From Octopus sinensis (taxonomy: Eukaryota), in NCBI RefSeq assembly GCF_006345805.1, contig NC_043009.1, positions 12,648,001 to 12,712,000 on the forward strand: 64,000 nucleotides of DNA, written 5' to 3'. Below are positions 1 through 64,000 of this stretch, one piece after another (positions within the stretch are counted from its first letter, which is position 1; each line of letters opens with the position of its first letter). Position numbers and translations under genes: made by a program. The notes under the pieces are model-generated. The model did not search any database. It saw nothing but the letters and a program-made list of their open reading frames with translations, and was not told the origin of the DNA.

Positions 1-333
1 TGTGCATGTTTTGAAGAACAGCTATTTTTGGTTGCTATCCTGTCACTTCATTTTCATAATTTTGAATTGTGTGTTTTCCGGGACCTTAGATTTTGTTGTT
101 CTTTCTTGCAGACCAAGTATCCACTTAGAGGTACTCTTATAGCTCATTGGAAGGAAGTCAGTTTGTTGTATAGTACATGTGATAGTGCAAGAAGTAAGAG
201 AATGATGGTGATAGCAGTAGTGTACTACATAGGTAGTAGTATGGTTAGTGGCATTAGTAGTGGTGGTGGAGTATGAGAAGTAAATACACTCATGTTTTGC
301 CACTGAAGAGAAACAATATTTTTGTATTTGCAG

Positions 334-384
334 AGTTGACTTCAATGTTCCAACCAAGGGCGGCAAGATCACCAACAATCAAAG
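334..384 (+). CDS. PGK: PGK exon (vertebrate exon 2 equivalent), [18 protein letters not shown]
   Basis: tttgcag acceptor, gtaagt donor, 51 bp. Confidence 0.96.
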
Positions 385-708
385 GTAAGTTTTTATTTTA
401 TTGATCTTTTTAGTGTGTGTGTGGGTGTATTTAATTGCATATGTGTGTGGAGGTGCAAAGCTTAGTGGTTAGTGTTGCACTCATGATAAAATGAATATGG
501 TTTCAAATCCTGGACTGGGTGATGCATTGTGTTCCTGAGCAAAACACTTTGTGAACTCCATTCCACTCGGCTGGCAAAACTTAGTAATTCTGCAAGAGAC
601 CGACATCCCATTCAGGAAAGGAATATACACGTCACAGAATTTGGGGAAACTGGCTGTGTGAACCTGTGGCTTGGGTACGACATTTGATCTTTTTTTGATG
701 TGTATATG

Positions 709-742
<34 letters not shown>

Positions 743-3700
743 CATGAATGCTTGTGAATTGTATGGAGTAGTTCTCAATTGGCAATGAGAACAAACCCAA
801 GAATTTCAAGACTATGGCAGCCACACAGAAATCAGTTACCAACAGAAATTTTGAGGGAGATCTCATACTCTGTGGATGCAAAATTCATACAAGGGGTTGC
901 TGTAAAGTTCATGGCTTTCAGTAAAAGAAAATACTGGAGGATCAATTAATTATGATTTTATTCAACACAAACCCCTCTCAGATTCACACACTTATTGCGG
1001 CAGAACTTCAGTTTTTCTAAGTCCTGTAAATAGAAGTTACACAGTTTGGCCTTCAGCCAGGCCTTTCAGGGTACCATTATCCTATTTTTGGTAGGATCTA
1101 GCATCGCAAAAATAGAATTCGCTCCCTTGATGCTTCTGGTGGAACTGGAAAGACATTTCCTGATTGGTTTATTGCTTGCCAAAATACTTGTCATCATAGA
1201 GATATAACTGTCATGTAGGCTTTTGTTGCAGGCACTTCTCAAATAGTTATACATACAAATCAATAGATATTGTGAATGAGGAAGAGGTAATTCACTATCC
1301 TGCAGAATTTTAAAATTCTTTGTAAACTTCAGATATACCACAACACAGATTTCTGCTAAGGAAAGAGTCCTTAGTGTGGCTGTTGCATAATTTAAATAAC
1401 CATGGTTATGCAATGCTACAAGACTCATGGCTAAGGAGAAAACATGCCACCCTGTCCTCGAGGTTACTATTCTCACTGGGTGCACTGAAGAAGAGAGGAC
1501 AGTTATAGTCAGAATTCCACTCATATCAGCAGATGTGCTCTTTTGATTGAGAGCACTTTATGTGCCCAGTATACTTAAGCTTTGCTGTATCAGTGAAATT
1601 CCAAGGGCAAATATCATTCATTGGATTGTGATTTAACCCCTTAAGCATTCAGATTACTCAGTCACATTTAATGCTTATTTATTCACAATGTTTTGAATTA
1701 ATCATGCATTATCTCATAGCATTGAGATTTTGGTGATGCAATTGTATGAGGTCTGATCAGTAAGTATCCGGGCTGTTGTAATAGTAATGAAGCTAAAGCA
1801 TTCAAAGTGAAGCCGCTTGGTACAAATTGACCTTGGACTCTGCTGTGCATGCGCACTAAGTTTTCACATTCTGGTTCACTTCCACTGTTTACAGCAGTGC
1901 TTGGAAGGAAGGTGTGTAGCATGTGATCATTACATTGGCCATGACAGAGAAAGTTGTCATGGCAATACCTGCTCAGGGGTCTAACGCAAAGCTGCAGAAA
2001 GTGTATGGAGAGGAGTGCATGAGCCACACACAAGTGTATGAGTGGTTCAGACGTTTCCAAGAGGGTTGAAAAAATGTTGATCGTAACAAACGTTTTGGGA
2101 GACCTGCAACCAGCAAAACAGAAAAACATTGTAGATGTATGTGCAACTGTGAGAGGCAATTGTTGAATCACCATCTGTGAGTTATCAGAGGATGTGCAGA
2201 TTAGTTACGGTTCAGTTCAGTCCATTATCACTGAAGATTTGGATATGAGATACGTGTCTGCCAAGTTTGTGCCAAAACTGCTTTCAGCTGACCAAAAAGA
2301 CAGTCGGGTTTCTGTTGCACAAGATCTTGATTGTGTTGAGAGCGATGAAAACCTTTTGCATAGGACTCTGAGCAGGTATTGCCAAGATTTTGGCAAATTT
2401 TGATGCAGATTCTCTGCTCAACTTTTCCTGTCATGGTCAATGCGACGATCACACGCTACACATGTTCTTTCCAAGCACTGCTGTAAACAGCGAAAGTGAC
2501 CTAGAATGTTAAAACTTAGTGTGCATGCACAACAGAGTTCAAGGTTAATCTGTGCTAAGTGGCTTCACTCTGCATGCTTTAGCTTTGTTACTATGGGAAC
2601 AAATCCAGATACTTATTGATCAGACCTCATGTATGTTTAAGATTACATTGCAGGGTAGGTGTGAAACGCTGGATATGGCCAGTTTAAATACTAAAGGGTT
2701 AAGGAATCCTTTTTCACACATGGTCAGTTATATATAGGCTACTAAAGAATGGGGATGAAGGCCCATAACATCCCTCTTTATTTACATTCCAAAAATATTG
2801 TGTATTGCTGACATAAGTATTGAGAATTCTGATGGCTATGATGCTGGGGTTCTTCACAGTTCTTAATATCTGTATTTGGTTTTCTCTGAAATCTTCGGTT
2901 TGCATTCATTATCAGAAAGTTTCTTTTTTGTGTGTGGTTCACTCCCCGATGCTCTGATTTCTCCTCATTTCTCAAACAATTTCAAGAAATCAAAACTTTC
3001 AAAGAAAGTTAAAATATTCTGTTCATTAATAATTTCAGAATAAAACTGGTTTTACTTTCACTTAATTCTGTTTTTATTTAGTATGCTTGAAATAACTATA
3101 TGCCATTAACAGAGTTGATTTGAGAAATATTCCATATGTATTACCAATTTGTTGCCTGACTCTGTGTGTGTGTGTGTGTGGTTGTGTGTGTTTCTTATTT
3201 AGCAGAAGCAACAGAGTGACTCAAGGGCCTAGAGTTTCATGTATTGGCACACCGTACAAACCTCTTGGTCCTTGAATCACTCTGTTGCTTCTGCTAAATA
3301 TTAATAAATATATACATATAGTCACATTCTAAGTTCTATTTTTCCTGTTTGCATCACCATACCTATATATACACACACAAGCACACCACACACACACAAG
3401 CACACCACACACACACAAACACACCACACACACACAAACACACCACACACACACAAACACACCACACACACACAAACACACCACACACACACAAACACAC
3501 CACACACACACACAAACACACCACACACACACACAAACACCACACACACACACAAACACCACACACACACACACACAAACACACAACACACACACAAATG
3601 CCACACACAAAAATGCCACACACACAAGCACCATGCACAAACACTACACACACTACGCACACACACTACATGCATACACACACACACACACACTACACAC

Positions 3701-6700
3701 ATACACACACATAAATACATACACACATACACACACATAAATACATACACACATACACACACTACACACACACTACACACACACACTACACACACACACA
3801 CACTACACACACACACCACACACTACACACACACTACACACACACTACACACACACTACACACACACTATACACACACACTACACACACACTACACACAC
3901 ACTACACACACACTACACACACACTACACACACATACACACACATACACACATACACATACACTACACACACACACACACACTACATGCACACAGACTTT
4001 TTTCCTTTCCCTCCAACACATCTACCAATGACTGCCCCTCAGCCTGTGTTCATCACTCATCTTATTCACCCCTCGATCATCCTTCACTCTCCCCATACAC
4101 TCTTGCACCCTTTATCCTCCCATTTCTTTTAGTTCTGTCCCTACTCTAGCAGCTTGTCACCACCTTTGCCATCTTTTTCCAGCTTCCCTCTCATTACTCT
4201 CACCTGCCTTTGTTTATTGCAAGAATCCATGTATCTCCTCTGCAGGAAGAAACCCATTCCGATCCCTTATTTCTTACTTAACCCATTAGCATCTAAACCA
4301 GCCATTTCTGGTCAAAATAATCTGTTTTATGTTAAAACCTGCCTGATCCAGCCTCTCACACCTACCCTACAATGTCATTCTAAAAATAAACAATGCCATC
4401 ATTGAAATTTTGCAGCTACAAGATATGCATGAATAATTCAAAATAATGTGAATAAATGTTGTCGACGCCCCCATACGATGAAGTAGGCTAGCCCAATACG
4501 TAGATATAGAGGGAGAAGTCTGTCAAGGTGTTGAGTAGAGGTTATCCGAACATGCGATATAACAGTGGAGACCTCTCTCTATATCTACGTATTGGGCTAG
4601 CCTACTTCATCGTCTGGGGGCGTCGACACAACAATAAATAAGCATTACATTTGACAGAGTAATCTGAATGCTTGAGGGTTAAGCCTCATCATCTAGCACC
4701 AAGCTGTCTCCCTCTCTACTGTAGGGTCACTCAGTGAAAGGGGATCAAGCTGTGTTGCAACCTCACTAATACTAGTGCCATGGGAAGAGTACGCAGTACA
4801 AGCTGTAAATTGGTGGGCATTTGACCTTAGAAACGATGCCAAAGGAGAGATTGGAGCAATGTATATTCCTCTGACTCAATCTATCCAACCCATGCCTGCA
4901 TGGAAGACGGATGTTAAAAGATGATCTTTATTTTTCTTATCTTTTTACTTGTTTCAGTCTGTGGCCATGCTGGGGCACTGCCTTGAAGAGTTTTAGTCAA
5001 ACTAATCAACCCTAGTAATTATTTACTTTTATTTAAGCCTTGTACCTATTGTATCGGTCTCTTACTGAACTGCTAAGTTACAGGGACATAAACACACCAG
5101 CACTGGTTGTCAATTTGTGGTGGGGGATAAGCACAGACACAAAGATGCGCATGCGCGTGCACATCCCTCCCTCACATATGTGGGTTTCTTTCAGTTTCTA
5201 GCAAATTCACTCGCAAGGCTTTGGTTGTCTCAAGAAGACATATGCCCAAGGTGCCATCTCGTAGGAATGAACCTGTAAGCATGTGGTTCGAAAACAAACT
5301 TCTTACCACGCGTATTAATACCTATTTCTTTATTACCCAGAAGGGGCTAAACACAGAGGGGGCAAACAAGGACAGACATAGGTATTAAGTCGATTACATC
5401 GACCCCAGTGCGCAACTGGCACTTAATTCATCGACCCCGAAAGGATGAAAGGCAAAGTCGACCTCGGCGGAATTTGAACTCACAACGTAACGCAGACGAA
5501 ATACCGCTAAGCATTTCGCCCGGCATGCTAACGTTTCTGCCAGCTCGCCACACGTATTAATACCGATGTTTTATACATATGCAAGCATACACATTTATTT
5601 AATTTTTTTTTTAATGTTAGTATTGATTAGACAAATCTATTATGGAGGAATTGCTTAACATTTGATCGTCTTCCTATCACTGTCACTTGCTTTTCTAACA
5701 AAAGATCTTTTTATTTCATAAGTCTCCAAAGATGAGAAGTGAGCGATTTATTTGACAGAAATGATGACAGCCTGCTAAGTAACTTTCATGGAACACAGAC
5801 ATGCACACACACACACATATACACACGTCTTGCTACTAGGATGAATTACCTTGCTAGGAAACAGGTGAGGGTTAATAACAGGGAGCATATTAACTCATAG
5901 AAATATACATACACACATCATCATCATCATCATTTAGCGTCCGTTCTCCATGCTAGCATGGGTTGGACGGTTCAACTGGGGTCTGTGAAGCTGGAAGGCT
6001 TCATCAGGCCCAGTCAGATCTGGCAGTGTTTCTACGGCTGGATGCCCTTCCTAACGCCAACCACTCCGTGAGTGTAGTGGGTGCTTTTTACGTGCCACCT
6101 GCACAGGTGCCAGACAGAGCTGGCAAACAGCCACGAACGGATGGTACTTTTACGTGTCACCGGCACGGGGCCAGGCGAGGCTGGCAACATGTATAAATAT
6201 ATTACTCTTTACTCTTTTACTCGTTTCAGTCATTTGACTGCGGCCATGCTGGAGCACCGCCTTTAGTCGAGCAACTTGACCCCAGGACTTATTCTTTGTA
6301 AGCCCAGTACTTATTCTATCGGTCTCTTTTGCCGAACCGCTAAGTGACGGGGACATAAACACACCAGCATCGGTTGTCAAGCAATGCTAAGCGGACAAAC
6401 ACAGACACACAAACACACACACACACATATATATATACGACGTGCTTCTTTCAGTTTCCGTCTACCAAATCCACTCACAAGGCTTTGGTCGGCCCGAGGC
6501 TATAGTAGAAGACACTTGCTCAAGATGCCACGCAGTGGGACTGAACCCGGAACCATGTGGTTGGTAAACAAGATACTTACCACACAGCCACTCCTGCGCC
6601 TATATGGAGAGATATGTATGCATAATAGTGTAGATTCAAATTTGAAGTGACATATTTTGTTCAGTGCTGCGTCATGAACCCCTAATTAATTAATTCCTGC

Positions 6701-7804
6701 TTGATAAAGCTTTATTATACACATCAACAAATGTATCTATTACTGTTATATATTCTTATTGAATATGAATGATTATTCTGTATCTGTAGCTGATGATGTG
6801 CAATGACACAGAAATGCATGTGTACTATGGTCTGATATCTTTCATGGCCCAATAGTGTGCTTATCATATATATTGTCTCTGAGCAGAATTTTTCAGTTGA
6901 GACTATTTCTGCAGTGTATTCCATTCTATATCCAAGTGTATAGTCTATATACACATACATATATTATCTGTTAACAACACAAAGCAGTCTTTGTAACAAA
7001 TATTAATTAGCACATCTCACTTATTTGAAGGTGTTCTTTTGAAAACAGGACACTGTGATAACTGTTCTGAAAAATCATCTTGTATGGCCGTTTGGTGCTT
7101 TGAAAAAGCACTAAATATATCAGATGATCAGTTGACAAAATTTTGTCAGCACTGGCAGATGGCGCTGTTGTATCCTGCAATTTCATAGTAAATTGAGGAA
7201 GGTAGAGCAACAGGCAGCCAAACACCCCTATACTATGTGCTTTTTATAGCACCTAATGTCTATACAAGAATACTCTGGATGATTACCACAATCTACACTG
7301 TTCTAAATAACATCTCTGAGCTAAGTTAGATGTGCGAATTAATGCATATATAAATATGTGTATGTATGAATGTGTCTATGTGTGTATGAATATGTGTATA
7401 TATGTATGAATGTGCGTATATATGTATGAATGTGCCTATGTATGTATGTATATATGTATGTGTGTATGTATATATATATATGTGTGTGTATGTATATATA
7501 TATATATATGTGTGTGTGTGTATGTATATATATGTGCGTATGTATATATATACATGTGCGTATGTATATATATGTATGCGTGTATGTATATATATGTGTG
7601 TATGTATATATGTGTGTGCATGTATATATGTGTGTGCATGTATATATGTGTGTGCATGTATATATGTGTGTGCATGTATATATGTGTATGTATGTATGTA
7701 TGTATGATATGTATTATATATATATATATATATATATATGTATTGTATGTATGTATGTATGATATATATCTATATATATGTATGTGTATGTATATAATAT
7801 GTGT

Positions 7805-7840
<36 letters not shown>

Positions 7841-8121
7841 GAGTGTATATATATGTTATGTATGTATATATGTGTATATATATATATATATATATGAGTG
7901 TATATATATATGTATGTGTATGTATATATATATATGCGTATATATCTATATATATATATCTATATATATATATTGCGTAATATATAATATATAATATATA
8001 TATAGTCCAACCCATGCTAGCATGGAAAGCGGACGTTAAACGATGATGATGATGATATGAGTGTATATATATGTATGTGTATGTATATATATATATGTGT
8101 ATATATATATATATATATTAT

Positions 8122-8158
<37 letters not shown>

Positions 8159-8183
8159 GAGTGTGTATATATATATGTATGTG

Positions 8184-8223
<40 letters not shown>

Positions 8224-8245
8224 TGTGTATATATATATGTATGTG

Positions 8246-8283
<38 letters not shown>

Positions 8284-8304
8284 TGTGATATATATATGTA
8301 TGTG

Positions 8305-8335
<31 letters not shown>

Positions 8336-8366
8336 GAGTGTGTATATATATGTATGTGTATGTATA

Positions 8367-8406
<40 letters not shown>

Positions 8407-11400
8407 TGTGTATATGTACGTGTGTGTATGTATATGTTTTGTATTTATATATGTGTATATGTGTGTGTGTATATATATGTGTATCATCGTATATATATGT
8501 GTATATATATATACGTATATGTATACATATGTATACTCTTTTACTTGTTTCAGTCATTTGACTGTGGCCCTACTGGAGCACCGCCTCTAGTAGAGCAAAT
8601 CAACCCCAGGACTTATTCTTTGTAAGCCTAGTACTTAGTTACGAGGACGTAAACACACGACCATTGGTTGTCAAGCGATGTTGGGGGGACAAACACAGAC
8701 ACACAAGCATACACATAAATATACACACACATATATATATATATATATACGACGGGCTTCTTTCAGTTTACGTCTACCAAATCCACTCACAAGACTTTGG
8801 TCGGCCCGAGGCTATAGTAGAAGAACTGAACCCGGAACCATATGGTTGGTAAGCAAGCTACTTACCACACAGCCACCCCTGCGCCTATGTATATATATAA
8901 ATACGTGTATATATATATATACATACACATACAGAGAGAGTAATGAAAAGTGTGATAAATAATGGAAAGAGATAGATTCAGGGTGACAAAGAGAGGAGAA
9001 GCATCAATCTAAAAGTGAGTTAATTCTTGTAGAAAATTATATTTTTTTATTATTCGGGATGCAGATTTCAAAAATTAGTTTTGTTCTTCTTGAACACACT
9101 ATTTCCAAGCCTTCTTGGGCTAAACACATATACATAGCCATATACAGTGGCATTTATATAATAGATACGTGTATGTATGTATGTGTATACACATTCACAC
9201 ACGCACATTAGGCAATGAACATGGGAGGGCAAGTTCCAATACATATTATTTTAATGGTTAAATAGAAGGGCAAGAGTCTTAATCTTTCAGATTCTAGTCC
9301 TTTATCAGAAGAAAGAAAAGGGCAACAAAAGAAAAGAGAAAATAGAAAGAAAAGGAATAAGATCATCATCATCATCATCATCATCGTTTAACGTCTGCTT
9401 TCCATGCGAGCATGGTTTGGACGATTTTGACTGAGGGCTGGCGTACCAGATGGTTGTATCAGTTTCTAATCTTGATTTGGCAGAGTTTCTACAGCTGGAT
9501 GCCCTTCCTAATGCCAACCACTCTGAGAGTGTAGTGGGTGCTTTTTACGTGCCACCGGCACGGGGGCCAGTCAGGTGGTACTGGCAATGACCTCGCTCGA
9601 ATCCTTTTACACATGCGACCAGCACAGGTGCCAGTAAGGCGACGTTTGTAACGATCACGCTCGAATGGTGCCCTTTTACGTGCCACTGGCACGGAAGGCG
9701 GTTGGCAGCTCTGGCAATGATCACACTCGGATGGTGCTCTTGGCACCCTACTAGATGATTAGCAAAAAAGAGTTACGGACCAGGTAGGATGTAGTGGGGT
9801 GGTGTGTACATGTATAGGAGGGTATCTTGTGTATTGAGATGAGAATAACGGGTGTGTTTGTGTGTGTGGAGGTGTGCAGTGGTGTGGCATTGTGGCGGTG
9901 TGGGAGGATGGCGTGTCGGCATAACTGTATGGCAGAGGAGAGCATTGAGGGAAGGAGGATGTGGCATTTATAATGGTGGGACGAAAGGGAAGGTAGGAGG
10001 AATGTGTTGTTTTAAAAAAGGCTCATGAAAAAGCTGTATAAATAGTGAAGAATATATTAAAAATCTTGAAAGAAAATAGTTAATTGGTAACACTGAATAA
10101 TAAAAGGATAAAAAAGCAGATGAGAAGAGACTGTCAAATTGGTCTCAGACAGAAAACAGAATAAGGAAACAATTTGTGGCTAGATGTTGATATCATCATC
10201 ATCATCATCATCATCATCATCGTTTAACATCCGCTTTCCATGCTAGCATGGGTTGGACGATTTGACTGAGGACTGGCGAACCAGATGGCTGCACCAGGCT
10301 CTAATCTTGATCTGGCAGAGTTTCTACAGCTGGATGCCCTTCCTAGCGCCAACCACTCTGAGAGTGTAGTGGGTGCTTTTATGTGCCAGTCAACGACCTT
10401 GCTCTGTTTTTACACGTGCCAGTAAGGCGATGCTGGTAATGATCACACTCGAATGGTGCCTTTTACGAGCCACCGGCATGGAAGCCAGTGAGCCACTCTG
10501 GCAACGATCACACTCGGATGGTGCTCTTAGCACCCTGCTAGCACAGGGCACAAGTACCAGTAAGGCAACGCTGAAAAGACATATATGAGGGAAAATAAAA
10601 GAAAGGAAAAAAATTTAAGAAAAGTGAAGAAAGCACAGATGGTCATATGTTAAAAAAGGAAATTTTGAAAAGATAGTATGTTAAACAGTAGGTGAGGCTT
10701 AACAAGCAAATTGTTAAAATCCAGAGATGAAATAGGCAAGTGAAGTGGTAAAATCCAGTTGTGAATGAGTAGCAGAGAAATATGCAAAGGTGAGTATAAA
10801 GTAGAGATTGAAAAGTGAGTGCATGTATGTATATTAATGCATGTGTGCATGAGGTGCATTCTAAATGTATGTGACTTTATTTTTACCTGTCAAAATTAAT
10901 GTTGCATGGATAGAATCCTTGGGCTGGAAGGTGATTCCATCCTTCTTGTGCATGCGTGAAAAGTTTCATGCTGGTAAAACTTGTCAGATTTTCGTTTTCA
11001 TCCAAGATGATGGAATGTATTGAGTAGAACCCATGTTTAATCACCAGTGAGAATGGTCATGAAATCTGGGTTGTAGTTTGCACAGTCCAGCATTTCCTGT
11101 TTGGTGTTCATGTGGAATTGCTTCTGCTGTTTGTTGAGCGGAGCGGTCTTCGTGGGAGAAGTCCGAAACGTGGTCCTTTGCTATTTGTAAGACCCGCAGA
11201 AGAGAAAGCAGGTCAACCCCTGACACCGAGAGCATCGACGGATGGATGAATGCGCATCCAGGCTCAGCGGTTGCGTAGGAAGTCGGGGACAAGAAACAGG
11301 AAGAAGGAGTTTGAGGAAGTTGGGGTGAAAGAGTACAACAGGGGTCGCCACCACCCCTGCCGGAGCTTTAGGTGTTTTCGCTCAATAAACACACACAACG

Positions 11401-14400
11401 CCCGGTCTAGGAATCGAAACCGCGATCCTCTGACTGTGAGTCCGCTGCCCTAACCATTGGGCCATTACGCTTCCTGCTTCTGCTGTTATGCCAGCACCTT
11501 AGAGATGATTTATGCCAACACTCTTCACATGCACAAATCCTATATTAAAACAGAATGCACTGATCCTGTGCTTATTCCCACTTTGTGAACAATTTCTTGG
11601 ATTGTTACATGTCAATTTTCCATGACTATTTGCCAAACCTTCTCATTCAGCACCTCAATTTGGCTTGTGGATAGCCTGCCTGAGTGTGTCATTCTCTCCA
11701 CTGAGGTGTAGCTATGTTTGAAGCAGTTGTACCACTCCTTGATCTGAGTTTTGCCCATGGCATCACTGCCAAAGGCCTGCTGAGCCTTCTGGATGGTTTG
11801 TGCTTGAGTATCACCAAGCTTTTTGACAAAACTTGATGTAATATCTCTGCTTGATGTGTTCCGCGAAAACAAAAATCTGACGACTGTGTACTGCACATCT
11901 GTACCCTCGGCATAACAGTTGGGGACTGACATGGTCCACTGGCATGAAACTTTACATGCATGAGCAGGAAGGCTGTCGTCACTTCCCACCCAAAGGATTT
12001 TGCCCTCTCAGCTTTAGCTTTGGTGGAAAAAAAAATTAGTTAGATACTATTTTGAATGCACCTCATAGCAATAGTGCATGCGTGTGTGTGAATATTAGTA
12101 AGGGAATAATAATCAAGTGGGTGCATGTTTGCATATGTATGTTTGTGTGTACATGCGTGTATAATGTGAGAGAGAGAAAGTGCGCTGAAATAGTCAGCAG
12201 TAAAGGCATACTATTTGCATTAGGTAAGACCAGTTGTAAAGCAAGGTGGAAGTGGTTGGTAGTAGGAAGGTGTTTATGTGAGAAAATGTCTGAGTGTTGG
12301 CAGGTGTGTGTATTTTAATACAGGTGTGTTTGGGTGTGCATTTTAATACAGGTGTGTTTTTATAAGTGTGTGTAAAGTTGAGTGTAAGTCTAATAAAAAA
12401 GACCTACTATCTGCTTTAGTATGGTTTCTCTGGCTGAAAGTCCTTCCTAACATCAACCACTTTACAAAATGTACCGGGTTTTTTTTAATGTGATAGATTT
12501 GCAGAGGAAGTGAAGGACGAGCATATCAAAATATTCAAATTTATAGGTGTGTGAGTATTCATGCATATTTAGGTGTGTTTAATAAGTATATGAACATGTA
12601 TGTATAACTGTGTGAGTGTGTAAGTAAATTAGATATGGGGGTAGTTAGTCTACATAAATGAAGATATGTACATATAAGAGTGCATAGTGTATAAAGGATT
12701 GTGATGACTTGTCTTATTGGATGGATAAGTTGTTGGATTCAATAAAAAGCTTGTCCATTGATATTTTGATGCTCAGTATGCTGTTTTAGTGACTTGGAAT
12801 ATCTGCAGCTGCCCCAGAATGTCTGATTGTCAAAACCAACCACCTAACTGTTTTATTTATGGAAGCCAACACAGCTGGGTACAGACTTGTATTGCTGACT
12901 CTGATTGTGAATCTGTTACAAGGCTAATTACCTTGTCAAATTTTTCCTGCACCTCCTCCATCTTTCTATAGTTCTTTTTATATTTCTTGAGAAGAAATAT
13001 AGTTAACAGTAAACCACCTAATTCAGACTGCTTTAACCCTTTTGTTACAGTATTTCTTTTTGAACTACACCATTTTTGTTTCAGTTAGTTTTGGAAATAA
13101 AGAAAGAATTTAGTGCTAGTAGGGTGCTAAGAGCACCATCCGAGCGTGATCGTTACCAGAGTGGCTAACTGGCTTCCATGCCGGTGGCATGCAGGAGGCA
13201 CCATTCGAGCGGGATTGTTACCAGCATTGCCTACTGGCACCTGTGCCGTTGGCATGCGTAAAAAGATTCGAGCGAGGTCATAGCCAGTACCACCTGAGTG
13301 GCCCCTGTGCCGGTGGCACGTAAAAGCACCCACTACACTCTCAGAGTGGTTGGCGTTAGGAAGGGCATCCAACTGTAGAAACTCTGCCAGATCAAGACTG
13401 GAGCCTGGTGCTGCCATCTGGTTCGCCAGCCCTAAGTCAAACCATCCAACCCATGCTAGCGTGGAAAGCGGATGTTAAACAATGATGATGATTACTAAGC
13501 TGGTAATTGGAACATAAATTAACATGGAATTTTAATGGGAAATTTTAATTTGGATCAATTTATATAGAGAGTTTGTGTCAAAAAGAAGCAGGGACAGTCT
13601 TGGGTAGATATCAAAAAGGTTAAGGGTACTTTATAGTGAAATTGCAAAATCTAAGAACATAATTTCTTTTTTTTGGCAGAGATAAGCACCGATAAGTAAA
13701 AAAAATGTTTACTGAAAGTATAAACAAAGCCAATGGGTCAAAGTTCTGGCTGATAAGACGCATGTTGAAACACTGGAATCTCAGAATGTTGTGCATCAAT
13801 GAATGAACTGACTGCTGAACACGGTCATGGTAAAAGGGAAAGTTTATTCCCCTATTATGTACACCACAACGCTAAGCCTCTTTTGCATTTGAACTTTCCT
13901 AGTTGTTTTAGAAATAAATATACAAGCAAGAGCACTCAGAGTGCAAACCTCTGCTAAGACAACATCACTGTCATCTCAACGATTAGCTGGAGATGTTTTT
14001 TAAAATGAGAATATCTGAAATGAACTTGACTGCTCTCACGAGAATACTAAAAGTGAACCCAACCGCTTTTAAAAATGAAGTTAAAAAAAGTTTCATACAA
14101 ATCCATCCAGCAGTTCTTGAGATATCTTATCCACGGACAAACCAACATGACCGAAAATACTACCTCTGCCTTCGCTAAGATGGAGGCAATAATTGTTCCA
14201 GATCTTGCTTGTACACAATGCAAGTAATTATTTTACATACATACACACAAATACATTCATATACACAAACGTGTGTGTGTGTATGGGTATATATATGTGT
14301 AGATATGTGTATATATATGTATGTACCTATATGTATGTATACATATCAGTATGTCTGTATGTATATATTTGTGTGTCTGTATGCATGTGTATTGGTATGT

Positions 14401-14822
14401 GTGTCTGTATATGTTTGTATATGCATGTATGTATCCATGTGTGTATATACATGCGTACATATATCTATGCATATAGTGTATACACGTACATATATATATC
14501 ACCGTGATCACCGTGACCGACCAGGATATCAGATGTTGCTACACATCGCTGGTCACAATGTGCTTCGCATTGTTTTAGCCTTCGAATGACGCCATCCCGC
14601 TGGCTAAGCGAGCAGGCCAACAGAAGGAAGAATGAGAGAAAGTTGTGGCGAAAGAGTACAGCAGGGATCACCATCACACCCTGCCGGAGCCTCATGGAGC
14701 TTTAGGTGTTTTCGCTCTATAAACACTCACAGTGCCCGGTCTGGGAATCGAAACTGCGATCCTACGACTGCGAGTCTGCTGCCCTAACCACTGGACCATT
14801 GCGCATCCACACACACACACAC

Positions 14823-14880
<58 letters not shown>

Positions 14881-17800
14881 TGCTTGGAAGTCCCTCAGTT
14901 TCATGAATGGTGCTATGTTTTCAATTTGGTGCCAGATGCAGTTGGTAGACATGTTGATGTGGAGGCCAAAAGCTGAATGGCAGAAGTTTCCAAAGGTCAA
15001 ACAAGGAAACAATGAGTTGGACGTTTGAGGTGATTGAGCAGCAGCCACAGCGTACCTTGCTCAGTGGTCCTCAAGCCATTGACAGCAACTTGTTTGACAG
15101 GTTTCACACATTTGACGGTTGACGGTCTGCCACATGTGTTAATCCACAGCAAGAGTTTCTAGATCTATAGGAGGAGTGTTGCGTTTCTGCAAGAGGACAG
15201 CAACTTGACCTCTGTGTCTCTTCCTCTGTCTTCCGATGGATCACTGTCCTTTGGTCAGTTCCCGATAGAAAACAATGCAGGTAAGACAAGTGGGGCATCC
15301 TGATGGGGAGGTAAATAAAGTTTGTTACAACACAGCCACACCTGCACCTATGTATGTGTGTGTGTGTGTGTGTATGGGTGTATATATGTATGCATGTATA
15401 TATGTGTATATATATGTGTACATATTACATGTACATGTATATATACTCTCTTTACTCTTTTGCTTGTTTCAGTCATTTGACTGCGGCCATGCTGGAGCAC
15501 CGCCTTTAATCGAGCAACTCGACCCCGGGACTTATTCTTTTGTAAGCCCAGTACTTATTCTATCGGTCTCTTTTACCGAACCGCTAAGTAACGGGGACAT
15601 AAACACACCAGCATCGGTTGTCAAGCAATGCTAGGGGGACAAACACAGACACACAAACACACACACGCATATATATATACGACTGACTTCTTTCAGTTTC
15701 CGTCTACCAAATCCACTCACAAGGTTTTGGTCGGACCGAGGCTATAGTAGAAGACACTTGCCCGAGGTGCCACGCAGTGGGACTGAAACCGGAACCATGT
15801 AGTTGGTTAGCAAGCTACTTACCACACAGCCAATCCTGCACCTATTATATACATCTACACATACACTTGTACACATATACATCTATATCTATAGAAATAC
15901 ATCTATACATATACAGCTATACATACACATGTATACATATACATCTATATATCTATACATCTCTATATATAAACATTTGTGCAGATGTATACATATATTT
16001 TTATATATATATATATACACATAATATATATATATGTATGTATGCCTGTATATATGTGAGGTAATAGTTTTACTTTAATAGTTTCAGTATTGAAGTGAAA
16101 GTATCTGACATAACAATGGAGAGATGTTATTGTTTCACTTTTGACATGTAATATTGAAATTGTGGAGATGATATTGCTATGGGCTTGCACTAGGCAAGAA
16201 ATAAAAAGTTTTTTGGCCTCTGACAATACATGGACCCTAAGTAAGGCATGTGTAAAATTTGAATGAAATTGGTTGTGTAGTTCTCAAGATTTAGGGTTTC
16301 AGACAGGCACCAGACAGACAGACACACACAGTCTCATCTTTATATATATAGATATATACATATATGTATACATATATTCACATATGTATACATATATATA
16401 TTTACATATGTATACATATATATATTCACATATGTGTACATATATATACATATGTGTACATATATTTATTCGCATGTATACATATATATAATATATACAC
16501 ATCTATACATGTATATATACACCTGTATATGCATATACACATACACATATATATATACACATTATATATATATATATATATATTCACACGCACATATAGT
16601 TGGAATTTACGAAAAAACAAAAGATGAAGACAGGTGTGTAAACAAGAAACAGGTGTATTAGTTTGATGCTTGGGAAGGTGAGAAAGTCTTTTACGGTTCA
16701 AGCCAGGTGCTTATTCTCTTGGTTTGTTTTGTCCAACTGCTAAGTTACGGAGACAATAAGCAATCACTGGTTGACAGACAGAAGCACACCTGCCACACAC
16801 AAGCACGTGTGTGTATGTGTAAGATAGAAAATGCTAAAATAATTTTATAAAGAACATTTCAGAGCTTCTTTCAGTTTCTGTCCACCAAATCTACTCATAA
16901 GGTCTTGGTTGGCCTGAGGCTATAGTAGAAGACACTTGTCCAAGGTGCCATGCAGTGGGACTGAACCCAACACCATGTGGTTCAGAAGCAAACATCTTAC
17001 TACGTGTTGCCTGCACCTATTTGTATGTAATTCGATTTTATTATTGTCCATACAGACGAACAAAGAGGGGACAGCACAATATGAGCTGGGGGTCATATAC
17101 AACGGATGAGTTGGTTAAAAATTTACTATAACATAATATTAAATGGGGCACAAAAGACAATTAACAAGCAATGAGAACAACATGAGGTTAAAAGAAGACA
17201 GATTTGTTCCGACCCCATGAGCCCTGCCCTTTTAACTGGAGAAGTGTCTGTTGGAGTATACGTTCTAAAAGAGATGGAAGCATATTGCACGAGTGTTGGG
17301 CGTGCAAGGAACCGTGTGAATAGACTGGTCAAAAAGAAAATATAAAAATGTACCAGCAGTAGATCGGGGCTTGTGGGGTCGGAGCATGACCTGATCATCG
17401 CTTCATTTGTGTTGTCTTTTGTATTACTCTTTTACTCTTTTCAGTCATTTGACTGCGGCCATGCTGGAGCACCGCCTTTAGTCGAGCAAATCGACCCCGG
17501 GACTTATTCTTTGTAAGCCCAGTACTTATTCTATTAGTCTCTTTTGCTGAACCGCTAAGTGACGGGGACGTAAACACACCAGCATCGGTTGTCAAACAAT
17601 GCTAGGGACACACACACACAAATACACACACAAACACACACACATACACACATATATATATATATACATACATATATACGACAGGCTTCTTTCAGTTTCT
17701 GTCTACCAAATCCACTCACAAGGCATTGGTCGGCCTGGGGCTATAGCAGAAGACACTTGCCCAAGGTACCACGCAGTGGGACTGAACCCGGAACCATGTG

Positions 17801-20800
17801 GTTGGTTAGCAAGCTACTTACCACACAGCCACTCCTGCGCCTATGTTTATATTATATATAAACTCATACCATTTCACTGATCCTATCAGTTGTTTTGTCC
17901 AATTCTATGTTTGGCCCCTAGTGGGTAATAAAGAAATTTCGACCCCTTGAATTTCCATTATGACATGCTCACGCAGGTCCTTTCACTCCCAACATGGTTG
18001 CAACATGCGTCCATCGTTTTTGAAACACACTCTGTGACAGACACCTTCTCTCCAGCCCCACCTTTCTTTTCAGGTGAGATGTAAAAACATTTACCAAGGG
18101 CGGGGTCAATTTGTATGTAATTCACATATTTGTTTATAGAGACAGTCATACATTCATAAGCTTGCGGTAGTAGTTTGCTTTACCCTGGCTTAAAGAATGT
18201 TTCAGAAAATGGGGTAACGGCCTTTGCCTTGAGGATTTTCCACAACCATTTATATATTTAGGTGCAAACTGTGCCCTTACACTAATCCTTGTAGATTTCT
18301 ATTTCCACTGGTTCTTCTTTTGGAACCCTCTTAGACGTTTTACTATGTGCAGGAGTGGCTGTGTGGTAAGTAGCTTGTTTACCAACCACATGGCACCTTG
18401 GGTAAGTGTCTTCTACTATAGCCTCGGGCCGACCAAAGCCTTGTGAGTTGATTTGGTAGACGGAAACTGAAAGAAGCCCGTCGTATATATATATATATAT
18501 ATATATATGCGTGTGTGTGTGTGTTTGTCCCCCTAGCATTGCTTGACAACCGATGCTGGTGTGTTTATGTTCCTGTTACTTAGCGGTTCAGCCAAAGAGA
18601 TCGATAGAATAAGTACTGGGCTTACAAAAGAATAAGTCCCGGTGTTGAGTTGCTCGATTAAAGGCGGTGCTCCAGCATGGCCGCAGTCAAATGACTGAAA
18701 CAAGTAAAAGAGTAAAGAGAGTGTCATGTCTTGCACAAACACTTTCTTCACATTTGCTCATTTGCATGAACTAATATAATAATAACTACATATGAGACCA
18801 GTGTTTGACCAGTTGGTTTATTTTGAATTACCTGCATTCTTCATTCAAATTTGTGAATATGTACCTCTGCAAGAAAAACCTTTATTGTTGATAACGGTGG
18901 AATGGTATGAACAGCATTTTGCCAGAATAAAATGGTTTGTAACATTTAGTCAATCCCCTTAAATGTTCTGAGTTCAAATCCTTCTGAAATCGAAGTTTTC
19001 TTTTCATCTTTCTGAAGTCAACAATGTGTAATGGATTAAAACAGAACAGGAAGATATACATGGGATGGAAGAGTCGCTGAAGAGGTCACAGGTGTGTGGT
19101 GGAAGATTTCCAGACGATGGGCATAAGATAAAATAAAAACAAGAAAAAAAATGTGAAGAATAAATATATATTGCATGTGTTTATTTGGTAAGGAAAAAAA
19201 AAAAGAAAAGACCATCTTGAAATACCACAATTTCTGTTCCAATGCCACAGTTTCGCATGAGGAATCTTGCAGAACAAAAACGTAAATGTATAATCGTTAA
19301 TGTTAACATTCTTTTATTGTTGAATCTTTTATCTTTGAATTTTAGAATTGTTGCTGCTCTACCAACTATCCAGTATGCTCTGGAGAAAGGAGCCAAGTCT
19401 GTTGTGGCCATGAGTCATTTAGGGAGGCCAGATGGAAAACCCAATGAAAAATATTCCTTGAAATGTGTAGTTCCTGAACTTGAAAAACTTTTGGGAAAGT
19501 ACGTTTGTTTTTTTACCTTTGTTTTTAACATTTTTTTAATAATTTGGTTATTTCTTTCATGATGATCATCATCATCATCATTATCTTCATTATCTAATGT
19601 CTGTTTTCCATGCTGGCATGGGTTGAACAGTTTGATAGCAGCTGGCTAGGCAGAAGACTGCACCAGGCTTCACTGTCAGCTTAGGCAGGGTTTTTCACTG
19701 CTTATAGATTTCATCTTCATTGGATGATGATCCTATTATATTTGACAAAGAAATGCATGATACTTATCTGTGATTTCTATTAGCCAAATATTGTTTATTG
19801 TTTACCTGTTAGCTATTTAATTCCAGTATATTACTAGTACTAACAGTTCTAGAAACTTCTGAATAATCAGTAAATTATTAGTAGAGTACTAGTGCCTGTG
19901 TTGGTTATATACACAAAGGATTTTTTACAGAAATTATTTTACTTGCTTCACTAAGCCTTACATTTTTAATAGTGAAATCTGTAACCTCTCTCATGGATCT
20001 TTGGTATTTATTCTTACTCTGTTGTGATGGAGAATTAAATTAGTAGATAACCAAAAGACAAATGACTGTAATCTTATTAACCCTTTCGTTACCATCCCGG
20101 CTGAAACCGGCTCTGGCTCTGAGTACAAATGTCTTGTTTTCATAAGATTTGAATTAAAATCTTGCACCAAACATTAGTCACAATTTATGTTCCTAACACT
20201 AGCTGAAAGACAACTTAGTTATTTTACTAAAGTATTTGTTACATTTAAAGTAATTGAAAGAAACACAGAGCATCTCAAAATAAATATAGTAACGAAAGGG
20301 TTAAGCCAGGAAATGGTCTTTGGTATAGAATGAACAATCAAAGTTGTTTCACTTCTGATACTTTTCTAAGCCAGCTACTTCTGACAGGTGTATTAGCATA
20401 CCTCCACAGCAATAATTTTTCAATAATTAATTAGTCTGCTGTTTATCGCATCTTCCCATATTCCTCTTTATGTAAACACGTTTCATGTTGCCTACACTAC
20501 TTATATTATTATTATTATGCTTCATGTTTATTATGTTTTATTATGTTTAAAAGTTTTGTTTCACCATTCTCGGAAATCCGGGGTGACTAATGCAGGGTAC
20601 TGAAACTTATGGCTAACAGTTTAAATGGGAAATTGTATGTTATTTTACAGATCTGTTACATTTCTTTCTGACTGTGTGGGTCCCGAAACGGAAGCTGCCT
20701 GTAGTGATCCTGAACCAGGTTCTGTTTTCCTTTTGGAAAACTTGCGTTTCCACTTAGAAGAAGAAGGTAAAGGAACTGATGATCATGGTCAAAAGGTAAC

Positions 20801-23800
20801 TCTCTCTTAGCATTTGGTTTTCCCTTATCTTAGCTAAGATATCATTGTAGATGTTTTTCATTTTTTCTTTGGACACATTACAATAATTCTATTGTGTCTG
20901 GGGAGAGTCATTTTCTTTTTGTGCCTTATTATGTAACACACTCACCGGTAAAATTTCCACTAATTTCTTATTTTTATTTTTCTAAGATTTTTGTTGTGTC
21001 TTGCAACCTTTTCAATAGTTTTGGAAAGGTTGCAAGACGCAATGAAAATTTTTAGGAAAATAAGATTAAGAAATAAATGGAAATTTTACCGGTGAGTGTG
21101 TTACATAATAAGGCACAAAAAGAAAATGACTCTCCCCAGACACAATAGAATATGCTTCAACACACAAACTCGTATAAAGAATCTCGCAAAAACGAAATAT
21201 TACAATGTTATGCTTTTATGCTGATTTGAAAAATATGTTGGCATGTTTCTTGGAAGAGATAATAGCTTAATGAAATTATGATTGACATATCTCTGATTAG
21301 AGCAGATAAGTCTGCAGCTTTTTTTTTACTCTTGGTCTATATACTTGACTCTTATTGTCCTGTACATTTAGTTGTAAATTGATAGAGTGGTGTGAGACAA
21401 CTTTAAACTCTGACAAGTTTAATCTGTAAATTTAGTCTGGAAATGAAGAAAAACAAAAATGTGCTCTTTCAGGTTGAATTACGTTAAATTTACTTCAGGA
21501 AATCTTCAGGGCTATTCTAATAACAATATAAATACAGAAGTATCTTATAGATATGTTGACTGGAAACTTAATTTATTGCTGTAGTAAATTTACGTGATAG
21601 CATTGTATTAAAGCAGTTATCTCTGTTCATGACCTTATCAATATTGGTGGACATAACACATTGAAAGTAGGACATGAAAAATCTAGTTATTTTATATTCC
21701 TTGTGATTAAAGCTTATAAGGTTTCTATGAATTATGTAAATAGACTAATGCTATGTATGAAGTTCTGTTAGAAACAGAATTTAAAACTGTCTTTGGAATT
21801 ACAAAGTGACACAGATGATATTGCATCGAGAGTCTAAATGTAATGGACCGTGCTACATTGTATCACGTTTGTTCAAAGTTACTGGGCTGAAAGTTATTGG
21901 GCAAGTGTGATGAATGAATGGATCTTTTAACCCTTTCATTACTGTATTTATTTTGAGATGCTCTGTGTTTCTTTCAATTACTTTAAACATAACAAAGAAT
22001 TTAGTAAATAACTTAGTTATCATTCAGCTGGTGTCAAGAACATAAATTGTGACTAAGGTTTGGTGGAAGATTTTAATTCAAAACTTATGAAAACAAGACA
22101 TTTGTACTACAGAGCCGGTTTCAGCCAGGTTGGTAATGAAAGGATCTTTTAAGGTGAAAGATTATGAGCCTTGAGTTTGTTTCAAATATGTGTCCATCTC
22201 TTTGAACTTGAAGGTGAATAAGTGGCACAAGGTTCATATCAAAGCTGAGCAAATGGTGTTAAGCTGCAAATCTAGACATAAACTATGGGCATAGTTAATG
22301 CTATGTTGTTAAGAATTTTGCTTTTACGTGACTTTGGTGTTTGATCCAATGCATGGCACTTTGGTCTTCTATCATAGCTTCAGAGTTGATAATAGGTTTT
22401 TTGAGTGAGACTCAATCATTGGAAGCTGTGTGAAAGCATATTGGTTAAACTGCATCTTTGGGTGGAATACTTAATTTGTCATTTGGTTAAACATTACCAC
22501 AAATCCCCCCAGGCAAGCATTTATGATAACTTCTTTCCACCAGGTTCTGGAAGTCCTGAAAGGGATCATTGGTATTGCGCTTCCTCTGTCAAATAAAAAT
22601 AAAAGTTGTGGAGGCACATGGCCTAGTGGTTAGAGCACTAGTGGACTCACGGTCGAGGGATCGCGGGTTTGAATCTCAGACCGGGCGATGTGTGTATTTA
22701 TGAGCGAAACACCTAAGCTCCACGCAGCCCCGGCAGAAGGTAATGGCAAACTTCTGCTGATTCTTTTGCCACAACTTTCTCTCACCCTTGCCTCCTGCAT
22801 CTTGCAGATCACCTGCGACAGACTGGTGTCCCGACCAAAGAAACCAGGAATCTGGCCCTTATGAGCCAGGCATGGCTCAAGAAGGAACAAACAAAAATAA
22901 AAGTTGCTTAAAAAAACTGATATCAATATATTTGGGAATGCTTAATTCCTGTAAATGTAGTCAAACCTGCATAAAATAATTATGTTTGAAACAATTTTGA
23001 AAATGTGAATGGCAAACTAAAATGTGGAATGTAAAAGACCAGATGAAATATAGGCAGAAGTTGTGATAAATACCAGCACTTAATGTCTATTGATGTATCT
23101 CTTGAATGTGATATAGACCAGTCATTCTGGTATTGCAATTGCTCAGTTATTAAAAAAGTGCACTAAGGTGGAAAACCAGGAATTCAACCCATTCTACTAA
23201 TATTGCACCTTCTTGAGCATTAGCATAATTAATCATTATTTAGTTGAAATTTTGATGTGTGTGTAGCCTGAGAAAATTCTAGTTCTGTATTTTGATTCTG
23301 AAGTTATTTTTATTTTGGTGCCTAATACTTGGTAGAAATGTATTTTGTCTTGTCAGTGAGCTTTTGATTATAATTTCAGATCAAAGCAAAATCAGATGAT
23401 GTTAAGAGGTTCCGTGAGTCATTGTCGAAACTAGGAGATGTTTATGTCAATGATGCCTTTGGTACGGCTCACCGAGCCCACAGGTTTGTTATCTCACATC
23501 ATTTTCTTTACCTCTCTATACTGAAGGGATATTTCATTGTTTGTTAGCTTTTAGGAGAACCATTAGTAGAACTATGAATCCTAGATCTAATGCTAAAGCA
23601 ATGCTGTCTTCTAAGGGAATCCTCTCTTGCAAACAACTTTTACCTCTCTCCATTGATGTGCAGAGAGTGTCCTGTCTTTGTATTTAATCCAGTCCTGTGA
23701 ATTTGCTTCAGGTCATTTGGTTAACTTTTCACCTCTGTGTATCTAATATTTTTGTTTGTAGTAGTATGAAAAGTGGACTAAGTGGTTATGATCCAAAATT

Positions 23801-26800
23801 TTGGCAGCAGTTGCTACTGAAATCTTTCTACTGTTTCATTAGATGTTTGTCAAAAAGGGTTCCTGAATAATAAAATTAATCATGTCAAGTAAAGTTAAAG
23901 TTTTTTTTTATATTTGAATTAGACCTGTCAACATAAATGGTAAGCCAAATTTTAGGTGTGTCAGATGTTGGGGATTAATTATCAACATAAGTGTTAATGA
24001 AATTGAGCTGTTTATAGCAACATGACAAGTATTCAATATAAATGGTGAAACTTCAGGAAATTGGTTTCCTATTGCAGAAAAGGCTTTTTTCCCCCCCATG
24101 TTACAAAAGACAGACTTTGAGACAATTGAAAGGAATATATTAAATATAAGCTTTGAGAAGGAATGAGAAAGAGCATAAACATAAGTATTGGCAAGAGCAC
24201 CGGTTAAGTTAGTATAGTTGTTCCCAACCTGGGGTTCACTGATCCCTGGTGGTCTGTGAACTAAATTTCAAATTTCACACATCATCATCATCATCATCGT
24301 TTAACGTCCGTTTTCCGCGCTAGCACAGGTTGGACGGTTCGACTGGGGTCTGGGAAGCCAGGAGGCTGCACCAGGCTCCAGTCTGATCTGGCAGTGTTTC
24401 TACAGCTGGATGCCCTTCCTAACGCCAACCACTCCGCGAGTGTAGTGGGTGCTTTTTACGTGCCACCTGCACAGGTGCCAGGGGAGTCCGGCATCGGCCA
24501 CGATCGGTTGGTGCTTTTAACGTGCCACCGGCATGGAAGCCAGCCAAGGCAGCATATATATATATATATATGTGACTGCAAGTGTATCGTTGGTGATTTT
24601 TTTTTTCCCCCATCTTCCCTTCTTTGGATCTTTCCTTTTCCTATGTTTCTGACGAAGAGCTCCGCTCGAAACGTTAAACACTCCTTCTCTCTTTCCTTTC
24701 CTGAGCGTCCAATAACACTATACTTGTTCCACGTCCTCACGTTGTTGTGTTTTCTCTTTGTGTTTTCATATTTGGATTGACTTTATATAAATATAGATAT
24801 AATATATCCATAAGGATAAGCATATTAAAAGGGGGCTGTGGTGAAGACTCATTTAAATAAAAGGGTTGGGAATTACTGAATTAGTACAAACATAATGCAG
24901 ATGGATGACACATGATGAGTGAAAAGGTATCGGGAGTAAATGGATGAAGGTATATGACATCCTCAGAAACCAAAGTATAGAATGAATTAGATCTGAACAG
25001 CGTATTTTACTAAACAGATGATATTAGATACAAATGCATTTCTTTTTCTTCAGCTCAATGGTTGGTGTTCAACTCCCCCAGAAAGTGGCTGGTTTCCTCC
25101 TCAAAAAGGAACTAACATATTTTGCTAAGGCTCTTGAAAGACCCGAGGAACCGTTTTTAGCCATCCTTGGAGGGTAAGTTTCGAAAACTTTCATTCTGTT
25201 TCTTGCTTTGATGTATTTGTGTTTTATGTCTGAAGTCATCAATGATATCTAGGTAAATGGTATGGTCTTAAGTCAGGAAATGAATTCAGTCATATTCTGT
25301 GGTGGTTACAAATGTGGTTTACATGTGCTGTCACTCTAGCTCTGATTTAGCAGTCCTATGACACCAAAATTAAGAGAAGCTTGTTTCTGGTGATTTGACT
25401 GCTGTTTCTAACATGTCAGCTTATTATACTTCATAATTGTTGTAATGTGAGCTGGCTCAACAGTTATGGTGAAAGGTTTCTGTATTAATATTAGGTTTTC
25501 TTAAAACAACTTGGAAAATGACTATGTAAATTAAAGTCTTTTAGAGCTGTTCTCTTCATCATTCCGCTACAAGTTGTACCTCTCTTTATTAAGGTTTGTC
25601 TTGTAATGACATTCATTATTGAATTTTAGTGACAGAGATGGTGTTTATTTGATATAAAGTTTGTGGAAAACAGGATAAAGTAAAAACATTGAAATATACA
25701 CTCATGTACACAAGTGTCTCTCACATTCGTACAAACATACACATGTAGATACACACAAACACACCACACGTATGCACATACACATGTATATACATACACA
25801 AGCACAGATGAATATGTGTATAAATGCAATGAGCATCAAGCTGTATAAATCATGCCAAGGCAGACATTAGAATTTGGTGCAGTCCCCTGGCTCATCTCTT
25901 CATGTTGAACCATCCGACCCATGCCAGCATTGAGAAGAAAGGGATGAGATTTTTTATCTTCCACCTTAAAAGGAAGGTGAGGCTGGAAAGAAGATGCCTG
26001 TCAAAGAAAATGTTCAAAGAAAGATCGTTGCATGTTGCGAGGGTGCTGGGACTGAAAGATCGTTGCATGTTGCGAGGGTGCTGGGAATGAAAGATTCCTC
26101 GTGAACATGTCATAAGTCTGCATACAAAAGTTCCAGTAGGAGAATGGGGCTCGTGGGGTCAGAGCGTAACCCATCTCTCTACTTCATCTCATTTGTATTT
26201 CGTCCTTGTTGTATCTCATTCGATTTCATTATATTTTGTAAAATTTTAAAAGTCATATAATCATTGTGTGTCTGATCCCAATCAGGCTGTATTGTCCCCC
26301 TCTGTGTTTGGGCCCATGTGGCTAATAAAGAAATTGGATGTTTAATGATCATGAAGTCATCATCATCATCGTTTAACGTCTGCTTTCCATGCTAGCATGG
26401 GTTGGACGATTTTGACTGAGGGCTGGCGAACCAGATGGCTGCACCAGGCTCCAATCTTGATCTGGAAGTTTCTACAGCTTAATGCCCTTCCTAACGCCAA
26501 CCACTCCGAGGGTGTAGTGGGTGCTTTTTACATGCCACTGGCACGGGGGCCAGTTAGGCGGTACTGGCAATGACCTCGCTTGAATCTTTTTACACATACA
26601 CAAAACTCACTCGTATTATATAAATGCACAAAAAAAAGTTTTGAATAGGCTTATCTAATAGAAATTAGAGATTATTGATAAACATATAATCTTCAGATTA
26701 TATTTTTCAAGAATCTAGGTTTTAAAACTTTTGCTTGAGTTGTTTGCTTTTCTTTTCCATTATTTTCAAAGTAATTTCTTTTAATTTTTGTTACAGAGCC

Positions 26801-29800
26801 AAAGTTGCTGATAAGATTAAACTGATTGAGAATTTACTGGAGAAAGTAAATCTGATGATAATAGGTGGTGGCATGGCTTTCACTTTCCTCAAAGTTATTA
26901 ACGACATGGAGGTTAGCATTTCTTTTGTATATCGTCAGGCGAAAGAACACACCACTTCATTTGGTGTGGCTTTTTTGATTAGATGTTACCATTTTAGCTG
27001 GTGTTATGCTGTGTGTGTTTTAATGGAAACATTATTCCATTTACCTCAAACCACCTAGTTGTTTGATGGAATTTGCACAAAGCCTTATGAATGGATTTGG
27101 TAGATGGGAACTAAAAAAAGCTGTGTGTGTGTATGTTTGACCCTTGCCACCGCTTGACAATTGGTGTTGATTTGTTACATCCCCATAACTTAGTGGTTTG
27201 GCAAATGAAACTGATAGAGTAAGTACCAGGTTTTTAAAAAAAATAAGTACTGGTGTTGATTAATTTGACTAAAAATTCTTCAAGGCAGTGCCCCAGCATG
27301 GCCACAGTCTAGTAACTGAAGCAAGTAAAAGATAAAGATAATTGGCTCTTAAACTATATTTAATTCCACAATTCATAATATAGAAGAACTGCTTCAGAAG
27401 TGAATAAAAGATAATTGTTTGTGATGATTGTCAAGTTTTGAATTTTGCCCTCATGTAATGAAATGTTTTGTTTGTTGATTTTTCCAGATTGGGGATTCCC
27501 TCTACGATGAAGATGGTGCCAAAATTGTTAACCGTCTCATAGAAAAATCAAAGCAGAACAATGTAGAAATAGTTTTGCCTGTTGATTTTGTAACTGGTGA
27601 TAAATTTGCTGAAAATGCCACAGTTGGTCAAGCTACAGTAGAAGAAGGTATTCCTGCAGGACATATGGTAAGGCTGTGATTTGAGTGTCAATTTATCTAT
27701 GTTCTGTTACTTAGAGCATTTACCCTTTTAAATTTTGGTTTCAGAGTTGCTTATTGAGACTGGAAATATGATAATAGGAGAGTGTAAGGAGGTTGATGTA
27801 TGCAAATTAGCAACATGGAAGCAGTGTACCGATAACATGCGAAAGAGTATTTAAATATATTTTCATGTATGTGCTTATACTATTATATAGAGCAAGGGCA
27901 GCTCTCTGAAAATACCAGGGTTTTGTCTTCATTATTCTGAATACACTTCTCACCAATGATATCTCAGTTCTCTCTCAGACATTGTCTTGCAATCCTGATC
28001 ACTTTATGCTTCTGTTCATCATGTCGCCGGACATTTGCAAATCTCTTCCTTTCTACCTCACCTTGAGCCAAGTAGAGCTGTTGCTAAAGATGTCCTTCTA
28101 GCCATTTGGTCATGATTCTTGCTATCACCTTCCTTGTAGGTTTTCCAAGCTGGTCTCTCGGACTTATTGCCCCATTATTTCACTACCACATTACCTTGGG
28201 CTTGGTAGGGACTTTGCTTTAGCTACATATCTGGTCTGTAGCCCAAAGCAGGTTCTTCTGTTGAAATTCTCTGTTGTCAGCTATGTTACAGGCGCTGGAA
28301 TCTTCCTCCCTACAGTCATGTGTGTTCATTAGAATTTCTCTAAATCTATTCCCAACTGTAGAATCTTATATTTTCCATATCTTCCTTCTCCATGTACTCC
28401 ATATCTGCCTAGCTTTGACCCCGAAGTTTCTAGCTACTAATCTATGTTGCTTAGTGCATTCTCTGCCAAGAAAGGTTTTGACATTTGCAGTACTATTCTG
28501 TTCTATTTCCTGGTGATAATGTAGTCTGACTTGAGTGTTTGCCAGATAAGTAGGTGATGAGGTGATTGGCTGGTTTCCCGTGTTGCATATACATATGTGT
28601 ATATGTGTGTGTATATATATTATATATAAATTCTATGTTGATCCAAATAGTTTGGTATTTATGCTAAGATTTTTCCATTAATATCAATATTGATATCAAT
28701 CTTATTAGCATCTCATTTTCATGCGAACCATTTTAATAGTTCCTGTTTATGGAATTCCATTCTGTGTATTTATTCTGAGTTCAGTCCTTTCAGTTTTGCT
28801 CATTAAAGCTTTGAAATCTATTTCAGGGTTTGGATGTTGGAGAAGAGACAAACAAGAAATTTTCTGAAGTTATTGCTACAGCTAAGACTATTGTGTGGAA
28901 TGGGTAAGTAAACTTTCGTTTCTTCTGATGTGCAATCACTGACAAGTGTCTTGGACTAATGATCCAAAAGGAAGCGGTTGAAATCCTGCCATTGTTTTCT
29001 CTTAATGAAACTGTCTCTTGGAAGTGAAATGTCCCCATCTTTCTTTATTAACCTAGTTACAAACGTTAATTTAATGCTCAGGAAGAATGGGAATGTTTAG
29101 TTCATTTTGATTACCTCCCTTCCATTATATTTTAATATATCTTATAGGCTCTTGATGATGATCATCATCATCGTTTAACGTCCGTTCTCCATGCTAGCAT
29201 GGGTTGGACGGTTCGACCGGGATCTGGGAAGCCAGAAGGCTGCACCAGGCTCCAGTCTTATCTGGCAATGTTTCTACAGCTGGATGCCCTTCCTAACGCC
29301 AACCACTCCGTGAGTGTAGTGGGTGCTTTTTACGTGCCACCTGCACAGGTGCCAGGCGAGGCTGGCAACGGCCACGGTCGGATTGGTGTATTTTATGTGC
29401 CACCGGCATGGAAGCCAGTCGAGGCGGCACTGGCATCGGCCACATATGTGCTAATTGATAAGGTTTTTTTTTTTTTTACAGGTAATAAATATTATGTCTA
29501 GCATATTAATTTAATTTAACTCATTCATAAAAATAAATCACTATTTACTAATTAACTATAAATCTATATTAATAAAAGTCTGGTACGTATACTTGAAAAT
29601 AATATTTTTATTTCATCATCAGCCCTCCTGGCGTTTTTGAATTTCCGAAGTTCTCTAAAGGCTCAATGTCTATGATGGATGCTGTAGTGAAGGCCACCGA
29701 AGACGGTGCCACAACTATTGTTGGTAAGTTGCTGTCCCTTTAAATTTAACTTGACAAATTTTCTGAAGATTATTTAAAGAATGTTTAAACCATTTTGATA

Positions 29801-31980
29801 TTGAAATGTCTTTGTATCTCAGGTGGAGGTGACACTGCTACCTGCTGTGCCAAGTTCAAAACCGAGACTAAAGTGAGCCATGTCAGTACAGGAGGTGGCG
29901 CTAGTCTAGAATTGCTGGAAGGTAAGTCAGCCTGAAGACAGTAAAAGAAATTTCTAGAAATTTACAAGATTTCTTTCACACACACCATTCTCTCCCTCTC
30001 CTTATCTCTCTCTCTCTCTCTTTGGCTTTCTTCCTCTTCTTTCTTTATTCTCTTTCCTTCTTTCTCTCACTTTATCCCTTTACTTTCTCTGTCCATGTCT
30101 CTCTCTCTCTCTCTCTCTCTTTTTGTCATCCATTTGCTCATGACTTAAACTGTTCTTCATATAAGCCCTATATCTAAATTCAGGTAGTAAGCAGGTGATA
30201 CAGGCATAACGATCTTTGGGACATGTATTTTTACAAATACACGTAATTTTAATGAAACTGCTATTCTGAATGTGCACTGGAGTTAAAAACCTGATAAATA
30301 CCAACAGACATAATTGTGACTGAATTATGTTGAGTGAAAGTTAGATTCTTGACTGATTTTGCTATTAAAAGGGAACTTTGGTTTCTTTGGGCTTTTAAAT
30401 TAAAAAAGAGCAAAAACAAAAATGTATTAAAAGGGCAAATTTTGTAGGTATTTTAGTTTTTTACATTTTATGGAATTTAGTTTTATATTGTCAACTTAGA
30501 TAATTTATTGTAAAAGGTAGTGAATTGTTGGGAGTGTTGATTAGCATGTTTTGTGATATCTGTTCTGACTACCTGCACTGGAGTTCAAATCCCACCCAGT
30601 CCAACATAGCCCTTTATCTGTTTGAGCATTGGTAAATAGAGTAACAGTCCAGAAGTGTGGATCTGTGAAATTATTAGATCAGTGGACAAGGTGCTTTGAA
30701 GTATCTTTTTTCCGACTCTGCACATTCTGAGTTCAATTTGTACTCTTGCCCTTGTAAAAAATGGGACAGTGACATTTCTATCTGGAGTTGTATATCTATT
30801 TCTTTACTACCCACAAGGGGCTAACCACAGAGAGGACAATCAAGGACAGACAAACGGATTAAGTTGATTACATCGACCCCAGTGCGTAACTGGTACTTAA
30901 TTTATCGACCCCTAAAGGATGGAGTTGTATATCTGTCTGGTTGGGTGCCTTGCCTGGTGCAACTCTTCCATATCACCTCCCCATCTTCCATTGCAGTCTT
31001 CATATTCTCAGCTTGATATACAATCTTCTTGGTCTTCCAATACCTGCATGGATTTCCAGAAGAATATCGCTTCTCTGATTACCATCACCATGGTAACCGA
31101 GAGATAGTTTCAACAATAGAAAAATCAAAAGAAACACTATTTTCTTTATTAATCTATTAGCATTTAAACTTGCCATATCTGGCCCAAATATTCTACATGT
31201 TTTATGTTCAAGCCAGCCAGATTCATACCCTCACACCTACCTTACAATGTCATTCTAAAGACAAACAATCTCATCAGAAATCTTTAAGCTACAAGATAAT
31301 CCATAATTAATACAAAACAGTGGAGTTAAGAAGAATTTCATTTGACAGAGTGATCTGAATGCTAAAGGGTTAAATAAAAAAGAATTACTGCCACCACCAT
31401 ATTTGCAGTAATTTTTTTTCACTCTTTTTTACTTGTTTCAGTCATTTGTCTGCGGCCATGCTGGAGCACCGCCTTTAGTCGAGCAAATCGACCCCGGGAC
31501 TTATTCTTTGTAAGCCCAGTACTTATTCTATCGGTCTCTTTTGCCGAACCGCTAAGTGACGGGGACGTAAATACACCAGCATCGGTTGTCAAGCAATGCT
31601 AGGGGGACAAACACAAACCCATACACACACATATATATATATATATATATACATATATACGACAGGCTTCTTTCAGTTTCCGTCTACCAAATCCACTCAC
31701 AAGGCATTGGTCGGCCCGGGGCTATAGCAGAAGACACTTGCCCAAGATGCCACGCAGTGGGACTGAACCTGGAACAGTGTGGTTGGTTAGCAAGCTACTT
31801 ACCACACAGCCACTCCTGTAATTTTTTTTTTATTTAACCCTTTAACGAAAGTTAGTCTTAAAGATAAATTCCTGCCACCACCAAATTTGCAGTAAGTGTA
31901 ATTTTGTAATAAAATGCTTGTTTTTCGTCCTTTTTTCAGGGAGAGTGCTTCCAGGTGTCGCTGCTTTGACCACTGCATAG
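334..31980 (+). CDS. PGK: Phosphoglycerate kinase gene, 5'-partial spliced CDS: join(334..384,19346..19498,20651..20795,23380..23483,25054..25173,26797..26911,27488..27667,28827..28903,29623..29723,29823..29921,31940..31980)
   Basis: All introns are GT-AG and the phases are mutually consistent. The translation contains the PGK motifs [73 protein letters not shown] and [16 protein letters not shown], and ends [13 protein letters not shown]. The first coding exon was not found in 1-333. Confidence 0.98.
893..1068 (-). mobile_element. mariner 3' end remnant
   Basis: Minus frame [31 protein letters not shown] resembles a mariner transposase C-terminus, followed by a TIR-like end. Confidence 0.55.
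1090..1612 (+). pseudogene. Helitron RepHel PIF1-helicase fossil (internally deleted, frameshifted)
   Basis: [20 protein letters not shown] (Walker A), then [35 protein letters not shown] and FQGQ-like motifs. Confidence 0.8.
1637..2698. mobile_element. piggyBac-type MITE (TTAA TSD) with a nested mariner derivative
   Basis: TTAA at 1633-1636 and 2699-2702 with CCC/GGG termini; same family as 4282-4678 and 31153-31369. Confidence 0.75.
1747..2629. mobile_element. Non-autonomous mariner built from two inverted 5' ends (long TIRs)
   Basis: tgaggtctgatca...gtatc termini. About 250 bp at 1747-1990 is the inverted copy of 2360-2629. The middle encodes mariner HTH remnants ([13 protein letters not shown]). 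Confidence 0.8.
3349..3990. repeat. Compound (CA)n / CACACACAA / CACTA microsatellite
   Basis: Direct inspection; source of the spurious HT/CV ORFs. Confidence 0.95.
4282..4678. mobile_element. piggyBac-type MITE (TTAA TSD) with a nested small TIR element at 4460-4628
   Basis: TTAA 4278-4281 and 4679-4682; nested element has ~55-bp TIRs tgtcgacgccccca...gggggcgtcgaca. Confidence 0.75.
4941..5310 (-). mobile_element. SINE family A, diverged copy
   Basis: Homology to 6204-6600. Confidence 0.7.
5323..5552 (-). mobile_element. SINE family C (tRNA-derived head), full length, 12-bp TSD
   Basis: A box TGGCAGAAACG and B box GAGTTCAAATTCC on the minus strand; TSD CGTATTAATACC at 5311-5322 and 5553-5564. 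Confidence 0.85.
5915..6188 (-). mobile_element. SINE-like family B with (GAT)n tail
   Basis: Conserved ggttggcgttaggaagggcatccagc core and catgctagcatgg...aaatgatgatg 3' end; at least 10 copies in the window. Confidence 0.85.
6204..6600 (-). mobile_element. SINE family A, full length
   Basis: tRNA-like head ggcgcaggagTGGCTGTGTGG...GGTTCAGTCCC, internal TA/TG microsatellite, (GTAAAAGA)n tail. Confidence 0.9.
7335..8534. repeat. Long compound (TA)/(TG)/(TATG) microsatellite containing a family B 3' tip at 8005-8056
   Basis: Direct inspection. Confidence 0.95.
8535..8885 (-). mobile_element. SINE family A, internally deleted
   Basis: Homology to 6204-6600 with two gaps. Confidence 0.85.
9360..9755 (-). 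mobile_element. Family B element
   Basis: Same core and (GAT)n tail. Confidence 0.85.
10193..10578 (-). mobile_element. Family B element
   Basis: Same core and (GAT)n tail. Confidence 0.85.
11035..11472 (-). mobile_element. SINE family G (tRNA-derived head), tail type 1
   Basis: A box TGGCCCAATGG and B box GGTTTCGATTCC; shared central domain. Confidence 0.75.
11480..12065 (-). mobile_element. mariner 5' half (TIR plus N-terminal HTH remnant)
   Basis: TA|tgaggtgcattc terminus; [45 protein letters not shown]. Confidence 0.85.
13115..13492 (+). mobile_element. Family B element nested in a TTAA-type MITE (~13035-13625)
   Basis: Core and tail; ttaaccct...aaaggttaa flanks. Confidence 0.8.
14498..14807 (-). 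mobile_element. SINE family G, tail type 2
   Basis: Same head and centre as 62885-63262, different 3' end. Confidence 0.8.
15445..15842 (-). mobile_element. SINE family A, full length
   Basis: High similarity to 6204-6600. Confidence 0.9.
16180..16352 (-). mobile_element. Non-autonomous Helitron 5' end
   Basis: A|TCTATATATATAAAG terminus followed by (GTCT)n and ccaatttcattcaaattttacac; no 3' CTAG found. Confidence 0.65.
17425..17841 (-). mobile_element. SINE family A, full length
   Basis: Homology to 6204-6600. Confidence 0.9.
18347..18720 (+). mobile_element. SINE family A
   Basis: Homology to 6204-6600, with one internal deletion. Confidence 0.9.
19346..19498 (+). CDS. PGK: PGK exon 3, [51 protein letters not shown]
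   Basis: tttag acceptor, gtacgt donor, 153 bp. Confidence 0.97.
20081..20300. mobile_element. piggyBac-type MITE, family 2
   Basis: TTAA|ccctttcgttac...gtaacgaaaggg|TTAA; inverted relative at ~21931-22144. Confidence 0.8.
20651..20795 (+). CDS. PGK: PGK exon 4, [48 protein letters not shown]
   Basis: tttacag acceptor, gtaact donor, 145 bp. Confidence 0.97.
20886..21151. mobile_element. Palindromic fold-back MITE
   Basis: Long near-perfect inverted arms attctattgtgtctgggg.../...ccccagacacaatagaat. Confidence 0.75.
22610..22892 (+). mobile_element. SINE family G, tail type 3
   Basis: A box TGGCCTAGTGG, B box GGGTTTGAATCTC; tail ggcccttatgagccaggcatggctcaagaaggaacaaac shared with 61845-62121. 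Confidence 0.8.
23380..23483 (+). CDS. PGK: PGK exon 5, [35 protein letters not shown]
   Basis: tttcag acceptor, gtttgt donor, 104 bp. Confidence 0.97.
24215..24878. mobile_element. hAT-type MITE with a nested family B element (24281-24553) and a hammerhead element (24575-24790)
   Basis: tagttgttcccaacc / ggttgggaattactg termini; 8-bp TSD agttagta/aattagta. Confidence 0.65.
24644..24680 (+). ncRNA. Minimal type I hammerhead motif (palindromic AACGTT stem III), in PGK intron 5, sense strand
   Basis: tgttt-CTGACGA-a-gagc tcc gctc-GAAAC-GTT-aaaca. Confidence 0.7.
25054..25173 (+). CDS. PGK: PGK exon 6, [40 protein letters not shown]
   Basis: ttcag acceptor, gtaagt donor, 120 bp. Confidence 0.97.
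26357..26598 (-). mobile_element. Family B element
   Basis: Core and tail. Confidence 0.85.
26797..26911 (+). CDS. PGK: PGK exon 7, [38 protein letters not shown]
   Basis: ttacag acceptor, gttagc donor, 115 bp. Confidence 0.97.
27070..27335 (+). mobile_element. SINE family A, old and 5'-truncated
   Basis: Diverged homology to family A. Confidence 0.65.
27488..27667 (+). CDS. PGK: PGK exon 8, [14 protein letters not shown]...[12 protein letters not shown]...GIPAGHM
   Basis: ttccag acceptor, gtaagg donor, 180 bp. Confidence 0.97.
27905..28560 (-). mobile_element. Decayed RTE-like LINE ORF fragment
   Basis: Minus frame [40 protein letters not shown] resembles the RTE endonuclease-RT linker. 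Confidence 0.5.
28827..28903 (+). CDS. PGK: PGK exon 9a, [26 protein letters not shown]
   Basis: tttcag acceptor, gtaagt donor, 77 bp. Confidence 0.96.
29153..29444 (-). mobile_element. Family B element, inside the extra PGK intron
   Basis: Core and tail. Confidence 0.85.
29623..29723 (+). CDS. PGK: PGK exon 9b, [34 protein letters not shown]
   Basis: catcag acceptor, gtaagt donor, 101 bp. Confidence 0.96.
29823..29921 (+). CDS. PGK: PGK exon 10, [33 protein letters not shown]
   Basis: tctcag acceptor, gtaagt donor, 99 bp. Confidence 0.97.
30786..30920 (-). mobile_element. SINE family C, 3' fragment
   Basis: Homology to 5323-5552. Confidence 0.75.
31153..31369. mobile_element. piggyBac-type MITE, family 1
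   Basis: TTAA at 31149-31152 and 31370-31373. Confidence 0.7.
31420..31818 (-). mobile_element. SINE family A, in the last PGK intron
   Basis: Homology to 6204-6600. Confidence 0.9.
31940..31980 (+). CDS. PGK: PGK last coding exon, [12 protein letters not shown]
   Basis: ttttttcag acceptor, 41 bp ending in TAG. Confidence 0.96.
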
Positions 31981-32509
31981 CCAGTTTCACTATGTTTGAA
32001 ACTGATGTATTATCGAAAGAAATGTTAACAGCTGTTTTTATTAATACTATGTAAATTATATGAAATAACTAATGTACTCTCGATAACCAGTTGCGTTTGT
32101 TGTTTATTCCATCCTGAAGCCAACAATACATTTTTTACACAACCGTTTTTTACCTAATATGACTATGTTCCTTTAGTTTTCCTCATTTACCAATTTCCCC
32201 CTCATTAATGCATCTTAGATATTGATTTATTTGTTGCTGTAACATTTTCCGTGCTCACTTAGCTAATTGTAACTACTTGAAAAGTGGGTTTTGTTCTTTA
32301 TACTCAGAAGAACTCAGTTCGGTAGTACTGTATGGTAGTCTAGTAGCATAGCAGGACTTTGACTAAGTTCAGAAAGATAATGTTCAAAAATCTTAAACTA
32401 AAACGTTTGATTGACACACATGCACACGTGTCATAGTCAGTCAGTCAGTGAATATATTTATTTATCCATTTGTTATCCTTAGGATAAGTGGTTAGACCCG
32501 ACAAATGAA

Positions 32510-33078
32510 GTGAGTTCATGGCTTGCAGGATGGCCTGCTGTGCTTGAGGAGACCTATTGAGTCAAGTACATCAGTATCAAAATAAAAATCAAATGGATAT
32601 TGTAGTTGTGATACCCGTGCCGGTGGCACGTAGGGCCTCACAGTGGAAATGATGAAGACCAAGACCTCAGAGATATGCTGTGACTGTGTAGACCCGACAA
32701 ATGAAGTGAGTTCGTGGCTTGCAGGACAGCCTGCTGTGCTAATCTTGGATCATAGAGTGACCCGCTGTTCTTGAGGAGACCTATTGAGTCAAGTATGTCA
32801 ACACCAACATCAAAATAAAAATCAAATGGAAATTGATGCCGGTGACACGTAAAAAGCATCGTCCGAACATGGCCATTTGTCAACCTCCTCTGACCCATGC
32901 TGGTGGCACGTAAAAAGCACCCACTACACTCAGAGTGGTTGGCATTACGAAGGGCATCCAGCTGTAGAAACACTACCAGATCAGACTGGCGCCTGGTGCA
33001 GCCTCCTGGCTTCCCAGACCCCGGATGAACCGTCCAACCCATGCTAGCATGGGAAACGGACGTTAAATGATGATGATT
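32510..33078 (+). mobile_element. Family B element with a long 5' part containing an internal tandem duplication
   Basis: agacccgacaaatgaagtgagttc...caaaataaaaatcaaatgga occurs twice; core and tail present. Confidence 0.75.
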
Positions 33079-34276
33079 CACCTCTCAAACCTGTCGACTT
33101 TTTATAATTTCCATACTCGACATGAAATAATCTCATCATTTGGATCTCCTGGATTTCAGCTGCATGGAACTCTGCCTTATACCCCTCTATATTGAATTGC
33201 TTTGTGGCCTGCAAGCTGGGTCTGCTAGAAGAGTTTTCTGTGATACTGCTCAGTTGTATAAATCCATATATTACACTACATATACATAAATATAGGTATA
33301 CATCAACTAGTAATTATAATAGTGGCTGGCTGTGTTTTATCTGATAAAATATTCATCAGGACATTCTTTGTTAACAGTTTTCTTTTGTAAAACATTTCTG
33401 TTCTTCAACGATACCTATATTGTCTCCTCTATTTCCACCTGGCTCATAACCACCAAAATATGGCATTTGAAACTTTTATTCACAGTGTATTCCAGGACCC
33501 CTCTTGTAGATGTGTTCATGACCTTAGTTACATATGTCACTTATTATATTTGTTGAGTCCACAGAGTCCCTGTTGATTATTTATAAAGATTTTGTAGCAA
33601 GATCAATGGTGGGAATCTGTCACCTGTCGGTGTTAGTTGGTCCCCATTATTATTATCATGCTTTACTGATGAAAGTCAGTCTTAAAGATAAAATAGGACC
33701 AAACTATTTGCATTAACCTAATGCACAGAAAACTAACTGAACAATAAATATCTATCCATCCATCCATCCATGCATGCATGCATACCTTGGCTTAAATCAT
33801 TTTCGATTATATGTTGGTTTTCAAGAATAATATATGGAAAAATAAAATTCAAGTTGTCATTTTATTCAACTTTACATCTGACCACCACAAATATTGGAAT
33901 TGTAAAATCACTAGAAAACTGATAAAAGCACAAAAAATCATGACACTGTACAATAAATAAGAATAAAATCATGTTAGAATATATACAGCAAATGTTAAGA
34001 TAATCACCATGAAATTGTGTAGCTTAGTGAATGCATTGAACAAGAACAGCTAGAATCAGCTGTTGATGTTGACAATCCACAGCCATCTACATCCATGATG
34101 TATAAGACCAAATTCTATGTATATATTGGTAAATTTGTGTTACCGCTACTGTTTATAATTCGCTCTGAGATTTATCATTGTTTGATTTCACTTTTTCAAT
34201 ATCAGTGTCAATCGACACTGGAAAAAGTATATGTATTTGTGAAGGGAGCTGACTTCTCGTCGACAACCATGATTGT

Positions 34277-34321
34277 CACACGCTGATGAAAGGTAAACAC
34301 CTTGAAACTCGGGTCCGTGTG
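34277..34321 (+). ncRNA. Type I hammerhead ribozyme motif, canonical core, GUC cleavage triplet
   Basis: cacacg-CTGATGA-aaggt aaac acctt-GAAAC-tcgg-GTC-cgtgtg: 6-bp stem I, 5-bp stem II, minimal near-palindromic stem III. Confidence 0.85.
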
Positions 34322-34938
34322 TATCATGAGTTGAAGACGGGGAGGATGACTCCCCTTCACAAATACTGAGAGGACACAGATAGCGTGTCTATAGCCAGCT
34401 GGAGGAGATATCTTCCTGGGGCTACAAACTACAGTAGCATCCACCCTTAGGGGTTAGCCATATTCAAATAGCAAATATGTGTCACGATAAAATAATTTAG
34501 TTTTCTTTTACTATAGCAAAATAATAAAAATAACTGAATTTGTTTCTTAAGCTTATAAAGTGTCTGCGATGAAACGGTAAACATAACCAAATTGTAATTT
34601 TCACTTTTTTTTTGCTGTACTTAATTAAAAAATAAAAATTGTTTGTATGTAAGCTTAAAATAGGCTTTTATTAACAATGTATTATTGAAAATGCAGAACT
34701 GGGAATGGTTATTATCGGTTTAGCATAGACAAGTAGGGTGAGGTATGCCTGTATATATATTGCATGTTAAATGACCGAGGAGTCTTCAATACAGATAGAA
34801 GATTAGGGTTTCTTTTATTGAAAATGAAAATGAGTTTGACATGCTACTGCAATCTTCAGGTGAGAATTCTTGGCATGAAACTAGAATCTTGAGGCAATGT
34901 CTGTAGTTTAATTTCCGGTGTTTCAATATAAAACAATC

Positions 34939-34971
<33 letters not shown>

Positions 34972-34980
34972 TGGTATATA

Positions 34981-36145
34981 TTGGGTCATCCCAGAAATAA
35001 TGCGGTTTTTTCAATTGCATGAACTAAAAGTTGGAGGGTGACAGTAAAATTACTACCTGCATCAACTTGCTATAAAAGCAGGTGGTAATTTTACCTTGTG
35101 CTTATTCCTTAGTACAAGTTTTGAAGAGTGCAGTTCGATTGTAACAGTTTTTTCAAAGCTTGTAATAGAAGTGACAAAGGAGCATATTCAGCATATTTTG
35201 CTTTATGAGTTCAATAAGGGCAATAGCACAATGGTAAGTGTGGGGAATATTGATGCAGTATATAGGGATTGGACAATAAGCTTTAAGCCAGTGTCAACAG
35301 TGGTTCCAGAAATTCTGAGCCAGAAACTACAGCCTAGAAGACAAGCCTTGTCCTGGAAGATCTGTACAGCTTGTCAAGGACGTCGTGCAAACCATGGTGG
35401 AACAAAATCCCATCGTGACTGTTGAGGAACTAGCAGAGAAGCTTGGATTTAGTCATCAACCATTCATTGATACCTACGTACCATCGGAAAAGTCAGCAAA
35501 TTGGGTCACTGGTTCCTCACAAACTTTCCCGAATCTAATCACGTGCAGAGAGTGCTCTTCTTTGCTGCCACGTCTCACAAATGAACCTTTTTTTTGGAAT
35601 GCATAGTGACGAGAAATGGGTTCTCTACAAAAATGTCAAGCGCTGAAGACAATGGGTAGAAAAAGGAGAAACATTGGCACCCTTGGCTAAAATAGGTCTG
35701 TTTGGTGGGAAATGAAAGGTTTAACCAAGGAAATCTACTGTGGGCAGCTTGAGCAGCCTAAGTCAGCTAGAAGAAAAACTACCATCTGTGGTTTCAAGAC
35801 GAAATGTTCTCATCAGGATACTGCTCGGCTACATACAGTGAAGATGACATAGGAAAGGCTGGAGCAGTTTGAATGGGAAACGATGCCCTATCCACCATAT
35901 TCACCAGACATTGCTCCTCCATCTCATGATCATTTATTCTGGAGTGTTCAAAATCATTTGAACGGAAAATATATGAATTCTCTAGACATGGTCAGAACAG
36001 TACTGGAAGAGTGTTTTTCATCATGGACAAGTGAATTTTGAAAGAAGGGCCTTGCAAGTCTAGCAGATAGATGGAAGAGCATTGTAGAAAATGAAGGAGA
36101 GTATATTTTTGATTAAAAAACTGCATTATTTATGGGATGACCCTA
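34981..36145 (+). mobile_element. Near-full-length mariner (DD34D-type), pseudogenised
   Basis: TA|ttgggtcatccc...gggatgacccta|TA TIRs; EVTKEHIQHILLYEFNKGN, VEELAEKLG, (G)DEKWVLY and PYSPDIAP motifs with frameshifts. Confidence 0.9.
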
Positions 36146-36689
36146 TAATATATATATATATATATAAATACATACATACACACATACATAAACAGTATAG
36201 AGAGTAGCAAGGCTTGAATTATTTCATGTACATGATTTACATTAAAAACAGTGTCTTGGTCTCAAAGGTATCAAGTAATATATGTTGCCATAGATACATA
36301 TGATTCATGATGAGGTAACAAATGTATAAATTAATGGTAATGTACCAAAGAAGTAAATTTTATAAATGTGGATAAATTCATATTGTCATGGGCTGAGAAG
36401 AATCCTATTTTGAGCCAAGCCCTTCTATTTCAAATTATGCCTGTGAGTACTGGCCATAAGGTAACGCAAAACCGAGCTGTTTGCCGAGAGAGAGAGAACA
36501 AGGATTTGTTATACATATGATTGATGAAGCAGTGGTGTTAAAATGATGATGATGGGGAAGATGGGGAACTCAGATAATACTTTTGACAGCTTTAGACCTA
36601 CATCCAATGGTTTCTGTAAATCTCTGAAATCGTTTCTAATTCAATTTTACCACTCACAACTTGGTAGAGAGCAAACAAAGGAAAATTAA

Positions 36690-37225
36690 TCTATACATAT
36701 AAATTTGACACGGGTGTTTCCTTCTTGTCTTGTCTTGGGATTCACGGTCAAACGGCTGGGTGGAATTGCACAAAAAATTGCACAGATGTGTAGAATGATC
36801 TGGTGGTGATCCTGGGCTTTGTATTTTTTTCATAGCTCCCATGGTTACCGAATAAGAAAGGAAGGGGTGATGTCATACTTGGTAGTGGGATGATGAAAAT
36901 TGTACACTGAAAAAAATAAATCAAACAGCGTTTCAGCTCTATGTAAAAGGGGTGGGGGTATGTGTGTTTGCATGTGTACGCGCAATGGAAGTGGGATGGT
37001 TCATCTTTGTTCGCTTGGGTTTATTTGGGTTTATTTTTTGATTTGGTTGAATCTTGGTTGTCTTTTTTTTCTTGTTGGGCGGTCAGTTTTAGTGTTTTGA
37101 CAGAAAGTCATTCTAAAATTGTTTTTTTAATGTAAGCATGCCCAAACAAGTCGAATGCTTACACAGAGCAGGTTTTACAGCCATATCATCTAAACCAACC
37201 GGGTGAAACCGGGCTTAACTGCTAG
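36690..37225 (+). mobile_element. Complete non-autonomous Helitron
   Basis: A|TCTATACATATAAA 5' end; CCGG-gtgaaa-CCGG hairpin then CTAG|T 3' end. Confidence 0.8.
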
Positions 37226-37743
37226 TCTTCAATAAAATTTGCATTTAGTTTTTTAATCCTTGCCGTGCTGCTGAAAAGTGGATTTGGGGATTCACTTGTG
37301 CTACATACAGGTAGGTTTCATGAAGTAAGAAAAATAAAATCTGATAAAAACTCAATGTCAGAATATGAGAGTGTAAAAGGTATCAACAGTCTCAACCACA
37401 CATATAGAGTATGTAGCTATAAAATAAATCCTTTAACAACCAGCTCATCCACTTTTGATTTGTAATTAACAAGTGAAGTGTGCTTTGTACTTGATGCATT
37501 AACCAGGGACACAGCAAAGTGCATGCCATGTGAGAAGATATAAATGCTCCCTAGTAAATATTTTTTAGCTTCTCTCATCATTGCCATCATTATTATCCAC
37601 AATATTTTCAATGTTGGATGGTTGTGCTGCACAGCATATCTGTTCCTTTTTCATCATCCTTAGTATCACTCTTGTGAGGCCTAAATATTCTCATATCTAA
37701 CTTCATATCCTCTAAAGTATTCCTTAACCCTACTACTGCTACC

Positions 37744-38257
37744 ATGGCCTGGTCAGCCTGTAATGATATGCATAAGATTTGGTCATCAAATCTAAGTAGA
37801 GATTTCAAGCTTAAAATCTTCAAAGCCACAGTCGAACCAATTCTACTATATGGCTCAGAAACCTGGACGTTATCAAAGAAGCTTGAGAGGCGGTTGGATG
37901 GAACCTACACTCGCCTCCTTATGACAGCTCAAAATCTCTCATGGAAGTGTCATCCAACCAAAGTGCAAATATATGGGAAACTACCACCTGTGTCATCTCT
38001 TGTGAAAGGTAGAAAAGTCCAGTTTGCTGGACATTGTTATAGAGCTGAAAACTAGGTAATTTCTACTCTTCTCCTCTGGAAGCCATCTGCTCGCGATACC
38101 AGAGGGCGCACACTCTCCTACCCTGATGTAATCTCCAGGGATACAGGCATCCAGCAACAGGACCTCCATAATGCTAATGCTAATGATGGACCATGAAGCC
38201 TGGCGTAACATAGTAAATTCCATTGTCTCGACCACGGTCGAACAATGATGATGATGA
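37744..38257 (+). mobile_element. 5'-truncated RTE-like LINE 3' end with (TGA)n tail
   Basis: AWSACNDMHKIWSSNLSRDFKLKIFKATVEPILLYGSETWTL...FAGHCYR; tail aatgatgatgatga. Confidence 0.85.
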
Positions 38258-38937
38258 CTGCTACCATTACTTGTTACTTTGAGTTGATTTGCAGCATTTT
38301 TTTTATCAGGAAGCTTCAAGTCATCTTGATATTTATCAGACCTCTGATGCAAAGTATTAAAGAGGATTTAAAATTCAAAATTCTAGCCTGTATTTTTCAA
38401 TTAAAAAAAAAAAAAAAAAGTTAGACAATGAATACTGCAGTAATTAAAAATGAGTGTACCAGTGTAGAGTGAGTACAGATAGTAGATATTACTATTCTTC
38501 TATGATTACAAACTTCATACTAAATACAATAATCTTCAGTTGGATATGATCTGAGTGATGGGTTTCTCTTGAATGTGTTAAATTATTTGTCTATGGTTGG
38601 ATGTTGTCATGTTGGGGCATACTCATGGTGAAATGTTAGAAAGATATTGGTTAGCAGGTTTATATATACCCCACATATACATCAGTAGTAGAGTATTATG
38701 CACTTCCTGTTATCATATATTTCTTCTAAGCTGCACTGAACCATTGAATTTTTATGAACACCAAAATAGTTGGTGGGGATATCGTTGATAAATTAATGCA
38801 AATATTTCCATGATATACATTCTCTATGTATAGACAATTCCCTTGCGATAGCCTTCCCTACTATGACGCTTTTGAAAATGTTTTAAATCTAAATTAGGTT
38901 AAGTAACTAATAATTATTTTCAGTCTTCTCAACACAT

Positions 38938-39086
38938 GGCAGGAGTGGCTGTGTGGTAAGTAGCTTGCTAACCAACCACATGGTTCTGGGCATTGGGCAA
39001 GTGTCTTCTGCTATAGCCCCGGGCCAACCAATGCCTTGTGAGTGGATTTGGTAGACGGAAACTGAAAGAAGCCTGTCGTATATATG

Positions 39087-39121
<35 letters not shown>

Positions 39122-39318
39122 GTGTGTGTGTTTGTCCCCCTAGCATTGCTTGACAACCGATGCTGGTGTGTTTACATTCCCGTCACTTAGCGGTTCGGCA
39201 AAAGAGACCGATAGAATAAGTTCTGGGCTTACAAGGAATAAGTCCCGGGGTCGATTTGCTCGACTAAAGGCGGTGCTCCAGCATGGCCGCAGTCAAATGA
39301 CTGAAACAAGTAAAAGAG
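38938..39318 (+). mobile_element. SINE family A
   Basis: Homology to 6204-6600. Confidence 0.9.
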
Positions 39319-39703
39319 TATATCTCCAAATAAATGATATATGTATATTTCAGTTCCAAATGTTTTGAAAATATAGTTATTCCATAACAACAACAACAAC
39401 AATAATAATGATAATAATAATAATAATAATAAAAGAATTAATCTAACAAACAAGATACAATCTGGTGTGCAATTAATTCCATTACTCTAAAACTACAGCA
39501 TCATCGTGAAATTTCCTTTCTCGTTACATTTAATTAGCAGCTTTATATATATAATATATATATTACGGAGATGTACTTGCATGGCAAGTGACTTGATCTG
39601 AGATCGTGTGCTGGAACGAAAACAATTGCAGCGTGGAAGGTGTTTATAAACCATTTAAGAAACACACAAAAACCGTTAGATTCACTTCAACATTTAAATT
39701 TAA

Positions 39704-39754
39704 TTTGTCAAAGTATTTTCGTCGCTTTGAGACCGCGACCTGTTCACTGACAAA
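39704..39754 (-). ncRNA. Hammerhead-fold motif with G3:C8 core (independent insertion)
   Basis: tttgtca-GTGAACA-g-gtcgc ggtctcaaa gcgac-GAAA-ATACT-T-tgacaaa; loop II differs from the 44090 copy while stems I and II and the core are identical. Confidence 0.55.
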
Positions 39755-39985
39755 AATCCGTGTTGCAGCGGTTATTCATAAGGGAAATAACTCTGTTATA
39801 CTTGTTCTTCAAATTACTTCCCATATATTACTTTCTACTTTGTCCATTGCTTGTCTACCGCTCCACCCGACATTCTGGGTACTCGATCATATCGCCGACG
39901 TTGACTTATCTTCGATCTTTTAATCTCACAAGGTCGAATATCAAAGTATATCTTTGTGATTTTCATCTTTGCCTCAAGCAATTTC

Positions 39986-40434
39986 GGATCTTTTCGGTTT
40001 GAACGGCAGTTTTTTAAAAATAATTTCCACGTAACTAAACACTTTTAAACTTCGTATACTGGTAGAATGTGTTTATAAAACATCTTTTTCTCTTGGCTTT
40101 ATTGAGAAAATTCTATGGTTTTTAAGATATTTGTTGTTTTTTTTTTCTTCAATTTCTGCAATCTCAACCAATCAGTGACGTCTATTGAGGTGAAAACATT
40201 CTGTGCCGTATGAAAATGTCCCTCGTTTAAGAAACAGATTGGGTTTATTTACATTTGTGAAGAAAAAAGGATACCCGTCCCCCACCCCTAACCCTAACCC
40301 TAACTCTAACCCTAACCCTAACCCTAACCCTAAAATAGATTGAAATTCAATAGATCGATACTAGGGTCATAATTATGGGTGACAATTTCATATGACACCG
40401 CTAGCAAAACCTGCCGTTCAAATCGGAAAGATCC
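39986..40434. mobile_element. Merlin-like MITE containing (CCCTAA)8
   Basis: GG-initiated ~28-bp TIRs ggatcttttcggtttgaacggcag / ctgccgttcaaatcggaaagatcc; 8-bp TSD GCAATTTC at 39978-39985 and 40435-40442. Confidence 0.7.
40286..40333. repeat. Interstitial telomeric-type repeat, 8 x CCCTAA (one variant unit)
   Basis: Direct inspection. Confidence 0.95.
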
Positions 40435-41426
40435 GCAATTTCTTCACATGACTTTCTCTTCGGCTGCTACCATATATTCTCGCTTCCTTCGCCGTTTATC
40501 TTCACTAAAAAGCATGCAATTCACACCATATAACTTTCTTTAGCAGCTGCCTCATCTGTAGTCTTATCCCAAGCAGCTTCTGTCTCCATTTCTACTTCCC
40601 CAGCCCCTTCATCAAACTCTTTCTCACGCCCTCTGCTTGTTTCCTCAAACACACCATCCCCCAATCCTCGTTCCCAACCCCATTCTGGACTATTTATCAG
40701 ACTCGTCTTTAGTCCTCTTTCCCCTGTATTTCACCAATTGCCTACACCAAAGTCCATCGACACAAATCATATACGCCTTCCTTTCATACTCCACTACTAA
40801 AGGTTTAGTAACCTCTTGTCCGAAATTCCCTGTCTGCAGAAATACATCACACATCTCATAGTGTTATTACTCTATCCTTTCTCCGACCTGCCATTCTCCG
40901 ATGTCTAGAGTTAAATCCATAGTACGAATCTCCGCACCATATTCCTCATTCCATCTGTTGGCGAGTTCCAGACTAGAACCAACATCAAGCAGTTTCTTCG
41001 ACGCACCAAACTACACACTGCTTTCCACAATAGGCCACCTGGTCAAGCAACACAGATCGCTTCATTGACCTCAACTGGCGGCCATCACACTGGACAAGGC
41101 GTCTGGCCTAGGGCTATACAAAGCATTGAATCTGATCACTAGCTTATACCACAAAGTTTTAGGTCATTTCGTATTTCGGATATGTTTAAAAGGCCATAAT
41201 ATCTCTTTAGGGGAATGCTTTGCATTCTGCCACGACCCACCGTCAAACTGATTACGACTGTGTCCACTTGGTGGTGGATAGTGATTCGTTTCCCAAACAC
41301 ATGGTTCTGAGTTCAGTTCCACTGCATGGCACCTTGGGCAAAAGCCTTCTACTATAGCCTCTGGCCGATCAAAGCCATGGGATTGGTTGGTTGAAGGAAA
41401 TTTAAAGAAGGCTGTCGTGTGTGTGT

Positions 41427-41459
<33 letters not shown>

Positions 41460-41466
41460 CGTGGGT

Positions 41467-41522
<56 letters not shown>

Positions 41523-41842
41523 TGTGTAGAATTATTGACAAAAGTTTCGTAATCAACGTCGATAGTTTTTCCCGTTTGGATCTAGATTTTTTCATTCGCA
41601 AAATATGCATTTTTTAAAAGACTGTATAAACTTTATACGCTTTACACTATATAAGCCATGAACACAAAAAAGATATGGAATCACTGGCAGACTTCGAGTA
41701 TTCGAGCGGTTCCACAGTGCTGTTTTCTTATTGCAGCCCCTATTTTCATCGACCACAACTGCTTAACCTCCCAAGCTAACCTATCATATCTATCGTCTTT
41801 TCTTTCTTTCTTATCGCATACTTTGAACAGAATATATCTATT

Positions 41843-41875
<33 letters not shown>

Positions 41876-41908
41876 ACTACTACTACTACTACTACTACTA
41901 CAACTACC

Positions 41909-42186
41909 ACCCTGCGTGCGTAAGCGAAAGCAGGGTATTGTAGTCACTCGACTTTGTCTGTTTGTCTGTGTGTTTGCAAAATTAGTGGAAAACAGCAGAA
42001 CGGATCTTCACCAAATTTGGCAGAAATATTTATTGCTTGAATGGGTCAAACTCATGAAATTTTGGTTTGATTATCATAAAAACTGACGGATGAGTGAATC
42101 AACATGTTTTGACTGAGCAGTTTTTTTGCGAAAGAATTTATGTGCACGCAAGGTATGCATTGTTGTGGCATGTTCTCAACTGCTAG
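41909..42186 (+). mobile_element. Helitron/Helentron-type non-autonomous element (HINE/DINE-like)
   Basis: 5' hairpin accctgc...gcagggt, (TGTC/TGTT) microsatellite, caccaaattt motif, CTAG end. Confidence 0.6.
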
Positions 42187-42320
42187 CATATAAATAATCT
42201 GCTTCTAGTACATAAAAACATGCATTATGTCTATTAAATACTATCTATCTCTCACCAGATGGAGTACTTTTGATTGATCTTACCATCACGGAACAGTACA
42301 CAATATATATATATATATAT

Positions 42321-42551
42321 ATTTCTTTACTACCCACAAGGGGCTAAACACAGAGGGGACAAACAAGGACAGACAAACGGATTAAGTCGATTATATCGAC
42401 CCCAGTGCGTAGCGTAACTGGTACTTAATTTATCGACCCCGAAAGGATGAAAGGCAAAGTCGACCTCGGCGGAATTTGAACTCAGAACGAACGGCAGACG
42501 AGATACGGCTACGCCTTTCGCCCGACGTGCTAACGTGTCTACCAGCTCGCC
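42321..42551 (-). mobile_element. SINE family C, full length
   Basis: Homology to 5323-5552. Confidence 0.85.
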
Positions 42552-42965
<414 letters not shown>

Positions 42966-43190
42966 TAGGAAAGACCCTTACAGGTCGTTCAACTCACTTG
43001 AAAAGAGCAGCCAAGTGAGTTGAACGACCTGTAAGGGTCTTTCCTTAATATTTTGTTGAATATATTATATAGTCTGTGACTATTTCTATTTTCTCACTTG
43101 ACTGGTTGCAGAAAATTTTTTCTTGAATTTTCTTGAATTTTTTTTTGCTACCCTATATTGATATATATATATATATAATTTGATATATAT

Positions 43191-43266
<76 letters not shown>

Positions 43267-43598
43267 TTCATAAATGAGGTCAAAGGAAAAAATTTCTAAT
43301 GCCAAATATGCCGAAAAATTGGACATATTGTCCATTAACCATATAATTTTTTCACAATATTTTTCGAGAAAATATTTTTTTCGAAAAGAATTTTATCCTC
43401 ACATTTGATATAAATTTAAGCGTTCACTTCCGAACTAACTAACTCACTCTGTGAGAGCCTCAGTTCAAATCGCACGTGCCTCGAATGGGCTGGAGTATTT
43501 CTATTTTGGATGTATTTGGGGTACTTAGTTGTGCCCATGACTTATATTGCTTCTTCCATGGGTATGAGTAAGTATCTCATTTATTTCTTTTGCCACAT

Positions 43599-43653
43599 GT
43601 ATCACTGACGAAGAGAAGGCTCTTAGTAGCTAACTCTGAAATCGGTCCGATAT
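43599..43653 (+). ncRNA. Type I hammerhead motif, slightly decayed
   Basis: gtatca-CTGACGA-agag...ctct-GAAA-tcgg-TC-cgatat; mismatch at the first stem I pair. Confidence 0.6.
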
Positions 43654-43798
43654 GGTAATAATGGAATTTTTTAGAAATTTCTGTCGACCTTTTTTCGAGT
43701 AGCGTGCGTATTGTGAAAAAATTATATGGTTAATGGACAATATGTCCAATTTTTCGGCATATTTGTCATTAGAAATTTTTTCTTTGCCCTCATTTATG

Positions 43799-43878
<80 letters not shown>

Positions 43879-44019
43879 TTACGGAGATGTACTCGCATAG
43901 CAAGTAATTTGATCTGAGATCGTGTGCTGAAACGAAAACAATTGCAGCGTGGAAGGTGTTTATAAGCCATTTAAGAAACACACAAAAGCCGTTCGATTCA
44001 CTTCAACATTTAAGTTTAA

Positions 44020-44069
44020 TTTGTCAAAATATTTTCGTCGCTAAAATCCGCGACCTGTTCACTGACAAA
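44020..44069 (-). ncRNA. Hammerhead-fold motif with G3:C8 core (mirror copy in the palindrome)
   Basis: Exact reverse complement of 44090-44139. Confidence 0.6.
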
Positions 44070-44089
44070 GTCCGTGCTGCATCTCGGAC

Positions 44090-44139
44090 TTTGTCAGTGA
44101 ACAGGTCGCGGATTTTAGCGACGAAAATATTTTGACAAA
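44090..44139 (+). ncRNA. Hammerhead-fold motif with G3:C8 swapped core (GUGAACA)
   Basis: tttgtca-GTGAACA-g-gtcgc ggatttta gcgac-GAAA-ATATT-T-tgacaaa: 7-bp stem I, 5-bp stem II, palindromic AATATT stem III. Confidence 0.6.
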
Positions 44140-44218
44140 TTAGACTTAAATGTTGAAGTGAATCGAACGGCTTTTGTGTGTTTCTTAAATGGCTTATAAA
44201 CACCTCCACGCTGCAATT

Positions 44219-44284
<66 letters not shown>

Positions 44285-44493
44285 TCACATACATATACAT
44301 ACATACATACATACTTACATACATACATACATACATAACACACATATATATGTATAAATACAGTGTACATTTAAACACATAAGAGATGACCATAATAGGA
44401 CATCTGACTCACTAGAAAGAGCAGTTAAACTCCAAACCACTAATAGTTATAATTCTGAAAGGGAATGGAAAATAAAAACATTTACCCTATCTT

Positions 44494-44580
44494 TCCTGGA
44501 CTGTGCATAGTTTCGGCAATCTTTTGCAACTAAAATAAAATAATTTTAATTTACAACTGGCGTTGCCATCTTCAGCAGGA
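44494..44580 (-). ncRNA. Type I hammerhead ribozyme motif, GUC triplet, extended stem II
   Basis: tcctg-CTGAAGA-t-ggcaa...ttgcc-GAAAC-tatgcaca-GTC-cagga. Confidence 0.8.
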
Positions 44581-44669
44581 GGTCAAGGCTCACATATAGA
44601 CACGAGGCGATAAAGAACATGCCTCGTGTTTATATGTTATAATTTTTCAAAATCTTCCGCGCATATATA

Positions 44670-44727
<58 letters not shown>

Positions 44728-44746
44728 ATACATGCATACATACATA

Positions 44747-44806
<60 letters not shown>

Positions 44807-45599
44807 TTTGAATCGACCCTCGTCTGCGTTTGTATGGATGATGGTGTACCTATACGCGTAGACATGTGTGGGTACATACATACATACACGCATACATATA
44901 TATATGTGACTGTGTGTGTGTGTACAGCGAAGCATTCGAGGATTTTATTTATGAATTGGTTTCTTAATTTCCCCGGAGTATAAATACCTATAATGATGAT
45001 ACTTAAAAAGAATAGATAAAAATATCTCTAGAAATCGTACTTAAAATTTTCCCGATAAGCAAGTGGTCATATCATTTATATCCTACAACGAACTACAGTA
45101 CGCTTGATTCGCCTGCCATCATTGAAAAGCGTTGAAAATACTTCTGAAATTTTATGCAATATTTTATCATGTTTACTTTCAGCTGTCATCTAATTTCGCT
45201 TCTAATCCTCTTTTAGTCAAACACTTACAAAGCTTAATTCAGTTCTATTAAAAAGCATGGCTAAACAACAGTGATAAATAATTAATTTAATCAAATTAAT
45301 TTAATTATTTCTATTCTACCATGAATTTGCATTTTTTAATATCGGTGTTTGAAACGATCGTATGCATGAATTAAAATTCTTTCAAATTTTAACATCTTCT
45401 CTTCTCCATTTTTAACAAAATTGTTGAGTTTTTTTATGGGATTTCTTTCCATAAATCCACAACACATCATATACAAGTATTATTTTCATATTCGCAAACT
45501 TACACTAGTAAGCTACCAACAAAATATGAAGAATCTTTATTAGAAATCGTATTTTGGAATCCTCCAAATTGAAGGACGAAGTATAATTCAACCTTTTCC

Positions 45600-45663
<64 letters not shown>

Positions 45664-45837
45664 GTGAGAAAAAGAGAGATAGAGAAAGAAAGAGATAGGT
45701 AGAGAGACAGATAGAAAGAGAGAGAACGATAAATTGTGAGAGAATGAAATAAATTATTATTTAATTAGATTGTGTATATTAAATTGGATAAATAGGAATT
45801 CTTACGAAACCTGAAATTCTACAAAGGATCTTTTTTT

Positions 45838-45843
45838 TTTATT
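45838..45843 (-). terminator. Candidate polyadenylation signal AATAAA of the minus-strand gene
   Basis: First AATAAA about 163 nt after the stop; it overlaps a genomic A-run, so the evidence is weak. Confidence 0.35.
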
Positions 45844-46005
45844 CCTAGTTTACTATTTCTTCAGCTTTACCTTATGTGGGACTGCGTCACTTTGTGTGAG
45901 TATAAATCTGTGTGCCCGAGGTATGCATTCACTTATACGTGACAGGCTTATTTATGCAAACTATTGCTTCTATTGATATTGATTTCAAACTTTAGACTCC
46001 AGTGT

Positions 46006-46199
46006 TCATCCAGTTCTTGTTTTATCGAGTTTCTTCCATCTGAAACTTTGCTCGTCTGTTACCCCTTGTTCGATATCTAAATCAAATGCTCCATAGCTTT
46101 TGACGCAATGTTGTGCATATGGACCGATTACAAACTGGTATTTATCTTTCTTCCGAGCAGCATTTCTCTTAGCAGTTGCATCTCGTATCATTTTTCTAT
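46006..46199 (-). CDS. Putative secreted protein, terminal coding exon: (Y)RKMIRDATAKRNAARKKDKYQFVIGPYAQHCVKSYGAFDLDIEQGVTDEQSFRWKKLDKTRTG*
   Basis: Polypyrimidine acceptor ttttcgtttctcgttttatag. Phase-1 start matches the 51236 donor. Open to TGA at 46008-46006; AATAAA at 45843-45838. Confidence 0.7.
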
Positions 46200-46368
46200 C
46201 TATAAAACGAGAAACGAAAAGGGTCACACACTAGAAACAACAACAAAAAAAAAACCCTTCTCAAAAAGGTTAGTAACATCCTGATAAAAGGTTTCATCGC
46301 ATTTCCTTACACTTCAAAACTGTATTAAGTAATTCTCGTAGACTTTCTAATATATATATATAGGCACG

Positions 46369-46457
<89 letters not shown>

Positions 46458-46589
46458 GGTACGATGAATAAACTATCGACTAAATTACGCAAGAATGAAT
46501 ATAACCCTGACATCTGATTTTAACAGATACATTTACCAAAATAACATAAAAATATCTCGAAATAGTAAAGAATAAATTTATTCTATAAG

Positions 46590-47040
46590 ATCGTCATTAG
46601 TTTCAACCACGGCCTCCACACGACTTCAGAATCTCCTGCAACTCTTCTGGACGGTCTCCTTGTTTAAGTTGGTGAATGCAGCCATAATTCTTGCCTTCAG
46701 TTCAACTTTGGAGTTACAAGGAGTTTTGTTGGTCACTCGCTCAACTGCATCCACACATAATAATGAAGGAGATTGCAGCCTGGAGAATTAGGTGGCCAGA
46801 TGTTACGGGTGATGTGGTCGCAGAAATTGTCTGCCAGCCATGACTGTGTTCTTCTGCTTGATGCCGAGTTCTGTTGCCAGACAAAGAGTCACCCTCCTGA
46901 CCTCGAGTGGTGCTACCTCCTCCAGGCACTTGATGAAGACCTCCGTGTTGAGTGTGAGGCCATGTGGGAAGATGAATGGAGGCATAACATCGCCATCATT
47001 AGTGATCATTGCAAACACCATGGTGTTGACATGATGTAAT
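46590..47040 (-). mobile_element. maT/DD37D-like (Tc1-mariner) transposase 3' fragment
   Basis: MVFAMITNDGDVMPPFIFPHGLTLNTE..., WPPNSP, ELKARIMAAFTNLNKETV. Confidence 0.8.
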
Positions 47041-49042
47041 GAACTGGAATACCTATGATTTGAATTTCATTAAAATTGCAGATGAGGGTTCTTTCCCACT
47101 TTACACACCCTAAAAAATTCTAATGATGACACATGTATCCCATACTACTGATCTTTATGCTCATATTCCAAAATTCCAGTCTTATGGAACCTGTTAAAAG
47201 GATTTTGCTCCTGAAAAATGGAGGTCATGGAGCTCTAAAATGTGGGAGTTAAGGCCCCCATTGAGGGTGGGTGTCTTAATGTCAACCAGAGAAGTTGAAT
47301 TGTTGAGAATTTTTAAAACTTAGGTCTTATATCTATTGTTTGAATTTCTTTGAAATAGGAAATATATGTTCACCGGGTTTGTAAAAGAGAGCAAAGCTAC
47401 AGGAAACCAAAAGACGAATGATCACAATAAGCAGTCAGCTACCCTACCCTAGTTGTTACCAATTCCAGTGTAGGATTCTTCACCATACAGGTGATAGGCA
47501 CAGCCATAAGATACATTACGGATATATAGCAATTGGAAGGACGTGACCCAACTCAAATAAACATTAACAACTGTGTGACGTGAGGGCTAAGGTGAAATGA
47601 AAGTGTCACCTCTGAAGTTTGCAAATGACCACTATACCGATAGGTAACTGGACAGAATAAATTTACAATCTATAAATGTCTTTGAATAACTGGTCACTCA
47701 TCTGGGAAGGCTTTGAAATCAGTGTTACCATTTGGGGACTATGTGTGACCCAGTGATAATAAAAAAACACTCAAAGGAGGTCTGCAACCAAATAACTTTA
47801 CTCAACACTTTGCAACTGAATCAGTGGAGGCAAAGATGCCTCTCATTTACTTGACAATTTATGCCCCTCTTTGCAGAAATCACAATCAAGTATATCTCAA
47901 AGCTAACTCTTACACTGTTGTACGTTTGAATTACAAATAATGCTCATCTTTTATGTTCGGGTGACCCTACAGCTTCCAAGAGTACAACTGTAATCGTCTT
48001 TGCTTAGATAAAATGACTAAATTGTGGGTGTTAAGTCCCCATGGAGAGGTCTTTCTAACTTCTAAGAAGATGAAATTTTCGAAATATTACTTATTTCTGT
48101 CTAATTTCTATGGTTAAAATTTCATCAACAGCAAAAATATATGAATTTTCATGGGGGTTAAGGCCCTTATGCATAGAATATATTTCCAAATTTCATAAAG
48201 ATCCATTCAGTACTTTTGACCTAGTTTTGGATCATAAAATATGATTAAAATTTGGAAGTTAAGGCCTCCATTAGGGAAACTTAGAATCTTCATGAGAAGT
48301 GGAAACTTTGAGAATATTTCTTGATGTGTGTCAATTAACAATGGTTGAAATTTCATCAACATCAAAAATTTATGAATTTTTATGGGGTTCTGCCCTCTTT
48401 AAGCCATCTGAAATATGCACAAGCAAAAAGATAGATTGATAGATACAACTGAGTGGGCAAGCAAAAGTATGAGACACTGCCTAGTGCTTTTTTTTTATTT
48501 TGATAAGCCTGGTACTTATTCTATCAGTTTCTTCTGGTCAAGTTATGGGGGATGTAAATAAACGAACCCCAGTTGTAAAGCAGTGATGAGGGAGAAACAG
48601 AGACAAAGACACACACATACACTTACATATATACATACATATATATACGAATGATTTTTTTCAGTTTCTGTCTACAAAATACACTCACAAGGCTTTGGTT
48701 GGTCTGAGACTATAGCAGAAGACACATGCCAAGTCACCACACAGTGGGACTGAACCCAGGACCATGTGTTTTGGAACCATGTTTCTTATAACACAGGCAC
48801 ACCTGCACCTATGTATATATGTGTGTGTATGGGTGTATATATGTATGCATGTATATATGTGTATATATATGTGTGCATATTACATGTACATCTATATATA
48901 TACATCTACACGTATACATATACATCTACGTCTATATATACATCTATATATATATATATATGCATGTATTAATAAATTAATTTACTCTGCTATGTATTGA
49001 GTACCTTATTTACTGTGGTTAACCCCGACTCAACCCGGGACC

Positions 49043-49106
<64 letters not shown>

Positions 49107-49972
49107 CTAGCAGTATCGCCCGGCGTTGCTCGGGTTTGTTTCGACCCGCTGGAATTGTAATTTTGAAAAGTAAAAATTTTGTGAAAATTTTTCTGGTCGA
49201 AATACACCGAAAAGTGGCGACACAGCAGTGAAAAAATCGTAAAAAATAGGGATTTTCATAGAAAAAAGCATCTTTTTGATGTAAATAATTTTTGGTGTTA
49301 ACATGGTCCGATTTGAATTTTATGTTCTACGGAAGGAAGAGCAACCCTTCTTCTACCATACTCTCAATTTTGGTCAACTTGCGCCGCAGGGTCTCGGAGG
49401 AGATAGTGTTAGTTGAAGGTTACCATTGTAGGTGCCTGAGTAACAACCTCGCGGATTTACAGATAAATGAATTAATTACTATTTTACAGAATAAAATTAA
49501 ATAATTCTTGAAAATTAATTAATATTAATATTTTTGAACAAAGTAAATAATTTTTAAAACTTAAATAATAATTTTTTTTACACAAACGCGAACGGGGAAA
49601 AGGGGGTGGCGAATTCGATTTACATACCTAAATTTTTTCTTTTTCATGACATTGTAGCAAAATAGTAGTGAATTATATAAATACCAGCAGTACATTTTTT
49701 TTTCTGGGGTATTTTTTTTCAACCTCGTCACATATTTGCCCCTTTCAATTTAAACAAAGTCTTAATTAAGCAATTACGGCAGCTTAGCAATGGTTTCAAT
49801 ACAGGCGTGACATCTGTATCTCAATTGTTCAAAACCCTTCGAATTTTTTCGCACGTGATGATATCATAGTGAAAACTTCAGTTATTTCTGTCTATCACTC
49901 TGTCTGTCTCTTTACACACACTAACAAAAGCACTTCACTTACACACCACACTTTCTGTGTCGCACAACCCAT

Positions 49973-50019
<47 letters not shown>

Positions 50020-50564
50020 GCACACATGTACATCAATGCTTTCGGAGTGAAATGTTAAAATATTGAGTTTTCTCGAATTTTGTCTTAATTGGGGGTGAAA
50101 TTGAAAGAAATATATTATGGCATGAGCGAATGGAGTACTTTGAAAAATCTTAGGTAAATTCTAATTGAAGAAATTGTGTGAGGAGTAAATCGTTATGTAT
50201 TTATTTGTTTCTGTTTGCTGTGTTTTTTTTAATTTTTTGAGTAGTGGTTTAAATACTTTCAGTTTAGTCTTCCTCAAATCACTCTGTCGCTATTTACTTT
50301 CATTTTATTCGTTGCACACTGTGTGTGTGCGTTTGCGTGTGGTGTAAACCAGACTAAGAAAAGCATTTGACACACACACCAGAATGTGAGTTTTCTGTAA
50401 ATTTTGCTTAATTGGAGTTTAAATTTTAAAAACTGGACCTGGCATGACCCGATGCATTCTACTCTTAAAAATGCTAGGTAAATTGTAATTGAAGAAATCC
50501 TATATTGTAGATTTCTATAACTCCCAAAGGGAGGCAGATAAAATCTGCCTTTTATAATAAGAGA
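49107..50564 (-). mobile_element. Complete non-autonomous Helitron inserted in (TA)n
   Basis: A|TCTCTTATTATAAAAG 5' end; CCCG-agcaacgc-CGGG hairpin then CTAG|T 3' end. Confidence 0.8.
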
Positions 50565-50572
50565 TATATATA

Positions 50573-50612
<40 letters not shown>

Positions 50613-50704
50613 TATATATTTACACGTATATATATATACATCTATATATATACATCTGTGCAGATGTATACATATATACACATATATATTATATATACAC
50701 ACAA

Positions 50705-50744
<40 letters not shown>

Positions 50745-51235
50745 ATATGTATGTATGCCTGTATATATGTGAGATAATAGTTTCACATTAAATAGTTTCA
50801 GTATTAAAGTGAAACTATTAAAGTGAAAATATCTGACATTACAATAGAGAGATGTTATTGTTTCACTTTTGACACGTAATACTGAAATAGTGGAGAAGAT
50901 ATGATATTGCTCTGGGCAATATCTTTTGCTTCTTTGGATAAAGTTTCCAGAGATAACCCGATAGGTTTACCATTAATTCCATGAAATATTCACGGGTCCC
51001 GTTAGTCACTAATACTATACATGCAAATAAAGTAAACATCTTTGACATGCTTACAAATACAAGTAAGGCCAACATCTGCATTTTGTGTTATAACACCTCT
51101 CCACCACGCAAAAATATGTATACATTGATACACACGTGTGCACGTCATTCAGACGTACATACATATATATATATTACATATATACATATGTACGTACATT
51201 CTCATATATGCTCTTCTGCATACATATATACTTAC

Positions 51236-51377
51236 ACAAAACGGAAGTCTTGGTATCCTTGCTCATACTGGGCGCTTCCATTCGTTCTTCATTCAGCGGT
51301 TTAGCCTCAGTAACATTCACCGAGAGAGAGAAGATGAATATAAAGGTTAACAAACTGGAGGTGTTCAAGACGTCCAT
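51236..51377 (-). CDS. Putative secreted protein, first coding exon (exon 51394-51236, ATG at 51377): MDVLNTSSLLTFIFIFSLSVNVTEA-KPLNEERMEAPSMSKDTKTSVL
   Basis: Strong acceptor (ttcctttttcttttaagtcctttacag) and donor (TGT|gtaagt). In-frame TAA upstream of the ATG; Kozak context cataATGg. Hydrophobic core LLTFIFIFSLSV followed by VTEA/KP. Phase-1 end. Non-repetitive island between Helitrons. Confidence 0.72.
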
Positions 51378-51467
51378 TATGGGATCCCGTTATTCTGTAA
51401 AGGACTTAAAAGAAAAAGGAATAATTTGTCAATGTTTTAAACAAAACGCAATTATTGTTATTATTTA

Positions 51468-51824
51468 CGAGCAAAACGCCCCGCCGTCCAATGGACGGTG
51501 CTGAGTTGTTAAACATTTAAACCAAATTTTCTCAAAACAATTTGTCCGACCGTCCCATAGGCCTCCCCTTTGAAAAAACACTGATTTAGCCTAAATTTGA
51601 GACACCAGCAAAACTGATGTACGTCTGCGTACAAATGCACGTTCTCACGGCTTTATCGATTGCATTCTCACATGGAATCGACTTTTGTAATTTTTTCAAG
51701 ACTTATATACGCCCTGATACTGTCGGTATCTGCATATCGAATTTGCGCGCAGTCGGATGGAGGATGCCCGAGATCCTAGAAGACACACACACACAGACAG
51801 ACAGAACGGATTTTATATAATAGA
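51468..51824 (-). mobile_element. Short non-autonomous Helitron
   Basis: A|TCTATTATATAAAA 5' end; ccgtcc-att-ggacgg hairpin; CTCG|T variant 3' end. Confidence 0.7.
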
Positions 51825-52250
51825 TATCCAAATTTAAAAGCGATGAGCTGACAGAATAGTTAACACGACGGGTGAAATGCTTAGCAGTATTTTATTCATC
51901 TTTATATTCTGAGTTCAAATTCTTCCGAGGATGACTTTGCCTTTCACTCTTTCGATGTTTTGTGAAATAAGTACCAGTCAAGCACTGGTGTCGATGTAAG
52001 TGACTTAACCCTCCCCCAAAATTTCAGGCCTTGTGCCTATAGTAGAATGGATTATTTGTATCTCAATAAGAGCTGCAACTTCTTGAAAATAAATAAAATA
52101 CCATACATTCATTTGCGTGGTTGGTGCCATGTAAAAACTGGAGAGAACACATGAGATATCGACTTTGTATTTCGACGATGCTTACATCATAAGTCACAGT
52201 TTGTATACCATTAAAACTGAACCGTAGTGTGACGTGCTGGTAGAAAGGAA

Positions 52251-52370
52251 AGCCAGTTTAATTCCAAATAAGTGTTGTAAAGTCAATTTAACTGCAAATG
52301 GTTGTTCTAAAGTCAATTTCATTCCAAATAGTTGTTGTAGAGTCAGTTTAATAGCGACTAGGTGTTGTAA
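52251..52370. repeat. 30-bp minisatellite, 4 diverged units
   Basis: agtcaatttaattccaaatagttgttgtaa-like units in exact 30-bp register. Confidence 0.85.
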
Positions 52371-52594
52371 ATTAGTGCAGCTTACCGAAGCAAGCAGAAG
52401 TAAGAATATATATCTCTTATAAAGGGATTGAGAATAATCGATGTCAATTCAATTGATTTAGTGCAGAGAAAAAGGTTTCAGAATTATAAAATTACTAACT
52501 AGACAACAACAATGTGTGTGCACATCAGCACACACATACAAACACACTCGTATGCAATACAAACACACATCTGTGCCATTACACATGCATATTT

Positions 52595-52771
52595 CGTCTG
52601 TCGCTACGTTCTGAGTTCAAATTCTGCTGAGGTCGACTTTGCCTTTCATCCTTTCGGGGTCGATAAATAAAGTACCAGTTACGCACTGGGGTCGATGTAC
52701 TTGACTTTATCCCTTTGTCTGTGTTTGTTTGTCCCCTCTATCTTTAGCTCCTTGTGGGCAATAAAGAAATA
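52595..52771 (+). mobile_element. SINE family C, 5'-truncated; an older copy lies at ~51850-52045
   Basis: Homology to 5323-5552. Confidence 0.8.
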
Positions 52772-52853
52772 TATACATACACACACACACGCATATATAT
52801 ATATATAATTATATATATATATACACACACTAATATACACACATATATATGCG

Positions 52854-52886
<33 letters not shown>

Positions 52887-53009
52887 TATATATATATGTA
52901 TGTGTGTATAATATATATATATGTTTGTGTGTGAGCATTTTTGCAGATATGCATGTATATGTGCGTATGTATGTAGGCATGCATGTATATATGTATTCAT
53001 GTATGTATC

Positions 53010-53385
53010 TATGATAAAAGTGATGAATGGATGTTTACTGAAGTTCTGTAGAATTCAAGCAAGTTGCTAACAGCTTGAGACAAGACAATTCCAGAGATTT
53101 GAGAGTATGGGAGAATTAATGTAGTGATATATAACGGACGGTCTGGATGTATTTGCCCAATTATTCTGGTTCTGGTGTACCATTTGTAAGAGCGATAGAA
53201 CAATACTTCCTTCGGATAGCATTGTGAATTGATTTAGAAATAATGTTGTGTCTCGTGGGGATAAAGTACTTTGCAGATAATTTTAATCATCTGCTGGTAA
53301 TATTGAAGCTACTTCCAGACTCCACAAGGTGCAATCAAGAATTTCTCTGATAATATAAAGAGACATCTTCATCTCATATATCATC
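53010..53385 (-). mobile_element. R4/Dong-like LINE fragment (zinc-knuckle to RLE region)
   Basis: KLSAKYFIPTRHNIISKSIHNAIRRKYC, with stops and frameshifts around it. Confidence 0.65.
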
Positions 53386-53395
53386 CAGGTATATA

Positions 53396-53426
<31 letters not shown>

Positions 53427-53630
53427 ATATTAGGGAATAAATCCAAACTTACAGGGAAAAATCAGATTTAGGATTGAATCCAATTTTATAGTAAAATATT
53501 ATATTATATTAAATTAGAGACAAAACCACTATTAGGCAAATCAAACAATGAAAAACTTAAGCCAATACATATGATTAATTTATATTATTTAAATATATAA
53601 CAAAATTATTAAAAAAAATATAATTAATAT

Positions 53631-53698
53631 CACACTACGATCGTTTCATGCCTGCTAACAGCTTCAAATTTTTGAGTCGCAGTCATTCATCAGGTGGT
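53631..53698 (-). ncRNA. Type I hammerhead ribozyme motif, GUA triplet
   Basis: cac-CTGATGA-atgactgc...gcaggcat-GAAAC-gatc-GTA-gtg; palindromic stem III ACGATCGT; short 3-bp stem I. Confidence 0.7.
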
Positions 53699-53790
53699 TT
53701 AAATATTTTTCTTGGTGGTTTAAACATTGTTTGATTTGCCTAATAGTGGTTTTGTCTCTAATTTAATATAATATATATATATATATATAT

Positions 53791-54002
53791 ACTCTTTACT
53801 CTTTACTCTTTTACTCTTTTACTTGTTTCAGTCATTTGACTGCGGCCATGCTGGAGCACCGCCTTTAGTCGAGCAAATCGAGCCCAGGACTTATTCTTTG
53901 TAAGTCGGTATCTTTTGCCGAACCGCTAAGTTACGGGGACGTAAACACACCAGCATCTGTTGTCAAGCGATGTTGGGAGGACAAACACAGACACACAAAC
54001 AT

Positions 54003-54033
<31 letters not shown>

Positions 54034-54203
54034 CATATATACGACGGGATTCTTTCAGTTTCCGTCTACCAAATCCACTCACAAGGCTTTGGTCGGCCCG
54101 AGGCTATAGTAGAAGACACTTGACCAAGGTGCCACGCAGTGGGACTGAACCCGGAACCATGTGGTTGGTAAGCAAGCTTTTTAGCACACAGCCACTCCTA
54201 CGC

Positions 54204-54204
<1 letters not shown>
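53791..54204 (-). mobile_element. SINE family A
   Basis: Homology to 6204-6600. Confidence 0.9.
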
Positions 54205-54234
<30 letters not shown>

Positions 54235-54235
54235 C

Positions 54236-54302
<67 letters not shown>

Positions 54303-54307
<5 letters not shown>

Positions 54308-54984
54308 CACGTTATTTATTTATGTAAAGGTTTATTATATATTTCGCAGCGTACGTGCATAATAACTTCTTTATGTTTATCATATCACCACCCCTGCACG
54401 ATGTCTTTAAACTTTTTTCTTTCCTTCGCCATTGCTTCGTTGCCAAATAGTTTTGGCGCCTTTTTCTCCCAGCCTCTCTGATTCCTTCTCTCCCTCTCTC
54501 TCTTGGTCACTGCTTCTTCTCTGATTCCTTCTCTCCCTCTCTCTCTTGGTCACTGCTTCTGTCCTCACCTTCCACCCTCCTTGGTCCCCTCTCTCTCTTA
54601 CCCTCTTGCGACTTGCTGCCTCAGCCATTCTGTTGCTAATCGGCCCCTTGTTCAACATGTGTCTCATCACCGAAAAGGTAATTATTTTTCCACGCTTGCT
54701 GATATTGTTTTTGTGTCTCCTTTTGTCTCAAAGCCGTAGGGCGCCTGTGTCATCCATGTTTTTAACCGTTACTGTCTCCCAAAAAGTTTTTTTCGTTTCA
54801 TGTTCGTCTCTGTTGCGTTGCATTCTTTCCTTCTGTGGCTGGCTGATTCAGAGCGGATCTCAGAATTAAACAGCCGAAATCTGCGATGAGGAATCAGTTT
54901 CTGACTGGTTTTGAATGACCCGTTTGTCTTTTATGTTCGTCCCTTCGTGTATTTCACGTTATTTATTTATGTAACGGTTTATTA

Positions 54985-54985
<1 letters not shown>
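54303..54985 (+). mobile_element. Penelope-like pLTR remnant with ~38-bp direct terminal repeat
   Basis: tatttcacgttatttatttatgtaa(a/c)ggtttattatatat at both ends; (TA)n flanks; decayed hammerhead-like stretch near 54870-54925. Confidence 0.4.
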
Positions 54986-55018
<33 letters not shown>

Positions 55019-55104
55019 CATATATATATACATATGCTTGTATATCTATCTATATATACACATACACGCGCACACTCATGTGCGCCATCCCCCCCGCGCG
55101 CGAA

Positions 55105-55728
55105 AATATTTTAATGGAAGTTTTGTGGCTGTATTTTACCTCTACAATATTTATCTATTTTGAAACTGAAATAAATTCTACCCCCTTTCAGATATATAAA
55201 TATGGAGTACCATATAAGAAATGAGCATTTTGGATGCCTACTTTTTTTTTACATTCAATCAAGGTTCCAAATCTGCCAAAGCCGCTCGGGACATTTGAGC
55301 TCTGTACGAAGAGGGCGCTATTGCCGAAAAAATTGCATACAAATGGTTTGCATGTTTCAGAGAAGAGAAGTTCAATCCCATAGTTTCTCCACATTTAAGA
55401 TGAGCTTTTCATTTCATTGAGGACCGTTTGAATGAACTCGTTCACGAAGATTTGCACCAGTCCATTAGGGAGTTGGCCCGGCTGATAGGATGCTCTCATG
55501 ATTCTGTCGCCTGTCACTTTCACTCTATGGGTAAGGTTCCAAAACTCGGTGCATGGATGCTACGAACTCTTAACGAAAGTGACAAATTCCAGCGCTTCTC
55601 TAGCGCCGTCAGTTTACTCGCTCGACACCAGGATACCCGTGGACACAAACAAAGAGAGATAGAGATAGAGATAGAGATAGAGATAGAGATAGAGATAGAG
55701 ATAGAGATAGAGATAGAGATAGAGATAG

Positions 55729-55759
<31 letters not shown>

Positions 55760-56341
55760 GAGAGAGATTTCTTTACCACATAATTTCATAAGTCGCAAAG
55801 AAACATGATGATTTTATGTTAATATGAAGCTGGTTGAGTCTCAATGGTTGAGTCTCAAAGCAAGCAACTCCTCGATCCAAACCAGAGCTGCATCGACGCA
55901 AGACAGTGATCTGCGTTTGGTGGGGTTGAGAAGGGCTAATCCACAACGAAATGTTTGAAAACAAGTCAATGCAGAGCTTTGAGCTCAGCAAATGCATCGG
56001 CTCAGTTAGGCCATCCAGCTGAATTGAACCAGCGAACGGAACAATGAGCTTCTTCAATGCTCACCTCACGCCGCAAATTTTATGAACAGAATACTATTGA
56101 AGCGCTCAGGTTTTTTTTTTGCTGCTCTTCAAGAGAATGCTCGGTGTTTCGTTCAACAACAACGTGACTCGAAGAAGTTTTCAAGTCAAGATCCAATAAT
56201 TTCTCCTGTTAAAACATTGGCATACTAGGAGAACGTTGCCGTGAAAATATTTGCTTAAATAATATTTTGTTAAAACTGTCATTGAAAAATAAGGATTAAA
56301 TTAAATGAACAAGAAACCCAACTTATTATTTCACAGCCCAA
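55105..56341 (+). mobile_element. mariner fossil (left TIR missing) with an internal (GAGATA)n expansion at 55655-55768
   Basis: MEYHIRNEHF..., LNELVHEDLHQSIRELA, MGKVPKLGAW, ICVWWG; right TIR aacttattatttcacagcccaa. Confidence 0.85.
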
Positions 56342-56404
56342 TGTATGTATGTATGTATGTATGTATGTATGTATGTATGTATGTATGTATGTATGTATGT
56401 ATGT

Positions 56405-57735
56405 TTGTTTCTTCTATTTTTTTAATTATTATAAATCTTCCACTGAGGAGGGAGCCAGCTTCCAACAAAGATACAATCTTTCGGATGTAGTTAGACAAAT
56501 TCACATTTGGAACTTGAGAAACGTCTTGCATATTCTTACTGTTCCACTTACAGATTGCACTTATAATGTACGAATTAGCTAGTCAATTTCTCTTTCTGAA
56601 AATCCCAGTTTATCCAGATTCCCCTTTAAGCATTTACTAACAAGTGTTCCAATTATTATTGGTATGAATATGAATTCATAGTCTGGATATAGAAGCTGGA
56701 GGTTTCGAGGCAGTTGTCCATAGACATCCTCTTTTTCTTTGATTTATATATACAGGGCAGCTAACCTCTATGATGGTATATACCTTTGCCCCTCTATCCC
56801 AAACAACAATATCCGGCCTGTTATGCTTACATCTGACAAGTTTTGATGGGAATATTCCACCAGTGTTCCTTGAATTGGTGTTTATGAATGCATTCCATAA
56901 CAGAGTAATTTTCTAAGTTTATTTCCCCAACAATATCGTTGATAGCCTTAAACATTGAATCGGTCGGATTTTTTCTCACTCTTGTTGGGGATAGTCTGTT
57001 GTTCAACGAAAGCTTCGAGAAAGTATCAAAATATTTTACGAATTGTAATTTTAAAATATTTTCGAGTTGGATGTATTCCGCAGTCTTCGCTACTGAGTCA
57101 GCTAAATTTGGAGACTGACTCGAATTTAACGAAGGCGGGAGCGGTGGTTTGTCTACATTATTTTCTACGCCGCTTCTGGCAGATTTTAACCCATTTTCAG
57201 TGTTTTGAGACGATCAAGGACCAAGTGTTTTTTTTTTTACAATGATGCTTGTTGTCGGAGCTGTTTCACGATGAAGGTATTTAAGTTTGGAAGAGCTTCG
57301 TCCCAGAATTGTTTTAACCGCTTCATGTATCCGATTGAAGGGTCATCTCGGACGTTTTCATAGCACCGAAGTAAATCGTGGTTTAGTTGTCGAGTTCAAG
57401 TAAAGTGAGAAGAGTACTTGCGCCATCTTAAATAACTTACTGGTGAAGTAGTTCTGTTTTCAATGGTTGTGACATTGTTAGTTTCATCTGTGGTGGTGTT
57501 GGTTTCAGCCATAATCGTGCTAGCGAGATTACACGAGGTGTAGATGTACATTTTAAAATCTGTTCAGAAGAGAGCTCGATGGCGAGTAAAAGGTGTTTCT
57601 CTTATTAATTATTGGAGACGTAAACCAGTTACCGATTTAGGCTGAAGAAGTCGGCATATTTCTAGAGGAAGGCGTTCAAAACGGACTTTTTGAACGGTTC
57701 TCTACATCTGCACGTCTGATGTTGACGGCGCCATT
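56405..57735 (-). mobile_element. Internally deleted R4/Dong-like (RLE-clade) LINE flanked on both sides by (CATA)n
   Basis: N-terminal IGYMKRLKQFWDEALPNL..KQLRQQA; C-terminal HWWNIPIKT/CKHNRPDIVVWD..IIEVSCP/KEDVYGQL..IPIIIG; 3' UTR then (CATA)n tail. Confidence 0.8.
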
Positions 57736-57742
57736 ATGTATC

Positions 57743-57776
<34 letters not shown>

Positions 57777-58021
57777 TGTATGTATGTATGTATGTATGTA
57801 TGTATGTATGTATGTATGTTTGTATGTTTGTATGTATGTATGTATGTATGTATGTTTGTATGTATGTATGTATGTATGTATGTATGCATGCATGTATGTA
57901 TGTATGTATGTGTGTGTGTATGTATGTATGTATGTATGTATGTATGTATGTATGTATGTATGTATGTTTGTATGTATGTATGTATGTGTGTATGCATGTA
58001 TGTATGTATGTATGTATGTAT
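57736..58021. repeat. (TATG)n microsatellite
   Basis: Direct inspection; a further tract lies at 56341-56404. Confidence 0.95.
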
Positions 58022-58210
58022 GTATTCAGTTTATTTCAAGATTTCTTACCAATAGAGAAAGAACCGGTTTCTAACCTAGATCCAAGGTTCCTTCATTGGA
58101 ATTTCGACCACAACAGGGTATTTTTGTTTGTATATATGTATGTATGAATCTATGTGCGTAAGTATGTATGAATGTATGTATGTATTATGTAGAGAGAAAC
58201 AGAACGGGAC

Positions 58211-58270
<60 letters not shown>

Positions 58271-58394
58271 TGAGAGAGAGGTTCACAAAAGCAGTTAAAT
58301 ACGTAAAGCACAAAAGAAGAAAGAATTTCTCGTAGAACAGGTGTAATAGTGACAAAAGTAAATTTAGGTTGAAAACGAAGCTGGTCTCATTTAC

Positions 58395-58481
58395 CTGTTG
58401 ATATCTGCAGGAATGGAAAGAAGTAGACCAGGTAACAATAGCCGAAGTTGATGCTTTCAAAAAGTTTGGCGAATCTTATCT
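58395..58481 (-). other. Putative non-coding first exon of the minus-strand secreted-protein gene
   Basis: CAG|gtaaat donor at 58394. No ATG in the exon. Begins about 27 nt downstream of a TATAAAAG box. The TSS position is an estimate. Confidence 0.5.
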
Positions 58482-58500
58482 GGTCCGCTAATAAAGCCTG

Positions 58501-58508
58501 CTTTTATA
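58501..58508 (-). promoter_or_regulatory. TATA box (TATAAAAG) of the putative minus-strand gene
   Basis: Exact TATAWAAR consensus about 27 nt upstream of an initiator-like CCAGAT and a donor-terminated exon. Confidence 0.45.
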
Positions 58509-58851
58509 AAACAAACGAGTTATGTGACCAGAATCATAAAGCCGGTTATTTTACCCTCCTTTTTATCACACATTCGTTTTGCTGCTTTTTATCACAGATT
58601 CATAAAGTAATATCGAATGACCAACTCTTTAAGTATAACTTCTCACCTTTCTTTCCTCCTTCTTTCTCATTCTATCTCGCTCACTTTCTTTCTTTCTTTC
58701 TTTCTTTCTTTCCCTTCTGTTTCTCTCCTTCATTTCCTCTCTTTCCCAAATCAATCGTTCTTTAAAATACTCCCCCAACATAAACATATTTATATAAAGA
58801 CGCACGACGAAATGTATACTTACTGCTTTTTTTTTTGAAAACAAACATGTA

Positions 58852-59025
58852 CGTAGGAGTGGCTGTATGGTAAGTAGCTTGCTTACCAACCACATGGTTC
58901 TGGGTTTAGTCCCACTGCGTGGCACCTTGGGCAAGTGTCTCTTACTATAGCCTCGGGCCAACCAAAGACTTGCGAGTGGATTTGATAGACGGAAGCTGAA
59001 AGAAGACCGTCGTATATATAATATA

Positions 59026-59057
<32 letters not shown>

Positions 59058-59258
59058 GTTTGTGTATATGTTTGTCCCCCAACATCGCTTGATAACCGAT
59101 GCTGGTGTGTTTACGTCCCCGTAACTTAGCGGTTCGGCAAAAGAGACCGATAGAATACGTACTAGGATTACAAAGTATAAGTCTTGGGGTCGATTCGTTC
59201 GACTAAAAGCGGTGCTCCAGCATGGCCACAGTCAAATGACTGAAAGAGGTAAAAGAGA
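58852..59258 (+). mobile_element. SINE family A
   Basis: Homology to 6204-6600. Confidence 0.9.
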
Positions 59259-59451
59259 AAGAGTATATACATTTGTGTGTATACAGATATATGTATTTTT
59301 AAAGGGGAACATAAACATTCCGATTAGGATCCCTATAATCCCTACCGCACACTTTCCCTCTCTCTCACTTCTCTCTCATATTCCCCATCGCTCTCGCATA
59401 CACTGAACACAACGCAATTTACCTACACATGCACGCACGCTCGCTTGCGCG

Positions 59452-59490
<39 letters not shown>

Positions 59491-59659
59491 ACATATACAG
59501 GCGCAGGCATGGCTGTGTGGTAGGAAGCTTGTTTCTCAACCACATGGTTTTGGGTTCAGTCCCACTGCGTGGCACCTTGTGCCTTCTACTATAGTCTCGG
59601 GTCGACCAAAGCCTTGTGAGTGGATTTAGCAATGAAAAAACTACCGCCTAAATACTGCC

Positions 59660-59702
<43 letters not shown>

Positions 59703-59796
59703 ATCCAAACATGAAAACACATAGAGAAAACACAACAACGTGAGGACGTGGAACAAGTATAGTATTATTGGACGCTCAGGAAAGAAGGATAGAAGG

Positions 59797-59835
59797 AGGG
59801 TTTAACGTTTCGAGCGGAGCTCTTCGTCAGAAACA
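59797..59835 (-). ncRNA. Minimal type I hammerhead motif, second copy of the 24644 family
   Basis: gttt-CTGACGA-a-gagc tcc gctc-GAAAC-GTT-aaac; flanks homologous to 24575-24790. Confidence 0.65.
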
Positions 59836-59904
59836 TAGGAAAAGGAAAGATCCAAAGAAGGGAAGACGGAAGAAAAAAATCGCCAACGGTACACATGTGG
59901 TCAC

Positions 59905-59951
<47 letters not shown>

Positions 59952-60118
59952 GACAGTGTTCATTCGCAATTTTCAACTGCTAATTTTACGGATATTTTTT
60001 AAACTTTCATTGTCGGTCTTTTTCTTAGAAGCAATAACCATTTTGCTTTATTTTTTACAGAATAATTGACTATAGAAAAGTTTGACCCCCGCCCCTAATT
60101 TGTGGAAGCAGTATAGAG

Positions 60119-61320
60119 TCATCTTTTGAATTCGTGCCTGAAGGAAACATACGGAAATTTCAAACTTCATCAACGTCAGTAGAACGATGGTGGAACAGTT
60201 CAGAAAGGCGCTGGGAGATTCAGCATTCGACTACGAGGCGACAGCAGAGAGGAAAACTTATGATAGATGGTCTGACGCCTTAGAACGCTGGTATAATTCG
60301 TTGTTGAAATCCAGGAGCTCAACAACAATGATCCCAGAAAGTCGAAGCGTGCCAATGCATGGCAGAAAGGTGTGAATGAAAAGCTCATCAGGTAGGTGGT
60401 ACATGAGGACATTCGGTATTTTTCAGACAAGATGAGGAAGGGAAAATTTCTATCCAAGGCGATGCAGGAAAGCGACCCATACACACCAACAAGCTGGAAC
60501 ATCCGCTGGAGCCAGGCATGCTGTACTTCTTTTCCGGCGAAACGAATTTCTGCTAAGACCATAAGATCAACTCCCAGAACAACAGGTGGCTCGCTGTCTC
60601 ACCCAAGCAAGTTCCCTGAGTCATACAAACGAAATTTCCACCGACAATCATGGTCTTTGGTGTTCTCAGCAGTGAAGGTGACGTCATACCACCCCACTTC
60701 TTCCCTAAGAGCCCCATACTGAACACTGAAGGTTACCTCCGTGTTCTGAGCGGCGTGGTGAAGCTCGAGATCGATCAGGTAGCTGCAGGGAGGCCGTACG
60801 TGTGGCAAGAAGAGTCTGAGCCCTGTCACCCCAACCAGAAAATCACACAGTACCTGACATTTGGCTCCCAACTTGCCTGACTACAACTCCTCGACTTTCT
60901 TTGTGTGGAGCGCGGTGCAATGAGAGACCAACAAATTCGGCAGTATTTAGGCGGTAGTTTTTTCATTGCTAAATCCACTCACAAGGCTTTGGTCGACCCG
61001 AGACTATAGTAGAAGGCACAAGGTGCTACGCAGTGGGACTGAACCCGAAACCATGTGGTTGAGAAACAAGCTTCCTACCACAGCCATATATATATATGTC
61101 TCTATATATGTCTCTGTATGTGTGTGTGTGTGTGAACTAGCTGAGGGCCATGATTATCAGGGCCTTCAGGAGTCTAAAATGGGAGATAGTGATGTGGCCG
61201 GTTCCAATGTTGCTGAGAGGCTCTCATCGAGACCAAAGGAGGGTGAATCGATTGAGATCGATAGAACATGTCATGAAGAGAAAATGACTCAAATTTGACG
61301 AATATATCTTTTTAAATACA
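60119..61320 (+). mobile_element. maT/DD37D-like transposon fossil, interrupted at ~60935-61135
   Basis: VVHEDIRYFS..MRKGKFLS, MVFGVLSSEGDVIPPHFFPK..LNTEGYL, GRPYVWQ; the C-terminus ELRAMIIRAF resumes after the insertion. Confidence 0.85.
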
Positions 61321-61448
61321 TATTTTTACCCGAGACAGTCTTCATGCGAACGAATACCATCCGCACTCCGCACTCTGTATATACACACTACAATGAATTT
61401 TTATTAAAGCTAATATTCGTTATTAAACACAAATCACTATAAATACTG

Positions 61449-61603
61449 TAAAGTATACCAGCCATCTCAATATGGCTAACCACTAAGGGTGGGTGTTACT
61501 GTAGCTTGTAGCCCCAGGAGATCATCGTCTCCAGCTGGGGCTACAAGCTACAGTAACACCTACCCTTAGTGGTTAGCCATATTGAGATGGCTAGTATACT
61601 TTA
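61449..61603. repeat. Near-perfect palindrome (69-bp arms) formed from the 3' end of the 34277 hammerhead element family
   Basis: Arms are reverse complements with 2 mismatches; the arm is homologous to 34416-34470. Confidence 0.85.
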
Positions 61604-61844
61604 TATTGTCGTGCAGTTACTGCTTACATCTCGTTCAGAGATTTATTATTACTATAAATACTGTTACCCTATTTATGCACGTGTGTTGTGAAAACCTAAG
61701 CCCCTCTCATTCATATTAGTGCAACTCTCTTGATGCAAACCGGACGAAGCAATATACTCTTTGTTTATATATAACATTCAATTATATAATTAAATATTGT
61801 TTCATACAAAATATAGCGAAGTCGGTATGTAGATATATCGTTTC

Positions 61845-62121
61845 GTTTGTTCCTTCTTGAGCCATGCCTGGCTCATAAGGGCCGGTTTTCCGGTTTCCTT
61901 GGTGTAAAGCTTCCCCACCTGGACGGTCCGTCGCAGGTGAGCTGCAAGAGGAAAGAGTGAGAGAAAGTTGTGGCGAAAGAGTCAGCAGAAGTTCGCCATT
62001 ACCTTCTGCCGGAGCCACTTGGAGCTTAGGTGTTTCGTTCATAAACACACAGATCACCCGGTCTGAGATTCGAACCCGCGATCCCTCGACCGCTGCTATA
62101 ACCACTAGGCCATTTGCCTCC
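61845..62121 (-). mobile_element. SINE family G, tail type 3
   Basis: Homologous to 22610-22892. Confidence 0.8.
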
Positions 62122-62884
62122 ACACATGTAGATATATAACAGCAATGTAATCTAATTATTTCTTATAGTAAAGCAATAGGCTTACATACACAAATGTACC
62201 CCACCGAATTTGTTTCTTCGTAACTTTCAGAAGAATAGATATTGTTTTAATGAAGTTTTCTACATTTTTAATTAAAAAAAAAGTATTTCGGGTGAATAGG
62301 GAGAGGATTTTAAGAAAATTCACACGAGTCGGCAGTGTTTCCTTATAACTTTCGGAAAAAAAAAGATATTTTTGAATGAAAATTTCTCAAAATACATTTC
62401 AGACTGTGTAAATGACGATGTGAAAAGAAAAATGGTGAGTACGCACTCATACATACTGACACACATCACAATGTTTTACGAAATTTCCAGTTTTATTTTA
62501 TAGATGTATGGGATGTGTGTCAGTATGTATGTGTGCTATCCTACGGAGATCTTTTGATACTAAATTCCGATATAATCGTAACCTACACACTTTGAAAGAT
62601 ATTTGTAGAAATTTTTTTGAAAAAATATCCATTTTTTTGAAAGTTGCAAGAAAGTAAAACAAACGTCTTGTGTGAATTTTCCGAAAGCCTCTCACTCCCT
62701 TCGCAAAAATATTTTCACAATAAATTCCTTTATTATCGGAATCTTCACAATGCACAAAATCTGTAGTCCGGTCATACACACTTCGCTCCGGCCAGTTACT
62801 GTATATCATTGCACAAACGTTACGGGAAGTCCATAATAAACATGTACTTTAAGAAAGTATAACCCAAGATACTTATGTTGGAAG

Positions 62885-63262
62885 CACTTCGTCGGTTACG
62901 ACGACGAGGGTTCCGGTTGATCCGAATCAACGGAACAGCCTGCTCGTGAAATTAACGTGTAAGTGGCTGAGCACTCCACAGACACGTGTACCCATAACGT
63001 AGTTCTCGGGGATATTCAGCGTGGCACAAAGAGTGACAAGGCCGGCCCTTTAAAATACAGATACAACAGAAACAGGAAGTAAGAGTGAGAGAAAGTTGTG
63101 GTGAAAGAGTACAGCAGGGATCACCACCATCCCCTGCCGGAGCCTCGTGGAACTTTAGGTGTTTTCGCTCAATAAACACTCACAACGCCCGGTCTGGGAA
63201 TCGAAACCGCGATCCTATGATCGCGAGTCCGCTGCCCTAACCACTGGGCCATTGCGCCTCCA
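62885..63262 (-). mobile_element. SINE family G, tail type 4
   Basis: tRNA-like head GGAGGCGCAATGGCCCAGTGG...GGTTTCGATTCCC. Confidence 0.85.
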
Positions 63263-63654
63263 CTTATGTTAATGCAATTAGAATACGTGTACAAATGTGC
63301 TCCACCGAATTTGTTTCCTCATAACTTCCAGAGAAATTGATATTTTTAAATGAAATTTTCTACAATTACGCTTCCGATGATTTAGATTTCGATTATATCG
63401 GAATTCATTAAGAAATTGGTTTTCGAGGAAGTGGGGAGAAAATTCACACGAATAGGCTTTGTTTCCTCATAACTATCTAAAAAAGAGGCATTTTTAAATG
63501 AAAATTTCTACAAATACACTTCAGAGTGTGTAAATTACGATTATTTTGAAATTTAATATGAGAATAAAAATTGATGGGATAATATTAATTATTAATTATT
63601 ACATTTTTTTTCGAAAACCTTTTTCACAAAAAGGTTTCCGAAAAAAAATTATTA

Positions 63655-63788
63655 GTACGTTTCCGTCTACTAAATCCACTCACAAGGCTTTAGTTGGCCC
63701 GAGGCTATAGTAGTGCCACGCAGTGGGACTGAACCCAGAACCATGTGGTTGGTAAGCAAGCTACTTACCACACAGCCACTCCTGCGCC
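63655..63788 (-). mobile_element. SINE family A, 5' part; a family C 3' end is cut by the window edge at 63966-64000
   Basis: Homology to families A and C. Confidence 0.8.
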
Positions 63789-64000
63789 TATGCTGCAGTA
63801 CACCACATTAAACAAAATAAACTCAAATGATGAAATCTCTTCAGACTTGCTAGCAACAAACTTCCGGTAATAGTAACACCAGAAATCTACAAACCATTGC
63901 AGTGCGAGTTTTTCATAAGACATGGAACATTTAAACTTAAATAGCAAGTACAATTTAAAGAAACCTATTTCTTTACTACCCACAAGGGGCTAAACACAGA

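Follow-up and report, generated by a model that had tools for sequence, protein, structure and literature searches.

The window, a 64-kb stretch of Octopus sinensis chromosome CM016871.1, was found to carry a candidate gene on the minus strand (~12,693,838-12,706,508), located ~14 kb from the phosphoglycerate kinase (PGK) gene and arranged tail-to-tail with it. Joining two minus-strand segments (51394-51236 and 46199-46006) gave the same 111-aa ORF as had been quoted in the original prediction. From base composition, an open frame of 111 stop-free codons has a probability of ~4e-4. The elements of the gene model are collected in Table 1.

Table 1. Features of the candidate peptide gene (window coordinates)
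Feature	Position	Strand	Remarks
Putative TATA box, TATAAAAG	58501..58508	-	Motif read directly; promoter function putative
Putative non-coding exon 1	58395..58478	-	Start guessed ~30 nt after the TATA box; donor CAG/GTAAAT after 58395
Putative intron 1	51395..58394	-	7.0 kb; depends on exon 1 being real
Exon 2	51236..51394	-	17 nt of 5' UTR, ATG at 51377, codons 1-47 and first base of codon 48
Signal peptide (predicted)	51303..51377	-	In exon 2, which also holds most of the predicted pro-region
Intron 2	46200..51235	-	5.0 kb, phase 1, GTAAGT...TTTTATAG
Exon 3, coding part	46006..46199	-	Codons 48-111 and stop TGA (46008-46006)
RK49-50	46192..46197	-	In exon 3, conserved
KR58-59	46165..46170	-	In exon 3, conserved
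FVIGP, Cys79, terminal Gly		-	In exon 3, conserved in A0A0L8FXX0
Probable 3' UTR	45838..46005	-	Predicted; ends at the first AATAAA (45843-45838)

The acceptor of exon 2 is pyrimidine-rich (tttacAG/AATAAC), an in-frame TAA sits five codons upstream of the ATG, the ATG itself has a Kozak context (A at -3, G at +4), and the exon closes with a phase 1 donor (TTGT/GTAAGT); all four signals were recovered exactly where they had been predicted. A second AG, 11 nt upstream of this acceptor, makes the precise 5' edge of the exon uncertain. The acceptor of exon 3 (ttttatAG/AT) is one of just 22 strong acceptor-like AG sites on the minus strand of the window. Regarding the 3' end, the AATAAA signal announced earlier does exist, but its position, 163 nt beyond the stop, is outside the interval 46006-58508 and not at its end. 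An AATAAG is also present within the probable 3' UTR (45952-45947).

Database searches covering ~15 billion proteins returned a single relative of the window protein, A0A0L8FXX0 (A0A0L8FXX0_OCTBM), an uncharacterised protein of 101 aa from O. bimaculoides that is itself an unreviewed prediction. Identity between the two proteins amounts to 55% over 101 residues (91% of the query, E 4e-22 in 5.8 billion sequences). A family profile, built from an alignment of A0A0L8FXX0 and the translated exons 2 and 3, retrieved this protein alone from 1.84 billion representatives (E 3.6e-54). These results are in agreement with the lineage restriction put forward for the gene. Pfam gave no match at E values up to 10, and no PDB sequence matched. 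The family had been called unrecognised, and the existence of a homologue, albeit uncharacterised, qualifies that part of the prediction. No entry for the 111-aa ORF was present among the Octopus protein annotations of the database searched, and its protein sets from O. sinensis, O. vulgaris and O. bimaculoides (RefSeq) yielded no homologue either. The exact ORF was absent from the ~15-billion collection, as was any transcript-derived (Logan) homologue, though Logan-derived octopus PGK sequences occur there.

Used as a tblastn query against the window, A0A0L8FXX0 found both coding exons in the correct order, strand and phase, with E 1.6e-20 for exon 2 and 4e-6 for exon 3. The alignment crosses the exon 2-exon 3 junction without a gap, which supports this splice and implies that no coding exon is missing; canonical splice sites fall exactly where homology passes from one exon to the other. 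The predicted join and its translation were thereby upheld. Both proteins start with Met and have a predicted signal peptide, a PLNEERMEAP...KDTKTS pro-region with RK and KR sites, the motifs NAA, FVIGP and SFR and a single Cys in register, and a Gly right before the stop. RKK63-65 and a 9-residue insertion (WKKLDKTRT) ahead of the final Gly are found in the window protein only, whereas a Gly preceding KR58-59 (LIQRALG-KR) and a KK at 80-81 are particular to A0A0L8FXX0. We estimate at about 55% the probability that the two coding exons represent a real, unannotated protein-coding gene belonging to a small octopus-restricted orphan family of which A0A0L8FXX0 is the sole catalogued member. Judging from the sequence, its product is a credible new addition to this family, whose members would be secreted peptides.

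The surroundings of the gene had been described as a 'sea of TEs'. When compared with ~140 kb of octopus DNA, ~22% of the region from 44 to 60.5 kb matched interspersed repeats, and many microsatellites were found there, such as (TATG)73 at 57735-58025 in putative intron 1; the description holds to that extent and goes further than these matches show. Putative intron 1 also contains SINE-like copies (~53.8-54.2 kb) and decayed transposon ORFs. None of the three exons matched a repeat in the ~140 kb compared and all are single-copy in the window, as had been anticipated, and the possibility of their being parts of repeats was rejected for the sequence compared. No second copy of the peptide gene, whether as a paralogue or in a tandem array, was detected in the 64-kb window, nor in two further loci compared, one of which was the PGK region of O. 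bimaculoides. The contig bearing the latter extends ~10 kb beyond PGK, is colinear with the window to position ~38.7 kb only, and gave no match to the peptide. An Rfam search and a tRNA scan yielded no match.

At the 5' end of the gene, the putative TATA box and, downstream of it, a 114-nt stretch without ATG ending in CAG/GTAAAT are present as predicted, but the exon they were taken to delimit is uncorroborated. Its donor scored 8.15 bits on a rough matrix, and eight other GT sites in 51395-64000, upstream of exon 2, scored at least as high (53951, 54569, 54602, 56065, 58647, 61564, 61919 and 63769). The DNA here is rich in A/T and in microsatellites, and TATA-like strings abound: 139 of them lie in the 12.6 kb preceding exon 2. 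There is somewhat less than an even chance that the coding part is right while the proposed exon 1 is wrong. Transcription would then begin at some other upstream exon or immediately ahead of exon 2, in a stretch where an A/T-rich TAAATAATAACAATAA is found ~75-90 nt before the ATG. Against a start close to exon 2 stands the pyrimidine-rich acceptor, located 17 nt ahead of the ATG and suggestive of an exon further upstream. As regards the choice of that exon, TATAAAAG is the sole TATAWAWR in 51395-64000 to have, within the 60-300 nt that follow it, both a stretch free of ATG and a donor as good as the proposed one; this combination, met once in 12.6 kb, lies in unique sequence. The non-coding first exon as drawn is a plausible candidate.

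The extent of conservation differed strongly along the protein. Identity to A0A0L8FXX0 was 72% in the signal peptide and 71% in the pro-region up to the conserved Lys-Arg, the best conserved segment after the signal peptide being residues 27-47; it fell to 45% over residues 60-79 and to 19% over the last 32 residues (80-111). Over 17,960 bp of noncoding DNA, O. sinensis and O. bimaculoides share 89.4% identity, a level at which neutral drift predicts ~77% amino-acid identity throughout. A tail identity of 19% or less was obtained in none of 2000 neutral simulations, and a frameshift as the cause of the diverged tail was rejected since the tail of A0A0L8FXX0 matches no other frame of exon 3. 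The contrast between 71-72% in the prepro part and 19-45% in the mature part is incompatible with uniform neutral drift, and such uneven rates inside 111 codons imply selection on some part of the gene. Because the two sequences have diverged further than the species split can account for, the window gene and A0A0L8FXX0 may be paralogues.

These figures also bear on the possibility that the locus hosts no functional protein-coding gene. It could instead be untranscribed, produce a lncRNA or contain an ORF that is very young or in decay, and the match to A0A0L8FXX0 would then reflect the shared ancestry of non-functional sequence and an over-eager prediction in O. bimaculoides. If A0A0L8FXX0 is the orthologue, the identity of exon 2 (36/47, 77%) equals the neutral expectation, so that exon 2 would be uninformative on constraint. 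The missing annotation as coding in Octopus protein sets, the lack of a transcript-derived ORF in the collection, a family of two members only and the lack of a confident fold (AlphaFold2 pLDDT of 63 for exon 3 and 57 for A0A0L8FXX0) fit this explanation as well. It is nevertheless rather unlikely: only ~20% of such ORFs would remain open under neutral divergence at the species level, and start, stop, junction phase, signal-peptide features and five short motifs have all stayed in register while the tail diverged far past neutrality without a frameshift. The coincidence of canonical splice sites with the exact point at which homology switches exons likewise argues for a gene.

Assuming that the two exons do encode a protein, its maturation can be proposed from sequence features, which are the basis for what follows on secretion, cleavage, amidation, dimerisation and the tissue of the product. 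According to rule-based analysis, the N-terminus has a 12-residue hydrophobic core (LLTFIFIFSLSV in the window protein, LVTFIFIYSLSV in its relative), with Thr at -3 and Ala at -1 of the predicted cut in both; its n-region is without positive charge. The signal-peptide-like character noticed earlier is hence shared by the relative. The N-terminal 25 residues would constitute a signal peptide cleaved after TEA, and a protease of the furin or prohormone-convertase type would then cut off a 34-residue pro-region at the conserved Lys58-Arg59, with a possible additional cut at Arg49-Lys50. The released product would be a mildly cationic C-terminal peptide of ~52 residues (42 in A0A0L8FXX0) including FVIGP and one Cys, which could give a disulphide-linked dimer, and the terminal Gly could act as an amide donor. 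The two proteins combine a conserved prepro part with a fast-diverging mature part, a pattern typical of exocrine, defence or reproductive peptides and not of conserved neuropeptides. Four dibasic sites had been listed; RK49-50 and KR58-59 are kept in A0A0L8FXX0, but RKK63-65 and KK103-104 are not.

Another explanation, with which the original prediction had associated the gene, is that of a classical neuropeptide or peptide-hormone precursor of neurons or neuroendocrine cells, cut at dibasic sites, the active product being either an amidated C-terminal peptide or the (K/V)PLNEERMEAPxMxKDTKTSxL segment between the signal peptide and RK49-50. The signal-peptide-like N-terminus and the conservation of two dibasic sites and of the C-terminal Gly are in line with it; LIQRALG-KR in A0A0L8FXX0 is an amidation motif, and the high conservation of residues 27-47 would suit the second product. 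However, the window protein has no Gly before KR, half of the dibasic sites are not conserved, and conservation is lowest (19-45%) in the long C-terminal peptide, the putative mature product, whereas a classical neuropeptide precursor would be conserved precisely there. Nor was there any similarity to Pfam families, or any homologue outside Octopus among the 1.84 billion representatives, and the sequence motifs did not occur in the supplements of a molluscan survey (PMC6425005) as far as these could be searched. According to that survey, most families of molluscan neuropeptides are widely conserved. Like the precursors described there, the window protein is small and predicted to be secreted, has dibasic sites and may carry an amidation signal and a non-coding 5' exon. 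It differs from them in showing no homology to a known family, in being restricted to Octopus and in the poor conservation of its putative mature peptide. A neuropeptide precursor is accordingly quite improbable. A full-text literature search retrieved nothing relevant on the peptide motif, A0A0L8FXX0 or matching octopus peptides.

The gene is a candidate, and its immediate importance is modest for now. If expressed, it would extend the octopus gene set by a secreted, lineage-restricted peptide so far unannotated, and would show that short spliced ORFs escape cephalopod annotation. The pattern of the family, a stable prepro part and a mature peptide that changes fast, is a hallmark of molecules facing prey, microbes or mates, which are of pharmacological and evolutionary interest. 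PGK, as a fixed neighbouring landmark, makes the tracing of orthologues across cephalopods simple. In Argonauta hians, the position immediately downstream of PGK is occupied in the same tail-to-tail orientation by Ahia01_000436300 (hypothetical, 174 aa). This protein shares with the window protein its orphan status, a signal-peptide-like N-terminus and a first coding exon ending in phase 1; its greater length and the 8 Cys that follow the signal-peptide-like part set it apart. It looks unrelated to the window peptide, to which it shows no significant similarity (hhalign probability of 0.3%, no tblastn match).

Conserved prepro regions combined with hypervariable mature peptides are known from the dermaseptin-type precursors of frog skin and from the conotoxin superfamilies of cone snails. 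The window gene and A0A0L8FXX0 might, as a rather doubtful extension of the secreted-peptide reading, be the first two visible members of an octopus-specific secreted family with a stable signal/pro cassette and a rapidly diversifying mature peptide, a cephalopod analogue of such families acting in saliva or venom, in skin or egg defence, or in reproduction. Being short and lineage-restricted, its ORFs would then have been largely overlooked by annotation pipelines. The octopus proteins differ from dermaseptin and conotoxin precursors in that they show no sequence similarity to them, possess one Cys instead of a multi-Cys framework, and have a basic pro-region (net +4 to +5) where an acidic one is the rule; unlike toxin and antimicrobial peptide multigene families, which often form tandem arrays, they number two members in protein collections, with no tandem array in 64 kb. 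The resemblance to these precursors, in a comparison based on general knowledge and not on homology, is one of layout: a putative signal peptide is followed by a pro-piece that finishes with Lys-Arg and then by a mature peptide that is variable, mildly cationic and closed by a Gly as possible amide donor, and the prepro part is conserved far better than the mature one.

This locus is best read as a real gene with two coding exons whose product, a small secreted pro-peptide, belongs to an orphan family restricted to octopus. The original prediction of a three-exon minus-strand gene was largely correct: direct reading of that strand bore out its putative TATA box, donors, acceptors, ATG and stop codon, and splicing of exons 2 and 3 yielded a protein of 111 residues exactly as proposed. 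An in-frame TAA precedes the start codon by five codons within exon 2, and a probability of about 4e-4 was calculated from base composition for 111 open codons. The AATAAA that had been placed within the gene interval was not there, the nearest one (45843-45838) lying 163 nt beyond the stop and outside that interval; an AATAAG is found downstream of the stop at 45952 of the minus strand. Because another AG lies 11 nt before the exon 2 acceptor, the 5' edge of this exon is uncertain. The exons were single-copy within the 64-kb window and matched none of the interspersed repeats in about 140 kb of assembled octopus sequence.

Coordinates of features in the window, of protein segments compared with A0A0L8FXX0 and of the neighbouring gene in Argonauta hians
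Feature	Position	Strand	Details
Putative TATA box	58508-58501	minus	TATAAAAG; read directly
Putative exon 1	final base 58395	minus	ATG-free stretch after the TATA box; ends CAG/GTAAAT; read directly
Exon 2	51394-51236	minus	pyrimidine-rich acceptor ahead of exon
Start ATG	51377	minus	Kozak context: A at -3, G at +4
Exon 2 donor		minus	TTGT/GTAAGT, phase 1; read directly
Exon 3 acceptor	46199	minus	TTTTATAG/AT; read directly
Stop codon of 111-aa ORF	46008-46006	minus	read directly
Signal peptide	residues 1-25		72% identity to A0A0L8FXX0
Pro-region	residues 26-59		71% identity to A0A0L8FXX0
Putative mature part, first segment	residues 60-79		45% identity to A0A0L8FXX0
Putative mature part, tail	residues 80-111		19% identity to A0A0L8FXX0
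Whole exon 2	residues 1-47		77% identity to A0A0L8FXX0
PGK, most of gene	326-31980	plus	tblastn
SINE-like repeat copies	6187-6603, 15433-15851, 17420-17860, 31424-31818, 38939-39320, 53803-54215, 58838-59274	both	
Partial SINE-like copies	near 48.3-48.9 kb, 59.5-59.7 kb		
Decayed mariner/Mos1-type transposase remnant	35048-35422	plus	Pfam HTH_48, E 2e-7
Decayed mariner/Mos1-type transposase remnant	11615-12007	minus	Pfam HTH_48, E 1e-4
Microsatellites	57735-58025, 44222-44804, 50564-50756, 52793-52930, 54239-54305, 55655-55768, 58191-58280		
Ahia01_000436300, orphan 174-aa protein	25771-29156 of BAAFZT010000020.1 locus	minus	Argonauta hians; directly downstream of PGK, tail-to-tail

Of 5.8 billion non-redundant proteins searched, only A0A0L8FXX0 matched (E 4e-22, 55% identity, 91% of the query). 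This UniProt entry is an uncharacterised, unreviewed prediction of 101 residues from O. bimaculoides, and a profile search of all 1.84 billion cluster representatives gave no further relatives. Both proteins start at Met and finish in Gly followed by a stop codon, and they align without a gap over the exon 2/exon 3 junction. In a tblastn comparison of A0A0L8FXX0 with the 64-kb window, exon 2 (E 1.6e-20) and exon 3 (E 4e-6) were recovered on the correct strand and in the correct order and frame, nothing else was hit, and the canonical splice sites coincide with the point where the homology changes exon. The join of the two coding exons is corroborated by this independent homology, and on these alignments no coding exon is missing. 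The proposal of a lineage-restricted secreted peptide is likewise supported, with A0A0L8FXX0 as sole relative. The exact ORF was absent from a collection of 15 billion proteins, and no transcript-derived homologue was found there either, though octopus phosphoglycerate kinase (PGK) sequences derived from Logan were present; no counterpart was found among the RefSeq proteins of O. sinensis, O. vulgaris and O. bimaculoides in the database.

The signal-peptide-like N-terminus has an n-region without positive charge and a 12-residue hydrophobic core, and the predicted cut (TEA/KP) has Thr at -3 and Ala at -1; core and cut residues are conserved in A0A0L8FXX0. The pro-region is basic, with a net charge of +4, and terminates at KR58-59; the product would be processed at the conserved KR59, and candidate peptides are NAARKKDKYQFVIGPYAQHCVK... 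and the N-terminal pro-piece. Of the four dibasic sites originally listed, A0A0L8FXX0 shares RK49-50 and KR58-59 but not RKK63-65 and KK103-104. The putative mature peptide has 52 residues in the window protein and 42 in A0A0L8FXX0, a mild positive net charge (+3 and +4, respectively), one conserved Cys and Gly as last residue. Pfam and PDB sequence searches with the protein gave no match, and low-confidence AlphaFold2 models (pLDDT 63 and 57) contained helices only, located at the signal peptide and spanning the cleavage region.

Alignable noncoding DNA of the O. bimaculoides PGK locus (89.4% identity to the window over 17,960 bp) was used as a neutral yardstick. At this divergence, neutral simulation led to an expected amino-acid identity of about 77% in both exons, and only about 20% of simulated frames stayed free of stops; a tail at 19% identity or less was obtained in 0 of 2000 simulations, even at 25% divergence. 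The tail of A0A0L8FXX0 matched no other reading frame of exon 3, so its divergence is not accounted for by a frameshift. Two readings can account for these data. The two genes may be paralogues predating the species split, the prepro region and the common motifs (RKxI..A..KRNAA, FVIGP, Cys, SFR, Gly-stop) having been kept by purifying selection, or they may be orthologues in which the mature part was replaced much faster than neutral; under strict orthology, exon 2 conservation by itself carries no information. Both readings call for selection somewhere in the gene, which is the main argument for an ORF that is functional now or was so recently. A non-functional locus is unlikely, with about one quarter of the probability. 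The conservation pattern combines a stable signal peptide and pro-region with a mature part that changes fast. Neither the neuropeptide-type detail of the original prediction nor its four cleavage sites and first exon are established. A neuropeptide precursor is a less likely reading, as its mature peptide should be the conserved part, and here it is not.

On its sequence, the putative first exon of the gene is plausible. Its donor scored 8.15 bits with a rough donor matrix, a level reached by only nine of the 707 GT sites from exon 2 to the window end, and nowhere else in these 12.6 kb do a TATA box, an ATG-free stretch and a good donor occur together. Eight alternative donors remain in the 12.6 kb upstream of exon 2, and TATA-like strings are plentiful in this AT-rich, microsatellite-rich DNA. 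Transcription may instead start just ahead of exon 2, which would fit an A/T-rich stretch 75-90 nt upstream of its ATG. A perfect 7+7 palindrome (CCGTCCA-T-TGGACGG, 51484-51498) lies about 110 nt upstream of this ATG and is followed by a short G-rich run (CGGGGCG) in AT-rich surroundings.

The window also hosts an interspersed, SINE-like repeat about 400 bp long (84-93% identity between copies), which matched up to 22 times in the comparison set of roughly 140 kb. It translates into a recurring pseudo-ORF, and no tRNA-like head was found by ARAGORN. Fragments resembling the mariner/Mos1-type remnants in the peptide-gene introns (55404-55739 and 46803-47021) had no Pfam match. Long microsatellites are very numerous, e.g. 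(TATG)73, (AT)n, (AGAGAT)19 and (AG)35, and yield long spurious ORFs on both strands, rich in Tyr, Ile, Cys, Met and Val.

Several plus-strand ORFs are PGK-like, and with tblastn exons of PGK were detected between 326 and about 29926. The starts of coding exons lie near 326, 19344, 20640, 23377, 25049, 26798, 27482, 28824, 29624 and 29870, and the last one ends at 31977, the stop codon being next; the gene's first coding exon falls before the window begins, and the first intron inside the window spans about 19 kb. These exons are 100% identical to residues 21-403 of O. sinensis XP_029644164, and O. bimaculoides PGK shows 15 differences across the same residues. PGK and the peptide gene converge tail-to-tail, with about 14 kb between the PGK stop codon and the peptide gene. 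Window positions 1-41980 match positions 20911-62890 of the indexed 62.9-kb O. sinensis locus at 100% identity, which places the window at about 12,648,001-12,712,000 of chromosome CM016871.1 (GCA_006345805.1); the assembly index shows no other protein-coding gene in that locus, which covers window 1-41,980 and excludes the peptide gene. The syntenic O. bimaculoides locus (CM046613.1), with 86-92% identity in alignable noncoding DNA, is more compact downstream of PGK and reaches 10 kb past it, the orthologous peptide-gene region lying just beyond, below position 20,321,005.

In Argonauta hians, Ahia01_000436300 has the same position and orientation relative to PGK as the octopus peptide gene. 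Its first coding exon ends in phase 1, like octopus exon 2, its N-terminus is signal-peptide-like (MCRIMVFLSVAVFLLIASAPTNA/DL...), and just past the signal region it reads 'EREEVPS' where the octopus protein has 'EERMEAPS'. Similarity between the two proteins was not significant (hhalign probability 0.3%), and Ahia01_000436300 had no homologues in the database. With respect to known peptide families, the single Cys, the basic pro-piece and the absence of visible gene expansion set the octopus family apart from toxin, antimicrobial and reproductive peptides. Its conserved prepro region joined to a variable mature part nevertheless resembles these families more than conserved neuropeptides.
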